Assembly: GCA_903908535.1 (NCBI GenBank)
Contig: CAIVSE010000042.1
Location: forward strand, 1-49,337
Direction of reading: 5' to 3'
Origin: Candidatus Doudnabacteria bacterium
GTDB taxonomy: Bacteria; Patescibacteriota; Doudnabacteria; UBA920
Length of the DNA: 49,337 bases
Shown here: piece after piece, positions 1 through 49,337 of the stretch
Layout of the letters: the number at the start of each line of letters is the position of its first letter
Numbering within the stretch: the stretch's first letter is position 1
The notes under the pieces: generated by a model
The model's database searches: none
Seen by the model: the letters and a program-made list of their open reading frames with translations, nothing else
Told to the model about the DNA's origin: nothing
Made by a program: the position numbers and the translations under genes

Positions 1-62
1 AACAGATTGCACTGAAACTACTTCAGATTTCTGTGAAATCTGTGTCATCTGTGTATCAGTGG
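1..62 (+). repeat. Intergenic hairpin repeat, ATCTGTG-type, left arm cut by window edge; ends 9 nt before the rpsL ATG
   Basis: Ends ...ATCTGTGTCATCTGTGTATCAGTGG, the same 3' terminus as the copies at 11731, 16834 and 18137. Confidence 0.6.
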
Positions 63-71
63 AGAATAAAA

Positions 72-485
72 ATGCCCACAATCAACCAGCTGGTCCGGAA
101 GGGACGCAAACCGCTGACGAAAAAGTCCAAGTCGCCGGCTTTGCTCCGCCGCGTCAACCTAATTAAAAACAAGACCCTGTTTATAAAAACCGGGGCGCCG
201 TTTATGCGCGGCGTGTGTTTAAAGGTTTACACCACCACCCCGAAAAAGCCGAATTCGGCTTTGCGCAAGGTGGCTAAGGTTAAACTGACCAACGGTATGG
301 AAGTCATTGCCTATATTCCGGGCATTGGCCACAATTTACAGGAACACAGCGTGGTCATGATCCGCGGCGGCCGCGTTAAGGATTTGCCGGGCGTGCGCTA
401 CCACATTGTCCGCGGGAAGTTAGATACTCTCGGAGTCGACGGGAGAAAAGGCAGCCGTAGCAAGTACGGAGCCAAGAAAAAATAA
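72..485 (+). CDS. rpsL: 30S ribosomal protein S12
   Basis: ATG at 72 gives [13 protein letters not shown]...[10 protein letters not shown]. The track start at 33 reads through the upstream repeat. Confidence 0.95.
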
Positions 486-491
486 TTTTTT

Positions 492-567
492 CGCGGATAC
501 GCGTATAACGCGGACAGCGCAGAGATGCTAAGGTCGGCGATATCAGCGACATCCGCGTATCACAGTG
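492..567 (+). repeat. Intergenic hairpin repeat, CGCG-variant; ends 10 nt before the rpsG ATG
   Basis: Left arm is CGCGGATACGCGTATAACGCGGAC... and right arm is ...GCGATATCAGCGACATCCGCGTATCACAGTG. The 8-9 nt sub-repeat periodicity matches the CACAGATA family. Confidence 0.6.
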
Positions 568-577
568 AGATAACTTT

Positions 578-1120
578 ATGCCTAGAAAATCACGATCATA
601 CGATAAACACACCCCGTTGCCGGACCCCAAGTACGGCAGTGTAAAGTATGCCAAATTCATCAATTATATAATGGAACGCGGTAAAAAGAACGTGGCCCGC
701 AAGATTTTTTACGATGCCCTGGACATTGTCACCCAAAAAATGTCAGAAGCGCCAGCGGCCACTGTTGTAGATAAAGACGGTAAGCAGGCCCCCGAAAAAA
801 AGTTAGATGGCCGCGCTGTATTTGATATTGCCTTAAAGAATGTCTGCCCCATAATGGAAATTAAGGGCCGCAGGATTGGCGGCAGTAACTACCAGGTGCC
901 CATGGAAGTCCAGGAACCCCGCAAGACCACTTTGGGTATGCGCTGGCTGCTGGCCGCGGCTAACGCCAAAAAGGGCGCGCCTATGAGCCAGAAGCTGGCC
1001 GGCGAAATTATGGATGCTTATAACAAAACCGGCGCCGCTATTAAGAAGCGTGAAGACGTCCACCGCATGGCCGAAGCCAATAAGGCCTTCGCGCATTTTG
1101 GAAGATTCAATCGCCGCTAA
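578..1120 (+). CDS. rpsG: 30S ribosomal protein S7, with an internal insertion
   Basis: MPRKSRSYDKHTPLPDPKYGS... with operon position after rpsL. At 180 aa it is longer than typical S7 (from recall). Confidence 0.92.
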   Translation: MPRKSRSYDKHTPLPDPKYGSVKYAKFINYIMERGKKNVARKIFYDALDIVTQKMSEAPAATVVDKDGKQAPEKKLDGRAVFDIALKNVCPIMEIKGRRIGGSNYQVPMEVQEPRKTTLGMRWLLAAANAKKGAPMSQKLAGEIMDAYNKTGAAIKKREDVHRMAEANKAFAHFGRFNRR

Positions 1121-1156
1121 TTGTTAAATCCTAAATCATAAATTTTAAATCAAATT

Positions 1157-3280
1157 ATGCCCAGAGAATATTCAATTGACCATACCAGGAACATTGGCAT
1201 TATTGCCCACATTGACGCCGGCAAGACTACGGTTACGGAAGGTATTTTATTTAATACCGGCTTAACCCACAAAATTGGCGCGGTGCACGAAGGCGAAACC
1301 ACCACCGACTGGATGGAGCAGGAACGTGAGCGCGGCATTACCATTACCGCGGCGGCCGTGACCTGTTATTGGGAACCAAAATTTATTAAACTGGCCGACG
1401 GTGTTAAGCACAAAATCAACATCATAGATACCCCGGGCCACGTGGACTTTACCGTGGAAGTAGAGCGTTCTTTGCGCGTGCTGGATGGCGCGGTTGTGGT
1501 GTTTGACGGGAAGATGGGCGTGGAGCCGCAAAGTGAAACCGTTTGGCGCCAGGCTGACAAATACCACGTGCCCCGCATGTGCTTTATCAACAAAATTAAC
1601 CAGACCGGCGGCGATTTTTACAAGTCTTTAGACAGCATACATAAAAGACTTTCTCCCAATGCTTTTCCCATTCAACTTCCAATAGGATTTGAAAAAGAAA
1701 TTAACGGCGTGGTGGATTTGATAAACATGAAGGCTTACAGCTACAAAGATTTTACTGACAAAGAATTTACCGTGGGCGAAGTCCCGGCGGACATGCTGGA
1801 AAAAGCCAAAGAGTTCCGCCACAACCTGCTGGAAAAAGTTGTGGAGTTCGACGATGCCTTAATGGAAAAATATTTGGGCGGCCAGGAGTTGACTGAAAAA
1901 GAATTTTTATTGGCCATTCGCAAAGCCGTGCAGGGCGGCCAGTTCTTTCCGGTGCTGGGTGGCGACGGCCGCGGCATTATTGTGCAAACGATACTCGACG
2001 CCGTGACCAATTTTCTGCCTTCGCCTCTTGACCGCGGCAGTGTTAAGGGCACAGACTTAAAAACCAACCAGCCCATTGAACGCAAACCGGAAGACAGTGA
2101 ACCTTTTACCGCTTTAGCTTTTAAAATTGCCACAGATCCGTTCGTGGGCAGATTATGTTTCTTCCGCGTTTACGCCGGACATTTGGAAGCCGGCTCGTAC
2201 GTTTTAAATGCCCGTACCGGCAATAAAGAACGCGTGGGACGCATTGTACGGATGCGCGCCAATGACCGCGATGAAGTTAAAGAGGTTTTTACCGGAGACA
2301 TCTGCGCCCTGGTGGGCCCCAAAGATACCTTTACCGGTGACACTTTGTGCGACGTTGATCACCCAATCCATTTGGAAACCATTAAGTTTGCCGAACCGGT
2401 TATTTCCATGTCCATTGAGCCCAAAACCAAAGCTGACCAGGAAAAAATGGGCATTGCGCTTTCTAAACTCGGTGAAGAAGACCCGACCTTCCGTATTCGC
2501 AGCGATGAAGAAACCCAGCAAACCATTATTTCCGGTATGGGCGAATTGCATTTGGAAATTATCGTTGACCGTATGAAGCGCGAGTTTAAAGTGGAAGCCA
2601 ATGTCGGCAAGCCGGAAGTCGCGTATAAAGAAACTATCAAGGCTACGGCGACGGCTGAAAGCAAATACATCCGCCAGAGCGGCGGTAAGGGGCAGTATGG
2701 CCATGTTTATTTGCGCATTGAACCGCAGGAACGCGGCAAGGGTTATGAATTTTTGGATGAAATTGTCGGCGGTGCTATTCCTAAAGAATATATCAAACCT
2801 ATAGACAAGGGTATTCAGGAAAGTGCGGCCAACGGCGTGATTGCCGGCTATCCTTTGGTGGACTTTAAAATTGCGGTTTACGACGGCTCTTACCACGAAG
2901 TTGACTCTTCGGAAATGGCATTTAAAATTGCCGCGTCCAAGGGACTGCAGGAAGTGGTTAAGCGCGCCCAGCCGATTATCCTTGAACCGATTATGAAGGT
3001 GGAGGTGACCACGCCGGAAGTTAATATGGGCGACGTTATTGGCGACTTAAACAGCAAACGCGCGCAGATTAATGAAATGACCGACCGTTTGCACCTGAAA
3101 ATTATAGATGCCCATGTGCCGCTTAGCGAAATGTTCGGCTATGCCACGACCTTGCGGTCTATGACCCAGGGCCAGGCTTCCTACACTATGGAATTTGACC
3201 ATTATTCCGAAGTGCCCCGCAACGTTGCGGAAAAAATTATAGAGAGCCGCCAGGGCATCAATGTCCGTAAGGGCATGTAA
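1157..3280 (+). CDS. fusA: Elongation factor G
   Basis: G-domain motifs AHIDAGKTT and DTPGHVDF; 707 aa; str operon position. Confidence 0.96.
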
Positions 3281-3324
3281 ATGAACAATGGGAACCATTG
3301 TGCATCAATAGTTCACATTAAAAC

Positions 3325-3358
3325 ATCCCCGCCGGCCGTAAGGCGAGCGGGGATTTTG
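3325..3358. terminator. Stem-loop between convergent fusA and a small membrane gene
   Basis: ATCCCCGC (3325-3332) pairs with GCGGGGAT (3347-3354), followed by TTTTGG. Confidence 0.6.
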
Positions 3359-3367
3359 GTGAACTTA

Positions 3368-3583
3368 TTACTGGTCATAATCTCGTCGCTCCGAGTCTTC
3401 CGCCTGGGTTTTGACCCTCCTGGTAATAAAGAACCCACAGCCGATGACCCAGGGGATTCCAATGACCCCAAAGATCAGACCGGTTGTCTTGGTGACTTGT
3501 CCGGTCTGCCCGATCTTAAAAGCCAAGACTATCAAGACCAAGCCAACCATGATTAGAAACAGGCCGACGGTTTTTACTTTCAT
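3368..3583 (-). CDS. Small membrane protein (2 predicted TM), hypothetical
   Basis: ATG at 3583 is preceded by GGGAGG. Sequence MKVKTVGLFLIMVGLVLIVLAF... is hydrophobic. Confidence 0.55.
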   Translation of the reverse strand: MKVKTVGLFLIMVGLVLIVLAFKIGQTGQVTKTTGLIFGVIGIPWVIGCGFFITRRVKTQAEDSERRDYDQ

Positions 3584-3640
3584 GCTACCTCCCTTTGAAC
3601 CGTAGAATATCATCAATCTTTCCAGCTTTTTCCAGTCAAG

Positions 3641-5036
3641 AGATGATACTGAACTTAGGGTCGCCAAAATTTGAGTTTTTAAGGATTAATGATGTTTAAA
3701 TGTTTTCCAGATTTGTTTCTTAGCCTCATTCATTAGTTTGGCAAATTTGTTGTCACTGTAAGCGAGGGAAATATCCTCCAGTTCTTTTTCCGTCCGTCCT
3801 GGAGCCAAATATTGCGTCCAATTTTCCAAAGTCTTTAATTTTTCGTAAGGAGTCATATAGGTCTCGTATTTTTTCCTTTGCTTGCCTTTGTCGTCTGTGT
3901 AGACGGTTGGATAAGCGCACTGCCGGTGGAAATTCAGGTAAGGGTTAAAATATGTCTGGTAGAATTTGTTGATGGCCGGAGCGTACTTTTTGGGGATGTG
4001 AATGTAGCCAATCCACTTGCGGACAATCTTGTTTTTAGTTTCGGCCAGAGCGTTGTCATTACAATGGCGACTTCTTGATTTAGTTTGGTTAATAACTAGC
4101 TCATTTAACAATTTAGAAACTCTTTGGTTAATGTATTCGCTGCCGTTGTCGGAATGGAAGTTTTCAATCTTAAATGGGAATTCGGCTAACGCGGCTCTAA
4201 GCGCTGGCAGCAGGAAGTGGTGACTTATGCCCTTAACGCAGACTTCAACCTGCCACTGCAAGACTTCGTCCACCAGGGTAATATGGTATACGCCCTTTTG
4301 TTTGTCCAAATCCCCCTGATGCACGCTATCTACCCGTAAAAAGCCGGGTTTGCCGTAAGGCTGGGGTTTCTTTCGTTCCCCGATGGGGACTATGACAGGA
4401 TCGGTCTTGGTGTAATGCAGGGCTCTTGTTTTGTACCTTTCGGTTACGCGGAGGTTGTAAATATGTCCCAGGGAAATGTTTTGCAGACGGACAAACTTTT
4501 CGTCCCCAAACAAATTAAACATTCTTTTAAATATTTGTTGCAGGGCCTGGCCGGTGGACATATGGTGGAGGTTATCCGTTTCCACCAAAGCTTCAATGTC
4601 GGCTTCGGTGTAGACTTTTTGGAAAGTATTTTTCTTTCCCCAGTCGGAAGATATTTTTAAACAGCCTTTGTCCTTTTTCTTTTTAATCAACCGCTTGGTT
4701 TGGATTTCTGAATAGCCAGTCATTTTGGCCAGGTACTTAATGGCAACTCCTTTCTCCCTCCGCTTAAGTTTAAAATATTTGACCTGGTTAATCTTTTTGG
4801 CCATCCAGTCGTAAATTTCAGTCCTGTCCTGGGCCAACAGGGTAACTTGGTTGGCACCCTTTAAAAAATCCTCCATTTCCATTATGCTGCAAACGGGTGA
4901 GTCGTTCATTGTGATTGTCATAACTCCCAGTGTGGCGACTCATCCTTTTGTTGGCAAGGGGCAGGCTACGGACATCCAGAAAGCTGGATTTCAGTATCTT
5001 TTCCGTTGGAAACAGGGGGCTACTCCAGTATCATCT
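3641..5036 (-). mobile_element. Candidate IS element carrying an rve-type DDE transposase
   Basis: An 11-bp inverted repeat AGATGATACTG (3641-3651) and its reverse complement (5026-5036) bracket the transposase ORF. Exact ends and target duplication were not resolved. Confidence 0.45.
3686..4921 (-). CDS. Integrase-core (rve) DDE transposase
   Basis: FHSDNGSEYIN and NDNALAETKNKIVRK motifs typical of the retroviral-integrase DDE fold; N-terminal HTH-like region; 411 aa. Confidence 0.8.
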   Translation of the reverse strand: MTITMNDSPVCSIMEMEDFLKGANQVTLLAQDRTEIYDWMAKKINQVKYFKLKRREKGVAIKYLAKMTGYSEIQTKRLIKKKKDKGCLKISSDWGKKNTFQKVYTEADIEALVETDNLHHMSTGQALQQIFKRMFNLFGDEKFVRLQNISLGHIYNLRVTERYKTRALHYTKTDPVIVPIGERKKPQPYGKPGFLRVDSVHQGDLDKQKGVYHITLVDEVLQWQVEVCVKGISHHFLLPALRAALAEFPFKIENFHSDNGSEYINQRVSKLLNELVINQTKSRSRHCNDNALAETKNKIVRKWIGYIHIPKKYAPAINKFYQTYFNPYLNFHRQCAYPTVYTDDKGKQRKKYETYMTPYEKLKTLENWTQYLAPGRTEKELEDISLAYSDNKFAKLMNEAKKQIWKTFKHH

Positions 5037-5108
5037 TCCATTGTAAAATACTTCCATTTGTCCATACCCTTTAAAAGGTTTATAATGATATTAATTAATG
5101 GATATTTT

Positions 5109-5426
5109 ATGGCAAATTTACAGGACATTTTTAATTTAGCTAAAGTCGACGGCAGCAAGTTTTTTGTAATGGATGAAAGCGGCGAGCCCAAACTCGTCAT
5201 ATTAAACATAGAAGAATACCAAAAATTATTGTTGGGCAAGATTAAGCGGGAAGCCGAAGACTTGGAAGAAATCAACCAGGAAATTTTGCGTGCCCGCATG
5301 CAGGAAGCGCAGGTGGTGCCAGCGCCTGCCGTTGTAGGCCCAACCGCCAAAGTTGACATGCGCGAAGAAGTTATAGACCCATCGTTTGATTTTGAAGGGC
5401 CTAAGCTTGATATTGAAGATCTTTAA
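5109..5426 (+). CDS. Phd/YefM-like antitoxin-fold protein (orphan), acidic C-terminus
   Basis: ATG at 5109 after TATAAT at 5081-5086. N-terminus is FFVMDESGEPKLVILNIEEYQKLL. The track start at 4851 reads across the IS end. Confidence 0.45.
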   Translation: MANLQDIFNLAKVDGSKFFVMDESGEPKLVILNIEEYQKLLLGKIKREAEDLEEINQEILRARMQEAQVVPAPAVVGPTAKVDMREEVIDPSFDFEGPKLDIEDL

Positions 5427-5444
5427 ACATTAAAACTACATATA

Positions 5445-6149
5445 ATGAAGACAAAAACTTTTCTATCTTTAATTGGCGGATTGGTAATCTTGATTATTTT
5501 AGCCTACGCGGTTTACGCGCTTTTTGGCACCAAACATAATTTGGATAATTCAGATTTACCGGCATCTTCCACGCCGTTAACGGTTGGCGTCCCAACCACC
5601 ACCCCAATTTCCACCGGCACGCCGCTGACTTTAAGCGTTTATAACAACAGCCAGTATAATTATAAAGTTTTATATTCCAGTGATTTTACCCTGTTTACCC
5701 AGCCGCAAATTGTTGCTTATAATTTTGGCGCAATAGATGGCAGCGCCTGCGACCGGGCTGCAGATTCATGTTTTGTCCTGGATAAAACGCCTTACACCAA
5801 TACCAATTTTGATTCCGCCGCGGTTTCGGTAAAATTTTTGCCGGACATCAAAACAGCCGCGGCCTGCGCCGTGTTTGATCCCAACGAAATTGATGGCGGC
5901 GCACCGGGTCCCAGCCAAACTATTAACGGCGTGACCTTTATTACTGCCATTGGCAGCGATGCCGGCGCTGGCAATTTTTACAATACCCATTATAACCGTA
6001 CCTGGTACGACAACATGTGCCTGGAGGTTAACGGAACCATCCACAGTACCGACCCCGGTGTTTACAGCCCGCCGCGGCCGGAGTTTGACCAAAACGCGGT
6101 TTGGCAGCAATTAAATATAGTTATCAATTCCTTTCGGTTTACGAATTAG
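5445..6149 (+). CDS. Membrane-anchored or secreted hypothetical protein
   Basis: N-terminal TM segment LSLIGGLVILIILAYAVYALF followed by a Thr/Pro-rich linker; 234 aa. Confidence 0.5.
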   Translation: MKTKTFLSLIGGLVILIILAYAVYALFGTKHNLDNSDLPASSTPLTVGVPTTTPISTGTPLTLSVYNNSQYNYKVLYSSDFTLFTQPQIVAYNFGAIDGSACDRAADSCFVLDKTPYTNTNFDSAAVSVKFLPDIKTAAACAVFDPNEIDGGAPGPSQTINGVTFITAIGSDAGAGNFYNTHYNRTWYDNMCLEVNGTIHSTDPGVYSPPRPEFDQNAVWQQLNIVINSFRFTN

Positions 6150-6179
6150 GTCTTGTTTTTTGTGTTATAATGTATCCAT

Positions 6180-6473
6180 ATGAGCATGGAAGACGTTAAA
6201 AGAATAATCACCCCAATTTTGAAGCTGTATGGTATTAAACACGCGGCCGTTTTTGGCAGTGTGGCCAGGGGAGAGGCTGGGCCTAATAGCGATGTTGATT
6301 TGGTAGTAAAAACAGGTAAGTTGGAATTCGGTATTTGGAGCTTTGTGGGTCTGAAACAGGATTTGGAAAAGGCTTTAAATAAAAAAGTGGATGTAATTTC
6401 CGAACCGGCGGTAAATGATAAATTGAGAAATAAGATTAAAAACGATTTAATCACCATTTATGAAGGAGCATGA
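6180..6473 (+). CDS. Minimal nucleotidyltransferase (MNT-type antitoxin)
   Basis: GSVARGEAGPNSDVDLVV is a GS...DxD nucleotidyltransferase motif; 97 aa; overlaps the downstream HEPN gene. Confidence 0.85.
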   Translation: MSMEDVKRIITPILKLYGIKHAAVFGSVARGEAGPNSDVDLVVKTGKLEFGIWSFVGLKQDLEKALNKKVDVISEPAVNDKLRNKIKNDLITIYEGA

Positions 6474-6795
6474 CGTAACATTGGATTTATTGCTTCAGGC
6501 CACAGGAAAAGTCTCCGATTATTTAAAAGAGTTTGGTTTACCGGAATTTTTAACCGATTCTAAAACCCAAAGCGCTGTCATAATGCAATTGGTTGTTATT
6601 GGGGAACTGTCCAAGAAACTTCCTGAAGAATTAAAGTTGCAAATAGATCTTCCGTGGAAACTTATGTCCGGTTTCCGCGATTTTGCCGTCCATGAATATT
6701 TTGGTTTGGACTTAACCCAGGTCTGGGATACAGCCAGCCGCGATGTGCCGATAGTGAAAGAAAAATTGGAAGATTATCTGAAATCAAATAAATAA
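6460..6795 (+). CDS. HEPN/DUF86 (HepT-like) toxin
   Basis: FRDFAVHEY fits the Rx4HxY HEPN motif; 111 aa; 14-nt overlap with the MNT gene. Confidence 0.8.
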   Translation: MKEHDVTLDLLLQATGKVSDYLKEFGLPEFLTDSKTQSAVIMQLVVIGELSKKLPEELKLQIDLPWKLMSGFRDFAVHEYFGLDLTQVWDTASRDVPIVKEKLEDYLKSNK

Positions 6796-6822
6796 ATGGT
6801 AAATATATAATTAATAAATTTT

Positions 6823-7395
6823 ATGGACAAAATTTTTGCCTTGGGCAAAGACGGAAATAGAACAAGCGGTAAAAAAATAATTCTAGGATTACTTTTTTTG
6901 ATCGCCGGATTATTTTTGATTTTTACCGGCCAAAAGGCTTATGCCAATTACTCAATCCTCTTTATTATAATTGGCCTTATTACCTTAATAGTTTCCTGGT
7001 TAATCCCGGTTGTTCAAAATAAAGTAATGAAGTTGTCGATAACAGGAACAGATTTGTTTATTCAAAATTCGCCAAGCAATTTGGTAAAAGTCTCAGTATT
7101 GCAAATACAGGCAATTGCTTTAAGGTATATTGTTGGGAATATGGGAACGGTCCCGTTGGGGCGCGTTCATATACCAGAACTTTTTGTTAAACAGTGGGGG
7201 TATTTAATTAAAGCTAATGACGGTCAAATTTATGAAATTGGCGCAAATGTAGTAGATTATCCAAGCTTTTTACAAACCCTTAAAGCAATCAATCCGGCAA
7301 TTATTGAAGACCAAGGAATGGCTAATATGTCTAAAGATAAAGCTAACCAAAAATTGCAGGAGCTTAGCAAGCCTTTAAAAGACCAAAATGTATAG
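6823..7395 (+). CDS. Membrane protein, hypothetical
   Basis: Two N-terminal hydrophobic helices; 190 aa; no recognised motif. Confidence 0.5.
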   Translation: MDKIFALGKDGNRTSGKKIILGLLFLIAGLFLIFTGQKAYANYSILFIIIGLITLIVSWLIPVVQNKVMKLSITGTDLFIQNSPSNLVKVSVLQIQAIALRYIVGNMGTVPLGRVHIPELFVKQWGYLIKANDGQIYEIGANVVDYPSFLQTLKAINPAIIEDQGMANMSKDKANQKLQELSKPLKDQNV

Positions 7396-7422
7396 AAGAT
7401 AGGGGTCTTATATTTTTACTGT

Positions 7423-7451
7423 TTGACAATTATCCTAAATATCCCTAAAAT
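7423..7451 (+). promoter_or_regulatory. Sigma70-like promoter upstream of tuf
   Basis: TTGACA (7423-7428), 17-nt spacer, TAAAAT (7446-7451). Confidence 0.55.
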
Positions 7452-7613
7452 ATATCTTAGCTAACAAGCTAACTAATTAACTAATTGCCCTGGATTCCGC
7501 AAGGAAAAAAGAGATACCCTCGGCACTGATGCCTTATCGATAAGCATTAGTGATGAGGGGGTCTCGGGCAAGCAATCGTCCCGATTGTATCGGGACGGGA
7601 AAGACCTAAACAA
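7452..7613 (+). promoter_or_regulatory. Structured about 160-nt tuf leader
   Basis: Nested helices: GAGATACCCTC with GAGGGGGTCTC enclosing CACTGATGCCTTATCG with CGATAAGCATTAGTG, then hairpin GTCCCGAT-TGT-ATCGGGAC at 7578-7596. Confidence 0.45.
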
Positions 7614-8810
<1,197 letters not shown>

Positions 8811-8830
8811 AATCTTTTAGAGATACAAGA

Positions 8831-8859
8831 AATCCTGGGTTAACGCCTGGGATTTTTTG
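8831..8859 (+). terminator. Rho-independent terminator after tuf
   Basis: AATCCTGGG / CCTGGGATT stem (two G-U pairs), followed by TTTTTT. Confidence 0.6.
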
Positions 8860-8900
8860 TATTTAAATGATATAATACGTTCAGAATTTACAAAATTTTT

Positions 8901-9818
8901 ATGAGTAAAAAAATTGAGATGAGAGAACAAAACATATCCCAAATTACAATAGGCGGCAAAGTATATGAGCATGTAAAAACAAGGGAGTATACACCCGTGT
9001 CAATTTATCAAGGTAACGGGGAATTTTTACGCATTGGCCCAAAAGATCTTATAGCTCCTGAACTGAACTTACACAAAAAATTATTAGGTTACGGTTTTCC
9101 AGTTCCGGCCATTTTATCCGAGGGCGAACAGGATGAAAAATTTTATTATACCGAGCAGTCTTTTGGGGATGACCTGTTGGGCGATGTTTTTTGGAAAGAC
9201 TGCATAAAGGAAAACAGAATTTCAGACGAACATTTTTCCAGTTTATTAAACCTTTCGGAACAATTTGCACAAGCCCAGCTTAAGACCGCCTCAACGGACA
9301 GGGACGATGAAAGTTTTTATTTAGGCATACACATGGATTATGTTTTAGAAGAACTTCCGGAAATTAAAGCTGACATTCTGGCAGCGTTTGAAAAAATCAA
9401 GGTGCGAACAGCCGGTCTCCCTACGGTTTTAACCCATGGTGATTTTAACGCCTACAATCTTTTTGAGGGCGGCGTTATTGATTTTGGCAGTATTCACAAT
9501 TCGCCAGCCGGTTATGATATGGTTAACAATATTTACCATACTTACAATTTCCCAAAAACTGGCGACTATGAAAGCAAACGGAGATATGAATTTACCCAGG
9601 AGCAGATAAAGCAATACTTTGCCTCAATGGATAAAATTTATCTTCAAGCAGGTTTGCCAAAGTTATCAGATTTTACAGAAGATTTTATTTTAGGTAAAAC
9701 AATTTGGTCAGTTACCAGAATGCAGCGATACCCAAAGGTACAAAAATGGCGATATGACAGATTTAAACAAATGTTGGCTGAATATTTGGCAGGAAAATCT
9801 ATAATGCAAATTTTATGA
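8901..9818 (+). CDS. Phosphotransferase (APH/choline-kinase-like) family protein
   Basis: LTHGDFNAYNLF...VIDFGS resembles the HGDxxxxN catalytic loop plus the DFG-like motif. Confidence 0.6.
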   Translation: MSKKIEMREQNISQITIGGKVYEHVKTREYTPVSIYQGNGEFLRIGPKDLIAPELNLHKKLLGYGFPVPAILSEGEQDEKFYYTEQSFGDDLLGDVFWKDCIKENRISDEHFSSLLNLSEQFAQAQLKTASTDRDDESFYLGIHMDYVLEELPEIKADILAAFEKIKVRTAGLPTVLTHGDFNAYNLFEGGVIDFGSIHNSPAGYDMVNNIYHTYNFPKTGDYESKRRYEFTQEQIKQYFASMDKIYLQAGLPKLSDFTEDFILGKTIWSVTRMQRYPKVQKWRYDRFKQMLAEYLAGKSIMQIL

Positions 9819-9863
9819 TTAAAGAGCTTTTGAAGTAAAAAAGATATCCACTTATCAACAGAG

Positions 9864-9892
9864 ACTCCCTTAAATGGGAGTTTTTGTTTTTT
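9864..9892 (+). terminator. Rho-independent terminator
   Basis: ACTCCC-TTAAAT-GGGAGT followed by TTTTTGTTTTTT. Confidence 0.65.
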
Positions 9893-9940
9893 GGTGGATA
9901 AGTTTTTTATAACCCGGGATTTGCCAATAAAATTAAAATT

Positions 9941-9968
9941 TTGACAGAATATTTTTTGGATATATAAT
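9941..9968 (+). promoter_or_regulatory. Sigma70-like promoter
   Basis: TTGACA, 16-nt spacer, TATAAT. Confidence 0.55.
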
Positions 9969-9992
9969 CAAATAACAAGACCCAAAAAATAT

Positions 9993-10442
9993 ATGGACGA
10001 AACCACAAAAAAAGAATTTAAGGAAATACTGCAAACCGAACTCGAAATCCAATTTAAAAAAGAATTGGGCCCTGTTCATACGATACTAGATAAGCTGGAA
10101 GGTAAGGTTGATATTATTGATGGAAAGGTATCCAGCCTAACTTCAAGTATGAAAAAAGTTAAAGACCAGTTAAATGATTTGAATATAAAAGCAGACAATA
10201 CTGCTATTTTAGTGAGTAATTTGGCGGTAGACATGGTTGATGTACCTGATAATATTAAGGAAATTCTCCGCAGGCAGAGGCATACCGAAACCCATATTGA
10301 TTGGTTAGCCAAATACCATAAAGACGAAGAAGCCGACGAAAATGTTAATTTTAGGCTTATTGAAAAACATAAACAGGCCATACTCATGGTTGCTGAAAGG
10401 TCTGATGCTTATAAAGCTGTAAAAGAGGTTCTGGAGTCATAA
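9993..10442 (+). CDS. Coiled-coil hypothetical protein
   Basis: 149 aa, heptad-rich charged sequence, no recognised motif. Confidence 0.45.
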   Translation: MDETTKKEFKEILQTELEIQFKKELGPVHTILDKLEGKVDIIDGKVSSLTSSMKKVKDQLNDLNIKADNTAILVSNLAVDMVDVPDNIKEILRRQRHTETHIDWLAKYHKDEEADENVNFRLIEKHKQAILMVAERSDAYKAVKEVLES

Positions 10443-10517
10443 AAAACTTGCTTATTTAAAGCCGTTGTCACTAAATCTGCAGCATAAAAACCTGTCATTT
10501 GGCTGTTTTTTTGGCAT

Positions 10518-10546
10518 TTGACAGATTTTTCAATATAGTATAAGAT
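10518..10546 (+). promoter_or_regulatory. Sigma70-like promoter of the S10 operon
   Basis: TTGACA (10518-10523), 17-nt spacer, TAAGAT (10541-10546). Confidence 0.55.
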
Positions 10547-10624
10547 ATTGCAAGCGGCTACTGTTATAGCAGTAAGCCTGTTTAAATCAACTAACCAATT
10601 GACCTTTTCGGCAATTTAACAACA

Positions 10625-10960
10625 ATGGCCAAGGACACGGATAAAGCAGAGCAACAGCCAAGAATCCGCATAAAAATAAGGGCTTATGATCATAAATTGA
10701 TTGACCAAAGCTCTAAGCAAATTGTAGATACGGCCAAGAGAACCGGCGCTGCTATTTCCGGACCAATACCGTTACCCACAGAGCACAGCAAGTACACCGT
10801 GCTCCGCAGCACTTTTGTGCATAAAGACAGCCGTGAACAGTTTGAAATGCGGGTCCACAAGAGGTTGATTGATATTTTGCAAGCCACTCCCAAGACCATA
10901 GACGCTCTGACCAATTTAAACCTACCGGCCGGGGTGGATGTGGAAATTAAAATGAGTTAG
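10625..10960 (+). CDS. rpsJ: 30S ribosomal protein S10
   Basis: [17 protein letters not shown]...GPIPLPT; short N-terminal extension. Confidence 0.94.
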
Positions 10961-11067
10961 TTTAGGTAAATTAGTTCTTTTTGGCCCAAGGTTAACAGCC
11001 TTAACCGGAAGACAACAGTTTACTCCCATTGATTTTTTTGATGCGGGTAAACCACCCGTATTTTTTT

Positions 11068-11730
11068 ATGAATTTCCTGATTGGTAAAAAACTGAATATG
11101 TCCCAGTACTTCACTGAAAACGGTGAGGTTATTCCGGTTACCGTGGTCCACGGCCAGCCAATGACCGTGACCCAAATTAAATCCACAGAAGGCAAAGACA
11201 AATACAGCGCCGTGCAGGTTGGCACTGGCAAAAGAAAAAAGGTATCTAAATCCATTGCGGGACACACAAAGGAATTAGGTGCTTTTTCTGTTTTGACTGA
11301 ATTCCGCGTCCCCGAGACGTCGGCTTACCAGCGCGGCCAGAAATTAGACATCTCCACTTTCCAGGTTGGCGAAATGGTTAATGTTATTGGCATCAGCAAG
11401 GGCCGCGGTTTTGCCGGGGCCATGAAGCGCCACGGTTTTCACGGATTTCCTATGTCTCACGGCCACAACAAGCCCCGCAGTGTCGGTTCCATTGGTCAAC
11501 GTTTTCCCCAGCACGTCAGAAAAGGTATGCGCATGGCCGGCCACATGGGCGTGGAGGGCGTAACGGTTAAAAATTTACAGGTAGTAGAAGTTGATGCTAT
11601 TAAGAATTTACTGACTTTAAAAGGCGCTATACCGGGAACCAGGAATGGCATTATTAAAGTTATTTCCACCGGTAAAGTTAAGCCTTTGTTTAAGGCCGAA
11701 GCGGTTAAGGAAGAAAAGAAGAAAAAGTAA
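11068..11730 (+). CDS. rplC: 50S ribosomal protein L3
   Basis: ATG at 11068 gives MNFLIGKKLNMSQYFTENGEVIPVTVV, matching the canonical L3 N-terminus. Confidence 0.93.
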   Translation: MNFLIGKKLNMSQYFTENGEVIPVTVVHGQPMTVTQIKSTEGKDKYSAVQVGTGKRKKVSKSIAGHTKELGAFSVLTEFRVPETSAYQRGQKLDISTFQVGEMVNVIGISKGRGFAGAMKRHGFHGFPMSHGHNKPRSVGSIGQRFPQHVRKGMRMAGHMGVEGVTVKNLQVVEVDAIKNLLTLKGAIPGTRNGIIKVISTGKVKPLFKAEAVKEEKKKK

Positions 11731-11817
11731 CCACAGATACACAGATTTCACGGATAACACAGATTTAAAGATTAAATCTATACTATCCGTGCCATCTGTG
11801 GAATCAGTGTATCAGTG
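11731..11817 (+). repeat. Intergenic hairpin repeat (CACAGATA-type) between rplC and rplD
   Basis: Starts CCACAGATACACAGAT, ends GTGTATCAGTG. The arms are imperfect inverted repeats with about 26 of 34 positions complementary by my alignment. Confidence 0.8.
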
Positions 11818-11826
11818 ATATATATT

Positions 11827-12483
11827 ATGAAGACAAGCTTATACAACCAGAAGGGTGAAATTATTGGAGACGTTGAACTCAACGCCAAAATTTTTGACGT
11901 CAAGCCCTCCATGCACTTATTGGCCGAGGCCGTGCGCGTGCAGCAAAACAATGCCCGCCAGGGCAGCTCCCACACCAAAACCCGCGGCGAAGTTTCCGGC
12001 GGCGGCAAAAAGCCCTGGAAGCAAAAAGGCACCGGTCGCGCCCGCGTGGGCAGCATCCGCAGCCCAATTTGGCGCCACGGCGGCATAACTTTTGGTCCGC
12101 GTTCCAACCAGAACTGGGAGCTGAAGATAAACAAGAAGGCCAAGACCAAGGCTTTGTTTATGTCCCTGTCCGATAAGGTCAAAAATAACCAGTTTATTGT
12201 TATCGACCAAATTGAACTGGCCGCGCCTAAGACCAAAGATTTTGTGGCCGTAATGAAGGCTTTGCAAAAGGAAGTGAAGGATTTTGGCAAAAAGCAGTTG
12301 TTTTTGATGCCCAAGGCCAGTGACAATTTAATGAGGGCATCCCGCAATATCCCGTCCGTAACCGCTTCTTTGGCCAGCAGCCTGAATATTTTGGATGTAA
12401 TGAAAGCCGACAGTGTGGTAATTTTAAAAGATAGTTTGCCGGTTATAGAAAAGATTTATTTAAAACAGGCGGTTAAAAAATAG
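11827..12483 (+). CDS. rplD: 50S ribosomal protein L4
   Basis: MKTSLYNQKGE...KPWKQKGTGRAR; operon order. Confidence 0.93.
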   Translation: MKTSLYNQKGEIIGDVELNAKIFDVKPSMHLLAEAVRVQQNNARQGSSHTKTRGEVSGGGKKPWKQKGTGRARVGSIRSPIWRHGGITFGPRSNQNWELKINKKAKTKALFMSLSDKVKNNQFIVIDQIELAAPKTKDFVAVMKALQKEVKDFGKKQLFLMPKASDNLMRASRNIPSVTASLASSLNILDVMKADSVVILKDSLPVIEKIYLKQAVKK

Positions 12484-12486
12484 TTT

Positions 12487-12762
12487 ATGGCGAAATTTGA
12501 CCAAAGCATAATTAAGAAGATGAGAATTTCCGAGAAGGCCACGCAGTCACAGGCCGGCGGCAAGTATATTTTTGACGTGGCAAAAAGCGCCAATAAGATT
12601 TCCGTTAAGCACGCCGTGGAGCAGCAATACCAGGTTAAGGTCACCCAGGTTAATATTGTTAATAACCAGGGCAAGGATCGCCGTTATGGCAAGACCAGCG
12701 GCACAACCAGTGATTTTAAAAAAGCTATTGTAACCCTAAAGCAAGGGCAGAAGATAGAATAA
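12487..12762 (+). CDS. rplW: 50S ribosomal protein L23
   Basis: Operon position, 91 aa, ISEKAT motif. Confidence 0.9.
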   Translation: MAKFDQSIIKKMRISEKATQSQAGGKYIFDVAKSANKISVKHAVEQQYQVKVTQVNIVNNQGKDRRYGKTSGTTSDFKKAIVTLKQGQKIE

Positions 12763-12765
12763 TTT

Positions 12766-13605
12766 ATGGCCGTAAAGATTTACAAACCAACCACCGCGGG
12801 AAGGCGCAAGGGCACCAGCGTGACCGACTATTCCGTTTTGCGCAAGGACAAAAAGTCCCCTAAGTTTTTAATTTTGTCCGGCAGCAACCGGGCAGGCCGC
12901 AACAATAGCGGTAAAATTACTGTCCGCCACCGCGGCGGCGGCTCCCGCAAAATTATCCGCATTGTGGATTTTTCCCGCCAGGACAAAAAAGACGTGCCGG
13001 CCGTTGTTAAAAGCATTGAATATGATCCTACCCGCAGCGCCTTTATCTCACTTTTAGCTTACAAAGACGGCGACAAGCGCTACATGCTGACCCCGCAGAA
13101 CGTCAAAGTCGGCCAGAAAATTTTATATTCCGACACCGCGGAAATCCTGCCGGGTAACCGTTTGAGCATTAAGAACATTCCGGTGGGTTCCATTATCCAC
13201 GACATAGAAATGATCCCGGGCCACGGCGGCAAGATTGCCCGCAGCGCCGGCAGTTATGCTACACTACAGAATACGGAAGCCGGTTATGGTATGTTAAAGA
13301 TGCCCAGCGGCGAAATCCGCCGCGTCAAAGAAGCGGCTTTGGCCACCATTGGCCAGCTGGCTAACAGTGACTGGATGAATGTGCGCATTGGCAAAGCCGG
13401 CCGCAAACGTTTAATGGGCTGGCGCCCCACAGTCCGCGGAAAAGTTATGAACCCGGTGGACCATCCGCACGGCGGAGGCGAAGGCCATAACCCAATTGGT
13501 ATGAAGTATCCCAAAACTCCTTGGGGCAAACACGCGCTGGGAGTTAAGACCCGTTCCAAGAAAAAGTACAGCAACCGTTTAATTATAAAACGCAGAAGCA
13601 AATAA
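12766..13605 (+). CDS. rplB: 50S ribosomal protein L2
   Basis: RHRGGGSRK...NPVDHPHGGGEG. Confidence 0.96.
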   Translation: MAVKIYKPTTAGRRKGTSVTDYSVLRKDKKSPKFLILSGSNRAGRNNSGKITVRHRGGGSRKIIRIVDFSRQDKKDVPAVVKSIEYDPTRSAFISLLAYKDGDKRYMLTPQNVKVGQKILYSDTAEILPGNRLSIKNIPVGSIIHDIEMIPGHGGKIARSAGSYATLQNTEAGYGMLKMPSGEIRRVKEAALATIGQLANSDWMNVRIGKAGRKRLMGWRPTVRGKVMNPVDHPHGGGEGHNPIGMKYPKTPWGKHALGVKTRSKKKYSNRLIIKRRSK

Positions 13606-13614
13606 TATAACGAT

Positions 13615-13947
13615 ATGTCCAGATCATCTAAAAAAGGACCATATGTAGATCCCAGAGTGCTGAAGAAAGTCCAGAACGGCAAGGCGGGGCAGACCCAGAT
13701 TAAAACCTGGTCGCGCGCCTGCGCCATTCCGCCGGAATTTGTCGGCTTTACGTTTTTGGTGCATAACGGCAAAATCCACCTGCCCGTGTTCGTGACCGAA
13801 AATATGGTCGGGCACAAGCTGGGCGAATTTGCTTTAACCCGCAAATTCCAGCGCCATGGCGGCAAAATGGCCAAGGAACAGGAAGCCGCCAAAGCCGCCG
13901 CGGAAAAAGCTAAATTAACGCCAGCCACGACCCCGGAGAAGAAATAA
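13615..13947 (+). CDS. rpsS: 30S ribosomal protein S19 with a Lys/Ala/Glu-rich C-terminal tail
   Basis: [11 protein letters not shown]...VHNGK...GHKLGEF. Confidence 0.94.
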
Positions 13948-13955
13948 TTATTTTT

Positions 13956-14537
13956 ATGGCAAAAGTTACAGCTACAACCGAGTCTAAACCCCTTGTTACC
14001 GCTTTCGCGAGAGGTCTTCACGTTGCACCGCGCAAAATGCGTTTGGTCACTAACCTCGTCAAGAATATGAATGTTAACGACGCCCTGGCCCAGCTTACCT
14101 TTACTGACAAGAAGGCTTCGCCCATGGTCATGAAGCTGCTCCAGTCCGCGGTCGCCAATGCTACCAATAATTTTTCCCTGTCCGCCGACCATTTATATAT
14201 TAAAACTATTACCACTGACCAGGCCGCGGTAATGAAGCGCTATTTCCCGCGCGCCCGTGGCAGCGCCTTTGTTATCCGCCGCAAGCTCTGTAATGTTAAC
14301 GTGGTTTTGGAAGAGCGCAAAAAAGGCAAAGCGGCTGCCGGCCGGATGTCGTTCCTAAAGCGCAAAGCCGCCGAAACCAAGCCTGAAATTCAAAGCATAG
14401 ATGCCAAAGAAGCCGTTAACACCAAGCCGGAAAAGGTTTTAGGCAAAAAGAGTGAAATCGGCAAATCCGACGAGCAGATCAAGATGAATAAAGTCCAGAA
14501 TAAGCGCAGATTATTTAACCGCAAGACCGGCGAATAA
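13956..14537 (+). CDS. rplV: 50S ribosomal protein L22 with a long basic C-terminal extension
   Basis: L22 core (residues 1 to about 115) plus about 75 extra residues; operon order. Confidence 0.9.
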   Translation: MAKVTATTESKPLVTAFARGLHVAPRKMRLVTNLVKNMNVNDALAQLTFTDKKASPMVMKLLQSAVANATNNFSLSADHLYIKTITTDQAAVMKRYFPRARGSAFVIRRKLCNVNVVLEERKKGKAAAGRMSFLKRKAAETKPEIQSIDAKEAVNTKPEKVLGKKSEIGKSDEQIKMNKVQNKRRLFNRKTGE

Positions 14538-14541
14538 ATTT

Positions 14542-15216
14542 ATGGGACACAAGATTAATCCAACTTCATTACGCGTCAATATTACCGAAACCTGGAGATC
14601 CAAGTGGTTTTCCAAGAGCCACTATAAAGAGCAGCTTAAGGAAGACGTACAAATCCGCGAATACCTGGAAAAGCATTTAAAAAAGGCCGGCCTGGTCCGC
14701 GTGGACATAGAGCGCAAAGGTGACGGCACGCTGGCGGTAATGGTTAAAACCACCAAGCCCGGTTTAATTATCGGCAAGGGCGGCGCCGGCATTGAGGACC
14801 TGAAGACAAAGATTAAGGCCAAGCTGAAGATGAAGAAGGATATTAAGGTTAATATAGAAGAAGTCCGCGACGTCAATTTGCAGGCCCAGGTTATTGCCGA
14901 CGGCATTGCCGAACAGATAGAAAAGCGCGTGGCCTTCCGCCGGCTGATGAAGCAAACTCTGGAACAGATGATGAATGCCGGTGCCAAAGGCGCCAAAGTC
15001 GCCATTGGCGGCCGCTTAAACGGCGCGGAAATTGCCCGCACCGAACATTTGGCCAGCGGTAAAATCCCTCTGCATACCCTGCGCGCCGACATCGACTTTG
15101 CCCGCAGCACCGCTTTTACCACTTACGGCACGGTTGGAATTAAAGTCTGGATTTATAAAGGTGATATTTTTGAAGCCAGAAATCTAGACAGTAAAGTTGC
15201 CGAGCCAGTTAAATAA
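14542..15216 (+). CDS. rpsC: 30S ribosomal protein S3
   Basis: [12 protein letters not shown]...[10 protein letters not shown]. Confidence 0.95.
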
Positions 15217-15236
15217 TTTTTTTAAGACCACCCTGT

Positions 15237-15653
15237 ATGTTTATCCCCAAAAAATTAAAGCACCGCAAACAGCACCGCGGCAACACCAAGGGCCAGGCCA
15301 CGGCCGGCGCGGAAATTGCCTTTGGGCAGTTCGCGCTTAAGGCCATGGAAAGCTCCTGGGTCACTGCCCGCCAGATTGAGGCGGCCCGGCGCGCCATGAC
15401 CCGCTACGTCCAGCGCGGCGGCAAAATTTGGATTCGCATGTTCGCGGACAAGCCGGTGACTTTGCACGGCAATGAAAGCCCCATGGGCGGCGGCAAGGGC
15501 GCGGTGGACCACTTTGTGTCCGTGGTCAAAAAAGGCAAAATCCTGTTTGAGATGGATGGCGTCACCGAAGTCCAGGCCAGGGAAGCCATGCGGCTGGCCA
15601 GCTACAAACTGCCGGTCAAAAGTAAATTTTTAGTTAAACAGCATCAAGGGTAA
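15237..15653 (+). CDS. rplP: 50S ribosomal protein L16
   Basis: [15 protein letters not shown]...RMGGGKG-like. Confidence 0.95.
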
Positions 15654-15662
15654 TTTAAATAT

Positions 15663-15854
15663 ATGAAGTATAAAGAATTAAAAAACAAGCCCGAGGCTGA
15701 AGCCAAAAAGTTTTTGGAAGAGCTGCAGGACCAGGCGCACGCTTTGGCCCAGAAAATCCGCCAAAGCGAGGAAAAGCAGACCCACAAGCTTAAGGCCTTG
15801 AAAAAGGATATTGCCCGCGTAAAAACTCTATTAACTACTTTAAAAGCCGCCTAA
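15663..15854 (+). CDS. rpmC: 50S ribosomal protein L29
   Basis: 63 aa, helical, operon order. Confidence 0.88.
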   Translation: MKYKELKNKPEAEAKKFLEELQDQAHALAQKIRQSEEKQTHKLKALKKDIARVKTLLTTLKAA

Positions 15855-15858
15855 ATTT

Positions 15859-16104
15859 ATGGATCAGACAAGCAAAAAACAGAATATGGTTGGAGTTGTC
15901 GTTTCTGACGTGATGCAGAAAACGGTGGTGGTTAAAGTTGACCATAAAAAGCGCCATCCCAAGTACAAGAAGAGCTATACCGTGTCCAAGCGCTATAAGG
16001 CCCATGACGAGAACAACGAATATAAGGTTGGTGATAGGGTGATAATTGAAGCTATTAAGCCCATGAGCCGGGAGAAGAAGTTTAAAGTTTTAAGCAAAGC
16101 TTAA
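15859..16104 (+). CDS. rpsQ: 30S ribosomal protein S17
   Basis: GVVVSDVMQKTVVVKV...KYKKSY...HDENNEYKVGD. Confidence 0.92.
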   Translation: MDQTSKKQNMVGVVVSDVMQKTVVVKVDHKKRHPKYKKSYTVSKRYKAHDENNEYKVGDRVIIEAIKPMSREKKFKVLSKA

Positions 16105-16113
16105 TTTTAATTT

Positions 16114-16506
16114 ATGTTACAGGTACGATCTTACATTAAAATTGCGGATAACACCGGCGCCAAAGTCGTCAACGTTTTTTCCGTTAACGGCAAGAACAGC
16201 AACCGCTTTGCCCGCGTGGGCGATATAGTGGCCGGCAGCGTGCGCCAGGTTTCCCCCAATTCCACTTTAAAGAAAGGCGACAAAGTTTACGCCGTAATCG
16301 TAAGAACCCGCAAGGAAATGCGCCGCAGGGACGGTTCCTACATCCGTTTTGACGAGAACGCCGGCGTACTGGTCAACAAGGAAAATGGCGAGCCTAAGGG
16401 CACCCGCATTTTTGGCCCCATTCCGCGCGAAGTCCGGGAAAAAGCCATTGGCAACATGGAAGATGGTTACAAAAAGATTATTTCATTAGCCCCGGAAGTT
16501 ATTTAA
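16114..16506 (+). CDS. rplN: 50S ribosomal protein L14
   Basis: [17 protein letters not shown]. Confidence 0.94.
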
Positions 16507-16510
16507 TTGT

Positions 16511-16831
16511 ATGAACAATAAGATGAAAATTAGGAAAGGTGATATGGTAAAAGTTTTGTCCGGCAAGGACAAGAACAAGACCGGCAAAGTTCTCACCGTT
16601 ATGCCAAGCTGGGGCAAGCTCGTGGTGGAAAATATTAACCTCCACACTCACTTTGAGCGCAGCAAGCAGGCCGGCCAGCCCGGACAAAAAGTTGTGGCCC
16701 CTTCGCCGCTGCCTGTAGGCAAGGTCCAGCTGGTGGATTCCTCTTCCGGCAGCCCCAGCCGCGTAGGATATAAGTTTTTGGAGAATGGGAAAAAACAGAG
16801 AGTGGCTAAAAAGAGCGGTAAAGCAATTTAA
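16511..16831 (+). CDS. rplX: 50S ribosomal protein L24 (alternative start at 16523)
   Basis: MKIRKGDMVKVLSGKDKNKTGKV. Confidence 0.9.
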   Translation: MNNKMKIRKGDMVKVLSGKDKNKTGKVLTVMPSWGKLVVENINLHTHFERSKQAGQPGQKVVAPSPLPVGKVQLVDSSSGSPSRVGYKFLENGKKQRVAKKSGKAI

Positions 16832-16833
16832 AA

Positions 16834-16916
16834 CCACAGATACACGGATTACACTGATATCACAGATTATTAAATCTATCATTTCAGTGTCATCTGTGAC
16901 ATCTGTGTATCAGTGG
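16834..16916 (+). repeat. Intergenic hairpin repeat (CACAGATA-type) between rplX and rplE
   Basis: Starts CCACAGATACACGGAT, ends ATCTGTGTATCAGTGG. Confidence 0.8.
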
Positions 16917-16927
16917 AATATTATTTT

Positions 16928-17467
16928 ATGGAAAGATTACAGCAACAATACAATAAGGAAATCGCCCCGGCTTTACAAAAGAAGTTCGCCTTTAACAATG
17001 TCATGCAAATCCCGAAAATCCGGAAGGTTGTGGTTAATATTGGCTTAAGCAAAGTTAAGGAAGACAAGAAAAAAGTTGATGAAGTCGCCGAAGAGCTAAA
17101 GAAGATTACCGGCCAGGCGCCGGTAAAAACCAAGGCCCGTACCTCCATTGCCGGCTTTAAAATCCGCGAAAATCAGGTTGTGGGCATGATGGTTACGCTC
17201 CGCGGCTACCGCATGTACAGCTTTTTGGACAAATTAATTAATGTGGCCCTGCCCCGCGTGCGCGACTTCCAGGGCGTTAACGCCAATGGTTTTGACGGCC
17301 GCGGCAACTACCATCTTGGCTTAAAAGAACAGCTGGTTTTTCCGGAAATTTCTTCTGAAAGCCTGGACAATATTTTCGGCATGGAGGTTTCCATTGTCAC
17401 CAACGCGGGCAAGGACGAGCCGGCCAGAGAACTTTTAAAATTAATGAGTTTCCCGTTTAAGAAATAA
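16928..17467 (+). CDS. rplE: 50S ribosomal protein L5
   Basis: ATG at 16928 gives [16 protein letters not shown]... The track start at 16913 lies inside the repeat. Confidence 0.93.
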
Positions 17468-17475
17468 TTAACATT

Positions 17476-17670
17476 ATGGCTACCCAAGCACAAATTGCAA
17501 AAGCAAAGCGCAGCAGGATTAAACCGAAGTTTTCCACCAGGCTCATCCGCCGCTGCTGGAAGTGCGGCCGCAAAGCCGCCTATATGCGCGATTTTGACAT
17601 GTGCAGGATTTGCTTCAGGGAACTGGCCAGTAAAGGGGAGATACCGGGAGTGAATAAAGCGTCTTGGTAG
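17476..17670 (+). CDS. rpsN: 30S ribosomal protein S14, zinc-binding type Z
   Basis: 64 aa with CWKC...CRIC cysteine pairs. Confidence 0.92.
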
Positions 17671-17729
17671 ATATTATAAGTATCTTTGATAAAATTATTA
17701 TAAATTGACCATCGTATTAATTTAAACAT

Positions 17730-18125
17730 ATGTACACAGATCCGATAGCTGACATGTTAACCCGTATCCGCAACGCCGCCCTGGCCAAAAAGGGCGATCT
17801 GGTTTTGCCGTACTCCAAGTTTAAGCGCAGTCTGGCCAATGTCCTGCTCAAGGAAGGCTTTATTGCCGGAGTCAGCGATTCTGTCGAAGACGGACACAAG
17901 ATGCTACGGATTAATTTAAAGTACACTCCGGAAGGCGAAGCGGTCATCGCGGGAATTAAAAGAATCAGCAAGCCGGGCCAGCGCATTTATCTGCCGGTGG
18001 ATAAAATTCCAAGGACCAACAGCGGTTATGGCGTCACGGTAGTTTCCACCCCGAAGGGATTGTTGACAGATAGGCAGGCAAGAAAGGATAGGGTTGGGGG
18101 AGAAGTAGTGTGTCAGGTGTGGTAA
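17730..18125 (+). CDS. rpsH: 30S ribosomal protein S8
   Basis: MYTDPIADMLTRIRNA. Confidence 0.95.
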   Translation: MYTDPIADMLTRIRNAALAKKGDLVLPYSKFKRSLANVLLKEGFIAGVSDSVEDGHKMLRINLKYTPEGEAVIAGIKRISKPGQRIYLPVDKIPRTNSGYGVTVVSTPKGLLTDRQARKDRVGGEVVCQVW

Positions 18126-18136
18126 AATAATTAAAT

Positions 18137-18223
18137 CCACAGATACACAGATATCACGGATAACACAGATTTAAAAATTGAATCTATAATATCCGTGTCA
18201 TCTGTGGCATCCGTGTATCAGTG
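18137..18223 (+). repeat. Intergenic hairpin repeat (CACAGATA-type) between rpsH and rplF
   Basis: Starts CCACAGATACACAGAT, ends ATCCGTGTATCAGTG. Confidence 0.8.
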
Positions 18224-18233
18224 AATATATTTT

Positions 18234-18791
18234 ATGTCTAGAGTTGGAAAAAAACCAGTCGTCATTCCATCCGGCGTAAAGATGGAACTCAAGCAAAACA
18301 TTTTGACTGTCACCGGTCCTAAAGGCAGTTTAAGCCTGGCCGTGCATCCCCAGGTTAAAATTGAAATTTCCGAAAAAGAAGCCCGGGTTTTGGTTGACCG
18401 CGAAGACAACAAAAAAGAACGCGCTTTGTGGGGACTGTTCCGCGCCCTTACCCAGAATTTAGTGGACGGCGTGACCAAAGGCTTTGAAAAGAAACTGGAA
18501 ATTAACGGCGTGGGTTTTAAAGTAGCTTTACAGGGTTCAAATAAGCTGGTCATGGCTTTGGGCTTTTCCCATCCGGTGGAAGTGGACGTGCCTAAAGATT
18601 TAACCGCCGCGGTGGACAAAAATACTATTACCATTACCGGGGCTGATAAGCAGCGTGTGGGCCAGTTTGCCGCGGAAATCCGCGAATTAAAAAAACCGGA
18701 ACCATACAAGGGCAAGGGCATTAAGTATTCTGATGAAGTTGTGTTAAGGAAAGCCGGTAAAGTGGTTAAAGTTGTCGGAGGCGGCAAATAA
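18234..18791 (+). CDS. rplF: 50S ribosomal protein L6
   Basis: MSRVGKKPVVIPSGV. Confidence 0.94.
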   Translation: MSRVGKKPVVIPSGVKMELKQNILTVTGPKGSLSLAVHPQVKIEISEKEARVLVDREDNKKERALWGLFRALTQNLVDGVTKGFEKKLEINGVGFKVALQGSNKLVMALGFSHPVEVDVPKDLTAAVDKNTITITGADKQRVGQFAAEIRELKKPEPYKGKGIKYSDEVVLRKAGKVVKVVGGGK

Positions 18792-18810
18792 ATTTAATTA
18801 ATTTAAATAT

Positions 18811-19164
18811 ATGGATGCAACCAAGCAAAAATTAATCAAGCGCGCCGTACGCCATGCCCGGGTTCGTTCCCGCGTGTCGGGCTCAAATGACCGTCCCAGA
18901 CTGTCTGTTTTTCGCGCTAACCGCCATATTTACGCCCAGCTGATAGATGATTCCAAAGGCGTGACTTTGGCCACGGCCTCCAGCAAGGAAGTCAAAGTTA
19001 AGGATTCTAAAACCGGAATCTCTGCCGCAGTCGGCAAGTTAATCGCCCAAAAGGCGTCGGCTAAAAATATTTCTGCTGTTAAATTTGACCGCGGCGGTTT
19101 TGCTTACCATGGCCGCGTAAAAGCCCTGGCCGAAGCGGCCCGGGAAGGCGGACTTAAATTTTAA
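18811..19164 (+). CDS. rplR: 50S ribosomal protein L18
   Basis: [16 protein letters not shown]...[16 protein letters not shown]. Confidence 0.94.
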
Positions 19165-19244
19165 TTAACGACGCAGGCGAATCTGTCCCGATTTATCGGG
19201 ACAAGTGAGCCGAGGAGTTAATATATTATAATATATTTACACAT

Positions 19245-19745
19245 ATGGAAAAAAGACGCAGAAGCAATAGGGAAGACAACGAACGCGAACGCAGCGAGTT
19301 CGACCAAAAAGTTGTGGAAGTCAAGCGTGTCACCCGCGTGGTGGCCGGCGGCAAGCGCATGCGCTTCCGCGCTTTGGTGGTCATCGGCGACCATAAAGGT
19401 AAAGTCGGTATGGGCCTAAAAAAGGGCGCGGATTTTGCCGAGAGCGTCAACAAAGCTACTAACGCAGCCAAAAAGAATATGATAGTCGTGCCCCTGGTTA
19501 ACGGCACTATTCCGCACGAGATTAACATGAAGTACAAGTCATCCTCATTAATGCTCAAACCGGCCAGGCCCGGCACCGGTGTTATTGCCGGCGGAGCCGT
19601 GCGCCAGGTTTTTGACTTAGCCGGCGTGCGCAACGTGGTTTCCAAGATGCTCGGCTCAAACAATAAAGTCAATAACATTAAAGCGGTATTCGCGGCCTTT
19701 GGGAAAATGAAAAGCAAAGAAGCCATGAGGCAGATGAGAAAGTAA
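19245..19745 (+). CDS. rpsE: 30S ribosomal protein S5
   Basis: VKRVTRVVAGGKRMRFRALVVIGD. Confidence 0.94.
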   Translation: MEKRRRSNREDNERERSEFDQKVVEVKRVTRVVAGGKRMRFRALVVIGDHKGKVGMGLKKGADFAESVNKATNAAKKNMIVVPLVNGTIPHEINMKYKSSSLMLKPARPGTGVIAGGAVRQVFDLAGVRNVVSKMLGSNNKVNNIKAVFAAFGKMKSKEAMRQMRK

Positions 19746-19758
19746 TTTTACAAACTAT

Positions 19759-20193
19759 ATGATTAAATTACATCAACTCCATAAACACCCCGCTTCCACC
19801 CACCGCCGCAAGGTTGTCGGACGCGGCTTGGGCAGCGGTAAAGGCACTTATTCCACCCGTGGCAACAAAGGCCAAACCAAGCGCACCGGCCACAGCAAAA
19901 TGCCGGCCAACTTTGAAGGCGGCCGCCAGCCACTGGTGCGCCAACTGCCCAAATCGCGCGGCTTCCGTTCTTTAAACGAAAAACCCACGGCTGTTTCTTT
20001 AAGCCGGCTTAATGTTTTTAACGACGGCGAAGTCGTGACTTTAAAAGTTTTACAGGATAAGGGCGTTGTTAAGTCCACCGTACACTTGGTTAAGATTTTA
20101 GACGGTGACATCAAAAAGCGTATTTCCACTAAGCTTCCGGTATCCAAATCGGCCAGGGCGGCCATTGAAAAAGCCGGCGGAAAAATCCTCTAA
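19759..20193 (+). CDS. rplO: 50S ribosomal protein L15
   Basis: VGRGLGSGKGTYSTRGNKGQ; starts 13 nt after rpsE, leaving no room for rpmD. Confidence 0.93.
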   Translation: MIKLHQLHKHPASTHRRKVVGRGLGSGKGTYSTRGNKGQTKRTGHSKMPANFEGGRQPLVRQLPKSRGFRSLNEKPTAVSLSRLNVFNDGEVVTLKVLQDKGVVKSTVHLVKILDGDIKKRISTKLPVSKSARAAIEKAGGKIL

Positions 20194-20199
20194 ACAAGC

Positions 20200-21480
20200 A
20201 TGAATAAGATTTCTCTCATCTGGAAAACCAAAGACCTGCGCACCAAAATTTTAATTGTGCTTGGGCTTTTGCTTATTACCCGGGTGCTCGCCCATGTGCC
20301 AATTCCCGGCGTGGACGCGGCCGGGCTGAAAAATTACCTTCAGCAGAGCCAGTTTTTGAATTTGTTGGATATATTTTCCGGCGGCGGCCTGACTAATTTT
20401 TCCATTGCCATGCTCGGCGTGGGCCCGTATATTACGGCGTCCATTATTATGCAGCTGCTGACGATTATTGTGCCTTCATTTGCCGAAATGCAAAAGGAAG
20501 GCGGCGAAGCCGGACGCGCGCAGCTTAACCAGTACACCCGCTACCTGACTATCCCGTTAGCTTTCTTGCAGGGTTTTGGCACCATCCGTTTGCTGGAAAG
20601 CCAGGGCGGTGCCTCCATTTTAGGGACCTTTACCCCGTTCCAGTGGTTTTTAACTTTGCTTTCAATTTGCGCCGGCACCATGCTGATGATGTGGATTGGC
20701 GAAATTATTTCCGAATACGACGTAGGCAACGGCATCTCCTTAATTATTTTTGCCGGCATTATTTCCCGTCTGCCTTCCAGCTTAACTTTTTTACAGGGCT
20801 GGTATGACCCCAGCAAATTGCCGGATGTGATTGGTATTGTGGCGGTATTCCTTATTGTTATTGCCGGCGTGGTTTTGGTTACGGAAGCCCAGCGGAATAT
20901 TCCCATAGCTTATGCCAAACGTGTGCGCGGTAACCAGCTGTTTGGGGGAGTGGATACGCATTTGCCGCTCCGTTTAAACCAGGCCGGGGTTATCCCGATT
21001 ATTTTTGCCATTTCTGTGATGCTGTTTCCGGCCATGATCGCGCAGTTTTTTATTAACGCTAAATCCGCGCATTTGGCTAATTTGGCGCAGCATACCATAA
21101 ATTTGTTTAATAACCAGGGCGTATTTTATGGCGTGGTTTACTTTTTGTTGATTATGGGCTTTACTTATTTTTATACCGCGGTGGTGTTTAACCCGGAAGA
21201 GATCGCCGAGAACGTGCAAAAAAACGGCGGCTTTGTGCCCGGCCTGCGCCCCGGCGCCCAAACTGCGGATTTTCTTTCCCGCGTGCTCAACAGAATTACT
21301 TTGGCCGGCGCTTTCTTTTTGGCCCTCATTGCTATTTTGCCGTTAATCCTCCAGCACTATACCGGCACCACAGCCCTAACCTTTGGCGGCACGTCTTTGC
21401 TGATTGTGGTTTCTGTGGTTATTGAAGTTATCAAGAAGATAGAAGCCCAGTTAACCATGCATGATTACGAAGGGTTTTAA
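20200..21480 (+). CDS. secY: Preprotein translocase subunit SecY
   Basis: 426 aa polytopic membrane protein; position after rplO; GVGPYITASIIMQLL motif. Confidence 0.95.
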   Translation: MNKISLIWKTKDLRTKILIVLGLLLITRVLAHVPIPGVDAAGLKNYLQQSQFLNLLDIFSGGGLTNFSIAMLGVGPYITASIIMQLLTIIVPSFAEMQKEGGEAGRAQLNQYTRYLTIPLAFLQGFGTIRLLESQGGASILGTFTPFQWFLTLLSICAGTMLMMWIGEIISEYDVGNGISLIIFAGIISRLPSSLTFLQGWYDPSKLPDVIGIVAVFLIVIAGVVLVTEAQRNIPIAYAKRVRGNQLFGGVDTHLPLRLNQAGVIPIIFAISVMLFPAMIAQFFINAKSAHLANLAQHTINLFNNQGVFYGVVYFLLIMGFTYFYTAVVFNPEEIAENVQKNGGFVPGLRPGAQTADFLSRVLNRITLAGAFFLALIAILPLILQHYTGTTALTFGGTSLLIVVSVVIEVIKKIEAQLTMHDYEGF

Positions 21481-21483
21481 CTT

Positions 21484-21539
21484 ATGGAGAGGATAACCCT
21501 AAAAGGGTTTTCCTCTCCATCGTTCGTCCCTAAAGGGAC
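21484..21539 (+). terminator. Two tandem stem-loops after secY with no T-tract
   Basis: The 37-nt hairpin ATGGAGAGGATAACCCTAAAAGGGTTTTCCTCTCCAT is near perfect (10-bp outer stem, one internal mismatch). It is followed by GTCCC-TAAA-GGGAC. Confidence 0.45.
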
Positions 21540-21594
21540 TCACTGCCTGACTTTTCCAATGATGTCCTCGGCGTGGAAGGGGATTTTTGCTATA

Positions 21595-21623
21595 TTGACA
21601 AATAATAGAAAAAAGTGTATAAT
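21595..21623 (+). promoter_or_regulatory. Sigma70-like promoter
   Basis: TTGACA, 17-nt spacer, TATAAT (consensus hexamers). Confidence 0.6.
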
Positions 21624-21652
21624 ACAGAGTCTAAATTTAGAAAGAGGGAATA

Positions 21653-21979
21653 ATGTACAAGTCCAAACGGTTTTTTAAAAGCGCAATTTGTTCTTTCATC
21701 GGCTGTGCCGGGTATTTGTATTTGTTGTGCCTGGGATGCGGCGCGATCTTTTACGTCCTGCACGTGCCGTTTGTTACCGGCGGAATGCTGGCACATGGGG
21801 CCACCATCTATGTGGTTTGTGCGCTTCTGGCATTAGGCACGGCGGCCAAATTGTTAGAAGAACACAGTGATTTGGTCGGCGCCGTGATGTTTGCAATCTT
21901 TTGGCCATATTTTTGGGACCTGTTGTTTAGGGATCCCGAAACCCTGTGGCTGGCCGCCAAAGAAAAATACAAATTCTAG
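21653..21979 (+). CDS. Small membrane protein, hypothetical
   Basis: 108 aa, three hydrophobic segments. Confidence 0.5.
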   Translation: MYKSKRFFKSAICSFIGCAGYLYLLCLGCGAIFYVLHVPFVTGGMLAHGATIYVVCALLALGTAAKLLEEHSDLVGAVMFAIFWPYFWDLLFRDPETLWLAAKEKYKF

Positions 21980-21993
21980 CGTTTCTCGCTTTG

Positions 21994-22025
21994 CAGGGCA
22001 TCTTCCGGTGCCCTGTCTTTTTTTG
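21994..22025 (+). terminator. Rho-independent terminator
   Basis: CAGGGCA...TGCCCTG followed by TCTTTTTTTT. Confidence 0.65.
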
Positions 22026-22041
22026 CTATAATAAGGTTACT

Positions 22042-22587
22042 ATGTTTGAAGTCGAGAGTAAGATCTTAAATATTGATGCTATCCAGATTTGTCAAAAACT
22101 GGGTGATTTAGGCGCGAAAAAAATTGACGAGACTAAGCTGGTTGTGGATTGGTACGGGCCTGTAGGCTTAACGCACAACGGCGACGATCCTTGGTTTTTG
22201 CGGATCCGTTCCGCCTCTGACGGCAAGTCGGAACTTACCTGGAAGGGTATTTCAGACCATATTGGTCAATCCAGGAAGACAGAGGAAATTAATTTTACTG
22301 TTTCTTCGCCGGAGCGGGCTGGTGAGTTTTTACAGGCATTGGAATTGGAGCATTACGCGCACCAGGAAAAATTGCGGACATCGTTTATTTTTAAAGACTG
22401 GCGGTTTGATATCGATCAATACCCGGGTATGCCGCCTTTTGTGGAAATAGAAGGGGAGAGCGCTGATCATGTGGCGGAAGCTATAAAATTATTGGAATTA
22501 ACGAATAATAAAACCTGGAACCAAGGTGAGCGTATGTTGGTGCAGGATGAGTATAAATTAAATTGGTTTAATATGAAATTTGGCTAA
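22042..22587 (+). CDS. CYTH-domain (triphosphate tunnel metalloenzyme / CyaB-like) protein 1
   Basis: ATG at 22042 gives MFEVESK, containing the N-terminal ExExK signature; 181 aa. Confidence 0.7.
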   Translation: MFEVESKILNIDAIQICQKLGDLGAKKIDETKLVVDWYGPVGLTHNGDDPWFLRIRSASDGKSELTWKGISDHIGQSRKTEEINFTVSSPERAGEFLQALELEHYAHQEKLRTSFIFKDWRFDIDQYPGMPPFVEIEGESADHVAEAIKLLELTNNKTWNQGERMLVQDEYKLNWFNMKFG

Positions 22588-22623
22588 ATGGACGTCAAAT
22601 ACAAGGTATGATAATATATATTT

Positions 22624-22818
22624 ATGGCAATAGATTGGACAAAAAATTTTAAAAAATATAAGGGTTTGTGGGTGGCTTTAAAAAATGACCAGTTTACTGT
22701 TGTTGCCAGTGGTCAAAGCGTTAAAGACGTTTTGCTTAAAGCTAAAAATAAAGGAAATAACGATCCTATTCTTTTTAGGGTACCCAGCCAAATTATCCCT
22801 CAAATCGGCATGATTTAA
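22624..22818 (+). CDS. DUF5678-like small protein
   Basis: 64 aa; YKGLWVALKNDQ.VVASG.S.KDVL.KAK pattern recalled from the DUF5678 family. Confidence 0.5.
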   Translation: MAIDWTKNFKKYKGLWVALKNDQFTVVASGQSVKDVLLKAKNKGNNDPILFRVPSQIIPQIGMI

Positions 22819-22823
22819 AATAA

Positions 22824-23258
22824 ATGAAATTCTCTTATCTTAAATTTCCACTGCCGCGGAAGTACGACTTCTTCGGCAGTTCTGTTTTAAAGCCGGTTGT
22901 CCCAGTGCGCATAACATGTGGAGACATGTCTTTACAATACAACGCTCTTATAGATTCGGGCGCCGATTTTTCTATTTTTCATTCAGAAATTGGCGAGGCA
23001 CTTGGGCTAAATATCAGCGGCGGTTTAAAGGTTGGCTTTGGTGGTGTGCAAAAAGACGTTTTGGCCGGAGCTTATTTGCATATGGTCACCTTAACCGTTG
23101 GGGAATACAAATTTAAAACAATGGCTGCTTTTTCTAACGACATATCTAAAAAGAGTTATGGAATATTGGGACAAAGAGGATTTTTTGATTTATTTAGCGT
23201 GAAATTTGATTATAAAAAAGAAGAAATAGAATTAAAACCCAAAAATATATTTTTATGA
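22824..23258 (+). CDS. Retropepsin-like (clan AA) aspartic protease
   Basis: ALIDSGADFSIF carries the D-S-G-A active-site signature; about 140 aa; ILGQRGFF near the C-terminus. Confidence 0.7.
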   Translation: MKFSYLKFPLPRKYDFFGSSVLKPVVPVRITCGDMSLQYNALIDSGADFSIFHSEIGEALGLNISGGLKVGFGGVQKDVLAGAYLHMVTLTVGEYKFKTMAAFSNDISKKSYGILGQRGFFDLFSVKFDYKKEEIELKPKNIFL

Positions 23259-23797
23259 AAGAGGTAGAAATTAAAATCCAAATAATCAATCCGGAAGAGA
23301 TTATAAAGACACTGGAGAATAACGGTTGCGTTTTTTCTGAACCAATTGTCCAGAGGGATACCGTTTATATCCCCAATGAGCAATTAACTGTTCCGGTGCC
23401 GCCGGAGGTAAATGTTTTAAGGATACGCAGGCAAAAGGACAAAATCTTTTTAACTTTAAAGCGCCCGGATGTTAATAATCATTTATCTAAATTGGAGCAT
23501 GAGCTTGAAATTGCTGATGCTGAGCAAATGACAGAAATTATTAAACTGCTTGGTTTTAAAGTCGTTGCCGATACCACGAAAACGCGGAGAAAGTGCAAAA
23601 TTAACGATTATGAAATTTGCGTGGACCATGTGGAAGGTCTTGGAGACTTTTTAGAAATGGAAAAAATTACAGATGAAGATCCTTTAGTGGTGCAAAATGC
23701 TCTGCTGGAGTTTTTATTAAAATTAAAAATAGACACAAGCCAAAAAATGGATGTTGGCTACGATGTTTTGTATGTGAGGAAGCATGGAATTAAATGA
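23255..23797 (+). CDS. CYTH-domain protein 2
   Basis: MKEVEIKIQI carries the ExExK signature; 180 aa; ATGA overlap with the protease gene. Confidence 0.7.
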   Translation: MKEVEIKIQIINPEEIIKTLENNGCVFSEPIVQRDTVYIPNEQLTVPVPPEVNVLRIRRQKDKIFLTLKRPDVNNHLSKLEHELEIADAEQMTEIIKLLGFKVVADTTKTRRKCKINDYEICVDHVEGLGDFLEMEKITDEDPLVVQNALLEFLLKLKIDTSQKMDVGYDVLYVRKHGIK

Positions 23798-24149
23798 TTT
23801 TGAAAACTTGGTTACCCAGGCTGTGGCGGCGTTGCCGGAATCTATTAGGCAAAAAATGGATAATGTGGCCATAACTGTGGAAGAAGGCGACTCGCCCAAC
23901 AATTCTTTGTTCGGGCTTTACCACGGCGTGTCGCAGTTAAACCGCGGTTCTTCTTATGGTATGGGTATGGTTATGCCCGACAAAATTACTATTTGGAAGG
24001 GGACTATAGAACGCTTTGCCGGTGGGGAAGCCAATATTCCGGCCCTGGTTAGGCGCGTGGTCTGGCACGAAATTGGCCATCATTTTGGTTTTGATGAATC
24101 GCAAATTAGGAAATTGGAGCAAAAATGGGCGAGCGAGGGGAAGGTTTAA
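23784..24149 (+). CDS. Minimal zinc metallopeptidase family protein
   Basis: WHEIGHHFGFDE (HExxH); 121 aa; overlaps the upstream CYTH gene by 14 nt. Confidence 0.7.
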   Translation: MELNDFENLVTQAVAALPESIRQKMDNVAITVEEGDSPNNSLFGLYHGVSQLNRGSSYGMGMVMPDKITIWKGTIERFAGGEANIPALVRRVVWHEIGHHFGFDESQIRKLEQKWASEGKV

Positions 24150-24193
24150 TTGAATTTGCGTATTTTGCCGGTTTCTGGTATAATTTAGGCATC

Positions 24194-24595
24194 ATGGACA
24201 TACAAGATAAAAAAAATAACCCAAATTATAAATATCCTGAATTTGTTACTCCTAATGACAGCATTAAGAGCGGGGTTGAGGCAGAACAACCGGAACAGAT
24301 ACAAGCATCCGAAACTGCGGATTTAGAAACTGTCCGGGGAGCTGCATTAGAACAGCCAGCTCCGTCAGTTGTTACGCCGGATTTGGCAGCCAGGCCGACA
24401 GAAGCCATGACGGCAAAAGAACTGACCGATTTAGGATTAGACGCGTCTATGGCCGCAGCGGCCACTCCTGACCGAGAAAAAGTTCTGCTTAATGCTTTAA
24501 TAGAAACCAAGCTTGATGCTGGATCCGGTCAGGTCGGCACTCAGCTAAACGAATTGCAGGATTTAGCCTTTGGGCCTGACGGAAAGAAAGAATAA
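24194..24595 (+). CDS. Acidic low-complexity hypothetical protein
   Basis: ATG at 24194, downstream of TATAAT at about 24177; 133 aa. Confidence 0.4.
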   Translation: MDIQDKKNNPNYKYPEFVTPNDSIKSGVEAEQPEQIQASETADLETVRGAALEQPAPSVVTPDLAARPTEAMTAKELTDLGLDASMAAAATPDREKVLLNALIETKLDAGSGQVGTQLNELQDLAFGPDGKKE

Positions 24596-24627
24596 TATTT
24601 ACCTTAGACAAAAACCAACGCTAAATA

Positions 24628-27168
24628 ATGCCGGTACAGCTTTCAACTTTTAATATCGCGCTGCTGATACTTTCCGCACTCATTGTGGTTTTTATAGCGG
24701 TATTTTTTTATTTTTACCGTCGGCACATTTACCATACCAAGCATATTATTCCGCGGACCATGGACTGGGTGTTTTTGGAAATTCTCATGCCCAAGGAAAA
24801 TTCCGACGACAATGTAGACAAGCAAAAGAGTGACGAAGAAAAGAAGAATATGATTGCCGTGGGCGAACAATTGTTCACCACTTTGTCCGAGTCAGGCGAA
24901 AGCAAAGGCTGGCTGGCTGGCAAAGATTATTATAGTTTTGAGATTGCCTGCACCCAAAAAAAAGTTTCTTTTTATGTTAACTGCCCGCGGCATTTGCAGC
25001 AATTGGTGGAAAAACAGGTCCAGGCCCAGTATCCGCATGCTTTTATTGAACAGGTCAAAGGCTATAACCCGTTTATAAAAGGCGGCCAGGTGGAGGTGGA
25101 AGAATTACAGCTGGCCAAACAGGATGTTTATCCGTTCCGGACTTACAAAAACATTGAGACCGATCCGCTGAATTCCCTGACCAATGCCATGAGCAAGCTG
25201 GACGAAAACGAAGGCGCGGCTATCCAGTATATCATCAGTCCGGCCGGTACCGCCTGGCAGGGCCGGCCAAGGCACATGGCGCTGGAAATCCAGCAGGGCA
25301 AAAGCCCGGAATACGTGGAGCGCGGCCATCTATACAGGCTGATGAAGGAAGTCACTCACGGCATTGGCCAAACCGTGAGGGGAAACAACAACCAGGAACA
25401 ATCGCATTCCCATAAAGATTTAAGCGGTATTTACAGTCCCATCCAGCTGACGCCTATGCAGCAGGAAATGGTCAAGCGTTTGGAAGAAAAAGCCAGCCGT
25501 CCGGGGTATGAGGTTAATGTCAGGCTGGTGACGTCTTCCGGCACGCCGGGCAACAGCAAACTTCACATGCGCAATTTGCTGGCTGCCTTTTTGCAATTTA
25601 ACATGTCCCCGTTTAATGGTTTTAAAATTTTAAAAACCAATAAGAACGGTTTACTGAAAGATTTTATTTTCCGAATCTTTCGCCAGCATCATAACGCCAT
25701 TTTAAATACCGAAGAGCTGGCCACATTGTGGCATTTACCCACTCCGTATATAGAAACCCCGAATATTAAATGGCTGATAAGTAAAAAAGCCCCGCCGCCC
25801 ATTAACGCGCCGAAAGAAGGCGTGCTCCTGGGCAAAAATATTTACCGCGGCCAGGAAACGCCCATCCGTATGGCGCGCGACGACCGGCGCCGCCACACTT
25901 ATATTTTGGGCCGTACCGGCGGCGGAAAATCCGTTTTGTTGGCCAATATGGCCATCCAGGACATTAAAAATGGCGAGGGTATTTGCGTAATAGATCCGCA
26001 CGGCGATTTGGTGCAGGATATTTTGGCGCGCGCGCCCAAGGAGCGGGCCGAAGATATTGTGGTCTTTGAGCCGTTTGATATGGACCGGCCGGTGGGACTG
26101 AACATGCTGGAGGTGGACGGCGAGGAGCAAAAAGATTTTGCCGTGCAGGAAATGATCCAGATTTTTTACAAACTGGTGACCGATCCGGCCATGCTGGGCC
26201 CCATGTTTGAGCATAATATGCGCAACGCCATGTTAACTCTGATGGCGGACGAAGAACATCCCGGTACCATCACCGACATCACCAGGATTTTTACCGACAC
26301 CGACTTCCAAAAATACAAGGTCAATAAACTGAAAGATCCGGTGGTGCGGCTATTTTGGGAAAAAGAAATGGCCAAGACGTCGGACTTCCATAAGTCGGAA
26401 ATGCTTGGCTACCTTATCTCCAAAGTCGGCCGGTTCGTGGAAAACGCCATGATGCGCAACATTGTGGGGCAGTCCAAGTCCGGGTTTAACTTTCGGAAGA
26501 TAATGGATGAAGGCAAAGTGCTATTGGTTAATTTATCCAAGGGACGGACAGGCGAAATTAATGCCAAACTTCTTGGATTGATTTTTGTCAGCAAAATCCA
26601 GATGGCGGCCATGTCGCGCGCCGACATGCCGGAAGACCAGCGCAAGGACTTTTATCTTTATGTGGATGAGTTCCAGAATTTTATTACCGACGCGTTTTCT
26701 TCCATACTTTCGGAAGCCAGGAAATATAAATTGAATTTAATAATTGCGCACCAATATTTGGGCCAGCTGGAGCAGGCGGCCGGGGCGCAGGGGGCGGGCA
26801 GTAAGGATTTGCGTGATGCCGTGTTCGGTAATGCCGGGACCATGATTACTTTTAGGACCGGCGCGGAAGATGCCGAGGTTTTGGCCAAGGAGTTCGCGCC
26901 GACCTTTAATGAGTTTGATTTGGTTAATATTGAGCGTTATACCACTTACATAAAAATGATGATTAACGGCACGGCCAGCAAGCCCTTTAACATGGCCACT
27001 TACCCTTTGCCGAACGAAGCCAGTTTGGAGACGGCCCAGGCCATTAGGCAGTTGTCGAGGTTGAAATATGGCCGGCCCAGGGCCGAAGTGGAGGCTGAAC
27101 TTTTGGAAGCCGGACAGGTGGCGGAGATGATGTCCGCAGGTCCAGCCAGCGTGGAAAGAGGCTTATAA
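24628..27168 (+). CDS. Membrane-anchored TraD/VirD4/FtsK-like P-loop ATPase
   Basis: N-terminal TM segment; Walker A GRTGGGKS; Walker B-like FYLYVDEFQNF; ARKYKLNLIIAHQ. Confidence 0.75.
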   Translation: MPVQLSTFNIALLILSALIVVFIAVFFYFYRRHIYHTKHIIPRTMDWVFLEILMPKENSDDNVDKQKSDEEKKNMIAVGEQLFTTLSESGESKGWLAGKDYYSFEIACTQKKVSFYVNCPRHLQQLVEKQVQAQYPHAFIEQVKGYNPFIKGGQVEVEELQLAKQDVYPFRTYKNIETDPLNSLTNAMSKLDENEGAAIQYIISPAGTAWQGRPRHMALEIQQGKSPEYVERGHLYRLMKEVTHGIGQTVRGNNNQEQSHSHKDLSGIYSPIQLTPMQQEMVKRLEEKASRPGYEVNVRLVTSSGTPGNSKLHMRNLLAAFLQFNMSPFNGFKILKTNKNGLLKDFIFRIFRQHHNAILNTEELATLWHLPTPYIETPNIKWLISKKAPPPINAPKEGVLLGKNIYRGQETPIRMARDDRRRHTYILGRTGGGKSVLLANMAIQDIKNGEGICVIDPHGDLVQDILARAPKERAEDIVVFEPFDMDRPVGLNMLEVDGEEQKDFAVQEMIQIFYKLVTDPAMLGPMFEHNMRNAMLTLMADEEHPGTITDITRIFTDTDFQKYKVNKLKDPVVRLFWEKEMAKTSDFHKSEMLGYLISKVGRFVENAMMRNIVGQSKSGFNFRKIMDEGKVLLVNLSKGRTGEINAKLLGLIFVSKIQMAAMSRADMPEDQRKDFYLYVDEFQNFITDAFSSILSEARKYKLNLIIAHQYLGQLEQAAGAQGAGSKDLRDAVFGNAGTMITFRTGAEDAEVLAKEFAPTFNEFDLVNIERYTTYIKMMINGTASKPFNMATYPLPNEASLETAQAIRQLSRLKYGRPRAEVEAELLEAGQVAEMMSAGPASVERGL

Positions 27169-27265
27169 TTATGATATAATACAGTTTAATAGTCCCGCCA
27201 GACCTTAATTTTCCCTTAGTCCGTCCGTGGTATTAAAAATTAAGGTCCAGTGCAGGGTAACTCAT

Positions 27266-27514
27266 ATGTCTGAAGAAAACTATATCCACATATTTTGCAT
27301 GTTCCTGGCCGACCTATTGGATAACAATCAAGTTACCACCGAGGACATGAACACTATTTTGTCGGAATTTACTAAAGTTGCGCAGGACATTAAGTCGCGG
27401 GAAGATTTATTAAAATTTTTATCTGAACATACAGGGGCTGACTATCCCGAATTTAGTCCTTTGGCAGAACAATTAAAAGATCCTTTCCACGCTTTTATCT
27501 TTAATAACGAATAA
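27266..27514 (+). CDS. Small acidic hypothetical protein
   Basis: ATG at 27266 follows a 12-bp-stem leader hairpin; 82 aa. Confidence 0.4.
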   Translation: MSEENYIHIFCMFLADLLDNNQVTTEDMNTILSEFTKVAQDIKSREDLLKFLSEHTGADYPEFSPLAEQLKDPFHAFIFNNE

Positions 27515-27517
27515 CAT

Positions 27518-27850
27518 ATGGCAAATCCAGAACATGGCGGCCACCACGAAGTGCCGCATGCCGTACACAAGGCTGAAAAAGGCGGACATGATCACGGCCA
27601 CGAAAAAAAAGGCGGCAAGGAAAGTTTCAGGAGCATGATAGGAAAGCACCTGCGGACTATTTTTTCTTTCACGGCTTTATTTGCTTTGTCCAATATGGTA
27701 TCCCAGGACATTGCCAAACCGATTGTTTTTGAAACTGCGAAGGGCGCTATGGAAACCCCGGCGCGCATAGTGGCACAGGCGGCTTCCAAAGCCGGCGAGT
27801 CCGGCGGTGGGCATGGCTCTCACGGAGGCGGGCACGGGGGAGGGCATTAA
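27518..27850 (+). CDS. His/Gly-rich protein with a central hydrophobic segment
   Basis: HGGHHEVPHAVHKAEKGGHDHGHEKKGG at the N-terminus and GGGHGSHGGGHGGGH at the C-terminus. Confidence 0.5.
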   Translation: MANPEHGGHHEVPHAVHKAEKGGHDHGHEKKGGKESFRSMIGKHLRTIFSFTALFALSNMVSQDIAKPIVFETAKGAMETPARIVAQAASKAGESGGGHGSHGGGHGGGH

Positions 27851-27853
27851 ATA

Positions 27854-28279
27854 ATGGACAACAAGACTATTGTTTCCCTGTTCCTGTCAGAAATCATCCG
27901 CAGCCGCAATACACCCATTCCGCGTATGGCGGAAATTTCCGGTGATGTGGTGGAAGCCATGCAAAAATTGCGTGATGATGAAACGGAAATGCTCTGTCTG
28001 CTCCGTCAGCTGGAAAAAGATTTTCAGGGGGCGGTAGCCTTAAAACAAACCCTGCACGCTGGTCACAGCAGGAATGAGGTCAGAATTTTTGATCAGGAGA
28101 TCCGCGAGTATGCCGCGGAGTTATTTAAGACCAATTTGGTGGCCTCCGCCGCCTTTTTGCGCGACGCGGCCGACTGCGCTTCTATGGACAAGCTTTGCCG
28201 GCAATATCCGGAATTTAACCAGTTTTTAAACGCTAAAACCGATAAAGCCCCTTTGCTTAAAGGCCTTTTGGCGGGGTGA
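27854..28279 (+). CDS. Hypothetical protein
   Basis: 141-aa ORF tightly packed after the His-rich gene. Confidence 0.4.
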   Translation: MDNKTIVSLFLSEIIRSRNTPIPRMAEISGDVVEAMQKLRDDETEMLCLLRQLEKDFQGAVALKQTLHAGHSRNEVRIFDQEIREYAAELFKTNLVASAAFLRDAADCASMDKLCRQYPEFNQFLNAKTDKAPLLKGLLAG

Positions 28280-28365
28280 GGGTTTTCCACTTTTGCCTTT
28301 TTGCCGTTTGTGCTATAATAAACGCAGATTGTTTACCGTGCCGAAATAAAAAGAAAATCAAAATA

Positions 28366-28986
28366 ATGGATAAAATGTCTAATTTAGCGCTAATAGCGCA
28401 AATGATTGACTCTGCCGAAAAAAATATCCAGTCGGCAAAGCAGCTTTTGCGCGAGATGATGGGCGGCTTGCCGGCAAAATCAGCAGCCGCATCTTTTACC
28501 CCCAAGCTGACCGACCTGTCAGTCAGTGAAGGCGGCAAGGTCATTGAAGGCGCTTTTGACGGGCAAAATATGATTGGGCCGGACAACAAACAATATCCGG
28601 TGCCGGCCAATTATGCTTCCAAGTCCAAGCTGGTGCAGGGCGACGTGCTGAAACTGACCATTGCCGATGACGGCTCATTTATTTACAAGCAGATTAACCC
28701 GATTGAGCGCAAAAAAATGTTGGGTATTTTAACCCTGGACGATAAGGGTGACTTCCGCGTGTTGGCCGAAGGTAAAATTTACCGCGTGCTCCTGGCCAGC
28801 CTGACTTACTTTAAGGCCGAGCCGGCCGACGAGGTGACCATCATTGTCCCCAAAGAGGGGGACAGCGAATGGGCGGCCGTGGAAAATGTCATTAAAAAAT
28901 CAGCCTCCCAGCATGCCGCGGATATGGAAATGGGCGATACGTCCGCTTCCCGCCGCATGATTATGGACGAGGACGAGGAACTTTAG
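28366..28986 (+). CDS. Hypothetical protein
   Basis: ATG at 28366 gives MDKMSNLALIAQ...; 206 aa; acidic C-terminus. Confidence 0.45.
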   Translation: MDKMSNLALIAQMIDSAEKNIQSAKQLLREMMGGLPAKSAAASFTPKLTDLSVSEGGKVIEGAFDGQNMIGPDNKQYPVPANYASKSKLVQGDVLKLTIADDGSFIYKQINPIERKKMLGILTLDDKGDFRVLAEGKIYRVLLASLTYFKAEPADEVTIIVPKEGDSEWAAVENVIKKSASQHAADMEMGDTSASRRMIMDEDEEL

Positions 28987-29001
28987 GCTAAATAATAAAT
29001 T

Positions 29002-29658
29002 ATGATGAATAATTCTAACACTCAAACTTTTTCCCAGAATTCAACCACTCTCTTTCTGCAAAAGTATCCCATTATAATGCAGATTTTGCGTTTCGTGGCC
29101 ATTGGTTTTTTAAACACCGGGTTAAGTTTTGTCATCGCCAATTTAATTTCCAAATATTTCGGCATTGTGGAGGGCAACCAACTGGGTTACAGCAGCTCCA
29201 TCGGCTTTTTGTGCGCCACCCTGCAAAGTTACTATTGGAATAAAAATTGGGCCTTCGGCGAGCAGACTGCCGGGCTGCTTCGGAATTTTTCGCGGTTAAT
29301 TTTAGTGGGCGCGGTAGGCGTACTGACCCTGGCTTTTGTCTATTTGGGTTCCCAGTTTGGTGCCGCTTATTTTTACTACATTATTTTACTGGTGGTGTTT
29401 CTGGCGGTTGAGTATACCCTGTGGCACGGTTTTGGCCTGGGTGGCGCCAAGGGCAGCGGACAAAACCTGGCTTTGTCATTTTTTATTGTCAGCTTAATCG
29501 GCTTCATCATTAACTTTTTTATTTCCGCCCGGTTTTCGGAAGCCGTACACCTGGTTTCCAATCCCGATCTTAACAAAAATTTAGCTTTGGTGGTGGCCAC
29601 CTGCGTATCCTTAATTTGGAATTTTATCGGTTATAAACTGCTGGTGTTTAAGAAATAG
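29002..29658 (+). CDS. GtrA-family membrane protein
   Basis: RFVAIGFLNTGLSF... and C-terminal WNFIGYKLLVFKK typical of GtrA (from recall). Confidence 0.65.
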   Translation: MMNNSNTQTFSQNSTTLFLQKYPIIMQILRFVAIGFLNTGLSFVIANLISKYFGIVEGNQLGYSSSIGFLCATLQSYYWNKNWAFGEQTAGLLRNFSRLILVGAVGVLTLAFVYLGSQFGAAYFYYIILLVVFLAVEYTLWHGFGLGGAKGSGQNLALSFFIVSLIGFIINFFISARFSEAVHLVSNPDLNKNLALVVATCVSLIWNFIGYKLLVFKK

Positions 29659-29830
29659 TCTGGCATGACCGAGCCAATGTCCTTTTGTCCAGACCATAAC
29701 TTTTCCAAAAAGCCTGGTCTTTTTGCGGTAGTAAAAAGTTTTTGGATAAAGTTCTGAGTGAGTCCCGCCCCAGGAGCGGGACGAACGTGTCTGGAAAAAG
29801 GACTTGGCGAGGTTATAAGAGCATGCTTTG
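29659..29830 (+). ncRNA. Candidate rod-like structured RNA upstream of dnaX; identity unknown
   Basis: 29674-29694 pairs with 29789-29807 (19 bp with 2 bulges). The helix extends outward (29664-29673 with 29808-29826). Apical hairpin GTCCCGC...GCGGGAC at 29762-29782. Confidence 0.35.
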
Positions 29831-29877
29831 TCCTTTGACGCGACTGGTGATATAATGGCAGTATTAAACTTAATTTT

Positions 29878-31485
29878 ATGGCCGTTTTATACCGTAAATA
29901 CCGGCCCCAGACGTTTGCCGAAGTCCTGGGGCAGAAGCATGTCGTCCAGACCCTGAAAAACCAGGTTTTGGCCGGGTCGGTGGCGCACGCTTATTTGTTT
30001 ACCGGCGGCCGGGGCATTGGCAAAACCTCCATTGCCCGCATTTTAGCCAAGGCCGTTAATTGCATAAGTGTCAAAGATGGCGACGCCTGCGGCAAGTGCG
30101 ACATTTGCAAACAAATAGAAGCCGGGCAGTTTTTGGATTTAACGGAAATCGACGCAGCCAGCAACACCGGCGTGGACAACATCCGCGAATTAATTGAGCA
30201 TGTAAAATTCAGCCCGGCCATCGGCAAATATAAAGTCTTCATTGTGGATGAAGTCCATATGTTGAGCAAGGGCGCTTTTAACGCTTTATTGAAGACTTTG
30301 GAGGAGCCGCCAAAACATGCCATTTTTGTCTTGGCCACCACGGAAATCAACAAAGTTCCGCCGACCATAATTTCCCGCACCCAGCGGTTTGATTTTACCT
30401 CGCCTTCGGTCAAAGAGTTATCCGGACATCTGGTAAATGTCATTAAACAGGAAAAAATAAAGTTAAAACCGGAAATTATAGAACTTGTGGCGGCTAACGC
30501 CCAGGGCAGTACCCGCGACGCGCTCTCGCTTTTGGATAAAGTTTTAAGCTTAGGGGATAATCCTTCCATAGAGGATTGCTTAAATTTGTTGGGCGTTACC
30601 GATATTGCGCTTTCGGAAAATTTATTAGAAATGGTGGTGGCGGAAAATGCGGCCCAAATTCCCGCGTTTTTTGACGGCCTCATGGAGCGCGGTACGGATT
30701 TCAGTATTTTTAACAAAGACTTTTTAGAATATTCGCGCAAAGCTTTAGTGCTTAAAGTGGCGCCCCAGGTTGCTCCGGCGCTGTCGCCTGAACATTCCGC
30801 TAAATTAGCAGAAATGGCCGGCCGGCTGTCTTTGCAGGAAACTATTTTTATTATCAGGTTATTTTTGCGGTCATATAAAGATTTACCCACCTCGCCGAGC
30901 GCCGAAATTCCTTTATTTCTTGCGGCGCTGGAAGCCTGTAACAGAAAGCCTCAAAATCCGGCCACACAGGCAAATTTGGCAGCCCAGAAAACCGCAGCTG
31001 CGCCGGCAAAATACGAAATACCGGTTGTGGAACCTAAAATTACTGACGATCAGCCGACTCCAGCTGTCAGCCAGTTTGCCTTTACCCAGGTTATTGAGCC
31101 AGCCCAGGGCGCCCCTGTGGTGGAAGATCCTGTATTTGCAAGCGTTGATGAATCCGCCACTATTGCCGATATACAGGACAAATGGGAGCAGGTAGTTACC
31201 GAATTAAAGGAGCTGAACGTGAGTTTGGGTAATTTGGTCAAAAATTCTCCTCTCCAAAAAGTGGAAAGCGGCAAAGTTTTTTTGGGCGTTAAGTTTTTGT
31301 TCCATAAACAGAACCTGGAAAGCCAAAAGAATTTGCAGTTAATTTGCAATACCATAAAAAAACATACCGGTAAAAACATTGGCCTGTGCGCGCTAATTAT
31401 CAAAGATGTTCCCATAGAGCACCACGAGCCGGAAGCGGCTTTGGCTGACGCGTTAAGTATATTAGGTGGGGAAGTGGTAGAATGA
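29878..31485 (+). CDS. dnaX: DNA polymerase III subunit gamma/tau
   Basis: MAVLYRKYRPQTF...GGRGIGKTS...CGKCDIC...STRDALSLLDK. Confidence 0.93.
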   Translation: MAVLYRKYRPQTFAEVLGQKHVVQTLKNQVLAGSVAHAYLFTGGRGIGKTSIARILAKAVNCISVKDGDACGKCDICKQIEAGQFLDLTEIDAASNTGVDNIRELIEHVKFSPAIGKYKVFIVDEVHMLSKGAFNALLKTLEEPPKHAIFVLATTEINKVPPTIISRTQRFDFTSPSVKELSGHLVNVIKQEKIKLKPEIIELVAANAQGSTRDALSLLDKVLSLGDNPSIEDCLNLLGVTDIALSENLLEMVVAENAAQIPAFFDGLMERGTDFSIFNKDFLEYSRKALVLKVAPQVAPALSPEHSAKLAEMAGRLSLQETIFIIRLFLRSYKDLPTSPSAEIPLFLAALEACNRKPQNPATQANLAAQKTAAAPAKYEIPVVEPKITDDQPTPAVSQFAFTQVIEPAQGAPVVEDPVFASVDESATIADIQDKWEQVVTELKELNVSLGNLVKNSPLQKVESGKVFLGVKFLFHKQNLESQKNLQLICNTIKKHTGKNIGLCALIIKDVPIEHHEPEAALADALSILGGEVVE

Positions 31486-31513
31486 TCCTTTAAAATAAGC
31501 CAATAAATTATTA

Positions 31514-31543
31514 TTGACAAATGCAGTATAAATCGTCTACAAT
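31514..31543 (+). promoter_or_regulatory. Sigma70-like promoter
   Basis: TTGACA (31514-31519), 18-nt spacer, TACAAT (31538-31543). Confidence 0.5.
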
Positions 31544-31549
31544 AATATA

Positions 31550-31697
31550 AACGTCAGCCGAACACCGTCCGTATGGCGAGTCTCCGGAAACCTAGGAATA
31601 ATTCCGGATAGGCTGTTCCAACCCATGTTTTGGTCGCTAGACCCAAAATACGTTGGTCTAAGAGAGCACCCCTATTGGTTAGGGGTGTTTTCGTTTT
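31550..31697 (+). ncRNA. Candidate about 150-nt sRNA or orphan riboswitch-like element ending in an intrinsic terminator
   Basis: Stems are CAGCC...GGCTG enclosing TCCGGA...TCCGGA, and CCAAC...GTTGG enclosing TTTTGGTC...GACCCAAAA. The terminator is CACCCCT-ATTGGTT-AGGGGTG plus TTTTCGTTTT (31667-31697). Confidence 0.4.
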
Positions 31698-31920
31698 ATA
31701 CCGCCAATTCCCTAACTGTCTGGCTTAACAAGTTTTGCAGTTTGCCGGTATATGGCTGTCCCTCAATATAATCACGCATAAAACCAGCAATGGCATCAGC
31801 CAAACGGATAAACGCACTACTTTGGTCTTTACTACCGCGCATTTTAGCTAACTTAACGCCGCGGGCCCGCAATCCCCGCGCAAATCTGGGGACTTCGGCG
31901 GGCAGGTTGTAGAAGATCAT
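31696..31920 (-). pseudogene. C-terminal fragment resembling a DUF3800-family protein
   Basis: SKDQSSAFIRLADAIAGF resembles the conserved DUF3800 C-terminal motif (from recall). It is only about 74 aa and overlaps the opposite-strand remnant. Confidence 0.35.
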
Positions 31921-31929
31921 TTTCGTTAC

Positions 31930-32163
31930 TTGACGAAAATGATTAAAATAGGGCATAGTGCAGATCGCCCAGTTGATGATTACAAATTGGATCGGTATGC
32001 TTGTTATTTGATTGCCCAAAATGGCGATCCTAACAAAATCCCGATTGCCATTGGTTCAGAAGTCCGTCAGACCATAAAAAAGATCAATGGGGTGTTACCG
32101 GAGCGTTTGCCCGTAGAAAAACATATAAAGGAACTTAAAAAGGATGCAAAAAAGTTGAAATAA
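31930..32163 (+). pseudogene. Internally deleted DinD (DNA-damage-inducible protein D)-like remnant
   Basis: MIKIGHSADRPVDDYKLDRYACYLIAQNGDPNKIPIAIG then VRQTIKKINGVLPERLP parallels E. coli DinD ...LSRYACYLVVQNGDPAKPVIAAG ... VRQTIQELGGTMPEELP. The N-terminus and about 120 central residues are missing. Confidence 0.5.
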
Positions 32164-32243
32164 GCCATTTACATTAAGGCATGCCTTGTAATTAAGACGT
32201 GTCTTTTTTTGTAGTCAAAATATGATATACTTAACGTAGAATT

Positions 32244-33479
32244 ATGGATCAAGAAAACAATACCCAAATAAACAAGCCTTTGGCAGTAGTTATTATTTTA
32301 AGCCTTATTTGCGGGGTCTTGGGCGGGTTTTTTGGTTTGGCCCTGGCTGTTAAAAATCCCTCTGTCCAAAAGCTACTGATGGCCGGAACAGCTGTTAACC
32401 AGCAGGTTTCGCTTTCGGAGAGCTCGGATATTATCAATGTTGTTAAAAAAGCCAGTCCGGCCGTAGTTTCTATTGTCATTTCCCAGGATGTCAGCCAAAT
32501 TCCGGGTTACGGCAACAGCCCATTTAATAACGACCCATTCTTTAACTTTTTTTATAATAACGGCGGACAAAGTCAGCAACAGGCGCCTTCATCCGGCACG
32601 CCGGACGTCCAGCAAATTGGCGCGGGCAGCGGCTTCTTTATTTCGGCGGACGGCCTGATTGTCACCAACAAGCATGTGGTGGATACGGCCGGGGCCAGCT
32701 ATACCGTGCTGACCTCGGACGGCAAAAGCTATCCGGCTACGGTGCAGTCGCTGGACCCGGTTAACGACCTGGCCATGGTAAAAATTAACATTAAAAACGC
32801 GCCGTACCTGCAACTGGCCAATTCTTCCAGTTTGCAGGTGGGGCAAGAGGTAGTTGCCATTGGCAATTCCCTGGGCCAGTACCAAAACACCGTGACCAGC
32901 GGTATTGTTTCCGGCATTGGCCGCAAAATTGTGGCCGGCGACCAGCAGGGCAGCGAATCTTTAACTAACGTTATCCAGACCGACGCGGCCATAAACCCGG
33001 GCAACAGCGGCGGCCCGCTACTGGACGTTAACGGCAATGTGGTTGGTATTAACACGGCCATTGACCAGCAGGGCCAGCTGGTTGGTTTTGCCATTCCCTC
33101 CAACGAAATCAGCAAGGACGTAACCAGCTTCCAGCAGAACGGCAGTATTGTTCGCCCGTATTTGGGCGTGCGCTACATTTTAATTACATCTGATATTGCC
33201 CAGCAGCAGAATTTGCCGGAAAGTTATGGCGCGCTGATTGTTTCCGGCGGTACAGCGGGTGATGTGGCGGTTATTCCCGGCAGCCCGGCGGATAAAGCCG
33301 GTTTGGTGGAAAACGATATTATTTTGGAAGTCAACGGCACCAAAGTGGATGAAAATAATACCCTAAGCGATCTTTTGGATAATTTTAACCCGGGTGATAC
33401 CGTGACTTTGCAGGTTTACCATAAAGGCCAAACTAAGACCGTACAGGTCCAGCTGGCCAAGGCACCTAATAATAGCTAA
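32244..33479 (+). CDS. HtrA/DegP-family serine protease with PDZ domain
   Basis: N-terminal TM segment, TNKHVV (His), NDLAMVK (Asp), GNSGGPLL (Ser), C-terminal PDZ-like region. Confidence 0.88.
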   Translation: MDQENNTQINKPLAVVIILSLICGVLGGFFGLALAVKNPSVQKLLMAGTAVNQQVSLSESSDIINVVKKASPAVVSIVISQDVSQIPGYGNSPFNNDPFFNFFYNNGGQSQQQAPSSGTPDVQQIGAGSGFFISADGLIVTNKHVVDTAGASYTVLTSDGKSYPATVQSLDPVNDLAMVKINIKNAPYLQLANSSSLQVGQEVVAIGNSLGQYQNTVTSGIVSGIGRKIVAGDQQGSESLTNVIQTDAAINPGNSGGPLLDVNGNVVGINTAIDQQGQLVGFAIPSNEISKDVTSFQQNGSIVRPYLGVRYILITSDIAQQQNLPESYGALIVSGGTAGDVAVIPGSPADKAGLVENDIILEVNGTKVDENNTLSDLLDNFNPGDTVTLQVYHKGQTKTVQVQLAKAPNNS

Positions 33480-33865
33480 TGATGAAAATTTTAGGTTTGG
33501 ATTTTGGAGAAAAACGCATTGGGTTGGCTATTTCCGATGAAACATGCACCTTTGCCCGTGAACTGGATATACTTTCACCCAAGGAATTTTGGAGTAAAAT
33601 TAACCAGATAGTGGCCGAAAACGGCATCGGTGAAATTGTTTTGGGCTGGCCGCTGAACATGAGTGGGGACGAAACCAAAAAGACCAAAGAAGCGGAAGGC
33701 TTTAAGTTAAAAGTGGAAAGAGTGACAACTTTGCCGGTGGCTGTTATGGATGAGAGGCTGACCTCGGTCATGGCAGAAAATATTTCCGGATCCAAAAAGA
33801 ATTTAGACAGCCTGGCCGCGCAAATTATTTTGCAAAATTATTTAAATAAAAATAAGAATAAATGA
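33479..33865 (+). CDS. ruvX: YqgF/RuvX putative pre-16S rRNA nuclease
   Basis: MKILGLDFGEKRIGLAISD; 128 aa. Confidence 0.85.
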   Translation: MMKILGLDFGEKRIGLAISDETCTFARELDILSPKEFWSKINQIVAENGIGEIVLGWPLNMSGDETKKTKEAEGFKLKVERVTTLPVAVMDERLTSVMAENISGSKKNLDSLAAQIILQNYLNKNKNK

Positions 33866-34860
33866 GCGAGCTACGACAAAATCCAATAACAAAGCAATGG
33901 GTCTTAATTGCCCCGTCCCGCGGCAAGCGGCCGGACGAGTACGCCACTTACAGCGTCATGCACGGCGTGCCTGAAGTGGATAAAAAGTGCGTGTTTTGCC
34001 CTGGCAACGAGCATTTAAATACCGAGCTGCTCCGTATCCCCAAAGGCAGCGACTGGGATATTAGGATAATCCCAAACAAGTTTGGGGCCCTGGACCATAT
34101 TCCCGATTACCGGCACAGGGAATTTTATGTTTCCCATTCCGGCGATGGCGACCACGAAGTCATTATAACCAGGAAGCATAACGAACCCGTGGCGCTCCAG
34201 TCCATCAGCCTGGTGGAACTGACCATTAAAACTTTTGTGGACCGCATTAAACTTTTATCCAACCATCCGGAGCTGGCCTATATCCAAATTTTCCACAACC
34301 ACGGCCGCGACGCCGGCGCCACAGCGCTCCATCCGCACTACCAGCTGCTGGCCACGCCCATTGTGCCGCCACACATCCACGCCGAGATTATGGGCTGCTA
34401 CCACCATTACCAAAATAACGGCAGTTGCATTTATTGTGATATCATTAAGGAAGAGCTGGCGGTAAAGGATAGGCTGGTGTTTGAAAGCCAGCATTTTGTG
34501 GTCATTTCGGCTTATGCCAGCCGCAGCCCGTTTGAAACCTGGATTTTACCCAAGCGCCATGGCGCGCGGTTTGAGGATATGACGGAAGAGGAGATTAAAC
34601 ATCTCGCGTTTGTTTTAAAGGTTACTCTTGGGCAGCTGTATACCAAGCTTTCCGACCCGCCGGTGAATTTTTACATCCACACCATGCCCATAGACCGCAA
34701 TGACGCCAAACCAACCTCCCATGAGGAAAAATCTTACCACTGGCATCTCACTATTTTTCCTAGGATAACTATCTGGGCGGGATTTGAGTTTGCGACCGGT
34801 ATACCCGTCAATCCCATGCCGCCGGAAGTGACCGCTAAATTCTTAAGAGGAGAACTATGA
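33862..34860 (+). CDS. galT: Galactose-1-phosphate uridylyltransferase-like (GalT/HIT superfamily)
   Basis: NPITKQWVLIAPSRGKRP, CVFCPGNE, HPHYQL (HxHxQ). Confidence 0.8.
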   Translation: MSELRQNPITKQWVLIAPSRGKRPDEYATYSVMHGVPEVDKKCVFCPGNEHLNTELLRIPKGSDWDIRIIPNKFGALDHIPDYRHREFYVSHSGDGDHEVIITRKHNEPVALQSISLVELTIKTFVDRIKLLSNHPELAYIQIFHNHGRDAGATALHPHYQLLATPIVPPHIHAEIMGCYHHYQNNGSCIYCDIIKEELAVKDRLVFESQHFVVISAYASRSPFETWILPKRHGARFEDMTEEEIKHLAFVLKVTLGQLYTKLSDPPVNFYIHTMPIDRNDAKPTSHEEKSYHWHLTIFPRITIWAGFEFATGIPVNPMPPEVTAKFLRGEL

Positions 34861-35546
34861 GCAAAAAAAAACTTATTGTCGCTAACTGGAAGCTAAATCC
34901 GATAACTCAAAAGGAAGCTGTAAAATTGGCTTCCCAAATAAATCGGAAGCCAAAAAACAAAGTCGTACTGTGTCCGCCGCATGTATTTTTATCGTCCATA
35001 AATTATCCCAATGTTGGCGCGCAGGATTGTTTTTGGGAAGAAAAAGGCGCGTACACCGGGCAGGTCAGTCCGCTGCAGCTAAAGGCGTTAAAAGTCAGAT
35101 ACTGTATTGTCGGCCACAGCGAGCGGCGGGCAATTGGCGAAACCGACCCGCAGATAAACTTAAAAATCCGGGCGCTGCTTAACCATAAAATTATTCCCAT
35201 TCTCTGCGTCGGCTACGGCACCACGGCCAATGAGGATGATATGGAAGTTACCGACGTTTTAAAACTGCAATTGCAGACGGATTTGGCCGGCGTGGACGCT
35301 TCCCAGGTGGTGGTGGCGTATGAGCCGGTGTGGGCTATTGGCACGGGTAAGACACCGACTGCCGACCATGCAGGCAGGATTGCATTATTTATTAAGACTA
35401 AATTTGGAGTGAAAATCGTTTTGTACGGCGGCAGTGCCAACATATTTAACGCCAAAAGCTTTTTGCAGGAACAACTAGTTGACGGTCTGCTGGTAGGCGG
35501 CGACAGTTTAATTCCAAACCATTTTAACCAGATAATAAATTTATGA
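34857..35546 (+). CDS. tpiA: Triosephosphate isomerase
   Basis: ANWKLN, VGHSERR, AYEPVWAIGTG. Confidence 0.93.
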   Translation: MSKKKLIVANWKLNPITQKEAVKLASQINRKPKNKVVLCPPHVFLSSINYPNVGAQDCFWEEKGAYTGQVSPLQLKALKVRYCIVGHSERRAIGETDPQINLKIRALLNHKIIPILCVGYGTTANEDDMEVTDVLKLQLQTDLAGVDASQVVVAYEPVWAIGTGKTPTADHAGRIALFIKTKFGVKIVLYGGSANIFNAKSFLQEQLVDGLLVGGDSLIPNHFNQIINL

Positions 35547-35998
35547 TATATCTTGGCAGTGACCATGGAGGTTTTCAGCTTAAAGAAGAGATTAAAAAGT
35601 TTTTGGCGGAGCAAGATTTGCCATTTGAAGATTTTGGCGCGGAGCAGTTAACCCCTGACGACGACTATTTTGATTATGCCGCGACCGTCGCGAAAAAAGT
35701 GGCGGCCCAACCTCAAAACAACCTGGGAATTTTAATGTGCCGCAGCGGCCAAGGGGTTAATATTGTGGCCAATAAGTTTAAAGGCGTGCGCGCGGCATTG
35801 GTTTGGAATACCAAAGAGGCAATTGCCAGCCGTACGGATGACCTCACCAATGTTTTAAGTTTACCGGCTGATTATATTTCCGTGGAGGAGGCTAAACAAA
35901 TTGTTAAAGTCTGGATGGAAACGCCCATGGGTATGGAAGACAGGCACGTCAAAAGAGTGCAAAAAATTAAAAATTTGGAAAACACTTCATACAAATAG
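35543..35998 (+). CDS. rpiB: Ribose-5-phosphate isomerase B
   Basis: IYLGSDHGGFQLKEEI; MCRSGQGVNIVANK. Confidence 0.9.
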   Translation: MIYLGSDHGGFQLKEEIKKFLAEQDLPFEDFGAEQLTPDDDYFDYAATVAKKVAAQPQNNLGILMCRSGQGVNIVANKFKGVRAALVWNTKEAIASRTDDLTNVLSLPADYISVEEAKQIVKVWMETPMGMEDRHVKRVQKIKNLENTSYK

Positions 35999-35999
35999 C

Positions 36000-36644
36000 A
36001 TGGCCAAAATTGTCCCAGCCATTTTAGAAACTGCCAAAGACGGCTTTAACGACCAGCTGTCCAGAATTTGCAAACTGCCCGGCGTGGAGCGGGTGCAGGT
36101 GGATTTTTGCGACGGTGTTTTTGTTGAAAATAAAACTTTAGCAGTCACGGACATGGATGTGCTGACGCCAACTATCCATTTTGAGGCGCACTTAATGGCG
36201 CAGGCACCAATGGACTTTTTGGATTACCAAATTTGTGGTTTTAAGACTATAATTGTGCATTACGAGGCATACCAGTCCGAAGATGAACTTTTTAAGGCTG
36301 TCAGGGCCATTCGTGGACAGGGTATGGAGCCTGGTATAGCGGTAAAACCGGAAACTCCGGTGGGGGTGCTGGAAAAATTTCAGGCAGACGTTAAGATTTT
36401 TTTGATTTTAAGCGTCCAGTCCGGACATCAGGGTGGGGAATTCTTGCCCCAAACTTATGAGCGGATTGCCCAATTGAGAAAGCTTTGCCCCAATGCTATA
36501 ATAGAAGCAGACGGCGGGCTGGACGAAGTCAACATCAAACAAGTGGCGGCTTGCGGCGCGGATTTGCTTGTGGTCGGTTCGGCCCTGGCAAAAAGTGCAA
36601 ACATAAACGAAAGCCTCCAAAAATTACAGGAACAAATTATGTAG
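36000..36644 (+). CDS. Ribulose-phosphate 3-epimerase-like barrel protein
   Basis: ATG at 36000 gives AKIVPAILE...VQVDFCDGVFV...EADGGL. Similarity to Rpe is from recall and is weaker than for its neighbours. Confidence 0.6.
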   Translation: MAKIVPAILETAKDGFNDQLSRICKLPGVERVQVDFCDGVFVENKTLAVTDMDVLTPTIHFEAHLMAQAPMDFLDYQICGFKTIIVHYEAYQSEDELFKAVRAIRGQGMEPGIAVKPETPVGVLEKFQADVKIFLILSVQSGHQGGEFLPQTYERIAQLRKLCPNAIIEADGGLDEVNIKQVAACGADLLVVGSALAKSANINESLQKLQEQIM

Positions 36645-36646
36645 TT

Positions 36647-36720
36647 ATCCCGCGGAAACACGGATTTCGCTGAGTTCGCGGAGCGGATTCCGCGGTATCA
36701 GCATCATTCGCGTATCAGCG
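36647..36720 (+). repeat. Intergenic hairpin repeat, CGCG-variant; ends 11 nt before the tkt ATG
   Basis: ATCCCGCGGAAACACGGATTTCGCTGAGTTCGCGGA...TCCGCGGTATCAGCATCATTCGCGTATCAGCG. Confidence 0.6.
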
Positions 36721-36731
36721 AAAAAACTAAA

Positions 36732-37586
36732 ATGCAAAAATTTTCTCAAAACGAATTAAAATACAAGGCCAACGATATCCGCCAGGACATTATCCAAATG
36801 CTGCTGGAAGCCAAATCCGGCCACAGTGCCGGCCCTTTGGGTATGGCGGATGTCTTTACCGCTTTATATTTTGGCGGTGTGCTGAATTACCGCCCGGACC
36901 AGCCAGGCTGGCCCGGCCGCGACCGTTTAGTGCTTTCCTGCGGCCATATTTGTCCGGTATTGTACGCCACTTTGGCCGAAGCCGGCTATTTTCCCAAAAC
37001 CGAATTAATGACTTTGCGCAAATTCGGCAGTCGGCTGCAGGGGCATCCTCATAATTTAGATCTTCCGGGTGTGGAAACTACTTCCGGCCCGCTCGGCCAG
37101 GGCTCGTCGCAGGCCGTGGGCATGGCTTTGGCTTTCCGCATGGACCACGTAAAAAACCGTGTTTATTTAATTATGTCCGATGGTGAGCAAAACGAGGGCC
37201 AAACCTGGGAAGCCGTCATGCTGGCCGGTAAAAACAAACTCCATAATTTGACGGCTATTATGGACCGCAACAATATCCAAATAGACGGTTTTACCGAAGA
37301 CGTTATGCCTTTGGAGAATTTAAAAGCCAAGTATGAGGCTTTTAACTGGCACGTGCTGGAAGTCAATGGGAATAATATTGATGAAATTATTGACGCCTGT
37401 CTGGAAGCCCAAAGCATTTACGAAAAGCCTACGTTAATTTTAGCGCACACAATTCCGGGGATGGGCGTGGATTTTATGGAAAACGATTTTAAGTGGCACG
37501 GCAATCCGCCCAATAAGGAGCAAGCCGTGTTGGCTTTAAATGAATTAAGAACTTTGCGCGGACAAATAACCAGTGAACACCAATAA
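36732..37586 (+). CDS. Transketolase, N-terminal (TPP-binding) subunit
   Basis: SGHSAGPLG...CGHICPVLY...SDGEQNEGQTWEA. Confidence 0.9.
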   Translation: MQKFSQNELKYKANDIRQDIIQMLLEAKSGHSAGPLGMADVFTALYFGGVLNYRPDQPGWPGRDRLVLSCGHICPVLYATLAEAGYFPKTELMTLRKFGSRLQGHPHNLDLPGVETTSGPLGQGSSQAVGMALAFRMDHVKNRVYLIMSDGEQNEGQTWEAVMLAGKNKLHNLTAIMDRNNIQIDGFTEDVMPLENLKAKYEAFNWHVLEVNGNNIDEIIDACLEAQSIYEKPTLILAHTIPGMGVDFMENDFKWHGNPPNKEQAVLALNELRTLRGQITSEHQ

Positions 37587-38566
37587 TGGAACTTAATCCA
37601 AAAATCGGCCAGCCGGACATAGAGCAAGTCGCCACCCGTAAGGGTTATGGCGAAGGCCTTTTGGAATTGGGTCTGGCCGACCAAAAAGCGGTGGTGCTCA
37701 CGGCGGATTTGGCCGAGTCCACCCAGGTCTTGGAGTTCGCGCAAAAATACCCGGAGCGGTTTGTGGAATGCGGCGTGGCTGAACAAAATATGATGGGCGT
37801 GGCCGCGGGTTTGGCTTTGGCCGGCAAAACAGCTTTTGTGTCTTCCTACGCGACTTTTAGTCCGGGCCGCAGCTGGGACCAATTAAGAGTCAGTGTGTGT
37901 TACAGCCAGGCCAACGTAAAAGTGGCCGGCGCGCACACCGGCATTAGCGTTGGTCCGGACGGCGCCACGCACCAGGCCTTGGAAGACGTGGCCATAACCA
38001 GGGTCTTGCCAAATTTAGTGGTGGAAGTGCCCTGCGATTATTTGGAAGCTAAAAAAACCACGGTTGCTCTGGGCAAGATGAAGGGCCCGGCATACTTCCG
38101 CCTGGGCCGCGCGGCCACGGCCGTAATGACCACGGCGCAAACGCCGTTTGAACTCGGCAAGGCCTATGTGATGCGCGAAGGCAAGGACGCGGCCATAATA
38201 GGGTCGGGACCCATTTTGTATCAGGCTTTATTGGCTGCCATAGAATTAGAAAAGCAGGGAATTAGCGTTATGGTCGTTAATAATCATACTATTAAGCCTA
38301 TAGACGTAAAAACCATAGTTGAGGCCGCCAAACTTTGCGGCGCGGTGGTAACTGTGGAAGAACATCAGGTTATGGCCGGTTGCGGCAGCGCGGTCTGCGA
38401 AGTTTTGGCGCAAAATTTCCCTGTGCCGGTGGAAATGGTCGGCATGCAAAATACTTTTGGCGAAAGCGGCCAGCCGGACGAACTGTTAAAAAAATATCAA
38501 ATGGATAAGGATGCAATTATGGACGCAATAAAAAGACTTATAAAAAGAAAGAGACAAGTAATATAG
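37586..38566 (+). CDS. Transketolase, C-terminal (pyrimidine-binding) subunit
   Basis: FVECGVAEQNMMGVAAGLA...GATHQALEDVA; TAATG overlap with the N-terminal subunit gene. Confidence 0.9.
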   Translation: MELNPKIGQPDIEQVATRKGYGEGLLELGLADQKAVVLTADLAESTQVLEFAQKYPERFVECGVAEQNMMGVAAGLALAGKTAFVSSYATFSPGRSWDQLRVSVCYSQANVKVAGAHTGISVGPDGATHQALEDVAITRVLPNLVVEVPCDYLEAKKTTVALGKMKGPAYFRLGRAATAVMTTAQTPFELGKAYVMREGKDAAIIGSGPILYQALLAAIELEKQGISVMVVNNHTIKPIDVKTIVEAAKLCGAVVTVEEHQVMAGCGSAVCEVLAQNFPVPVEMVGMQNTFGESGQPDELLKKYQMDKDAIMDAIKRLIKRKRQVI

Positions 38567-38600
38567 CAGACATCTTACATGTTAAATGATAAATATTTTT

Positions 38601-39617
38601 ATGTTTGATCTTATTTCCATCGGCGACGCCACCATAGATACTTTTTTGTTTTTCCATGACATTGAAATTAAGGAAATCAACGGCCAGAGCAAGGCCATTA
38701 TTAACTGGGGCGATAAGCTGCCGGTGGACGAACTTTACCGCACCGTGGCCGGCAATGCCGCCAATAACGCTGTGGGTAGCAGCCGCCTGGGCCTGAAAAC
38801 CGCCTTTTATACCGTGTTGGCGCATGACACCGGCGGCCGGGAAATTATGCACAAAATGACCAAGGAAGGCGTGTCCACCAGGTATATTGTTATTGATGAT
38901 GAACATGGCACCAACGCTTCCACCGTTCTGACTTATAAGGGGGAGCGCACCATTTTGGTTTACCATGAGCACCGTAGGTACAAACTACCCAACCTAGTGC
39001 CAGCGCATTGGCTGTATGTGACTAGTCTTAATAACGGTTTTGAAAAGTTATATCCGGAGTTGGTACGTTATATTGAGAAGTATAAGGTCAAAGTCGGCTA
39101 TAATCCCGGCACTTTCCAGCTGCGAGCCGGCGTGGAAAAAAATTCCTTACTGCTCAAGCGGACAGCGGTGCTGTCGCTTAACGTGGAAGAATCGCAGGGC
39201 TGGGTGGGTGATTGCGGCCGGGATCCGGAAGTCTTGTGCAAGAAATTAACGGAACTGGGGCCGAAAGCGGTTATCCTAACCGACGGCCGCCGCGGCGCTT
39301 ATAGTTACAGCGCGGAAGGTTTTTATTATTTGGGGGAATACCCGGGCCCGTGTTTGGAATCCACCGGCGCCGGCGACGCTTTTACTACGGCTTACATTGC
39401 CGCGCTGTCCCATGGCCTGCCGCATAAGGAAGCCCTGCGCTGGGGGCCGGTCAACGCCGGCAGCGTGGTCCAGCAGGTGGGCCCGCAGGCCGGACTTTTG
39501 ACCAAAAAAGAACTGGAAAGCCGGCTGAAAAAAATGAAAACCTTTAAGCCCACGGAAATAACCGATGAAAAAATCAAGAACAAGGTTTTAGAATCAGTAA
39601 AGACTAAAGAAGATTAA
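38601..39617 (+). CDS. PfkB-family carbohydrate kinase (alternative start at 38586)
   Basis: MFDLISIGDATID...TGAGDAFTTAY. Confidence 0.8.
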   Translation: MFDLISIGDATIDTFLFFHDIEIKEINGQSKAIINWGDKLPVDELYRTVAGNAANNAVGSSRLGLKTAFYTVLAHDTGGREIMHKMTKEGVSTRYIVIDDEHGTNASTVLTYKGERTILVYHEHRRYKLPNLVPAHWLYVTSLNNGFEKLYPELVRYIEKYKVKVGYNPGTFQLRAGVEKNSLLLKRTAVLSLNVEESQGWVGDCGRDPEVLCKKLTELGPKAVILTDGRRGAYSYSAEGFYYLGEYPGPCLESTGAGDAFTTAYIAALSHGLPHKEALRWGPVNAGSVVQQVGPQAGLLTKKELESRLKKMKTFKPTEITDEKIKNKVLESVKTKED

Positions 39618-39620
39618 TTT

Positions 39621-39839
39621 ATGTCTAACCTCATTGGCGGCTCCGTATCCGATCCCAATCTTCCCTTAAGGCTGATGCTGATAGTTTTTGCCGGCATTTT
39701 GGCCGTTGGCGCAGTCAGTTACTGGCGGGCGGAACTATACGTGGCCGCGGACTACCAGCCTTTGCCCGTCACCCACCAGGAAATAAAAATTATTGATCAA
39801 AACAATTTAATTAAGAAGGAGCTTTATGGAACCAATTAA
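39621..39839 (+). CDS. Small membrane protein, hypothetical
   Basis: 72 aa with one TM segment LRLMLIVFAGILAVGAVSYW; overlaps the gap start by 14 nt. Confidence 0.4.
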   Translation: MSNLIGGSVSDPNLPLRLMLIVFAGILAVGAVSYWRAELYVAADYQPLPVTHQEIKIIDQNNLIKKELYGTN

Positions 39840-40848
39840 AGTCGGTATTAACGGCTTCGGCCGCATTGGCCGCCAGGCCTTTAAGCTGGCCATTGACAAA
39901 CAGGAAATAGAAGTTGTAGCCATTAACGATTTAACCAGCCCCGCGGTTTTGGCGCATCTCTTAAAGTATGACAGCAACTACGGACGGTTTCCCCATACCA
40001 TTACCGCGGATGAAACCCACGTCATCGTGGACGGCAGGCAATATTTGGTTATCGCGGAAAAAGATCCCGCCAGTCTGCCCTGGGGCAAGCTGGGCGTGGA
40101 CGTGGTTTTGGAATGCACCGGCCGGTTTACGGACAGCGAAAAAGCCGGTGCGCACCTTAAGGCTGGCGCCAAACATGTCATAATTTCCGCCCCGGCCAAA
40201 GACGAGGGTCTTACTCCCACCATAGTTTTGGGCGTCAACGAAAAAGCTTACACCGGCCAGCCCATAATCAGTAACGCTTCCTGCACCACCAATTGCATCA
40301 CGCCGGTTATGTCCGTGCTGCAGGCCAAGTTCGGCATAACAAAAGCTTTTATGACCACCATCCACAGCTACACGGCGGAGCAGAATTTGGTGGACGGGCC
40401 GCCGCCCGGAGGCAAGGTTGATGACATGCGTCGCGCGCGCTCCGCGGCCGAAAATATTATCCCGACTACGACCGGCGCGGCCATTTCCGCCACCCAGGCC
40501 ATTCCGGAACTAAAAGGCCGCTTTGGCGGCCTGGCTTTCCGCGTGCCCACTCCTGTTGGTTCGCTGTCCGACTTCACGCTACTGCTAAAAACTAAAACCA
40601 CCAAAGACGAAATCAATCGCGCCTTTACGGAAGCCAGCCAGTCCTCTGTATATAAAGGAATTTTGGAAGTCACCAACGAGCAAATTGTCTCTTCCGATAT
40701 TGTCGGTAATCCCGCTTCCTGTATTGTGGATTTGTCCCTGACCCAGGTTATGGACGGCGACTTCGTAAAGGTTGTAGCCTGGTATGACAACGAGTTCGGC
40801 TACAGTAACAGGCTGGTGGAAGAAATAATTTTAGTGGGAAGCAAATAG
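39826..40848 (+). CDS. gap: Glyceraldehyde-3-phosphate dehydrogenase
   Basis: GINGFGRIGR, SNASCTTNC; AGGAG SD upstream. Confidence 0.95.
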   Translation: MEPIKVGINGFGRIGRQAFKLAIDKQEIEVVAINDLTSPAVLAHLLKYDSNYGRFPHTITADETHVIVDGRQYLVIAEKDPASLPWGKLGVDVVLECTGRFTDSEKAGAHLKAGAKHVIISAPAKDEGLTPTIVLGVNEKAYTGQPIISNASCTTNCITPVMSVLQAKFGITKAFMTTIHSYTAEQNLVDGPPPGGKVDDMRRARSAAENIIPTTTGAAISATQAIPELKGRFGGLAFRVPTPVGSLSDFTLLLKTKTTKDEINRAFTEASQSSVYKGILEVTNEQIVSSDIVGNPASCIVDLSLTQVMDGDFVKVVAWYDNEFGYSNRLVEEIILVGSK

Positions 40849-40850
40849 TA

Positions 40851-42074
40851 ATGGCCATTAAGTACATCAACTCTAAGACTTTTAAAAATAAAACCGTACT
40901 TGTACGGGTTGATGTTAATGTTCCCATAAAAAATAACAAGGTTGAGGATGACTTTCGCATAAACTCTGTTATTCTAACCTTGAGAATGCTAAGGGATGGC
41001 GGTAACCGGATAATATTATGCGGTCATTTAGGCCGCCCGGAAGGAGAATGGGAAGAAAGTTTAAGTTTAAGACCGGTGGCCAGGGAACTGGCTTACCAAA
41101 TGGGTTATAAATTTTTAGAAACAGCCCACGAGCTGGGCAGCTATCCCGACCGGCGCCTGATTTTTTTTACCGGCAATTTAATGGAAGATACCCACCTGGC
41201 GCAGTTAAAGCTGGTGCCGGAAAGTGATTTGCTATTTTTGGAAAATTTACGATTTTACCCGCAGGAAGAGGAAAATGCCATGTCTTTAGCCAGGAGGCTG
41301 GCTAGCTGCGCCGACGCTTACGTGGACGAGGCCTTTTCCGTGACTCATCATAGGGCGGTTTCTATTTCCGCCATCACCAAAGTTTTGCCCGCCTATGGCG
41401 GCCCTTTGCTGGAACAGGAGATTAAGTCGTTAAGTTTTGTGCTGGAGCGGCGGCAAAAGCCGTTTGTGTTGATGATGGGCGGCATTAAGATTTCCGACAA
41501 GATAGAAGTTTTGGAACATTTGGGCAAACATGCCGACAGCATTTTGCTGGGAGGCGGGTTGGCCAGTTTGGTGTTTGCTTCGCGCGGTTACGAAATTGGT
41601 ATTTCCAAAACAGAAGCCGGCGCTTTAAATAAAGCCTTCCAGGTGGACAAAAATTTTAAAAATAAACTGGTTTTGCCCGTAGATGTTGTCGTGGCCAATA
41701 AGGACATGGACAAAGACAGCATCCGCGTTTGCCCGCCCCACGAAGTCCGAAAAAATGAACAGATTTTGGATGCCGGCCCCAAAACTATTTTGCAGTTCGC
41801 GGGAATTTTAAAGACGGCCAAGACCATTGTCTGGAACGGCCCGCTGGGGCTGTTTGAACGCAAACCGTTTTATACGGCTACCATAGCTTTGGCGCGGGTT
41901 ATTGGCGGCGTGGGTAAGCGCACGGCCTATGCCTTAGTTGGCGGCGGCGAAACCGTGGACGCGGTGCGCCAGGCCGGACAGCTGGAAAATATTGACCACG
42001 TCTCCACCGGCGGGGGAGCCATGCTGGAGTTCTTGGCCGGCAAAAAACTGCCGGGCATAGAAGCCTTGAAATAA
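40851..42074 (+). CDS. pgk: Phosphoglycerate kinase
   Basis: VLVRVDVNVP...GGGETV...STGGGAMLEFL. Confidence 0.93.
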   Translation: MAIKYINSKTFKNKTVLVRVDVNVPIKNNKVEDDFRINSVILTLRMLRDGGNRIILCGHLGRPEGEWEESLSLRPVARELAYQMGYKFLETAHELGSYPDRRLIFFTGNLMEDTHLAQLKLVPESDLLFLENLRFYPQEEENAMSLARRLASCADAYVDEAFSVTHHRAVSISAITKVLPAYGGPLLEQEIKSLSFVLERRQKPFVLMMGGIKISDKIEVLEHLGKHADSILLGGGLASLVFASRGYEIGISKTEAGALNKAFQVDKNFKNKLVLPVDVVVANKDMDKDSIRVCPPHEVRKNEQILDAGPKTILQFAGILKTAKTIVWNGPLGLFERKPFYTATIALARVIGGVGKRTAYALVGGGETVDAVRQAGQLENIDHVSTGGGAMLEFLAGKKLPGIEALK

Positions 42075-42085
42075 TTATCCACACG

Positions 42086-42113
42086 TTGACAAACGCGTGG
42101 ATTTCTTTATAAT
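42086..42113 (+). promoter_or_regulatory. Sigma70-like promoter
   Basis: TTGACA, 16-nt spacer, TATAAT. Confidence 0.55.
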
Positions 42114-42163
42114 TCAAATTACGTTCCTGTTTTGGGGCGACACCATGTTAGGAGGAATATGAA

Positions 42164-42496
42164 ATGGAAAAAGAAGATGCCGGGCCTGCCGGTGAAGACT
42201 CTTTGGGAGAATCGGTAAAAAACCTGACCGGAATGGTAAAACGCATGTACGCGGTCCATCGCGCCAGGTGGGATTGCAAAAACGAGCCTATGGAAATTTC
42301 CCTGCGGCGCGTTGGCGCGGTCTTTGCCAAGAATTTTGGCCTGACGGTAAGGATGCTGCAGGCGTTGTTACCTGATTATCGCGTAACTTACGACGTGCCT
42401 GACGAGTGGTTTAACATCCAGGTCATCCTTCGGGAAGACATAAAACCGCACGCCAAGCAGCAGGCGGTTACCGAAGTTTCAGCCTCTCCGGTTTGA
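42164..42496 (+). CDS. Hypothetical protein
   Basis: GGAGG SD 5 nt upstream; 110 aa; own promoter and terminator. Confidence 0.5.
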   Translation: MEKEDAGPAGEDSLGESVKNLTGMVKRMYAVHRARWDCKNEPMEISLRRVGAVFAKNFGLTVRMLQALLPDYRVTYDVPDEWFNIQVILREDIKPHAKQQAVTEVSASPV

Positions 42497-42518
42497 GCCT
42501 GTAGTTTTCCACACACAG

Positions 42519-42551
42519 CGGCCTCGGCGTTTTGCCCGGCCGTTTTTTTTT
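42519..42551 (+). terminator. Rho-independent terminator
   Basis: CGGCC..GGC / GCC..GGCCG stem followed by T9. Confidence 0.7.
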
Positions 42552-42578
42552 GATACTAACGTAGAATACTGGTATACT

Positions 42579-44192
42579 ATGAGTATATTTATGGAGCATA
42601 AAATTTACAAAAAAGTCGCCCTGATAGTCTTGGACGGTTTTGGCGTGGCCCATGAAAGCAACGGTAACGCCATTAGCCTGGCTAAGACGCCGACCCTGGA
42701 CTATTTAGTCGCCAATTTTCCTTCCCTGACTTTACAGGCCAGCGGCCCGTTAGTCGGCCTGCCCTGGGGCGAAATGGGCAATTCCGAAGTCGGGCACCTC
42801 AACATTGGCGCCGGCCGCATTGTCGGGCAGGATTTGCCGCGCATTACGCTTTCTATCCAAAACGGGGATTTTTTTAAGAATAAAGCTTTTTTGGACGCCA
42901 TTTCACATGTTAAGCAAGGCCATTCCAAATTGCATTTAATTGGCATGGTCAGTCCGGGCGGCGTGCACAGTTTGGACGAACATTTATACGCTTTACTCGG
43001 CCTGGCCAAAGAGTCCGGCCTGGAGCAGGCCTATATTCATATGTTTACTGATGGCCGCGATACCGAACCGCGCGTGGCTTTGGAGACCCTGCGGCAGCTG
43101 CGGGAGCGCGTGGGGCGCATTGGCATAGGCCTTGTGGCCAGCGTGGCCGGCCGTTTTTACGCCATGGACCGCGGCGGCCACTGGGGCCAAACCGAACTGG
43201 AATATCAGGCTTTGGTTAACGGTAAAGGTGAGACCGCGCCTTCAGCGGAACAGGCTGTGAGCGGCAATTACAGCCGCCAAATTTTTGATGAAATGATCAA
43301 GCCTACGGTTATTACCAAGCCGGATGGTCAGCCAATGGCCACCGTGGGCGAAAATGACGCCATAATATTTTTTAATTTCCGTTCCGACCGCGCCCTTCAG
43401 CTGACGCGGATGTTTGTCCAGCCGGAAGTTCTGCCGCAGGAATTTCGCCACCACGCCATCAATAATTTATATTTTGCCGCCATGACCGAATACGCCCCGG
43501 ATCTGGCGGTGGCCGTGGCTTTTCCATCCGTCAGTTTGAAAGATTCCCTGGGCGAGGTTTTGGCCAATAACGGTTTAACCCAGTTCCACACCGCGGAAAG
43601 CGAAAAATATGCCCATGTCACGGTATTCTTTAGCGGCGGCCGCAGTGAAAAGTTTAAAGGCGAAGAACGGCTGATTGTAGACAGCCCGAGTAATTCCCAT
43701 AATTATTCGGACCAGCCGGAAATGTCGGCCGGGTTGCTGACGGATGAGTTGGTAAAAAGGATAGCCGCCGGCAGCTTTAATTTTTATCTTGCCAATTACG
43801 CCAACTGCGATATGGTCGGCCACACCGGGGTGCTGGCCGCCGGAATTAAGGCTGTGGAATTTTTGGATGCCTGCCTTAAAAAGCTTTTGGACGCCTGCCT
43901 GGCCGCGGATACGGCGCTGCTGATTACGGCTGACCATGGCAATATAGAGCAGATGATTAACCAGAAAACCGGAGACATAGACAAAGACCATACTACCAAC
44001 CCGGTGCCGCTGCTGATTGCGGCCAGTGAATTTAAGTTTGTCCAGCCCAAAGACGCCCGTTTTATTTCTTTGGCCGCGCGCACGCCGGTGGGCTGTTTAA
44101 GCGATATCGCGCCCACTATTTTGGACCTGCTCGGCCTGCCGGAATCCCCGGAGATGACAGGCGTGAATTTACTTGAAAATGACTATGCCTAA
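42579..44192 (+). CDS. gpmI: 2,3-bisphosphoglycerate-independent phosphoglycerate mutase (alternative start at 42591)
   Basis: VALIVLDGFG...SGPLVGLP.GEMGNSEVGH...TADHGN. Confidence 0.92.
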   Translation: MSIFMEHKIYKKVALIVLDGFGVAHESNGNAISLAKTPTLDYLVANFPSLTLQASGPLVGLPWGEMGNSEVGHLNIGAGRIVGQDLPRITLSIQNGDFFKNKAFLDAISHVKQGHSKLHLIGMVSPGGVHSLDEHLYALLGLAKESGLEQAYIHMFTDGRDTEPRVALETLRQLRERVGRIGIGLVASVAGRFYAMDRGGHWGQTELEYQALVNGKGETAPSAEQAVSGNYSRQIFDEMIKPTVITKPDGQPMATVGENDAIIFFNFRSDRALQLTRMFVQPEVLPQEFRHHAINNLYFAAMTEYAPDLAVAVAFPSVSLKDSLGEVLANNGLTQFHTAESEKYAHVTVFFSGGRSEKFKGEERLIVDSPSNSHNYSDQPEMSAGLLTDELVKRIAAGSFNFYLANYANCDMVGHTGVLAAGIKAVEFLDACLKKLLDACLAADTALLITADHGNIEQMINQKTGDIDKDHTTNPVPLLIAASEFKFVQPKDARFISLAARTPVGCLSDIAPTILDLLGLPESPEMTGVNLLENDYA

Positions 44193-45867
44193 AAACTGGA
44201 CCGTAAAGCCATGTCCTTATGCCGACCTTGCCGCTACCTTGCTCTACCAGCGCGGCCTGACGGATAAAGAGGACATCCAAAAATTCCTTGACCCCAAGTA
44301 CGAGGATTTAAACAATCCTTTTTTATTTATGGACATGCAGAAAGCCGTGGGCCGTATTTTGGCTGCCATAAAAAATGGCGAGGGGATTTGTATTTACGGG
44401 GACTACGACGCCGACGCGGTTACCGCCAATGCCGTGGTTCAGCTGGCCCTACGCCATTTGGGCGTGGAAGTTAAATCTTACATTCCCGACCGTTTTACCG
44501 AAGGTTATGGCCTGAACCTGGAGGCTTTGCAAAAAATAAAAGATGGCGGTTCAAAAATTGTCATCACCGTGGATTGCGGCACCAATTCCGTGGATGTGGC
44601 CGAATTTTGTGCGCAAAACGGCATGGATTTGATTATTACCGACCACCACGAAATTATTGGGCCTGCGCCAAAGGCTTACGCTTTAATTAATCCGAAGAAT
44701 CCGGCGGATAAGTATCCTTACCGCGAAATTACCGGCGTGGGCGTGGCTTTTAAATTGGTGCAGGCTTTGTTTGAAAATTGTAAATTGAAAATTGAAAATT
44801 TCGCCTGGATTGAAGGGTGGGAGAAATGGCTGCTGGATTTGGTGGCCATTGGCACGGTGGCCGACTGCCACTCTTTGATGGGTGAAAACCGGATTTTGGT
44901 TAAGTATGGCTTAAAGGTTTTAGCCAAAACCAAGTGGGCCGGCTTGCGGGCCTTAATTGCAACCGCCGGTTTGGATTTCAGCCAAAAATTACCGGATACC
45001 TACACTTTGGGTTTTGTTATTGCGCCCAGGCTGAATGCCGCGGGCAGGCTGGAGCACGCGGATACGGCTTTGCATTTGCTGCTGGAACAGGACGCGGTTT
45101 TGGCGCAACAAAAAGCCGCGGTTTTGGAAAAAATCAATTCGCGGCGGCAGGAGCAAACCGCGCGCATTTTGAGCGAAGCCCGGGAGCAGGCGGAATTAAT
45201 TGCCGACAGGAAAGTTATTGTTGTGGCCGGCGAAGGCTGGAACAAAGGCATTGTTGGTTTGGTGGCCGGCAAACTGGCCGAGGAATTCCATAAGCCGGCC
45301 ATTGTTTTGGAAAAAACCGAAACAGAGTGCACGGGCTCGGCCCGCACCGTGGGCGAGTTTGACGTGGTGGAAGCTTTAAAATATGCTGCTGATTTTTTGA
45401 CCAGTTTTGGCGGCCACAAACAGGCCGCGGGCCTGACTTTAAAAACCGAAAATCTTGAAAAGTTTTACCAAAAAGTTTTGGACTACGCGGAAGTTAATTT
45501 AAAGGAAGATGATTTGCAAAAACAACTCCTGCTGGATGCGGAATTAGCCTTTGATGATTTAAGTTTAAAGACCTGCGAGCTGTTAAACCAAATGGAGCCG
45601 TTTGGCGTGGATAATGCCAAACCCAAATTTTTGATCAGGAATCTCCAGGTGGTTTCCAGCCGGGGCGTGGGCAAAGACGGCAATCATTTGCAATTAAAAC
45701 TCAAAGCCGGAAATACGGAAGTCGACGGCATTTTATTTAACTGCGGGGATTTTGCCAAAACATTGCAAATGGGCGATACTATAGACGTGGCCGCGGAATT
45801 GATGGAAGATTCGTGGAACGGCAAAAAGAAGGTTAAGCTAAGAATAATAGATTTAAAAAAATTATGA
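44185..45867 (+). CDS. recJ: Single-stranded-DNA-specific exonuclease RecJ (alternative start at 44173)
   Basis: DYDADAVT, ITDHHE (DHH motif), FGGHKQAAG (DHHA1). Confidence 0.88.
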   Translation: MPKNWTVKPCPYADLAATLLYQRGLTDKEDIQKFLDPKYEDLNNPFLFMDMQKAVGRILAAIKNGEGICIYGDYDADAVTANAVVQLALRHLGVEVKSYIPDRFTEGYGLNLEALQKIKDGGSKIVITVDCGTNSVDVAEFCAQNGMDLIITDHHEIIGPAPKAYALINPKNPADKYPYREITGVGVAFKLVQALFENCKLKIENFAWIEGWEKWLLDLVAIGTVADCHSLMGENRILVKYGLKVLAKTKWAGLRALIATAGLDFSQKLPDTYTLGFVIAPRLNAAGRLEHADTALHLLLEQDAVLAQQKAAVLEKINSRRQEQTARILSEAREQAELIADRKVIVVAGEGWNKGIVGLVAGKLAEEFHKPAIVLEKTETECTGSARTVGEFDVVEALKYAADFLTSFGGHKQAAGLTLKTENLEKFYQKVLDYAEVNLKEDDLQKQLLLDAELAFDDLSLKTCELLNQMEPFGVDNAKPKFLIRNLQVVSSRGVGKDGNHLQLKLKAGNTEVDGILFNCGDFAKTLQMGDTIDVAAELMEDSWNGKKKVKLRIIDLKKL

Positions 45868-46265
45868 AGCTGACTATAAATACCGACGGCGGCGCCAGGG
45901 GCAATCCCGGCCCGGCCGGCATAGGCGTGGTCATCCGCGGCGAAAATAATAAAATTCTCGCGGGCCATGAGCAATATATTGGCGAGGCCACCAATAACGT
46001 GGCCGAGTACAAGGCATTGATTTTAGCATTGCATGAAGCTGAAAAAATCGGAGCGACTGATTTACTTATAAATATGGATTCAGAACTGGTGGTCAAACAA
46101 ATGAAGGGCCAGTATAAAATCAAGGAGCCCGGCCTGCAATTGTTGGCCGCGGAAGCCTTTAAACTCATCAAAAATTTTCATTCCGTGAATTTTAACCACG
46201 TCCGCCGCGAATTCAACAAAGAAGCGGATAAACTGGTTAACGAGGCTATTGACAAAGGCCAATAA
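45864..46265 (+). CDS. rnhA: RNase HI-family protein (RVT_3-type RNase H)
   Basis: INTDGGARGNPGPAGIG...NNVAEYKALI...DSELVV...NKEADKL. Confidence 0.85.
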   Translation: MKLTINTDGGARGNPGPAGIGVVIRGENNKILAGHEQYIGEATNNVAEYKALILALHEAEKIGATDLLINMDSELVVKQMKGQYKIKEPGLQLLAAEAFKLIKNFHSVNFNHVRREFNKEADKLVNEAIDKGQ

Positions 46266-46327
46266 ATGCTGTATAATATATACACAGTGGAAACCCGCTG
46301 AATTTTACAATTTGAAGGAGAAAGACG

Positions 46328-46969
46328 ATGTCTACCAAGAACACGTCTGTAGTCCCCGGAGTAGCAGTTGGAACGACGCTCGCGACTGGCGAGCAGATTG
46401 AGCACATCATGGACATGTGGCGCCGTCGCCTGAAGGGTCGCGATGTGACTCTCGCAGAGGCCAACCACATCATCCAAAACGGTGGTCAATATCTGCCGGT
46501 TATGGACAAGGCCGCCGACGTCCTCGTCGATCAGGTCCGTTCCGACATGCAGAGCACCATTGTCCGCATGGTCCGTAACGTCCGCCGCAACCGAACCGCA
46601 GTTCAGGCCATCAACGACACCGGCCGCGTGCAATATGTGGATTCCTCGGTGGTCGCCACCATGCCAACGGGCGATGGGCCGGAAGATGTGGAGTTGACTT
46701 ACTTCCGCGCAAGCCGCTACCTTTCTGACGACGAGTTGGAATTGGAGTTCGGTAGCCGGGAACTGGTTCCCGACCCGCAGGCACAAGCTGCCGACAACGA
46801 AGCCGACTCCGCGTTTGCCGATGAGCACCCCAATGGGACTCATTGGAAGAACAAAAAGGGTCAGTGGTGCTTCGCCTCGTTCGACCAGGACGTCGTCGAG
46901 CGGCTCGTGCACGTTTGCCGCTTCGGCAACAGGTGGCATGACATTTGGTGGTTACCGTTCGGTTTTTAG
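46328..46969 (+). CDS. DGR target (variable) protein; C-terminus now truncated and altered by IS insertion
   Basis: GAAGGAG SD 7 nt upstream of the ATG. The last 28 codons before the IS junction match TR except at TR adenines. The ORF reads into the IS inverted repeat (..WWLPFGF*). Confidence 0.85.
   Translation: MSTKNTSVVPGVAVGTTLATGEQIEHIMDMWRRRLKGRDVTLAEANHIIQNGGQYLPVMDKAADVLVDQVRSDMQSTIVRMVRNVRRNRTAVQAINDTGRVQYVDSSVVATMPTGDGPEDVELTYFRASRYLSDDELELEFGSRELVPDPQAQAADNEADSAFADEHPNGTHWKNKKGQWCFASFDQDVVERLVHVCRFGNRWHDIWWLPFGF
46869..46953 (+). other. DGR variable region (VR), diversified part
   Basis: The 85-nt gapless alignment to 48534-48618 has 16 mismatches, all at TR adenines. Confidence 0.9.
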
Positions 46970-48170
46970 TGGATATTTTCGTCAGCTTTTTTGTAAGATG
47001 CAACCTTTTTAATACCAAGCTTAGTTAGTATGATAGGCCAGAGGGCCTGTTTTTTTATGGTAAATTCTAGGGAACAGTGTTTGTTTAAATGTTTAAATTT
47101 AGTGTCGCAATCGGTAAATGTTTTAGTTCGTCTTCGAATCATCCATGCGTTTAGCCACCTTCTTGCTGACTTTAAACTTTGGAAACCTTTAATGGTTTTA
47201 AGTCTTCCGTTTAAATGGGAGTTGTAAAGTTCGATTAAGTTAGTGTTGTTGGGACAGTTTTCAAAGTGGAAGTAAGCGAACAGGTCATTGCGTCGTTTTT
47301 CAATGTCGTCCAGGATATTCCAGAGCGTTAGATTTTTGCCAGCGTGGTTATTCCTGACGTGTTTAATTCCTTTAGTAACCTCATCGTCATTGGTGGCTTT
47401 AAACACATGCAGCTTTAATGAATTAAAGAAATGCTGATAAGTAGTTTCTGTTCGGACTCTTAAAATCTTCCTAATATTATCCAAATAGTGGTTGTGGCAT
47501 AACTGTAATCTTGCGTATGGAAAGACCTTGTTTAATGCCTGTTTTATGCCGTCACGGTCGTCGACAACCACAATACGCAGTTTGTACCCCAGGTCTTTAA
47601 TAGTCTGGAAGTAAAGAGAAAAATTTATCTCGTCCTCAGCTAGGACCACTTGGCCATGAGGCAGGTCATGGGACATGTAATCTATGCCAAATAGGAAGGG
47701 TATCTTCCGCTCAAAGTCTTTAATCGCCACGTACTTGCCGTCCAGGATTAATATGCCTGACCAAAGATTCTCATCACATAAACCCTTTGTTAATTCGGTG
47801 TTGTCCGGCAACTGGGATATTTCGGCGATGACACGCGCGTAAGTCTGTGAACTGGATAATTTTTCTTCGTCTCCCAATCTTCTAAAACCTACTCCGTCAA
47901 TGTGTTCTATCCAAAGGTTAGTGGGATTGTTGCCATGGTAAACCGAAAATGAATGCTTACATTTACGACAAATATATTTGTGACTGCGTCCCTGCTTACC
48001 ATTTTTAACAGTTTTACTACTCCCGCACAACGGACAAATTCGGTGGCGTTTTTTTTGACATCATTAATTCTTTCTTAAATATTTTAATGGTTAACTGGGT
48101 TAATACTTGATTTTATCCCTTAAGTTTAGCCAAAACATCCAATTCTATCAACCAAAAACCGAACGGTATC
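46951..48170 (-). mobile_element. IS element (about 1.22 kb) inserted in the VR
   Basis: Perfect 15-bp terminal inverted repeats TACCGTTCGGTTTTT at 46953-46967 and 48154-48168. A 9-12 bp direct duplication CATTTGGTG(GTT) lies at 46942-46953 and 48171-48182. Confidence 0.85.
46966..48030 (-). CDS. DDE transposase with N-terminal CxxC..CxxC zinc finger (IS1/IS256-superfamily-like; family unresolved)
   Basis: CPLCGSSKTVKNGK...YICRKCKHSF; VVVDDRDGIKQALNKVFPYARLQLCHNHY; TNLIELYNSHLNGRLK. The track start is TTG, and two ATGs at 48064/48061 are offset by one frame across an A8 run. Confidence 0.75.
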   Translation of the reverse strand: MCGSSKTVKNGKQGRSHKYICRKCKHSFSVYHGNNPTNLWIEHIDGVGFRRLGDEEKLSSSQTYARVIAEISQLPDNTELTKGLCDENLWSGILILDGKYVAIKDFERKIPFLFGIDYMSHDLPHGQVVLAEDEINFSLYFQTIKDLGYKLRIVVVDDRDGIKQALNKVFPYARLQLCHNHYLDNIRKILRVRTETTYQHFFNSLKLHVFKATNDDEVTKGIKHVRNNHAGKNLTLWNILDDIEKRRNDLFAYFHFENCPNNTNLIELYNSHLNGRLKTIKGFQSLKSARRWLNAWMIRRRTKTFTDCDTKFKHLNKHCSLEFTIKKQALWPIILTKLGIKKVASYKKADENIH

Positions 48171-48204
48171 CATTTGGTGGTTCGCTGGCCGCCGCAAGTC
48201 CTAG
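48171..48204 (+). other. Displaced 3' end of the target gene: duplicated VR bases, GC-rich IMH-like segment and the original stop
   Basis: CATTTGGTGGTTCGCTGGCCGCCGCAAGTCCTAG matches TR 48607-48633 and restores ..DIWWFAGRRKS* when joined to 46953. Confidence 0.8.
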
Positions 48205-48228
48205 GACTCTGGGACGCTCTGTACTCTT

Positions 48229-48244
48229 GTGTCCCCTTGGACAC
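48229..48244 (+). promoter_or_regulatory. Short GC hairpin downstream of the IMH-like segment
   Basis: GTGTCC-CCTT-GGACAC (6-bp stem, 4-nt loop), 25 nt after the original stop. Confidence 0.4.
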
Positions 48245-48533
48245 TTCGAGCCTTGCCCCGATATAACAATCGGGATGAGGCTCTTTTCTTTTGCATAAAT
48301 TATGATAAAATGAATTCAGATAAATTTGAAAATATCCGTGGGTACGCTTGCGGGTTGTTTATCTCGCAGCGCTTGGTGTCAGAATGTCGCTGGTCAAGGC
48401 TCGCGGCAGAGTATTACCAAGCGTAAAGTTCTCCAAAGGGACTTGGTGCAGTTTGCTGGTCGGGTCAATTCCCGCAAATAAAATACAGCCCCAAGAGTAT
48501 TCAAAGGGCAGTGATAAAGATGGTTGATTGCAC

Positions 48534-48633
48534 AATTCGCCACGTTCAACCAGGACGACGACAAGCGGCACGTGAACGTTAACCGCAACGACAACAGGTG
48601 GAATGACAATTGGTGGTTCGCTGGCCGCCGCAA
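48534..48633 (+). other. DGR template region (TR)
   Basis: Matches VR (46869-46953 plus 48183-48197). Adenine-rich, with seven AAY codons in the VR frame. Track ORF 48524-48835 is the TR read in the VR frame, not a gene. Confidence 0.9.
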
Positions 48634-48644
48634 ATTCCTTTGGA

Positions 48645-49010
48645 TTAAACCCCTTCCCCAGACAATGGAGAGGGGGTTTGATTTGCGAGTTGTTTCTGCC
48701 AGCCGCCAATCATATTGCCAACTTTGGTTAGACTTATGGAAAGATTGGCTATTTGCTTGTTGTCTATGGCCTTTAATTCAAAAGCCATTTGCAGAAAGAA
48801 TTTTAGTAAATCCAAGTTTAAGCTGGCTTGCTTGATAGCGCCAAGTTTTTTGTCCTTGCTGGCATAGCCGGTAATCAGAATAAGTTCCGCTTGCTTGGTA
48901 AAAAGCTGGGTTATTTTTTCTCCCAAAGAGTGTTTGAGCAATTTGGGTATGTGTGGAAAATATTGGTACCACAATTGAAAGGCCGAGGAAATTTCCAAAA
49001 CTATGGGCAA
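48645..49010 (-). CDS. avd: Avd-like accessory (four-helix-bundle) protein, inverted relative to TR and RT
   Basis: About 120 aa and helical. ..YQYFPHIPKLLKHSLGEKI...LDLLKFFLQMAFEL...VGNMIGGWQKQL parallels Bordetella Avd ..YLYPIAQSIPRKHG...LAMLRFWLRFLAG...VGRILGSWI (from recall). The track start is TTG. Confidence 0.65.
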   Translation of the reverse strand: MPIVLEISSAFQLWYQYFPHIPKLLKHSLGEKITQLFTKQAELILITGYASKDKKLGAIKQASLNLDLLKFFLQMAFELKAIDNKQIANLSISLTKVGNMIGGWQKQLANQTPSPLSGEGV

Positions 49011-49033
49011 GTTCAGGGTTTCGAAATCCCGTT

Positions 49034-49044
49034 GGGGGGGGGGG
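49034..49044. repeat. G11 (C11 on the avd strand) homopolymer in the avd 5' region and avd-RT intergenic region
   Basis: Counted directly: 7 + 4 G across the 49031-49050 blocks. Confidence 0.95.
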
Positions 49045-49065
49045 TGAATTAAAAGTCATTTTTTT

Positions 49066-49337
49066 ATGAAAAGTCAATTAAATATTAGCTATGAGGAAAT
49101 TATATCGCCGGAAAATTTATTTGCCGCTTGGCAAGAGTTTTTGTCGGGCAAGAGAAAGAAAAAGGATGTGCAGGAATTTGGGTTTAGGCTGACAGACAAT
49201 ATTGTACAACTTTCCGAAGAACTTGCCAATTTTACTTATATTCACAGTCCGTACAGGGCTTTTAACATATCCGACCCCAAACCTCGTAATATTCATAAGG
49301 CCAGCGTGCGGGACAGAGTTTTACACCACGCAATTTA
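49066..49337 (+). CDS. DGR-type reverse transcriptase, N-terminal 90 codons (runs off the window)
   Basis: My translation is MKSQLNISYEEIISPENLFAAWQEFLSGKRKKKDVQEF...YRAFNISDPKPRNIHKASVRDRVLHHAI. It is colinear with Brt ..WENLLDAYRK..YREFLVYEPKPRLISALEFKDRLVQHAL. Confidence 0.85.
   Translation, partial: MKSQLNISYEEIISPENLFAAWQEFLSGKRKKKDVQEFGFRLTDNIVQLSEELANFTYIHSPYRAFNISDPKPRNIHKASVRDRVLHHAI

Follow-up and report, generated by a model that had tools for sequence, protein, structure and literature searches.

A 49 kb stretch of DNA (the window) from the genome of a Candidatus Doudnabacteria bacterium (CPR/Patescibacteria), recovered from a lake metagenome, contains six copies of an imperfect hairpin repeat, all on the gene strand and five of them within ribosomal operons. 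We lean towards regarding them as REP/REPIN/MITE-like palindromic repeats that multiply in Doudnabacteria genomes and are tolerated between a stop codon and the leader of the next gene.

Results

The copies of the window and their leaders are as follows.

1-62, + strand: incomplete copy ahead of rpsL (ATG at 72), of which the window start leaves only right arm and loop; aligns with the other copies; covariance-model match at 1-64, 5'-truncated, 34.2 bits
63-71, + strand: A/T-rich 9-nt leader AGAATAAAA between hairpin and rpsL ATG
489-570, + strand: diverged copy with CGCGGAT/ATCCGCG units, rpsL/rpsG junction (rpsG ATG at 578); 3' terminal GTATCA..GTG remnant kept; inverted repeat found; fold -30 kcal/mol; covariance model 58.2 bits on +, 30.6 on -
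11731-11817, + strand: full copy, rplC/rplD junction, directly after the TAA stop (11728-11730); -35.3 kcal/mol, z = -6.75; covariance model 89.5 bits
11818-11826, + strand: leader of the rplD ATG (11827), 9 nt, A/T-rich, ATATATATT
16834-16916, + strand: full copy, rplX/rplE junction, 2 nt past the TAA stop (rplE ATG 16928); -31.7 kcal/mol, z = -4.8; covariance model 82.6 bits
16917-16927, + strand: leader of the rplE ATG, 11 nt, A/T-rich, AATATTATTTT
18137-18223, + strand: full copy, rpsH/rplF junction, 11 nt past the stop (rplF ATG 18234); -33.2 kcal/mol, z = -6.2; covariance model 96.8 bits
18224-18233, + strand: leader of the rplF ATG, 10 nt, A/T-rich, AATATATTTT
36648-36723, + strand: diverged copy with CGCGGAA/ACACGGAT units between the genes for ribulose-phosphate 3-epimerase and transketolase (ATG 36732), both named by Pfam; -34.5 kcal/mol; covariance model 50.7 bits on +, 36.9 on -

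The original prediction had listed four copies (11731-11817, 16834-16916, 18137-18223 and 1-62). All four were recovered at these coordinates, but the family is larger: the members at 489-570 (rpsL/rpsG) and 36648-36723 (rpe/tkt) have diverged to CGCGGAT units, and the latter is the only one outside the ribosomal operons. Scanning the 49 kb window with a covariance model, an approach proposed together with the prediction, gave no further copy; matches were obtained in the window and in the related genomes L043 and L001. The terminus GTGTATCAGTG was matched seven times with at most one mismatch (0.31 expected), a number equalled in 0/100 shuffles. RNA folds of the repeats reached -32 to -35 kcal/mol (z = -4.8 to -6.8). 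The region 16599-17031 was recovered without any difference in an independent assembly (public lake-water run X1), and the names of the flanking genes are backed by NCBIfam.

Copies are 76-92 nt long, and the four CACAGAT ones have the termini CCACAGATACAC and GTGTATCAGTG(G/A). The left arm consists of four to five tandem CAC-N-GAT units (four in the CACAGAT copies) with a period of 8-9 nt, the right arm of ATC-N-GTG units, and an AT-rich loop lies between them; the predicted inverted-repeat termini, CACAGAT-type tandem units and AT-rich loop are seen in the copies. Within the conserved heptamer, the central base is free to vary and is mostly mismatched across the hairpin. In the two diverged copies, CACAGAT is replaced by CGCGGAT on both arms within the same unit-by-unit layout, so that the change from CACAGAT/ATCTGTG to CGCGGAT/ATCCGCG amounts to compensatory A-U to G-C substitutions. 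Between the arms, 93.4% of cells were paired, compared with 17-41% in slid controls, and seven pairs were altered on both sides, a number matched in 0/500 shuffles. Complementarity of the arms is maintained through compensatory changes.

Window copies begin 0-11 nt past a stop codon and finish 8-11 nt before the next ATG. The predicted placement between stop codon and ATG was borne out, with gaps of 9, 11, 10 and 9 nt from hairpin end to ATG for the four CACAGAT copies and of 0, 2 and 11 nt from stop to hairpin for the full ones. Across 56 junction hairpins, the median distance was 4 nt from stop to hairpin and 6 nt from hairpin to ATG, and the median length 88 nt. The accompanying claim that the 3' end sits where a Shine-Dalgarno (SD) sequence would lie was wrong for this genome, which barely uses SD: an SD-like motif preceded 11/63 genes against a background of 11.5%. 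The hairpin was therefore rejected as an SD substitute. Almost every start codon in the window is preceded by 8-10 nt of A/T, and a stretch of about this length is needed by the genome. A common orientation, also predicted, held along the gene strand for 6/6 copies in the window and for the single copy in L001 (1/1, covariance model), but L043 has 8/9 in this orientation and one of nine, at 19681-19834, inverted. The position of the element is constrained and its orientation is biased.

An intrinsic terminator was likewise rejected, as the stems are long and A/T-rich without a T-tract and 0/6 copies were found in a terminator scan. Canonical terminators with GC stem and T-tract lie at 3322-3357, 8830-8860 and 9857-9888, and TTGACA/TATAAT promoters occur elsewhere in the window. 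Searches of Rfam gave no match at gathering thresholds; the only signals were sub-threshold matches to miRNA precursors, attributable to a generic long hairpin. No description of such repeats was found in the literature searched or in RNA libraries, in agreement with the initial impression that the element had not been described.

Comparison with relatives

The same junctions were compared in relatives, as had been suggested at the outset, and in the two closest ones (90% and 86% identical to the window in L4) the orthologous junctions are empty. The rplC/rplD junction measures 3 nt in both genomes (L041 and L042), rplX/rplE 6 and 10 nt, respectively, and rpsH/rplF 18 nt in both. These short junctions show that the elements are insertions, with presence/absence polymorphism at orthologous sites. 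Hairpins occupy 5/21 ribosomal-protein junctions in the window, 3/20 in L041 and 0/19 in L042, compared with 16/20 in L043, 15/20 in L046 and 15/17 in L047; most are also filled in L060 and L061, and in five relatives hairpins are present in 75-90% of these junctions. Ribosomal-protein operons are an unlikely place for selfish DNA, yet this degree of filling in some relatives hints at a benefit or at targeted insertion.

Mean identity of copies was 83% within a genome versus 62% between genomes. The copies at 18137-18223 and 11731-11817 are 90-92% identical, and among the nine copies detected in L043 by the covariance model those at L6/L18 and L3/L4 are 96% alike, while orthologous copies in different genomes are only 64% (L3/L4) and 50% (S12/S7) alike. 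These identities show that copies spread, or are homogenised, within a genome; the within-genome similarity could also be explained by gene conversion instead of transposition. L043 further carries half elements, consisting of the left arm alone, at L29/S17 and L14/L24.

In other Doudnabacteria, more than ten unrelated hairpin sequence families share one architecture. Their units in the ribosomal operons include AAGTTAT, GTAGGAAGTAG, GTAAGCA, ACAAAT, GACAAGATT, CAATTAAC and others, and many families each dominate a few neighbouring junctions. Hairpins of the CACAGAT type were also found in a Thiodictyon (gammaproteobacterial) plasmid, in cyanobacteria and in many metagenome contigs, and one lies within a 23S-5S spacer (L036). 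A 'type B' form, CACAGAT-GAA/ACA, has an exact 10-bp period and occurs in distant phyla; many copies of this form lack a palindromic order of the spacers. That CPR, cyanobacteria and a gammaproteobacterial plasmid share the CAC-N-GAT unit is not typical of a MITE restricted to one lineage.

The two strands of the hairpins differ. The antisense strand folded better than the mRNA strand in 39/48 junction hairpins (p = 1.5e-5), with 74 G-U pairs on the sense versus 152 on the antisense strand, and A exceeded T on the sense strand in 49/52 hairpins, unlike third codon positions, where T was at least equal to A in 5/7 loci. Putative sense-strand RNA structures at the same loci displayed the reverse pattern, with G-U counts of 6 versus 2 in the S10/L3 spacer and 5 (sense) versus 0 (antisense) in the tuf terminator. 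Poorer folding of the mRNA strand speaks against a strong hairpin in the mRNA having been selected for. Selection limits the mRNA structure of the hairpins.

Discussion

If the repeats are REP/REPIN/MITE-like, a very compact genome would tolerate approximately 90 extra bases solely between a stop codon and an SD-less A/T leader. The element consists of two inverted arrays of short units (here CAC-N-GAT) with A/T-rich outer ends, and because of these ends it provides the downstream gene with an A/T leader. Given that the copies have neither a T-tract nor a promoter in a usable position, they are presumably transcribed together with the operon. As part of the polycistronic mRNA the element would fold into a hairpin punctuated by mismatches, leaving the stop and the next start approximately ten single-stranded nucleotides apart; by rejoining the two, the fold would not destroy downstream expression. 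Selection acting on orientation and mismatches would keep the version on the mRNA strand A-rich and less stable than its complement. Co-transcription, the mechanism of copying, and neutrality or mild modulation of expression are what we infer within this scheme.

Among the four options of the original prediction, a MITE tolerating only this position is the best supported, by the empty orthologous junctions, the clustering of copies by genome and the range of occupancy (0/19 to 15/17). The copies have terminal inverted repeats, are shorter than 300 bp, non-coding and present in multiple copies. The evidence falls short of a strict MITE, as neither a target-site duplication nor an autonomous partner could be demonstrated. 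When filled and empty sites were compared, two copies had a possible duplication (AAT or AA) and the rplC/rplD copy had none, a comparison made ambiguous by the A/T-rich flanks into which the palindrome itself runs. No autonomous insertion sequence with matching ends was present in the 49 kb window; an IS256-like gene (46966-48030; terminal inverted repeats TGGTTACCGTTCGG...) and an rve-like gene (3686-4921) have ends unrelated to the repeats. As in REPINs, an inverted doublet forms an extragenic hairpin with a within-genome population, while the GT(A/G)G head expected at the 5' end of a REP is absent: the termini read 5'-CCAC...GTGG-3', placing GTGG at the 3' end in opposite polarity. Among the open reading frames of the window that were scanned (only some of them), no RAYT gene was noticed.

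A possible but considerably less probable explanation is that the hairpins have been selected as RNA elements within the polycistronic transcript. They would act as a processing site (cleaved in the manner of RNase III between early genes of phage T7), as an exonuclease barrier or 3' stabiliser like REP elements, or, in SD-less ribosomal-protein operons, as a platform for termination-reinitiation coupling or a block to Rho loading; that their sequence would be free as long as hairpin and spacing to stop and start are kept is given the same modest weight. Their concentration in the str, S10 and spc operons (5/6 window copies; 75-90% of junctions in five relatives), the narrow distances to stop and start codons, the preserved arm pairing and the hairpin in the 23S-5S spacer of L036 are all consistent with it, as is the convergence of more than ten unrelated families on one architecture and polarity with an A-rich sense strand (49/52). 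Compensatory changes are, however, equally expected for a DNA palindrome, the mRNA strand folds worse in 39/48 cases with half the G-U pairs of its complement, and the S10/L3 spacer and tuf terminator show the opposite G-U pattern. The closest relatives lack hairpins at these junctions, one of them having 0/19. mRNA processing or stability hairpins and translational control, both named in the original prediction, are hence not favoured, as the antisense strand folds better and close relatives do without the elements. We consider it rather unlikely that the hairpins are a structure-defined intercistronic RNA class, integral to the expression of SD-less ribosomal-protein polycistrons and propagated by sequence-independent copying. 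If they were, the hairpin would unite stop and start and carry an A/T landing pad as a processing or stability site or reinitiation platform, and such copying would explain more than ten families with one architecture and polarity as well as filling of up to 90%.

It is quite improbable that the repeats are arrays of sites for a protein that recognises CAC-N-GAT, either in the DNA of both arms or in RNA. Such a protein would be a regulator of translation or transcription, like the one proposed for the TAACTGA heptamer repeats ahead of start codons. A conserved heptamer with a free, mostly mismatched central base would fit such recognition, as would the CACAGAT unit in distant phyla with its exact 10-bp period in type B, where the non-palindromic spacers of many copies favour recognition of units over simple pairing; TAACTGA repeats provide a precedent of like placement, also without a ribosome-binding site (RBS) (PMC4679880). 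More than ten unrelated units per operon set would nevertheless require many proteins in a genome of approximately 1 Mb, which weakens the predicted arrayed binding site; with one layout for all of them, structure-tolerant selfish repeats fit better than one binding protein. Moreover, the 8-9 bp period of the window copies does not correspond to a helical turn, the repeats have no linked gene for a candidate protein, and close relatives lack the elements. We give equally little credence to hairpins that are not mobile and grow in place by replication slippage and fold-back (template-switch) synthesis, homogenised by gene conversion. Arms of tandem units are what slippage yields, no target duplication or transposase was found, many families each dominate few neighbouring junctions, and the half elements of L043 (L29/S17, L14/L24) would suit growth in place. 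Against this stand near-identical copies kilobases apart (11731 vs 18137; L6/L18 vs L3/L4 in L043), one copy 18 kb away in an unrelated operon and the same CACAGAT family in different phyla; gene conversion, too, requires a pre-existing homologous target.

Comparison with known systems

REP elements, BIMEs and REPINs are likewise short non-coding palindromes, extragenic and often intercistronic, co-transcribed, without target-site duplication and forming within-genome populations. REP elements can serve as 3' mRNA stabilisers, and RAYT transposases mobilise REPINs, i.e. REP doublets that form hairpins. The present repeats differ in having no GTAG/GTGG head in REP polarity, arms built of 7-nt unit arrays with 1-3 nt spacing instead of a single 20-25 nt palindrome, no RAYT gene seen in the window and many unrelated families in one small genome. 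MITEs such as Correia of Neisseria (whose hairpins are RNase III substrates), ERIC/IRU, RUP/BOX and Nezha are similar in size (approximately 80-150 bp), terminal inverted repeats, lack of an open reading frame, co-transcribed location between genes and presence/absence polymorphism between relatives. Unlike them, the present repeats lack both a demonstrable target duplication (TA or other) and a parent insertion sequence with the same ends; they have arms of tandem units, a strict placement from stop to A/T leader and an extreme density in ribosomal-protein operons.

The RNase III processing hairpins of rRNA operons, and those separating the early genes of phage T7, are also long, imperfect and internally mismatched hairpins between cistrons of a polycistronic RNA. 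The analogy is functional only; the present elements are repeated, mobile-like and missing from relatives. MIRUs of mycobacteria are 40-100 bp repeats, intercistronic in operons and in one orientation to transcription, but are direct repeats with small open reading frames overlapping the flanking stop and start codons; here, hairpins without an open reading frame follow the stop codon. Tas-associated TIGR arrays have units of approximately 36 nt with two spacers, box C/D and tas, in contrast to the dispersed single hairpins found here, which have 7-nt conserved units separated by 1-3 nt and lie next to no Nop-domain gene.

TAACTGA heptamer direct repeats have been described in Beggiatoaceae, Thiocystis, Cyanobacteria and Bacteroidetes (MacGregor 2015, PMC4679880). 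Repeated two to six times, they are oriented to and end a few nt before RBS-less starts and are present within ribosomal-protein operons (fusA, L3, S4) (PMC4679880). No complementary arm accompanies these direct repeats, a single inverted set being reported (PMC4679880), and their period is exactly 7 nt; here, the period is 8-10 nt and every array has an inverted partner with which it forms a hairpin. Placement and the lack of an RBS are shared, and their patchy cross-phylum range overlaps that of CACAGAT type B (Chromatiaceae, Cyanobacteria). Within the unit CACTGATA lies ACTGATA, the TAACTGA repeat read in a different phase.

Six copies of a palindromic repeat at gene junctions

The original prediction named four copies of a hairpin repeat of about 85 nt, with tandem CACAGAT units in the left arm and ATCTGTG units in the right arm. 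Their coordinates and anatomy both hold, and the flanking genes (rplC|rplD, rplX|rplE, rpsH|rplF and rpsL) were confirmed by NCBIfam. As a total, however, four was too low, since two diverged members had been missed and the window contains six:

1-62, + strand, CACAGAT / ATCTGTG copy, upstream of rpsL
489-570, + strand, diverged copy with units CGCGGAT / ATCCGCG, between rpsL and rpsG
11731-11817, + strand, CACAGAT / ATCTGTG copy, rplC|rplD junction
16834-16916, + strand, CACAGAT / ATCTGTG copy, rplX|rplE junction
18137-18223, + strand, CACAGAT / ATCTGTG copy, rpsH|rplF junction
36648-36723, + strand, diverged copy with units CGCGGAT / ATCCGCG, between the ribulose-phosphate 3-epimerase and transketolase genes

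Both diverged copies align unit for unit with the CACAGAT / ATCTGTG copies and share the terminus GTATCA..G. Searched with a covariance model trained on 13 copies, the 49 kb yielded exactly these six + strand sites, and the terminal 11-mer occurs 7 times in the window versus 0.31 expected. The folding energy of each full copy is -32 to -35 kcal/mol, lower than that of shuffled sequences by 5-7 standard deviations. Hairpins were detected by an inverted-repeat search combined with folding of each gap; a sliding-window minimum free energy scan was too noisy in coding sequence. A public lake-water metagenome, assembled independently, contains the segment 16599-17031 without a difference, and the element is therefore not an assembly artefact of the window. 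In a search of public runs, reads carrying the element sequence came from four low-depth DNA runs and from 0 RNA runs. The window contains no tRNA. The element is real, reproducible and part of a larger phenomenon than the four copies indicated.

Pairing of the arms and placement at the junction

Of the cells of the proposed helix in 13 copies (three genomes), 93.4% were paired, compared with 17-41% in slid controls. Seven pairs were changed on both sides, a number reached by none of 500 shuffles; in the CACA to CGCG variant, both arms are altered in concert. Position four of the heptamer varies and mostly has no pairing partner in the opposite arm; in the terminal unit, the gene strand has an A.A mismatch in every case. 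With its unit centres usually unpaired, the helix is thus a chain of 3-bp steps broken by mismatches and 1-3 nt spacers. Among 56 junction hairpins from seven loci, the median distance was 4 nt from stop codon to hairpin start and 6 nt from hairpin end to ATG, with a median hairpin length of 88 nt. If the hairpin folds, the single-stranded distance from stop to start would approximate that of an empty junction.

Insertions and their distribution among Doudnabacteria

The L4 protein assigned the window to Candidatus Doudnabacteria (Patescibacteria/CPR), with the closest relatives at 90, 86 and 80% L4 identity. In the two closest relatives (L041 and L042), the counterpart junctions are empty (rplC|rplD, 3 nt; rplX|rplE, 6 and 10 nt; rpsH|rplF, 18 nt), while the coding sequence flanking them is nearly identical to that of the window. 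The elements are insertions. Their occupancy was counted in the window, in both of these relatives and in other Doudnabacteria.

Table. Ribosomal-protein junctions containing a hairpin of at least 18 pairs.
Window: 5 of 21
L041: 3 of 20
L042: 0 of 19
L043: 16 of 20
L046: 15 of 20
L047: 15 of 17
L060, L061: most junctions

Copies group by genome, not by junction, with a mean identity of 83% within and 62% between genomes, the pattern left when repeats spread or are homogenised inside one genome. Two window copies at a distance of 6.4 kb share 90-92% identity; between the window and L043, orthologous copies share 64% (L3|L4) and 50% (S12|S7). No target-site duplication could be established. The flanks are A/T-rich and the palindrome runs on into them (TTATATTCACAG...CAGTGAATATAA in L043), an indication that the element includes the A/T leader.

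The junction hairpins of relatives have an identical architecture built from unrelated units, for example:

AAGTTAT / ATAACTT
GTAGGAAGTAG / CTAC..
GTAAGCA / TGCTTAC
ACAAAT / ATTTGT
GACAAGATT / AATCTTGTC
CAATTAAC / GTTAATYG
GATATTRGG / ..ATATC
AACGCGGAA / TTCCGCG

In L043, a repeat family CTACAGAAATACT...CTACGGAAAACTACAGAAG follows both rpsG (S7|fusA) and fusA (fusA|next gene). In L041, where the CACAGAT family is absent, CCCTACTAAAGTACTAATG... hairpins occupy rplB|rpsS (3816-3963) and rpsC|rplP (5589-5683).

CACAGAT-type hairpins outside the CPR

The CACAGAT type is not confined to the CPR. In a pattern scan of metagenome contigs, 36 loci were picked up, of which about 30 are true hairpins; the contigs have 38-67% GC. 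The pattern-scan hits L002, L003, L004 and L022 lie inside coding sequence and were discarded as chance matches. A form termed type B has an exact 10-bp period of CACAGAT+GAA / CACAGAT+ACA (CACAGATGAA units), although in many metagenome copies the order of its spacers GAA and ACA is not palindromic. The following occurrences were located:

L044 3001-3139 and 4531-4659, type-B hairpins between formylmethanofuran dehydrogenase genes of Candidatus Thiodictyon syntrophicum plasmid pTs485, one of them between the subunit A and B genes
L045 2501-2540, type-B half element on Anabaena cylindrica plasmid pANACY.02
L056-L059, four type-B copies on IMG/VR viral contigs
L036 624-703, CACAGAT-type hairpin in the spacer between 23S and 5S rRNA genes

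On a 41% GC contig (L015), two CACAGAT-type hairpins (10545-10649 and 11215-11346) flank a single 191-aa minus-strand ORF, and the upstream one stops 2 nt from the ATG.

Translation starts, promoters and terminators

The hairpin ends had been predicted to lie where a Shine-Dalgarno (SD) sequence would be expected. This did not stand: the 8-11 nt before the ATG are an ordinary A/T leader in a genome that almost never uses SD. Nearly every ATG is preceded by 8-10 A/T bases, and an SD-like motif occurs at 11 of 63 starts versus a background of 11.5%. A role in replacing the SD was accordingly rejected. Promoters (TTGACA...TATAAT) and terminators (GC stem and T-tract) are present elsewhere in the window. 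The junction hairpins carry no T-tract, which excludes a terminator role; a promoter role was likewise excluded, as the only promoter-like matches (16896-16924 and 18204-18231) stop 2-3 nt short of the ATG, which leaves no room for a usable start.

Orientation and strand asymmetry

A single orientation had been predicted for all copies. It holds in the window (6 of 6 on the gene strand) and in the compared locus L001 (1 of 1), but fails in L043 (8 of 9). The inverted copy there (19681-19834, in the 158-nt rplO|secY, i.e. L15|secY, junction) has as its right arm the reverse complement of the usual left arm, and a larger loop. Orientation is strongly biased, not absolute. At distant loci, folding favoured the antisense strand of the genes in 17 of 25 cases, which is only suggestive; covariance-model strand preference was mixed there and was left out of the orientation evidence.

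The mRNA complement folds more stably than the mRNA strand in 39 of 48 unbranched ribosomal-protein junction hairpins (binomial p = 1.5e-5, computed without correction for shared ancestry, so that independence is overstated). In these 48 hairpins, G-U pairs number 152 on the complement versus 74 on the mRNA strand, and A.C oppositions 175 versus 84 for G.T. The gene strand has more A than T in 49 of 52 hairpins, whereas at third codon positions of the same genes T equals or exceeds A in 5 of 7 loci. The bias is seen across many sequence families, and simple mutation bias does not account for it. Putative sense-strand RNA structures show the opposite pattern (G-U pairs 6 vs 2 in the S10|L3 spacer and 5 vs 0 in the tuf terminator). 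The asymmetry would be expected if strong hairpins beside start codons are costly, with selection on orientation and on mismatches keeping the mRNA version weaker and A-rich. It would also be expected if the complement is the strand active in copying; both readings fit because all informative copies lie in co-directional operons. No such hairpins were found in minus-strand gene regions of relatives, so that orientation relative to transcription is confounded with orientation relative to replication.

Other features of the window loci

Upstream of tuf lies a conserved, strongly structured leader (7480-7600; GAGATACCCTCGGCACTG...GATGAGGGGGTCTCGGGC and a second GC hairpin), with counterparts in L042 (6215-6356), L043 (6170-6307) and L061 (5800-5944) and none in L046. 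It shows apparent compensatory changes between relatives, has no Rfam match and is not a tRNA. The S10|L3 spacer (10961-11067) is also conserved among relatives and ends in a terminator-like hairpin (11040-11062; GATGCGGGTAAACCACCCGTATT and TTTTT) just before an ATG at about 11065. This ATG, not the TTG at 11029, is probably the true rplC start, and the spacer may be an attenuator or autoregulatory leader between rpsJ and rplC. Two overlapping small ORFs between fusA and tuf (6180-6473 and 6460-6795) match in size and position the annotated nucleotidyltransferase/HepT-like toxin-antitoxin pair of L042 and form a candidate pair of this kind. Mobile-element features comprise:

46966-48030, - strand, IS256/Mutator-family transposase gene, within 46949-48172
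46949-46975 and 48146-48172, 27-nt inverted repeats bounding the transposase gene
46871-46953 and 48536-48618, 83-nt direct repeat (83% identity) around the transposase gene
3686-4921, - strand, ORF of 411 aa located between fusA and the tuf region, matching rve (integrase core) weakly
3660-3677 and 4922-4939, weak inverted repeats beside the 411-aa ORF

The ends of the IS256/Mutator element are unrelated to the hairpin family. The region of the 411-aa ORF is probably another IS.

Origin and maintenance of the hairpins

Selfish repeat DNA on which mRNA-level selection has acted is the most likely reading of the elements. Palindromic repeats of a REP/REPIN/MITE-like kind would multiply within Doudnabacteria genomes and persist between the stop codon and the A/T leader, the one kind of site available in a compact genome without SD. 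Since they contain neither a terminator nor a usable promoter, the hairpins are probably co-transcribed, and their folding probably keeps the junction functionally short. They may, with lower probability, have a genuine RNA function. That they are elements selected for mRNA processing, stability or reinitiation seems unlikely: their density in ribosomal operons and their convergent architecture argue for it, but their absence from close relatives and the strand asymmetry speak against it. A protein-binding array, as proposed for TAACTGA repeats, would fit the free variation of the central base and the presence of the unit across phyla; given the many unrelated units, we consider it improbable. 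Growth in place by slippage with gene conversion is just as improbable.

Although the genomes of CPR/Patescibacteria count as streamlined, the operons with the highest expression and conservation contain 15-20 hairpin inserts in several Doudnabacteria. Genome reduction thus does not preclude the proliferation of repeats, and the elements mark where such genomes can absorb DNA. They also provide a natural experiment on SD-less initiation and on coupling between cistrons. They are a practical hazard for gene calling, and in assembly contig breaks fall inside them. Starts were called inside hairpins for L4 of L043 (237 aa) and L29 of L046. The rpsN gene (S14) is uncalled in several relatives among L043, L046, L047 and L061, its coding sequence (ATGGCTACACAAGCACA...) being visible in the rplE-to-rpsH gap of 250-375 nt.

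Comparison with known systems

The original prediction did not recognise a described element, and we agree: there was no Rfam match, and the literature searched described neither the sequence nor such repeats in the CPR. No Rfam family reached threshold in the window or in 12 loci scanned, literature searches by sequence string gave primer coincidences only, and those on CPR repeats, Doudnabacteria and MITE/REPIN in CPR gave nothing relevant. To our knowledge, neither CsrA, IHF or DnaA-box sites nor uptake sequences or attC fit the elements, by consensus or by the multiplicity of families. TIGR-Tas arrays, which are known in CPR and lack sequence conservation, were excluded by unit size, box C/D motifs and array context.

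By placement, the closest described case is the TAACTGA heptamer repeats of Beggiatoaceae, Thiocystis, Cyanobacteria and Bacteroidetes, which point towards start codons without a ribosome binding site and end a few nt upstream of them, some inside ribosomal-protein operons (PMC4679880). Unlike the hairpins described here, these repeats are direct and have no complementary arm. Tandem-unit architecture and the occurrence of the CACAGAT type across phyla link the hairpins to these unexplained start-upstream heptamer repeats of sulfur bacteria and cyanobacteria, and a common mechanism or binding factor may lie behind both. By nature and dynamics, the closest kinds are REP/REPIN sequences and bacterial MITEs. 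The elements lack the head polarity of REP sequences, and no parent IS of a MITE was found within the 49-kb window; we describe them as working like REP/REPIN and MITE families and place them beside these families, without classing them as members.

Follow-up and report, generated by a model that had tools for sequence, protein, structure and literature searches.

Near its 3' end, the window (the whole 49,337-nt stretch of DNA that was analysed) carries what is very probably a genuine chromosomal diversity-generating retroelement (DGR) of the CPR (Patescibacteria) clade, consisting of a target gene with its VR, a TR, avd on the reverse strand and a reverse transcriptase (RT) gene. As far as the window allows them to be read, the defining features of a DGR are all present: TR and VR differ only at adenines, the VR is C-terminal with an IMH-like GC-rich end, and an Avd gene and the N-terminus of a bRT-like RT are encoded. 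The gene order, taken from coordinates and the list of open reading frames, is that of architecture B3, and the neighbours of the locus are the housekeeping genes GAPDH, PGK, iPGM, RecJ and RNase H. No natural system diversifies proteins more extremely than DGRs, which abound particularly in CPR bacteria; this type is already catalogued there, and the present locus is a further member. Its interest rests on a target protein of unmatched fold and on new cis-elements.

Repeats, Avd and reverse transcriptase

The mutagenised part of the VR (codons 181-208; 46869..46953, + strand) aligns with the first 85 nt of the TR (48534..48633, + strand), which was delimited by the VR alignment, starts at the exact end of an RNA helix, P3, and has an IMH*-like 3' end. 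Ungapped realignment of 46869-46953 with 48534-48618 returned the 16 mismatches in 85 nt of the preliminary description, 16/16 at TR adenines, and 0/58 non-A TR positions differ; the seven AAY codons, the 12 altered codons and the TR and VR translations were the same on recount. The VR 3' end with its IMH-like block (48171..48204, + strand) comprises the right copy of a target duplication, then the sequence GGTTCGCTGGCCGCCGCAA, which matches the TR exactly as far as 48197, and a stop codon (48202-48204). Repeat D2 (27 nt), shared by this block and the TR, contains a single mismatch, at a TR adenine. Dropping 1229 bp adds 15 identical nucleotides to the homology (48183-48197 = 48619-48633), and the full comparison then extends over 100 nt with 29 TR adenines and 16 mismatches, every one at A (hypergeometric P = 5e-11; P = 6e-10 when the boundary pair at the start, AA vs GC, is left out). 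All but one of the TR adenines (28/29) occupy codon positions 1 or 2, and the VR forms the final 32 codons of a repaired 215-aa reading frame. When each A of the TR was replaced by N, the resulting pattern matched just the TR and VR sites in the window (0 expected), indicating a single VR. The GC-rich IMH CGCTGGCCGCCGCAA is common to both repeats, which diverge from 48198 (VR) and 48634 (TR), and a GCnGG....CGCAA block at the IMH is kept in relatives. The distance of 1.6 kb from VR to TR noted earlier applies to the locus as it stands; without an insertion sequence (IS) it is 436 nt, as in relatives.

The proposal of an Avd-like protein between TR and RT stood as to position, and its strand was corrected to minus: avd (48645..49010, - strand, 121 aa) matches Pfam bAvd at 49.8 bits (cut-off 40), scores 60.6 bits with NCBIfam DivGenRetAVD, under the cut-off of 80, and has weak PDB matches to 4dwl and 8ub7_B. 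The RT gene is cut by the window end after its N-terminal 90 codons (49066..49337, + strand), of which residues 10-90 are colinear with residues 10-90 of PDB 8ub7 chain A (E 1.5e-7), in agreement with the colinearity with a DGR RT reported before; the same PDB entry also contains a chain named Avd. The motifs that define the bRT-like DGR clade of RTs (motif 4, [I/L]GxxxSQ) lie beyond the window end and were read in the full-length RT of a related locus, L001, to which the fragment is 72% identical over the common 90 aa. The L001 RT contains both LGNLTSQ and YADD; it aligns with 8ub7_A from one end to the other (E 2.8e-34), and its top match among group II intron RTs is at 7.5e-16.

The cassette recurs, in the same layout, at no fewer than 33 related CPR loci; among family copies drawn from species-representative genomes, 33 of 77 have it with 75-100% A-specific mismatches. 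Locus L001 has two VRs, with A-specific mismatches of 19/19 and 15/15, and L004 has 17/18. The order TR, avd (reverse) and RT is found in L004 and in 28/28 loci where all three were found; in L001 and L007 the RT gene is instead encoded on the reverse strand, upstream of the targets. Within two clusters of relatives at 90% identity, variants are identical over ~190 residues and hypervariable at ~12-14 VR positions.

These observations bear on the alternative that part of a gene was simply duplicated, next to an RT of group II intron or retron type with which it has nothing to do, and that the adenine bias arose by chance. In its favour, the RT fragment on its own has just a weak NCBIfam match, to group II RT/maturase (E 0.023). 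Such a coincidence is vanishingly improbable, and is refuted by a bias of P 5e-11 that is repeated at dozens of independent loci, by the presence of an Avd gene, by the best match of both the RT fragment and the relatives' full RT to the Avd-partnered chain of 8ub7, and by population hypervariation in relatives that is restricted to the VR. The original identification of the locus as a DGR is supported by the adenine-only differences, by the genes for Avd and for the start of the RT, and by the recurrence of the cassette.

Structured RNA, cis-elements and the insertion sequence

Immediately 3' of the IMH is an array of CTYNG repeats at 7-8 nt spacing (48198..48262, + strand; folding z = -3.4) that contains a 7-bp hairpin (48198-48215; 4-nt loop) and a 6-bp hairpin (48229-48244). 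CTYNG is enriched here across 36 loci, at 4.3 sites per 75 nt versus 0.55 in random windows. A hairpin comparable to the 48198-48215 stem is present in 4/34 related loci and is not conserved; Bordetella-type target recognition is therefore not established here. A hairpin or cruciform 3' of the IMH has been reported in just 34% of DGRs (PMC5758913). The array is followed on the same strand by a terminator-like hairpin with a T-run (48248..48293), identified by folding and aligned in relatives, which may end the target transcript, and by a conserved -10-like box, TGATAAAAT (48303..48311), a putative promoter of the DGR RNA. This TAnAAT box is aligned in 27/36 rows, which are most of the loci whose sequence extends that far.

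The TR lies within a structured RNA of ~370 nt with strong covariation, whose ends, to judge from consensus boxes and hairpins, would be at ~48320 and ~48690; its elements are all on the + strand. The 5' domain (48334..48533), defined by covariation, includes P1 (48334-48355), P2 (48373-48419), an invariant ACUUGGUG (48441-48448) and the long helix P3 (48446-48457 with 48522-48533), which encloses two inner hairpins. Compensatory changes occur in 37 of its 44 pairs; pairing holds in 94.9% of cells, versus 37-54% with the partners slid, and the observed values were reached by 0/500 shuffles. P3 and the TR are bracketed by a duplex of 48432..48439 (repeat I13) with 48637..48644 (CCTTTGGA), which covaries in 36 loci (88% of cells paired in register vs 44-58% slid). 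Directly 3' of the TR, a hairpin with a U-rich tail (48647..48690; repeat I4), kept in structure and variable in sequence, overlaps the 3' end of avd on the opposite strand and may serve as an Avd-binding stem-loop, a terminator or both. No description of the 5' RNA domain or of the CTYNG array was found in the CPR-DGR literature consulted, and both appear to be new cis-elements. Where a DGR has neither spacer nor cruciform of the Bordetella type, the covarying TR RNA and the post-IMH array offer testable handles on how cDNA is made and the target recognised.

The proposed mechanism would begin with this RNA, made up of the structured 5' domain, the 100-nt TR, the TR-bracketing duplex and the 3' hairpin. 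An RT-Avd complex would copy the TR into cDNA, misincorporating opposite adenines, and the cDNA would replace the VR of the target, anchored by the GC-rich IMH-like block. Up to 17 codons could be recoded, for ~10^14.6 combinations, at sites predicted to lie in the two strands preceding the terminal strand and in the long loop that links them to it.

An IS256-family IS of 1220 bp (46951..48170, - strand) parts the mutable VR from its IMH. It has inverted repeats of 27 nt (89%) and the termini GTTACCGTTCGG... and ...CCGAACGGTATC, and is flanked by a 9-bp target duplication, CATTTGGTG, at 46942-46950 (the last 9 nt of the 5' part of the VR) and 48171-48179; termini and duplication are common to related copies. 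Its transposase (46966..48030, - strand, 354 aa) carries a zinc-binding motif at its N-terminus and a DDE domain of the Mutator/IS256 type, and matches Pfam Transposase_mut at E 6.5e-13 (48.8 bits; cut-off 21). Its top NCBIfam matches, to the IS256 profile and the Zn-variant of it, are both under their curated cut-offs. The element thus combines a Mutator/IS256 DDE transposase, inverted repeats and a duplication within the 8-9 bp of the family. More than 870 homologues of the transposase were detected, mostly on contigs of ~1.2-2 kb, and the sole named match is to Patescibacteria.

Because 16 adenine sites have changed, homing has occurred at least once, before the IS entered VR codons 204-208. 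The insertion swapped the conserved last strand, FAGRRKS, for LPFGF and shifted the mutable VR 1.2 kb from the IMH; with its last strand replaced and the VR and IMH separated, the target encoded here is most likely non-functional, and homing is most likely blocked unless the IS is lost. The first 208 target codons contain no further lesion, which suggests that the insertion is recent. It is unlikely, on balance, that the DGR is still active in the population and that the IS allele is a minority or transient variant, or one that can be healed by homing across the IS. An active element would accord with the intact Avd reading frame, with the presence in the window of all conserved elements of the TR RNA and with the otherwise undamaged first 208 codons of the target, but in the assembled consensus the IS is present and its 9-bp duplication is clean, and the two duplication copies share an A-to-T change where the TR has adenine, which is consistent with no homing after insertion. 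The insertion amounts to a natural knock-out that parts VR from IMH.

The target protein and its fold

The target (variable protein) gene is preceded by a promoter-like site (TTGACA, 17 nt, TATAAT; 46249..46277, + strand), so designated purely from a 12/12 consensus match. Its part 5' of the IS (46328..46950, + strand) is defined by the list of reading frames, the repaired translation, homologues and an AF2 model; the repaired gene, 46328-46950 joined to 48180-48204, encodes 215 aa. There are 38 close homologues, and the family, which appears to be large in CPR, comprises 1379 clusters at 50% identity. As stated in the preliminary description, neither a signal peptide nor a TM segment can be seen. 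Searches of 36 family members against Pfam and NCBIfam gave no match for any of them. The protein is small, apparently soluble and possibly cytoplasmic. The earlier suggestion of an uncharacterised, possibly intracellular fold gains from structural searches as regards the fold, its intracellular half being drawn from the missing signals.

The AlphaFold (AF2) model of the repaired target (pLDDT 90, pTM 0.75) and a second AlphaFold model (pLDDT 95, pTM 0.89) contain an N-terminal three-helix segment followed by an alpha/beta domain. [quoted passage not shown] The order of elements in residues ~121-213 of the models (strand, helix, short strand, helix, four strands) is compatible with CLec, and the IMH-like block encodes the invariant last strand (WFAG[VR]RK), just as the IMH of AvpA encodes beta5 (RFxGV) (PMC5006420). 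Uncharacterised VR domains of CPR are expected to be new CLec variants (Roux et al., PMC8144416), and known DGR CLec folds resemble one another weakly (PMC5006420). Against a CLec fold, these confident models have no Foldseek match below E 0.2 among 350,542 PDB chains (top TM-score 0.25; no lectin-like entry in the top 50) and none below E 0.001 (best E 0.05) in BFVD, which collects structure predictions for viral proteins. The family profile matches no PDB sequence even at E <= 10, solved variable proteins included, and no Pfam family reaches a meaningful score in the 36 members, those of CLec type (FGE-sulfatase, DUF1566, Lectin_C) being absent even at E <= 5.

A bolder reading, which is rather improbable as a whole, is that the ~140-residue alpha/beta VR domain is a non-CLec scaffold served by DGR machinery that is differently organised. 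The scaffold would possibly be a domain widespread in CPR (the 1379 clusters) in a seemingly soluble protein, and the machinery would possibly have its structured RNA 5' rather than 3' of the TR and a CTYNG array instead of a cruciform to mark the target site. If true, a non-CLec scaffold would break the rule that DGR hypervariation always sits on a CLec fold. What DGRs diversify in CPR is an open question (PMC8144416); the target, being small, soluble-looking, confidently modelled and without a structural neighbour, is a practical candidate for testing the universality of CLec, and also suits asking which ligand CPR cells pursue.

Comparison with known systems

DGRs of CPR/Patescibacteria were reportedly treated by Paul et al. 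in 2017. Wu et al. 2018 (PMC5758913) distinguished a 'CPR set' with architecture B3, TR-(avd)-RT, and unknown CPR VR classes, and Roux et al. 2021 (PMC8144416) placed CPR DGRs in DGR clade 2, for which targets without TM segments and recognisable domains are the rule. The present locus resembles the published CPR DGRs in host group (its relatives come from the groundwater genome sets RIFCSP and GW2011), in gene order with avd reversed, in a target without TM segment, signal peptide or recognisable domain, and in an adenine bias of ~100%, but an IS interrupts the VR in this copy. In a comparison made without class alignments, the target family was not tied to any of the CPR VR classes UVR1-6 (PMC5758913). 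The IS itself is like IS256/Mutator elements in its DDE transposase, Mutator-family profile, terminal inverted repeats, 9-bp duplication and length of ~1.2 kb; it differs in a zinc-binding N-terminal variant that scores under the NCBIfam curated cut-offs, and in its site of insertion, the VR of a DGR target.

AvpA and AvpA-like proteins of Nanoarchaeota and groundwater archaea (PMC5006420) are likewise small single-domain variable proteins of nano-sized, host-dependent organisms, with a fold that cannot be predicted from sequence, ~12 variable residues and an IMH that encodes a conserved final strand with a motif of the aromatic-x-G-V type. Sequence similarity to AvpA is undetectable in the family profile search, however, and AvpA is absent from the Foldseek matches of the target models; the VR here is at the extreme C-terminus, and a three-helix N-terminal segment is situated ahead of the alpha/beta domain.

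The DGR of Bordetella phage BPP-1 is arranged as mtd-VR, avd, TR and brt, and the structure of its bRT-Avd-RNA complex is available (bioRxiv 10.1101/2023.10.23.563531). Both systems have adenine mutagenesis with a TR rich in AAY, a C-terminal VR with a GC-rich IMH end, Avd with a small RT (~330 aa), a duplex that joins the sequences flanking the TR and a stem-loop just 3' of the TR. Whereas BPP-1 is phage-borne and diversifies a tail fibre, the element described here is chromosomal, and its target is neither a tail fibre nor recognisably of the FGE-type CLec fold. Here, avd is inverted between TR and RT, the RNA 3' of the TR runs for just ~60 nt up to a hairpin with a U-tract, its large structured domain (~200 nt) is located 5' of the TR, unlike Sp, which lies 3', and a CTYNG array takes the place of a conserved post-IMH cruciform.

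Repeats, adenine bias and the insertion sequence

Inspection of positions 45800-49337 for a diversity-generating retroelement (DGR), with realignment of its two repeats, gave the same counts as the preliminary description: the variable repeat (VR, 46869-46953) aligns without gaps to the template repeat (TR, 48534-48618) with 16 mismatches in 85 nt, the TR base being A at 16 of 16, and none of the 58 non-A TR positions differs from the VR. After in silico deletion of 1229 bp, the VR continues for 15 more identical bases (48183-48197, equal to 48619-48633), and over the full 100-nt TR, which has 29 adenines, all 16 VR mismatches still fall on adenines (hypergeometric P = 5e-11, or 6e-10 with two boundary positions discounted). 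The adenine specificity of the TR/VR differences is confirmed. A codon tally likewise recovered seven AAY codons and 12 altered codons; 28 of the 29 TR adenines occupy codon positions 1 or 2, and the 17 mutable codons of the VR could specify approximately 10^14.6 protein variants, with AAG (Lys) the only mutable codon able to become a stop. The TR pattern with every A replaced by N matches only the TR and VR sites in the window. The two repeats part ways after a common GC-rich block, CGCTGGCCGCCGCAA, in the manner of IMH and IMH* (the block at the 3' end of the VR and its counterpart at the TR). A 103-codon ORF on the forward strand (48524-48835) starts within the TR region and translates the template in the frame of the VR (MIAQFATFNQDDDK...); it was rejected as a gene, being a by-product of the TR; a similar TR-encoded pseudo-ORF was matched by protein search in a related locus of another genome (L054).

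The VR is interrupted by a 1220-bp insertion sequence (IS, 46951-48170) flanked by 9-bp copies of CATTTGGTG (46942-46950 and 48171-48179). Its transposase (354 aa, Mutator/IS256-type) bears a zinc-binding motif near the N-terminus. Homologues number more than 870 and come mostly from 1.2-2 kb contigs; a source is named for a single match, which is from Patescibacteria. Comparison with related copies set the IS termini (GATACCGTTCGG ... CCGAACGGTAAC in the transposase orientation) and ruled out alternative boundaries with a 5-bp duplication and longer inverted repeats; a 9-bp duplication was also seen at one related copy. The IS of the window and those of the related loci L087-L090 belong to an abundant family with a length of about 1.2 kb, these same conserved termini and 9-bp duplications, and L089 contains two tandem, diverged copies.

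Truncation of the target ORF by the IS was borne out: the insertion falls in codons 204-208, the interrupted ORF ends ...WWLPFGF with loss of a nearly invariant last strand, and the 1229-bp deletion restores a 215-codon ORF (46328-46950 joined to 48180-48204) ending ...WWFAGRRKS*. The IS also puts 1.2 kb between the mutable VR segment and the IMH. We infer from this arrangement that the target is most likely inactive, and that homing would be blocked with the mutable VR and the IMH split by the IS. An identical A-to-T change, at a position where the TR has adenine, is found in both copies of the 9-bp duplication, which argues that the insertion postdates the last homing event. The presence of an IS within the VR is a peculiarity of this element.

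The DGR cassette and its relatives

Between the TR and the reverse transcriptase (RT) lies an ORF (48645-49010) that passed the Pfam bAvd model (49.8 bits vs a threshold of 40) and scored under the cut-off of the NCBIfam Avd model; the Avd-like gene proposed at this place is upheld, with the added detail that it is on the minus strand. An exact-match look-up of its protein gave no record. The RT ORF (49066 to the window end, forward strand) comprises only 90 codons, cut by the window end. Its residues 10-90 align position for position with residues 10-90 of PDB 8ub7 chain A (E 1.5e-7), in agreement with the colinearity noted earlier with the N-terminus of the Bordetella phage DGR RT. Another chain of PDB 8ub7 is named Avd, and weak matches of the window Avd are to this chain and to 4dwl. 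The target gene is preceded by a promoter-like site with a perfect consensus match, and three hairpins, the last one with a T-run, lie on the 3' side of the VR. The DGR is located directly 3' of a forward-strand run of genes for GAPDH, PGK, iPGM, RecJ and RNase HI (39826-46265); the upstream context differs among relatives. A phage origin of the locus was rejected because these five annotated upstream genes are all housekeeping genes (0/5 phage-like).

Close homologues of the repaired target number 38, none of them named or with a Pfam domain, and a profile search for the target family found 1379 clusters at 50% identity, mostly of 200-215 aa, some of which consist of the C-terminal domain alone (approximately 141-165 aa). 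The contexts of two homologues, L001 and L004, were fetched, and both contain the same cassette, with avd on the reverse strand and an RT of 334-335 aa. The mismatches fall at TR adenines in 17 of 18 cases for L004, and in 19 of 19 and 15 of 15 for the two paralogous targets of L001, which have one TR in common. The RT of L001, 72% identical to the window RT fragment and possessing the motifs LGNLTSQ and YADD, matches 8ub7 chain A over its whole length (E 2.8e-34; its best match among group II intron RTs has E 7.5e-16). Two paralogous targets, about 40% identical, with a single TR and with the RT upstream on the reverse strand, are found in L001 (7134-7757 and 8001-8642) and also in L007.

Among genomes sampled at one per species, 99 relatives were detected, and the 80 loci kept belong mostly to Patescibacteria groups or to unclassified bacterial MAGs; the few with other taxonomic labels are suspected to be mis-binned. 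In 33 of 77 family gene copies, a TR is present on the same strand approximately 410-560 nt downstream, and 84-100% of the mismatches fall on its adenines; avd (reverse strand) and then the RT come after the TR in almost every such case. Without the IS, the VR-TR spacing of the window would be 436 nt, which is inside this range. Natural variants, 13 in one and 8 in the other of two 90%-identity clusters of relatives, are the same over approximately 190 residues and differ at approximately 12-14 VR positions. These variants are direct evidence that the target family is diversified in nature.

DGRs of the candidate phyla radiation (CPR) are well documented, among them layouts with avd on the reverse strand and targets in which no domain is recognised (PMC5758913, PMC8144416), and the window element therefore belongs to an already documented type; several of the relatives' loci are drawn from genome sets on which these same surveys were based. 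The features of the family worth follow-up are its unmatched target fold, a 5' RNA domain and a CTYNG repeat array.

The target protein

Neither a domain nor a fused domain was found by Pfam and NCBIfam in the target, 36 relatives and seven longer family members, and the target-family profile had no match among PDB sequences even at E <= 10. The N-terminus of the target has no hydrophobic stretch, consistent with the signal peptide and transmembrane segment having been described as absent. AlphaFold2 with the family alignment gave a confident model of the repaired target (pLDDT 90, pTM 0.75; 95.3 and 0.89 for the alpha/beta domain alone), with three helices at the N-terminus (residues 21-75) followed by an alpha/beta domain (77-215). 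In the model, the 12 altered codons map to strands 180-187 and 192-197 and to the loop 198-207. The alternation of altered residues with conserved R192, V194 and R198 on strand 192-197 suggests that the altered residues share one exposed face.

[quoted passage not shown] The preliminary description had considered the VR unlike C-type-lectin endings and the fold possibly uncharacterised; the absence of Foldseek and PDB matches favours this, but the secondary-structure order of residues ~121-213 is CLec-like. [quoted passage not shown] On these models, a new fold is about an even prospect, and falls short of proof because of the CLec-like order of elements and the IMH-encoded conserved final strand.

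The G+C content of the target gene exceeds that of its own genome by 4-27 percentage points over its whole length, and by at least 10 in 9/10 loci (comparison set: window target 46328-46953, L001, L004, L008, L010, L020, L022, L024, L037, L055 and L071). The window target has 59% vs 47% (GC3 0.73 vs 0.55-0.62) and the L024 target 61% vs 34-37%; the Avd and RT genes beside the target are at or below genome level.

Repeat array and structured RNA

Directly after the IMH is a forward-strand CT[TC]NG array (48198-48262), which has counterparts at the corresponding position in 36 DGR loci and in about 29 'orphan' genes of the family. In the 75 nt after the IMH, CT[TC]NG has a mean of 4.3 copies (36 loci) vs 0.55 in random windows, with a spacing peak of 7-8 nt, and ACTTNG occurs 48 times vs 2.9 in shuffles. 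Most family genes that lack a TR in the surrounding 4 kb nevertheless retain both the array and the IMH-like block, which suggests that they may be targets served in trans. That the array is a target-recognition element is purely hypothetical. A conserved post-IMH hairpin was ruled out: the window has a hairpin of the Bordetella type, but just 4/34 loci do.

An alignment (A3) of 36 loci over the approximately 230 nt from the target terminator to the TR revealed a structured domain of approximately 200 nt directly 5' of the TR (48334-48533, forward strand), in which compensatory changes occur at 37 of the 44 predicted pairs. Pairing was observed in 94.9% of cells vs 37-54% with partners slid, and the covariation score was 0.70 vs 0.13-0.19; none of 500 shuffles reached the observed values. 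The window has, all on the forward strand, helices P1 (48334-48355) and P2 (48373-48419), an invariant ACUUGGUG (48441-48448) that the array repeat unit resembles, and a 12-bp last helix, P3 (48446-48457 with 48522-48533), that ends exactly at the TR start. A duplex that brackets the TR (48432-48439 with 48637-48644, forward strand) covaries across loci (CCAAAGG/CCTTTGG, ATGAAGA/TCTTCAT and ACAAAGA/TCTTTGT, for example), with 88% of cells pairing in register vs 44-58% slid. A post-TR hairpin with a U-tract (48647-48690, forward strand), conserved in structure and variable in sequence, overlaps the avd stop codon. No Rfam family matches the TR-region RNA of the window and its relatives; the only match near the TR, to RT-7 on P2 (48378-48434, forward strand; 24.7 bits vs a gathering score of 116.8), was judged to be chance, and RT-7 did not recur among 8 relatives searched at E <= 0.1 or among 17 searched at gathering thresholds.

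We infer that the structured RNA is probably the functional RNA of the DGR, and its intactness argues for recent function of the retroelement itself. Common DGR features, according to Handa et al. (bioRxiv 10.1101/2023.10.23.563531), whose upstream analysis was limited to the 40 nt before the TR, are an upstream-downstream "cPRT Stop" duplex and, immediately downstream of the TR, a stem-loop that binds Avd. The bracketing duplex and post-TR hairpin of the window resemble these two elements, respectively, of the Bordetella DGR RNA; whereas Sp of Bordetella is 3' of the TR, the bulk of the structured RNA in the window is 5' of the TR.

Follow-up and report, generated by a model that had tools for sequence, protein, structure and literature searches.

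An IS256-type insertion sequence lies between the VR body and the IMH-like end of a DGR target gene in a Doudnabacteria contig

The DNA analysed here, referred to as the window, is a stretch of 49,337 nucleotides from a Candidatus Doudnabacteria bacterium (contig CAIVSE010000042.1, assembly GCA_903908535.1), and its 3' end carries a DGR that comprises a target gene, a template repeat (TR), an Avd gene and the start of a reverse transcriptase (RT) gene. The target gene is interrupted by an insertion sequence (IS), and the features of the region are the following:

46249-46277, plus strand: promoter-like site upstream of the target (TTGACA, 17-nt spacer, TATAAT; 12/12 consensus)
46328-46969, plus strand: DGR target gene in its present form, 213 aa, ending WWLPFGF-stop
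46871-46950, plus strand: VR body, homologous to TR 48536-48615, with all differences at TR adenines
46942-46950: left copy of the 9-bp target-site duplication, CATTTGGTG, with a diversified T at 46944
46951-48170, minus strand: IS of the IS256/Mutator family, 1220 bp, with termini GTTACCGTTCGG... and ...CCGAACGGTATC
46966-48030, minus strand: transposase ORF of 354 aa when read from a TTG codon; the protein combines an N-terminal zinc-binding motif with a Mutator-family DDE domain
48049-48056, minus strand: A8 run, read as T8 on the plus strand, closely following the ATG of the transposase
48171-48179: right copy of the 9-bp target-site duplication, CATTTGGTG
48180-48197, plus strand: IMH-like tract GTTCGCTGGCCGCCGCAA, the A-poor, GC-rich, TR-identical 3' end of the VR
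48198-48215, plus strand: hairpin straight after the TR homology (7-bp stem, 4-nt loop, GTCCTAG-GACT-CTGGGAC)
48229-48292, plus strand: second hairpin at 48229-48244, followed by a terminator-like stem at 48248-48283 and a T-run
48536-48633, plus strand: TR
48645-49010, minus strand: Avd accessory gene, 121 aa
49066-49337, plus strand: DGR reverse transcriptase, first 90 codons, cut by the end of the window

The Avd protein matches the Pfam model bAvd (49.8 bits, cutoff 40), and its score against the NCBIfam model DivGenRetAVD (60.6 bits) is below the cutoff of 80. The N-terminal 90 residues of the RT have no Pfam match, the catalytic domain being located beyond the window, and share 72% identity with the N-terminus of a 335-aa RVT_1 protein from a related DGR locus, L015. 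When the IS is removed and the VR is aligned with the TR (98 nt, 48536-48633), 14 mismatches appear and all of them (14/14) fall at TR adenines, which make up 27 of the 98 nt; 14 of these 27 are changed in the VR (p ~1.5e-8). It is the only VR-type site in the window.

The reference system for this DGR is that of Bordetella phage BPP-1 (mtd VR, GC14, IMH, stem-loop, TR, avd and brt). Both systems exhibit adenine-specific differences between TR and VR, a target ORF with the VR at its 3' end, and a GC-rich, TR-identical VR end with a short GC-rich hairpin (4-nt loop) behind it; both also have genes for Avd and RT. The window DGR differs from BPP-1 in the order of its parts (target, TR, avd on the opposite strand, RT), in its small target of ~215 aa, for which neither a Pfam domain nor a significant structural match was found, in an IMH-like end that departs from its TR counterpart only after ...CGCAA, and in a VR that is physically split by an IS.

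In BPP-1 the IMH, the GC tract and the stem-loop serve in target recognition, and homology to the TR determines the 5' end (PMC5703328; PMC12875486). In the window, the IMH-like tract, the 7-bp hairpin and the terminator are all intact; the hairpins 3' of the VR fold with z = -3.5, and the native stop codon (TAG, 48202-48204) sits inside the 7-bp hairpin, whose position and sequence are conserved beside the VRs of relatives. The VR at the target's 3' end, the GC-rich/IMH tract and the hairpin are all present and conserved in relatives, and here they are split by the IS.

The native arrangement can be seen in two related loci, L015 and L016 (metagenome contigs k141_221799 and Ga0265316_10000470), whose target is 68% identical to that of the window. 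They share with it the VR continuation ...CGCAAGTCCTAGGAC..., a TR ending ...TTTGGATTAA, the same motif downstream of the TR, and an avd gene on the opposite strand adjoining the TR; unlike the window, they have two uninterrupted VRs (in two paralogous targets), no IS, and an RT gene located upstream of the targets on the opposite strand. Two further loci, L002 and L003, have the identical 40-nt 3' end, uninterrupted, and a CRISPR spacer in another organism carries the same VR/IMH junction, also uninterrupted. A general CRISPR targeting of the window genome was considered and rejected, as only one spacer of that array matches the window.

The limits of the IS were established from its junctions and from related copies. 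The left junction reads ..GACATTTGGTGGTT joined to ACCGTTCGGTTTTTAG and the right one ..AAAAACCGAACGGTATC joined to CATTTGGTGGTTCGCTGGCCGCCGCAAGTCCTAG, as the earlier note had read them, and a search of the window recovered the inverted repeat TACCGTTCGGTTTTT that it had described as perfect over 15 bp (plus strand 46953-46967, minus strand 48154-48168); with up to two mismatches allowed, the only two matches in the window are the two ends of the IS. Taken at greater length, the terminal inverted repeats are imperfect (~25 nt, 22/25 matching; 89% over 27 nt). The IS is flanked by a 12-bp direct repeat, CATTTGGTGGTT (46942-46953 and 48171-48182), and the note had given the duplication as 9-12 bp. 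A 12-bp duplication was rejected in favour of 9 bp because five related IS copies located at other insertion sites have the same conserved termini, GATACCGTTCGG... and ...CCGAACGGTAAC, and 9-bp duplications also accompany four other insertions of this IS family; it is these termini and duplications that place the IS at 46951-48170. Of the earlier range, the 9 bp are real and the additional GTT is not part of the duplication: as judged from the five related copies, it is the first three nucleotides of the IS itself, which by chance equal the next three of the target.

The transposase matches Pfam Transposase_mut (PF00872; 48.8 bits, cutoff 21), and in NCBIfam it scores highest with IS256 (64 bits) and with the zinc-binding variant of IS256 (57 bits); since both scores are below the curated equivalog cutoff of 150, the protein is regarded as a distant member of IS256, a family whose closest known form is the NCBIfam "IS256 family transposase, variant Zn-binding type". 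The element shares with the IS256 family a single transposase ORF, the Mutator-family DDE domain, a length of ~1.2 kb, ~25-nt imperfect terminal inverted repeats, a 9-bp target duplication and the lack of an evident target motif. It departs from the curated IS256 models in its N-terminal CxxC...CxxC zinc motif, in a conserved A8 run that splits the start codon from the ORF, and in a lineage found mainly on Patescibacteria-type metagenome contigs. The full N-terminus, MMSKKRHRICPLCGSS..., starts at the ATG at 48064, and this ATG and the zinc-finger ORF are in frame only after the loss of one A from the A8 run, an arrangement that is likewise present in four related IS copies. Expression of the transposase would require recoding at the A8 run, and it is the conservation of this arrangement that suggests activity. 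The transposase has 870 homologues, those with names belonging to the Patescibacteria group and their contigs measuring mostly 1.2-2 kb; the closest, P0040, is 86% identical, and a close relative of the window IS was found at multiple insertion sites. Indirect evidence (the intact ORF, the perfect ends and the multiple sites of the relative) suggests that the IS may be active in transposition. What the locus also adds is a clearly bounded IS lineage from CPR-type genomes in which the slippery A8 start is conserved.

The IS entered 6 nt beyond the last adenine position to be diversified and immediately ahead of the GC-rich, TR-identical tract, so that the mutable VR body is parted cleanly from the intact 3' recognition module, with a 9-bp duplicate of the VR staying on the IMH side. 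The right-side VR remnant (duplication plus IMH-like tract) is identical to TR 48607-48633 at 26 of 27 nt. Both copies of the duplication carry T (46944 and 48173) where the TR has A (48609), so the insertion post-dates the diversification of that site. The last 5 codons and the stop of the present target ORF come from the IS terminal repeat, which swaps FAGRRKS, the last 7 residues of the target, for LPFGF, and the end of this ORF (46969) overlaps that of the transposase ORF (46966) by 4 nt. If the IS and one copy of the duplication are removed in silico, joining 46950 to 48180 (...GACATTTGGTG to GTTCGCTGG...), the target ends ..NRWHDIWWFAGRRKS-stop (...WWFAGRRKS-stop), and this restored end is the family C-terminus in 26 homologues. 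Several of these points had been claimed from the sequence beforehand, namely an IS between the diversified VR and its GC-rich, IMH-like end that truncates the target, a T in both duplication copies, the WWLPFGF ending with its 4-nt overlap, the restored C-terminus, and a GC tract and hairpins that now lie 1.2 kb from the VR body, and the ORFs and coordinates bear them out.

The target family has 38 members, in which the native C-terminus is uninterrupted in relatives of the window and ends in a near-invariant WWFAG[VR]RK; the closest homologue, P0002, is ~70% identical. One further homologue, L022, is a frameshifted orphan and counts as a precedent for decay. In an AF2 model of the homologue P0006 (pLDDT 91), the residues WFAGVR (206-211) form part of the last beta-strand. 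A Foldseek search with the target model against PDB and BFVD gave no match with E<0.1 and weak C-type lectin hints only, and the C-type-lectin fold is left unassigned since these matches are not significant. A viral scan with a degenerate VR-end pattern returned no match, so there is no evidence for a phage-borne target.

Taken together, these observations are probably explained by a recent, untargeted IS insertion that disabled a DGR target, the locus representing a snapshot of IS-mediated target decay. A zinc-finger-variant IS256/Mutator element with a single DDE ORF entered the 3' end of the target gene through a 9-bp staggered cut, at a time when T had already replaced A at the last diversified site. 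The insertion is probably recent, given a perfect duplication, perfect IS ends and an intact transposase gene. The loss of the terminal FAGRRKS, which belongs to the near-invariant end predicted to form the terminal beta-strand, would be expected to abolish the function of the target; with 208 of its 215 residues left, the truncated protein could still be partly functional.

The consequences for homing would follow from the same separation, as the 3' recognition module is left with just 9 nt of VR and the 80-nt VR body lies 1220 bp away. If the current BPP-1 model applies, the VR body would no longer receive homing or would do so at a strongly reduced rate, and residual homing, if any, would be confined to the 27-nt remnant. 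It is reasonable to infer, by analogy with BPP-1, that the insertion uncouples homing from the VR, the requirement for VR-IMH adjacency having been established for the Bordetella phage DGR only and not for the lineage of the window. The earlier note had started from the premise that cDNA integration is primed at the IMH; that is the older target-primed model, which has been superseded, given that BPP-1 makes its cDNA independently of the target, with the DGR RNA itself as primer (PMC5703328; PMC12875486). In the current model the cDNA anneals to single-stranded target DNA at the replication fork (PMC12875486).

The erosion of DGR loci by IS elements is already documented, and the case in the window is an ordinary gene disruption. 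In Thiohalocapsa PB-PSB1, transposon-interrupted DGR parts coexist with intact variants (PMC10907252), and Anabaena sp. 90 has a transposase-flanked DGR remnant (PMC7517822). In these systems, as in the window, mobile elements interrupt or erode DGR components; there it is the RT gene or the whole cassette that is affected, whereas in the window the insertion is inside the VR, at the junction with the 3' recognition elements, an arrangement for which no published description was found. Of the two outcomes put forward in the earlier note, a snapshot of DGR inactivation is the better supported; transposon decay of DGR loci has been described before (PMC10907252).

The other outcome was that the DGR is still active and heals the locus, a TR-derived cDNA bridging the remnant and the VR body, excising the IS precisely and rewriting the VR. 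The exact placement of the IS does pose a question about VR-IMH adjacency and about the limit of heterology that a cDNA can tolerate, and there is TR homology on both sides of the IS (80-83 nt to its left and 27 nt to its right) next to intact 3' recognition elements. Homing is known to tolerate differences in length between TR and VR, assays having transferred 18 nt (in kanR repair) or inserts of up to ~200 bp from TR to VR (PMC12875486; PMC3240598), and annealing of the cDNA at the replication fork could in principle bridge a loop (PMC12875486). Against this, the IMH side retains only 18-27 nt of homology, no published kilobase deletion by DGR homing was found, the RT is incomplete in the window, and the copies of the duplication are still identical, with no rewriting visible after the insertion. 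An empty-site allele of the window organism was also searched for and not found: scans of metagenomes and genomes with the 23-nt IMH tract returned four loci only and no same-species empty site, and exact-sequence searches with the transposase and the upstream RNase H protein gave no match and no second contig of the same population. An uninterrupted target end was seen in relatives and none within the species. Nor would an empty site by itself identify DGR repair as its cause, because the 9-bp (effectively 12-bp) repeats allow precise excision of the slippage type. Healing by the DGR is accordingly regarded as highly improbable, and still more doubtful is the wider proposal that the split VR remains a DGR substrate from which homing deletes the IS, thereby doubling as a repair against mobile-element insertion. 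If it were true, DGR homing would protect its own target, and the locus would offer a natural experiment on the amount of heterology that homing can bridge.

Also very unlikely is an insertion that was targeted, the IS preferring the GC-rich tract or hairpin at the ends of DGR targets, or selected, a variable or surface protein having been switched off. The insertion does lie a few nucleotides from the VR/IMH boundary and beside strong hairpins, and the CRISPR spacer against the VR/IMH junction in another organism implies some conflict pressure. However, the five duplications of the IS family, of 9 bp each (CATTTGGTG in the window, TGGAAGTTC, AGAAAGATA, TCAGCAACC and GCCAAGTGG), have no common motif, so the choice of site looks untargeted, and no DGR genes lie near the other insertion sites. 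Targeting to DGR ends was rejected on these two grounds, and IS256-type elements in general have weak target specificity.

Finally, a metagenome mis-assembly that joined the IS into the VR is hardly credible: most relatives of the IS are on contigs of 1.2-2 kb, showing that IS copies do break assemblies, and the contig ends within the RT gene, but a chimera would not yield a perfect 9-bp duplication abutting both conserved IS termini, with flanks that rejoin into the family C-terminus, its stop codon and the conserved downstream hairpin.

A diversity-generating retroelement (DGR) occupies the final 3 kb of the window, and its variable region (VR) is separated by an insertion sequence (IS) from the IMH-like end, IMH being the homing signal at the VR end. 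This placement, which is unusually informative, had been proposed in an earlier note and is confirmed by the ends of the element, the duplication that flanks it and the reading frame restored by its removal. The features are:

46249-46277: promoter-like site, perfect sigma-70-type consensus, upstream of the target ORF
46328: start of the target ORF
46871-46950: VR body, 80 nt at the 3' end of the target ORF, homologous to the template repeat (TR)
46942-46950 and 48171-48179: 9-bp duplication CATTTGGTG flanking the IS
46951-48170: IS, 1220 bp, between the two VR pieces
46966-48030, minus strand: transposase ORF, the one long ORF of the IS
48180-48197: rest of the VR, GTTCGCTGGCCGCCGCAA, 18 nt of TR homology, 1.2 kb beyond the VR body
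48198-48215: hairpin (7-bp stem, 4-nt loop, stop codon inside), directly after the GC-rich tract
downstream of 48198-48215: second hairpin, then a terminator-like stem with a T-run
48536-48633: TR, 98 nt
48645-49010, strand opposite to the TR: Avd gene (Pfam bAvd, NCBIfam DivGenRetAVD)
49066 onward: start of a reverse transcriptase gene (90 codons), truncated at the window end

The Avd product scores 49.8 bits against Pfam bAvd (cutoff 40) and 60.6 bits against DivGenRetAVD, and the reverse transcriptase fragment shares 72% identity with the N-terminus of an RVT_1 protein (335 aa) from a related DGR locus (L015/L016; metagenome contigs k141_221799 and Ga0265316_10000470). When the two VR pieces are joined they differ from the TR at 14 of 98 aligned positions, and because all 14 are TR adenines (14 of 27 changed, p about 1.5e-8) both the VR and the identification as a DGR are solid. 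Directly upstream of the target lies an RNase H gene (Pfam RVT_3/RNase_H, 45864-46265), an adjacency that is suggestive since DGR reverse transcriptases are not known to have RNase H; the related loci that were compared (L015 and the contig of homologue P0002) do not share it.

The transposase carries a Mutator-family domain (PF00872, 48.8 bits against a cutoff of 21), and its best NCBIfam matches, IS256 and "IS256 variant Zn-binding type", both fall below their equivalog cutoffs. It has 870 database homologues; those with a name come from the Patescibacteria group, and contigs of 1.2-2 kb carry most of them, in line with a mobile element present in many copies. The window contains no further copy of the IS terminal repeat. 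The limits of the IS were set by comparison with a 73%-identical relative at different sites (L005-L014) and two further relatives (L018, L021): in every compared copy the transposase-upstream end is GATACCGTTCGG... and the opposite end ...CCGAACGGTAAC, with 9-bp flanking duplications (TGGAAGTTC, AGAAAGATA, TCAGCAACC and GCCAAGTGG). Applied to the window, these give 46951-48170 and a 9-bp duplication; of the 9-12 bp first proposed the lower figure stands, because the extra GTT opens the IS itself and by chance equals the next three bases of the target. The five duplications of the family, that of the window included, have no motif in common, no DGR genes lie near the other compared insertions, and there is no sign of targeting to DGR ends.

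Removal of the IS and one copy of the duplication restores a 215-codon ORF ending in ...NRWHDIWWFAGRRKS and a stop. A protein search finds 38 relatives of the target (35-70% identical, about 200-230 aa, one named Candidatus Paceibacterota), a family of about 215 aa with no Pfam or NCBIfam domain. In an alignment of 26 of these relatives nearly all full-length members end in WWFAG[VR]RK(S), immediately preceded by a variable stretch. The L015/L016 locus has one TR and two VRs, both uninterrupted, which lead directly into ...CGCAAGTCCTAGGAC..., exactly as the window does from 48193 onward, while the TR continues as ...TTTGGATTAA in both loci; a divergent family member in contig L002 and the Bryobacterales MAG contig L003 is likewise uninterrupted, with a 40-nt 3' end identical to that of the window. 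Exact-sequence searches with the transposase and the RNase H protein yielded no second contig of the same species. The restored ORF end and these relatives identify the segment right of the IS as the native gene end, and the possibility raised beforehand, that no relative is uninterrupted and the segment lacks TR homology, is not borne out. An assembly chimera is very unlikely, given that a perfect duplication abuts both conserved IS termini and that the flanks rejoin into the family C-terminus and the conserved downstream hairpin.

A target-site duplication is a copy of the sequence present before insertion. Opposite the TR adenine at 48609 both copies have T (46944, 48173), so this site was diversified before the IS arrived, as had been suggested. 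The copies are still identical and show no later rewriting, but the duplication includes just two TR adenines and the evidence is therefore weak. A duplication and core repeats without mismatch, together with an intact transposase gene, suggest a recent insertion.

The 3' module (GC-rich tract and hairpins) is intact, its hairpin region having a fold z-score of -3.5; the equivalent hairpin of the second L015 VR has a GACA loop, which fits the GRNA consensus described for DGR-target hairpins (PMC3240598). Since the insertion the VR joined to this module is reduced to 9 nt, which brings the TR homology there to 27 nt, and the 80-nt VR body is left without the module. The earlier note took cDNA integration to be primed at the IMH, but that is the earlier, target-primed view: in BPP-1 the cDNA is made independently of the target, from an adenine in the RNA spacer as primer (PMC5703328; PMC12875486), the target is recognized by GC tract, IMH and stem-loop, TR homology fixes the 5' boundary, and recent work favours a step at the replication fork in which the cDNA anneals to target DNA in single-stranded form (PMC12875486). 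Uncoupling of the VR body from homing would still be predicted under the current model, by extrapolation from BPP-1, a distant system.

It was also proposed that homing could heal the locus by removing the IS. Homology on both sides makes bridging conceivable, but the literature search turned up no case in which homing removed an insert of kilobase size; in DGR assays 18 nt, and elsewhere up to about 200 bp, passed from TR into VR (PMC12875486, PMC3240598). Nothing in the present data supports such removal, and we regard it as highly improbable. Short direct repeats permit precise excision through replication slippage, independently of the transposase, as is known for IS256 in staphylococci, and an ancestral allele could also survive; reads with an empty site would thus not by themselves demonstrate DGR repair.

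The locus is most probably another instance of DGR decay. Erosion by mobile elements is documented, as in Thiohalocapsa PB-PSB1, where a transposon-interrupted reverse transcriptase occurs alongside intact variants (PMC10907252), and in Anabaena, where a DGR remnant has flanking transposases (PMC7517822). At present the target ends in WWLPFGF by reading into the IS repeat, overlapping the transposase ORF end by 4 nt. In the confident AlphaFold model (pLDDT 91) of homologue P0006, 68% identical to the target, WFAGVR (residues 206-211) lies in the terminal beta-strand. G209 is invariant across the family, and replacement of FAGRRKS by LPFGF probably damages the fold. When this model was compared with PDB and BFVD no match was significant; the hints of a C-type lectin were weak, too little for a fold assignment, and the family may represent a kind of DGR variable protein not yet described.

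Decay is also seen within the target family: L022 (4001-4640) carries an orphan pseudogene, with no DGR genes nearby, whose reading frame shifts within the VR, so that it stops early and the native WWFAGRRKS end lies out of frame downstream. The divergent member in L003 (PMTT01000502.1, about 1808-2296) and L002 (1553-2137) lies on a GC-rich Acidobacteria-type contig with no TR within 8 kb, and the identical 40 nt take in the stop and first hairpin arm; this suggests that the target or VR end may have spread horizontally between very distant lineages. GC content is about 60% in the target gene, about 41-46% in the RNase H gene immediately before it and 35-47% across the IS.

In a Bryobacteraceae genome, a CRISPR array with a 37-nt repeat (GTTTCAATCCCCTTCTCATCGGGGAGACGGCGCCGCC) and an adjoining Cas2 gene includes, at the Cas2-proximal position, a 43-nt spacer (L001, Ga0209333_1016395, 916-958; L004, MAG DATNMW010000327.1, 7877-7919) that matches window 48174-48204 at 31/31 nt, spanning the uninterrupted VR end with the VR-specific AAGTCCTAG, the IMH-like tract and the stop codon. 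Its 12 upstream nt differ from the window TR mostly at adenine sites, and therefore a carrier of the target with another VR variant was sampled as foreign DNA; the other spacers of the array do not match the window.

Inside the IS, a promoter-like site on the plus strand (48055-48083; TTGACA, 17-nt spacer, AATATT) faces outward, toward the IMH remnant and the TR, with a terminator-like stem (48248-48292) between it and the TR. In five IS members (the window, 48049-48056 on the minus strand; L005; the second IS of L007; L018; L021) one or two codons separate the transposase ATG from a run of exactly eight A, and the zinc-finger transposase ORF joins the ATG frame only if one A is dropped, the window protein then starting MMSKKRHRICPLCGSS...; gene callers place the start at TTG/CTG or further downstream. 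This arrangement resembles a conserved means of controlling transposase synthesis by transcriptional slippage or frameshifting.

Follow-up and report, generated by a model that had tools for sequence, protein, structure and literature searches.

Organization of the DGR locus

The window, meaning the whole 49,337-nt stretch of DNA that was analysed, carries a DGR that is cut by the window end within its reverse transcriptase (RT) gene. Its features, and that of an insertion sequence (IS) lodged in it, are as follows.

46871..46953, + strand: 5' part of the variable repeat (VR), at the 3' end of the target gene 46328..46969
46950..48170, − strand: IS256/Mutator-type IS of ~1.2 kb inside VR, recognised by repeats and profile matches
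48183..48197, + strand: 3' part of VR, the GC-rich IMH-like end GGTTCGCTGGCCGCCGCAA common to TR, parted from the rest by the IS
48536..48633, + strand: template repeat (TR), the 98-nt repeat with VR
48641..48685, + strand: stable hairpin directly 3' of TR on the TR-sense strand (−28.1 kcal/mol, z = −3.6)
48645..49059, − strand: putative full avd gene, with ATG 49059, stop 48645-48647 and a +1 frameshift in the tract
49008..49010, − strand: TTG, Leu17 of full-length Avd and the only canonical in-frame start for the 11-C allele, from which a leaderless 121-aa Avd would result
49034..49044, − strand: homopolymeric tract, reading C11 along avd and G11 on the + strand, from sequence, frames and orthologs
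49066..49337, + strand: 5' part of the DGR RT gene, 90 codons without stops, divergent from avd
49075..49077, − strand: alternative upstream TTG, in the frame of ATG 49059 (LTFHKKMTFNS...), from the ORF frames
49201..49229, − strand: promoter-like site TTGGCA-17-TACAAT facing avd, a candidate avd promoter by consensus match

TR and VR (46871-46953 plus 48183-48197) show 14 mismatches, and all 14 fall at TR adenines on the + strand. The initial annotation correctly placed VR, TR and RT on the + strand and the avd-like ORF on the − strand. These adenine differences, the position of VR at the 3' end of the target ORF and its IMH-like end mark the element as a DGR. The avd gene (48645-49059, −) lies between TR (48536-48633, +) and the RT gene (from 49066, +). 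This gene order with its inverted avd, TR-(avd)-RT, is the same as that of Architecture B3, which makes up 90% of CPR DGRs according to the accessible text of Wu et al. 2018 (PMC5758913), and the inversion, correctly described in the initial annotation, is therefore no oddity. The same accessible text mentions no homopolymeric tract, frame-shifted avd or avd/RT start overlap.

The transposase of the IS (46969..48030) matches Transposase_mut (6.5e-13) and the IS256 family (1e-17). The element has terminal inverted repeats at 46949-46975 and 48146-48172 and is flanked by the direct repeat CATTTGGTGGTT, part of which may belong to its ends. It parts VR from the IMH-like end and alters the C-terminus of the target protein; without the interruption, the target gene would end ...WWFAGRRKS*. 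The window's DGR is further disabled by this insertion. The splitting of VR by an IS256-like element was absent from the initial annotation.

The RT gene begins with the ATG at 49066-49068 (+). Taken alone, its 90 codons in the window gave no significant Pfam match; the RT of an orthologous locus, L001, has 338 aa, matches PF00078 (RVT_1), starts MKSQLSISYQEIISPENLFAAWQEF and has an N-terminus near-identical to that of the window. The start codons of avd and RT are separated by 6 bp in the window, and many relatives have the two genes in head-to-head overlap. The promoter-like site at 49201..49229 sits inside the RT 5' coding region, and the avd strand has no other good match. The hairpin 3' of TR overlaps the last avd codons, and the same inverted repeat is present in L001 and in another orthologous locus, L002; an Rfam search returned only two sub-threshold matches, RT-7 and RsaJ, at 24.7 bits each.

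A C11 tract separates avd from its start codon

The initial annotation had described a G11 run that puts ATG 49059 out of frame with avd, ten C restoring the frame, and the frames read from the sequence confirm this description. The ATG (49059-49057, −) reads MTFNSPPPPTGFRNPEL in a frame that differs from that of avd, as part of a 99-aa ORF (48778..49077), and deletion of one C from the tract yields MTFNSPPPQRDFETLNLPIVLEISS, continuous with avd. The window allele, C11, is +1 relative to the in-frame C10; tracts of C10 or C13 are in frame and those of C11 or C12 are out. It was equally correct that the avd ORF as it stands (48645..49010, −) can open solely at TTG 49010, the in-frame sequence upstream being stop-LLIHPPPQRDFETLN. 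The TTG codon of Leu17 is also found in L001, which is in frame. The upstream TTG (49075..49077) lies antisense inside RT codons 1-4 and is the counterpart of the 'MxQLNFH' start of relatives. In the Avd N-terminal leader, the tract itself encodes PPP(P); it is 21 nt away from the RT start codon, on its 5' side. It is the only G/C run of at least 7 nt in the 49-kb window, where about 0.01 runs of at least 11 nt would be expected from base composition. The A9 (34863-34871) and T9 (42543-42551) runs listed earlier are present as well.

Apart from the tract, the avd body in the window is free of lesions. Its match to Pfam bAvd PF22296 (49.2 bits, E = 8e-13) exceeds the gathering score of 40, and its match to NCBIfam DivGenRetAVD NF033474 (60.1 bits, E = 2e-16) lies under the equivalog cutoff of 80, so that Pfam places it within the family, of which it is a divergent member according to NCBIfam. 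The protein is laid out as a leader, MTFNS-PPP-QRDFETLN, followed by a four-helix-bundle body from Leu17, the residue to which position 1 of the NF033474 profile aligns. The closest ortholog, P0001, is an intact Avd of 137 aa that is 91% identical and starts MTFKSPPPQRNFETLNLPIV, and an M...PPP(P) leader was seen in the homolog alignment in each of P0007, P0008, P0009, P0003, P0005, P0010, P0011 and P0013. The initial annotation had allowed that the protein might normally start at the TTG; rather than doing so without an extension, the homologs carry the same N-terminal leader in frame, and ATG 49059 therefore appears, by sequence comparison, to be the genuine Avd start. Neither the window's 121-aa Avd, begun with either L or M, nor the adjacent 133-aa protein had a record in sequence collections.

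In an AF2 model of P0001 (pLDDT 84), helices span residues 17-36, 39-65, 68-94 and 100-127, and residues 1-14, upstream of the beginning of helix 1 at residue 17, have a pLDDT below 50. The top Foldseek matches of this model were the bAvd structures 8UB7 and 4DWL (TM 0.89-0.91, rmsd 1.3-1.4 Å). The tract sits in a disordered leader where prolines gained or lost are harmless.

The tract is kept at one position across Patescibacteria

We collected 160 Patescibacteria avd loci by C-terminal peptide motifs; all come from metagenome assemblies, and record names point to long-read assembly for only 3-4 of the loci. A C run of at least 7 nt occupies the same position in 127 distinct loci (~80%), made up of the window and 126 others, with lengths of C7-C14, one C30 and a mode of 9-10. 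Other G/C runs of at least 8 nt amount to one in 750 kb of the avd loci and none in the window, and Pro codon use in the avd body is even (CCC 27%). The tract is over-represented against the background and retained at an orthologous site, as a contingency locus would be, in lineages whose Avd proteins are about 30-57% identical to that of the window. Some loci that lack the C run (L123, L141, L056 and L080) have (CA)n or (GA)n in the same place, which fits DNA slippage and not a mechanism specific to Pro codons or to a G run. A conserved motif around the tract was sought across the loci, with only weak conservation of the flanks (0.6 bit or less) and, in a subset, AACGGAATTT after the run.

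Across the 127 loci, the segment from the tract to helix 1 contains 0 stops in 595 codons in the avd frame versus 10 and 33 in the other two frames, and when extended to W30 it contains 0 stops in 2246 codons versus 108 and 107. The segment 49011-49065 does have the 55 bp ascribed to it in the initial annotation, but because this frame is free of stops, it is avd coding sequence and not a divergent promoter spacer. The avd and RT genes form a divergent pair in 121/127 loci, most of them with the G run 13-25 nt 5' of the RT start, and the Avd start in relatives is often an ATG antisense within the first seven RT codons. A start codon occupies the Leu17 position in 47/127 loci (37%), and in 36/127 there is none before W30. 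Truncated avd gene calls were seen for P0002, P0012 and P0014.

Tract length differs between near-identical contigs

The comparison of orthologous loci that the initial annotation had suggested was run and revealed C10, C11 and C12 in three close relatives (L001, for instance, has C10 and is in frame, and L002 has C12 and is out of frame), as well as polymorphism between otherwise identical contigs. The length of the tract varies within four reliable, independent sets of near-identical contigs, a pair with Ns next to the tract (L045/L116) having been left out. Over 5488 nt, L051 (C10) and L122 (C9) differ in the tract and nowhere else; L163 and L164 (C9, two samples) are 99.8% identical to L165-L167 (C10, three samples); L168 has C10 versus C8 in L169; and L139 has C9 versus C8 in L149. 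Besides the tract, the last two contigs are distinguished by 11 substitutions, all 11 in VR at TR-adenine positions; their DGR was therefore recently active, in a population in which the tract varies. The length polymorphism that characterizes contingency loci is present in these relatives.

The avd frame is randomized only where the tract exists

With respect to the upstream ATG, avd is in frame at 38 tract-bearing loci, at +1 in 39 and at +2 in 39, with 10 ambiguous. A start-codon-free measure, the frame of the RT antisense relative to avd, gave 29/45/48 loci (0/+1/+2) with a run of at least 8 nt versus 13/1/2 where no long run is present (Fisher p = 1.2e-5). There is no excess of in-frame alleles (24-30%), and 62-69% of the 127 loci are out of frame, compared with 3/16 of those without a long tract. 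The frame is thus randomized only where the tract exists. Out-of-frame alleles are uncompensated: 33/79 have no canonical start in frame ahead of helix 1, and the frequency of internal starts is no higher in out-of-frame than in in-frame loci.

Discussion

Because the same tract recurs in ~80% of relatives, with about one third of them in frame, we hypothesize that G11/C11 is probably not a one-off error but one copy of a conserved hypermutable tract that acts as a slipped-strand on/off switch on Avd and is OFF in the window. Slipped-strand mispairing in replication would change the tract length by 1-2 nt, and the resulting toggling of the frame would yield either full-length Avd (ON) or a short nonsense product (OFF). 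In the Bordetella phage system, the complex of bRT and Avd, along with the DGR RNA, was both required and sufficient for making cDNA (Handa et al. 2018, PMC6182149). If this requirement holds here, the tract would gate mutagenic retrohoming stochastically in the population, so that a contingency switch would control a diversity generator. Such an OFF allele may still be partly active, because Avd translated from Leu17 is predicted to keep the whole four-helix bundle. Of the ON/OFF switch put forward in the initial annotation, the frame-breaking tract, the apparently genuine ATG and the length polymorphism in relatives all stand, whereas reversible switching in one lineage is hypothetical. The reading could well extend, judging from the sequences, to a Patescibacteria-wide two-tier bet-hedging, in which a C8-C14 (or (CA)n/(GA)n) switch in the avd leader lets a stochastic subpopulation diversify the target; the tract may also tune RT expression.

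One point against the switch is that a mechanism indifferent to frame would equally give unenriched in-frame alleles. Long homopolymers cause transcriptional slippage, and CCC-C is the classic +1 shift site for tRNA-Pro. Stuttering of RNA polymerase on the 9-12 nt C/G run, a CCC-C ribosome shift with tRNA-Pro, or both would let every allele yield some Avd, the frame being neutral and drifting and the tract serving to keep Avd low. The three offsets, about equally common and with no enrichment of the in-frame state, and the intact, conserved avd of out-of-frame loci agree with such a mechanism, and the known cases of transcriptional slippage (Thermus dnaX, IS elements, endosymbiont poly(A) rescue) and of tRNA-Pro CCC-C shifting likewise give several frames without a change in DNA and would also explain intact but out-of-frame genes. 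Known slippage, however, mostly concerns A/T runs and a fixed frame relation, and it is generally weaker on G/C runs; the present run consists of C/G, and polymorphism is seen in the DNA, with tract lengths that differ between identical backgrounds. Moreover, classical programmed recoding keeps one fixed offset among relatives, whereas all three occur here, a one-directional ribosomal shift would rescue only one of two out-of-frame classes that are equal in size (39 and 39), and replacement by (CA)n or (GA)n is at odds with a mechanism based on Pro codons. We consider this explanation unlikely. A further point against the switch is that long G/C homopolymers are error-prone and that all sequences are metagenome assemblies. 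The true tract of the window might be C10, with avd intact and the extra base a sequencing or assembly artefact, as the initial annotation had also considered; miscounting an 11-nt G run by one base is a typical error, and the closest ortholog has C10. As a general account, sequencing error is rejected by the contrast between about two thirds of 127 independent loci out of frame and the in-frame loci without a tract, and by the agreement of tract calls between samples (within one near-identical group, C10 recurs in three independent contigs and C9 in two); the few long-read loci (3-4) count against it as well. For the window itself we regard an error as distinctly improbable, and the tract would stay the conserved variable element even if the window base were wrong.

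It is also conceivable that avd normally starts at TTG 49010 or at another non-canonical codon and that the G run mainly serves the RT gene in cis, for example as promoter spacer, 5'-UTR or SD-like element, with an incidental effect on the avd frame. Phase variation is known to operate through homopolymers in promoter spacers, the G run lies 13-25 nt from the RT start in most divergent loci, and the NCBIfam profile opens exactly at the TTG-encoded Leu17, behind a disordered leader. Against this stand the open avd frame between tract and helix 1 in 127/127 loci, with stops in the other frames, the scarcity of start codons at the Leu position (37%, and none at all before W30 in 36/127) and the loci without a tract, in which the upstream ATG is in frame and the leader is therefore evidently translated. 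In addition, a search of the window for sigma-70-like hexamer pairs gave none that spans the tract, and conservation of the flanks is weak. A role of the run as a cis element of RT alone thus seems very unlikely; as the general normal start, the internal TTG is rejected on account of the open leader frame and the rarity of starts at the Leu position, though it may act as a leak. Finally, because VR is already split by the IS, the frameshift in the window could be part of decay, an ordinary step toward a pseudogene after the IS wrecked VR and made avd dispensable. The element does separate VR from its IMH-like end and change the target C-terminus, and avd is out of frame. The avd body is nevertheless otherwise unharmed and 91% identical to the intact ortholog, neither TR nor the RT 5' end is damaged, and the differences in VR are still of the adenine type only. 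The sole defect, moreover, falls at a site that varies in every relative, and two thirds of these relatives combine an out-of-frame avd with an intact DGR. We give decay very little weight.

The proposed slipped-strand switch on Avd resembles the G/C-tract contingency genes of Campylobacter jejuni, Neisseria and Haemophilus (reviewed in PMC8355987 and PMC5084427) in that a run of about 8-12 nt lies close to the ORF's 5' end, its frame is toggled by the gain or loss of 1-2 nt, 'off' alleles are numerous in sequenced genomes, and the tracts are over-represented against the background and length-polymorphic between otherwise identical genomes. Most of those genes belong to host-associated pathogens and specify surface structures or restriction-modification enzymes, whereas here the gated gene is an accessory of a target-mutating retroelement in free-living or episymbiotic groundwater Patescibacteria, and one orthologous tract position is kept across divergent lineages. 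In phasevarions, phase-variable DNA methyltransferase genes control regulons. By analogy, the avd tract may likewise be a simple-sequence-repeat switch on a gene with wide downstream effects; the effect of a phasevarion is epigenetic, while here it would be genetic, through adenine mutagenesis of VR without a methyltransferase. Avd of BPP-1 (PDB 4DWL; RNP 8UB7) has the same four-helix-bundle fold, belongs to the same Pfam family and partners a DGR RT, at about 20% identity. Its gene is co-oriented and upstream of TR (avd-TR-brt), unlike the inverted avd of the window. To our knowledge, the BPP-1 avd has no homopolymer or PPP leader. A report of a homopolymeric tract, a frame-shifted avd or a head-to-head avd/RT overlap was not found in the searchable full-text literature, which did not include Paul et al. 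2017 on CPR DGRs.

Little is known about how DGRs are regulated, and adenine mutagenesis without control comes at a cost when it affects a functional gene. If our reading is correct, a slipped-strand switch on Avd would provide a simple answer for the largest reservoir of DGRs, CPR/Patescibacteria, and would be the first contingency locus described in these organisms, as far as the searchable literature shows. Gene callers truncate or could miss avd in about two thirds of these elements, so that surveys may under-count Avd or class the DGRs as defective. The length of the tract per read would, in turn, give a metagenomic read-out of the fraction of diversification-competent cells that could be compared with VR microdiversity.

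A homopolymeric tract at the 5′ end of avd

The elements of the diversity-generating retroelement (DGR) that bear on the avd reading frame are:

48536-48633, plus strand: template repeat (TR), from repeat comparison with the variable repeat (VR)
48645..49010, minus strand: avd-like ORF, which can open only at a TTG
49034-49044, plus strand: G11 tract, C11 in the avd sense
49066-49068, plus strand: ATG start codon of the reverse transcriptase (RT)

Since all 14 mismatches between TR and VR in the window fall at TR adenines on the plus strand, this is a genuine DGR that reads in the plus sense, avd lying in inverted orientation between TR and RT. In the avd frame, the minus strand upstream of the TTG reads stop-LLIH-PPP-QRDFETLN, and the ATG at 49059 (minus strand) opens MTFNSPPPPTGFRNPEL... 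in a frame different from that of avd; with one C removed, the same ATG reads MTFNSPPPQRDFETLNLPIVLEISS... and runs directly into avd. The G11 tract, the out-of-frame ATG, the TTG-only ORF and the plus-strand TR, VR and RT had been described in the initial annotation and are all present in the sequence. No G or C run of 7 or more other than G11 occurs in the 49-kb window, for which base composition predicts about 0.01 runs of at least 11.

The frame-corrected protein matched the Pfam family bAvd (PF22296; 49.2 bits, cutoff 40) and the NCBIfam profile DivGenRetAVD (E = 2e-16, under the equivalog cutoff), which begins at Leu17, the residue that the TTG encodes. In the AlphaFold model of a 91%-identical ortholog, residues 1-14 are disordered and the remainder forms a four-helix bundle (helices 17-36, 39-65, 68-94 and 100-127), the top structural matches of which are, at TM 0.89-0.91, 4DWL (Avd of the Bordetella phage by itself) and 8UB7 (the DGR ribonucleoprotein that contains it).

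The initial annotation had allowed that homologs might simply start at the TTG. Among 15 relatives retrieved by a database search with the frame-corrected Avd sequence, however, nine have an N-terminal leader in which three or four consecutive prolines are conserved, which argues against a start at the TTG. Examples are the leaders of P0001 (137 aa; MTFKSPPPQRNFETLNLPIV), P0007 (MTFNPPPPQRNFETFNLPIV), P0009 (MSFNSPPPQRNF..NLPIL) and P0008 (MNTTPPPQRSFDTPNLPVV). By homology, the Avd start corresponds to ATG 49059, and the window allele appears to carry one C in excess. Comparison of orthologous loci, proposed at the outset, revealed C10 and an intact, in-frame 137-aa gene in the DNA of the closest ortholog (L001), and C12 in the next relative (L002), where avd is out of frame and the annotated protein has 121 aa, beginning at the equivalent internal Leu codon. 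Public protein sets contain several Avd entries (P0002, P0004, P0006, P0012 and P0014) that begin at or after the internal Leu/Met; at the DNA level, P0002 (in L002), P0012 (in L165-L167) and P0014 (in L169) are truncated gene calls due to out-of-frame tracts.

Conservation of the tract and state of the reading frame

Two C-terminal peptide motifs were used to draw 160 related loci from genome and metagenome collections, so that the sampling was blind to the N-terminus. Nearly all are from Patescibacteria MAGs, with the closest ones labelled Doudnabacteria, and all tract sequences come from assemblies. A C run of at least 7 was present at the avd 5′ end in 127 distinct loci, distributed as follows.

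Length of the C run and number of loci
C7: 2
C8: 14
C9: 40
C10: 40
C11: 20
C12: 6
C13: 2
C14: 2
C30: 1

Proline codon usage in the avd body of these 127 loci is even (CCC = 27%), and exactly one other G/C run of at least 8 was found in 750 kb of related loci. What these loci conserve is the homopolymer itself, beyond a proline motif. The single other run, a G9 (L093, 4320-4328), is separated from that locus's avd tract by about 1.9 kb, and no obvious gene lies there. In L151, the 5′ end of avd holds the C30 run (3962-3991), which makes up ten proline codons, and the upstream ATG is out of frame. In four leaders, dinucleotide repeats, (CA)5-8 or (GA)6-7, replace the C run (L123 ~2643, L141 ~3986, L056 ~3963, L080 ~4011), and in L141 the upstream ATG is likewise out of frame.

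Across the 127 loci, the avd frame is free of stops from the tract end to helix 1 (0 in 595 codons; 10 and 33 stops in the two alternative frames), and this segment is therefore coding; from the tract to the invariant Trp30 the corresponding numbers are 0 in 2246 codons, against 108 and 107. Relative to the avd frame, the upstream ATG is in frame in 38 loci; offsets of +1 and +2 each occur in 39, and 10 further loci have ATGs in both wrong frames and none in the avd frame. As a measure free of start codons, we compared the frame of avd with that of the antisense reading of the RT N-terminal match. Loci with a C run of at least 8 had offsets of 0, +1 and +2 in 29, 45 and 48 cases, as opposed to 13, 1 and 2 in loci without a long run (Fisher p = 1.2e-5), and the tract-less loci read M.Q.NFH...(I/L)PII in a single frame. 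With tract-less loci in frame and tract loci spread over the offsets, the frame is randomised specifically where a slippery tract is present.

Internal initiation was rejected as a general rescue of out-of-frame avd, although some leak of this kind may occur. An ATG, GTG or TTG occurs at the Leu before Pro-Ile in only 47/127 loci, a canonical in-frame start before helix 1 is absent in 33/79 out-of-frame loci, and internal starts are no commoner in these than in in-frame loci.

Tract-length polymorphism between near-identical genomes

Tract length differed in five of eight groups of loci sharing 98.5% identity or more, one of the five being unreliable owing to Ns at the tract; of the three groups that agree in length, one consists of a single assembly entered in duplicate. 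Over 5488 nt, one tract base is all that separates L051 (C10, out of frame) from L122 (C9, in frame). At 99.8% identity, C9 was recovered from two samples (L163 and L164) and C10 from three (L165-L167), so that each length was reproducibly called; L168 and L169 carry C10 and C8. Over 2332 nt, L139 (C9, in frame) is distinguished from L149 (C8, out of frame) by the tract, by 11 substitutions in VR and by one outside it. As all 11 lie at TR-adenine positions, this DGR was active in the recent past, in a population where the tract of avd toggles.

Head-to-head arrangement of avd and RT

RT is divergent and immediately adjacent in 121/127 loci. In the window (49057-49077; 6-bp gap between the avd and RT starts) and in most related loci, the two starts abut or overlap head to head; the avd start of the relatives is often the ATG in MxQLNFH, the codon-aligned antisense of RT codons 1-7, with both strands coding there. 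The inverted avd is nothing unusual: it corresponds to the standard Architecture B3, TR-(avd)-RT, which makes up 90% of CPR DGRs according to the published survey (PMC5758913), and the 55-bp TTG-to-RT interval taken for a promoter spacer is actually avd coding sequence. The avd promoter must lie within the 5′ coding region of RT and the RT promoter within that of avd, or else RT is expressed from a long TR transcript that runs antisense to avd. The sole good sigma-70-like match facing avd, by consensus only, is TTGGCA-17-TACAAT at 49229-49201, within the RT gene.

State of the DGR in the window

VR and the region beside TR contain the following features:

46950-48170: IS256/Mutator-family insertion (IS) of ~1.2 kb inside VR, its transposase having a zinc-ribbon N-terminus
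46969..48030, minus strand: IS transposase
46949-46975 and 48146-48172: 27-nt terminal inverted repeats of the IS
48641-48685, plus strand (TR sense): hairpin directly 3′ of TR, -28 kcal/mol, z = -3.6

The IS gives the target protein a new ending in place of its last seven residues (...WWFAGRRKS-stop becomes ...WWLPFGF-stop). Because it separates the VR body from the GC-rich IMH-like end, this copy is probably not diversifying its target now, at any tract length. In L001 (6543-6701, minus strand), the ortholog with in-frame avd, the target gene reads ...FGRGGH-stop-RFVLVDRRGIVWHGDWWFAGRRKS-stop and has a premature TAG in VR where TR has AAG, an adenine-mutagenesis-type nonsense codon caught in the assembly.

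The hairpin overlaps the avd codons for the disordered C-terminal tail, and the same inverted repeat is seen in L001 and L002; by analogy, it may correspond to the segment downstream of TR that Avd binds in Bordetella DGR RNA. From the RT start, across avd and TR, to the end of VR, a 1.17-kb stretch is 79-86% identical between the window and these two loci. It includes ~330 nt of conserved non-coding DNA between the VR end and TR (48200-48535, plus strand), with a weak, sub-threshold Rfam match to the RT-associated motif RT-7 (48378-48434; 24.7 bits, gathering score 116.8).

Discussion

A conserved, site-specific homopolymer thus lies in the translated, disordered leader of Avd; frame states are random across lineages, with avd bodies intact in out-of-frame alleles, and tract length is polymorphic at the DNA level between otherwise identical genomes. 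We consider it probable, on these comparisons, that slipped-strand mispairing at the tract switches Avd translation ON and OFF, as the initial annotation had proposed. The main alternative, that slippage of RNA polymerase or of the ribosome on the run lets every allele yield some Avd and makes the genomic frame neutral, likewise predicts an even three-way frame split, but it fits the DNA-level polymorphism, the dinucleotide-repeat substitutes and the lack of a fixed frame offset less well, and a tRNA-Pro shift working in one direction could restore only one of the two out-of-frame classes; we regard this alternative as unlikely.

The G run usually lies 13-25 nt on the 5′ side of the RT start codon in related loci and may have a cis role for the RT gene as an additional function, although this would leave the translated leader unexplained. 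For the window alone, there is a slim chance that the C11 is a consensus error for a true C10, the length found in L001, and an equally slim one that it reflects decay following the IS insertion.

Full-text literature searches on DGRs or Avd with homopolymers, phase variation, slippage, frameshifting or contingency loci, and on phase variation in Patescibacteria, which did not extend to the key CPR DGR paper, returned no account of such a tract. Compared with known homopolymer phase variation, the tract described here from assemblies lies on a DGR accessory gene and is conserved across a phylum-level radiation. In Bordetella, the RT-Avd complex and DGR RNA are necessary and sufficient for cDNA synthesis (PMC6182149); if this requirement applies here, a slipped-strand switch on Avd translation would gate mutagenic retrohoming.
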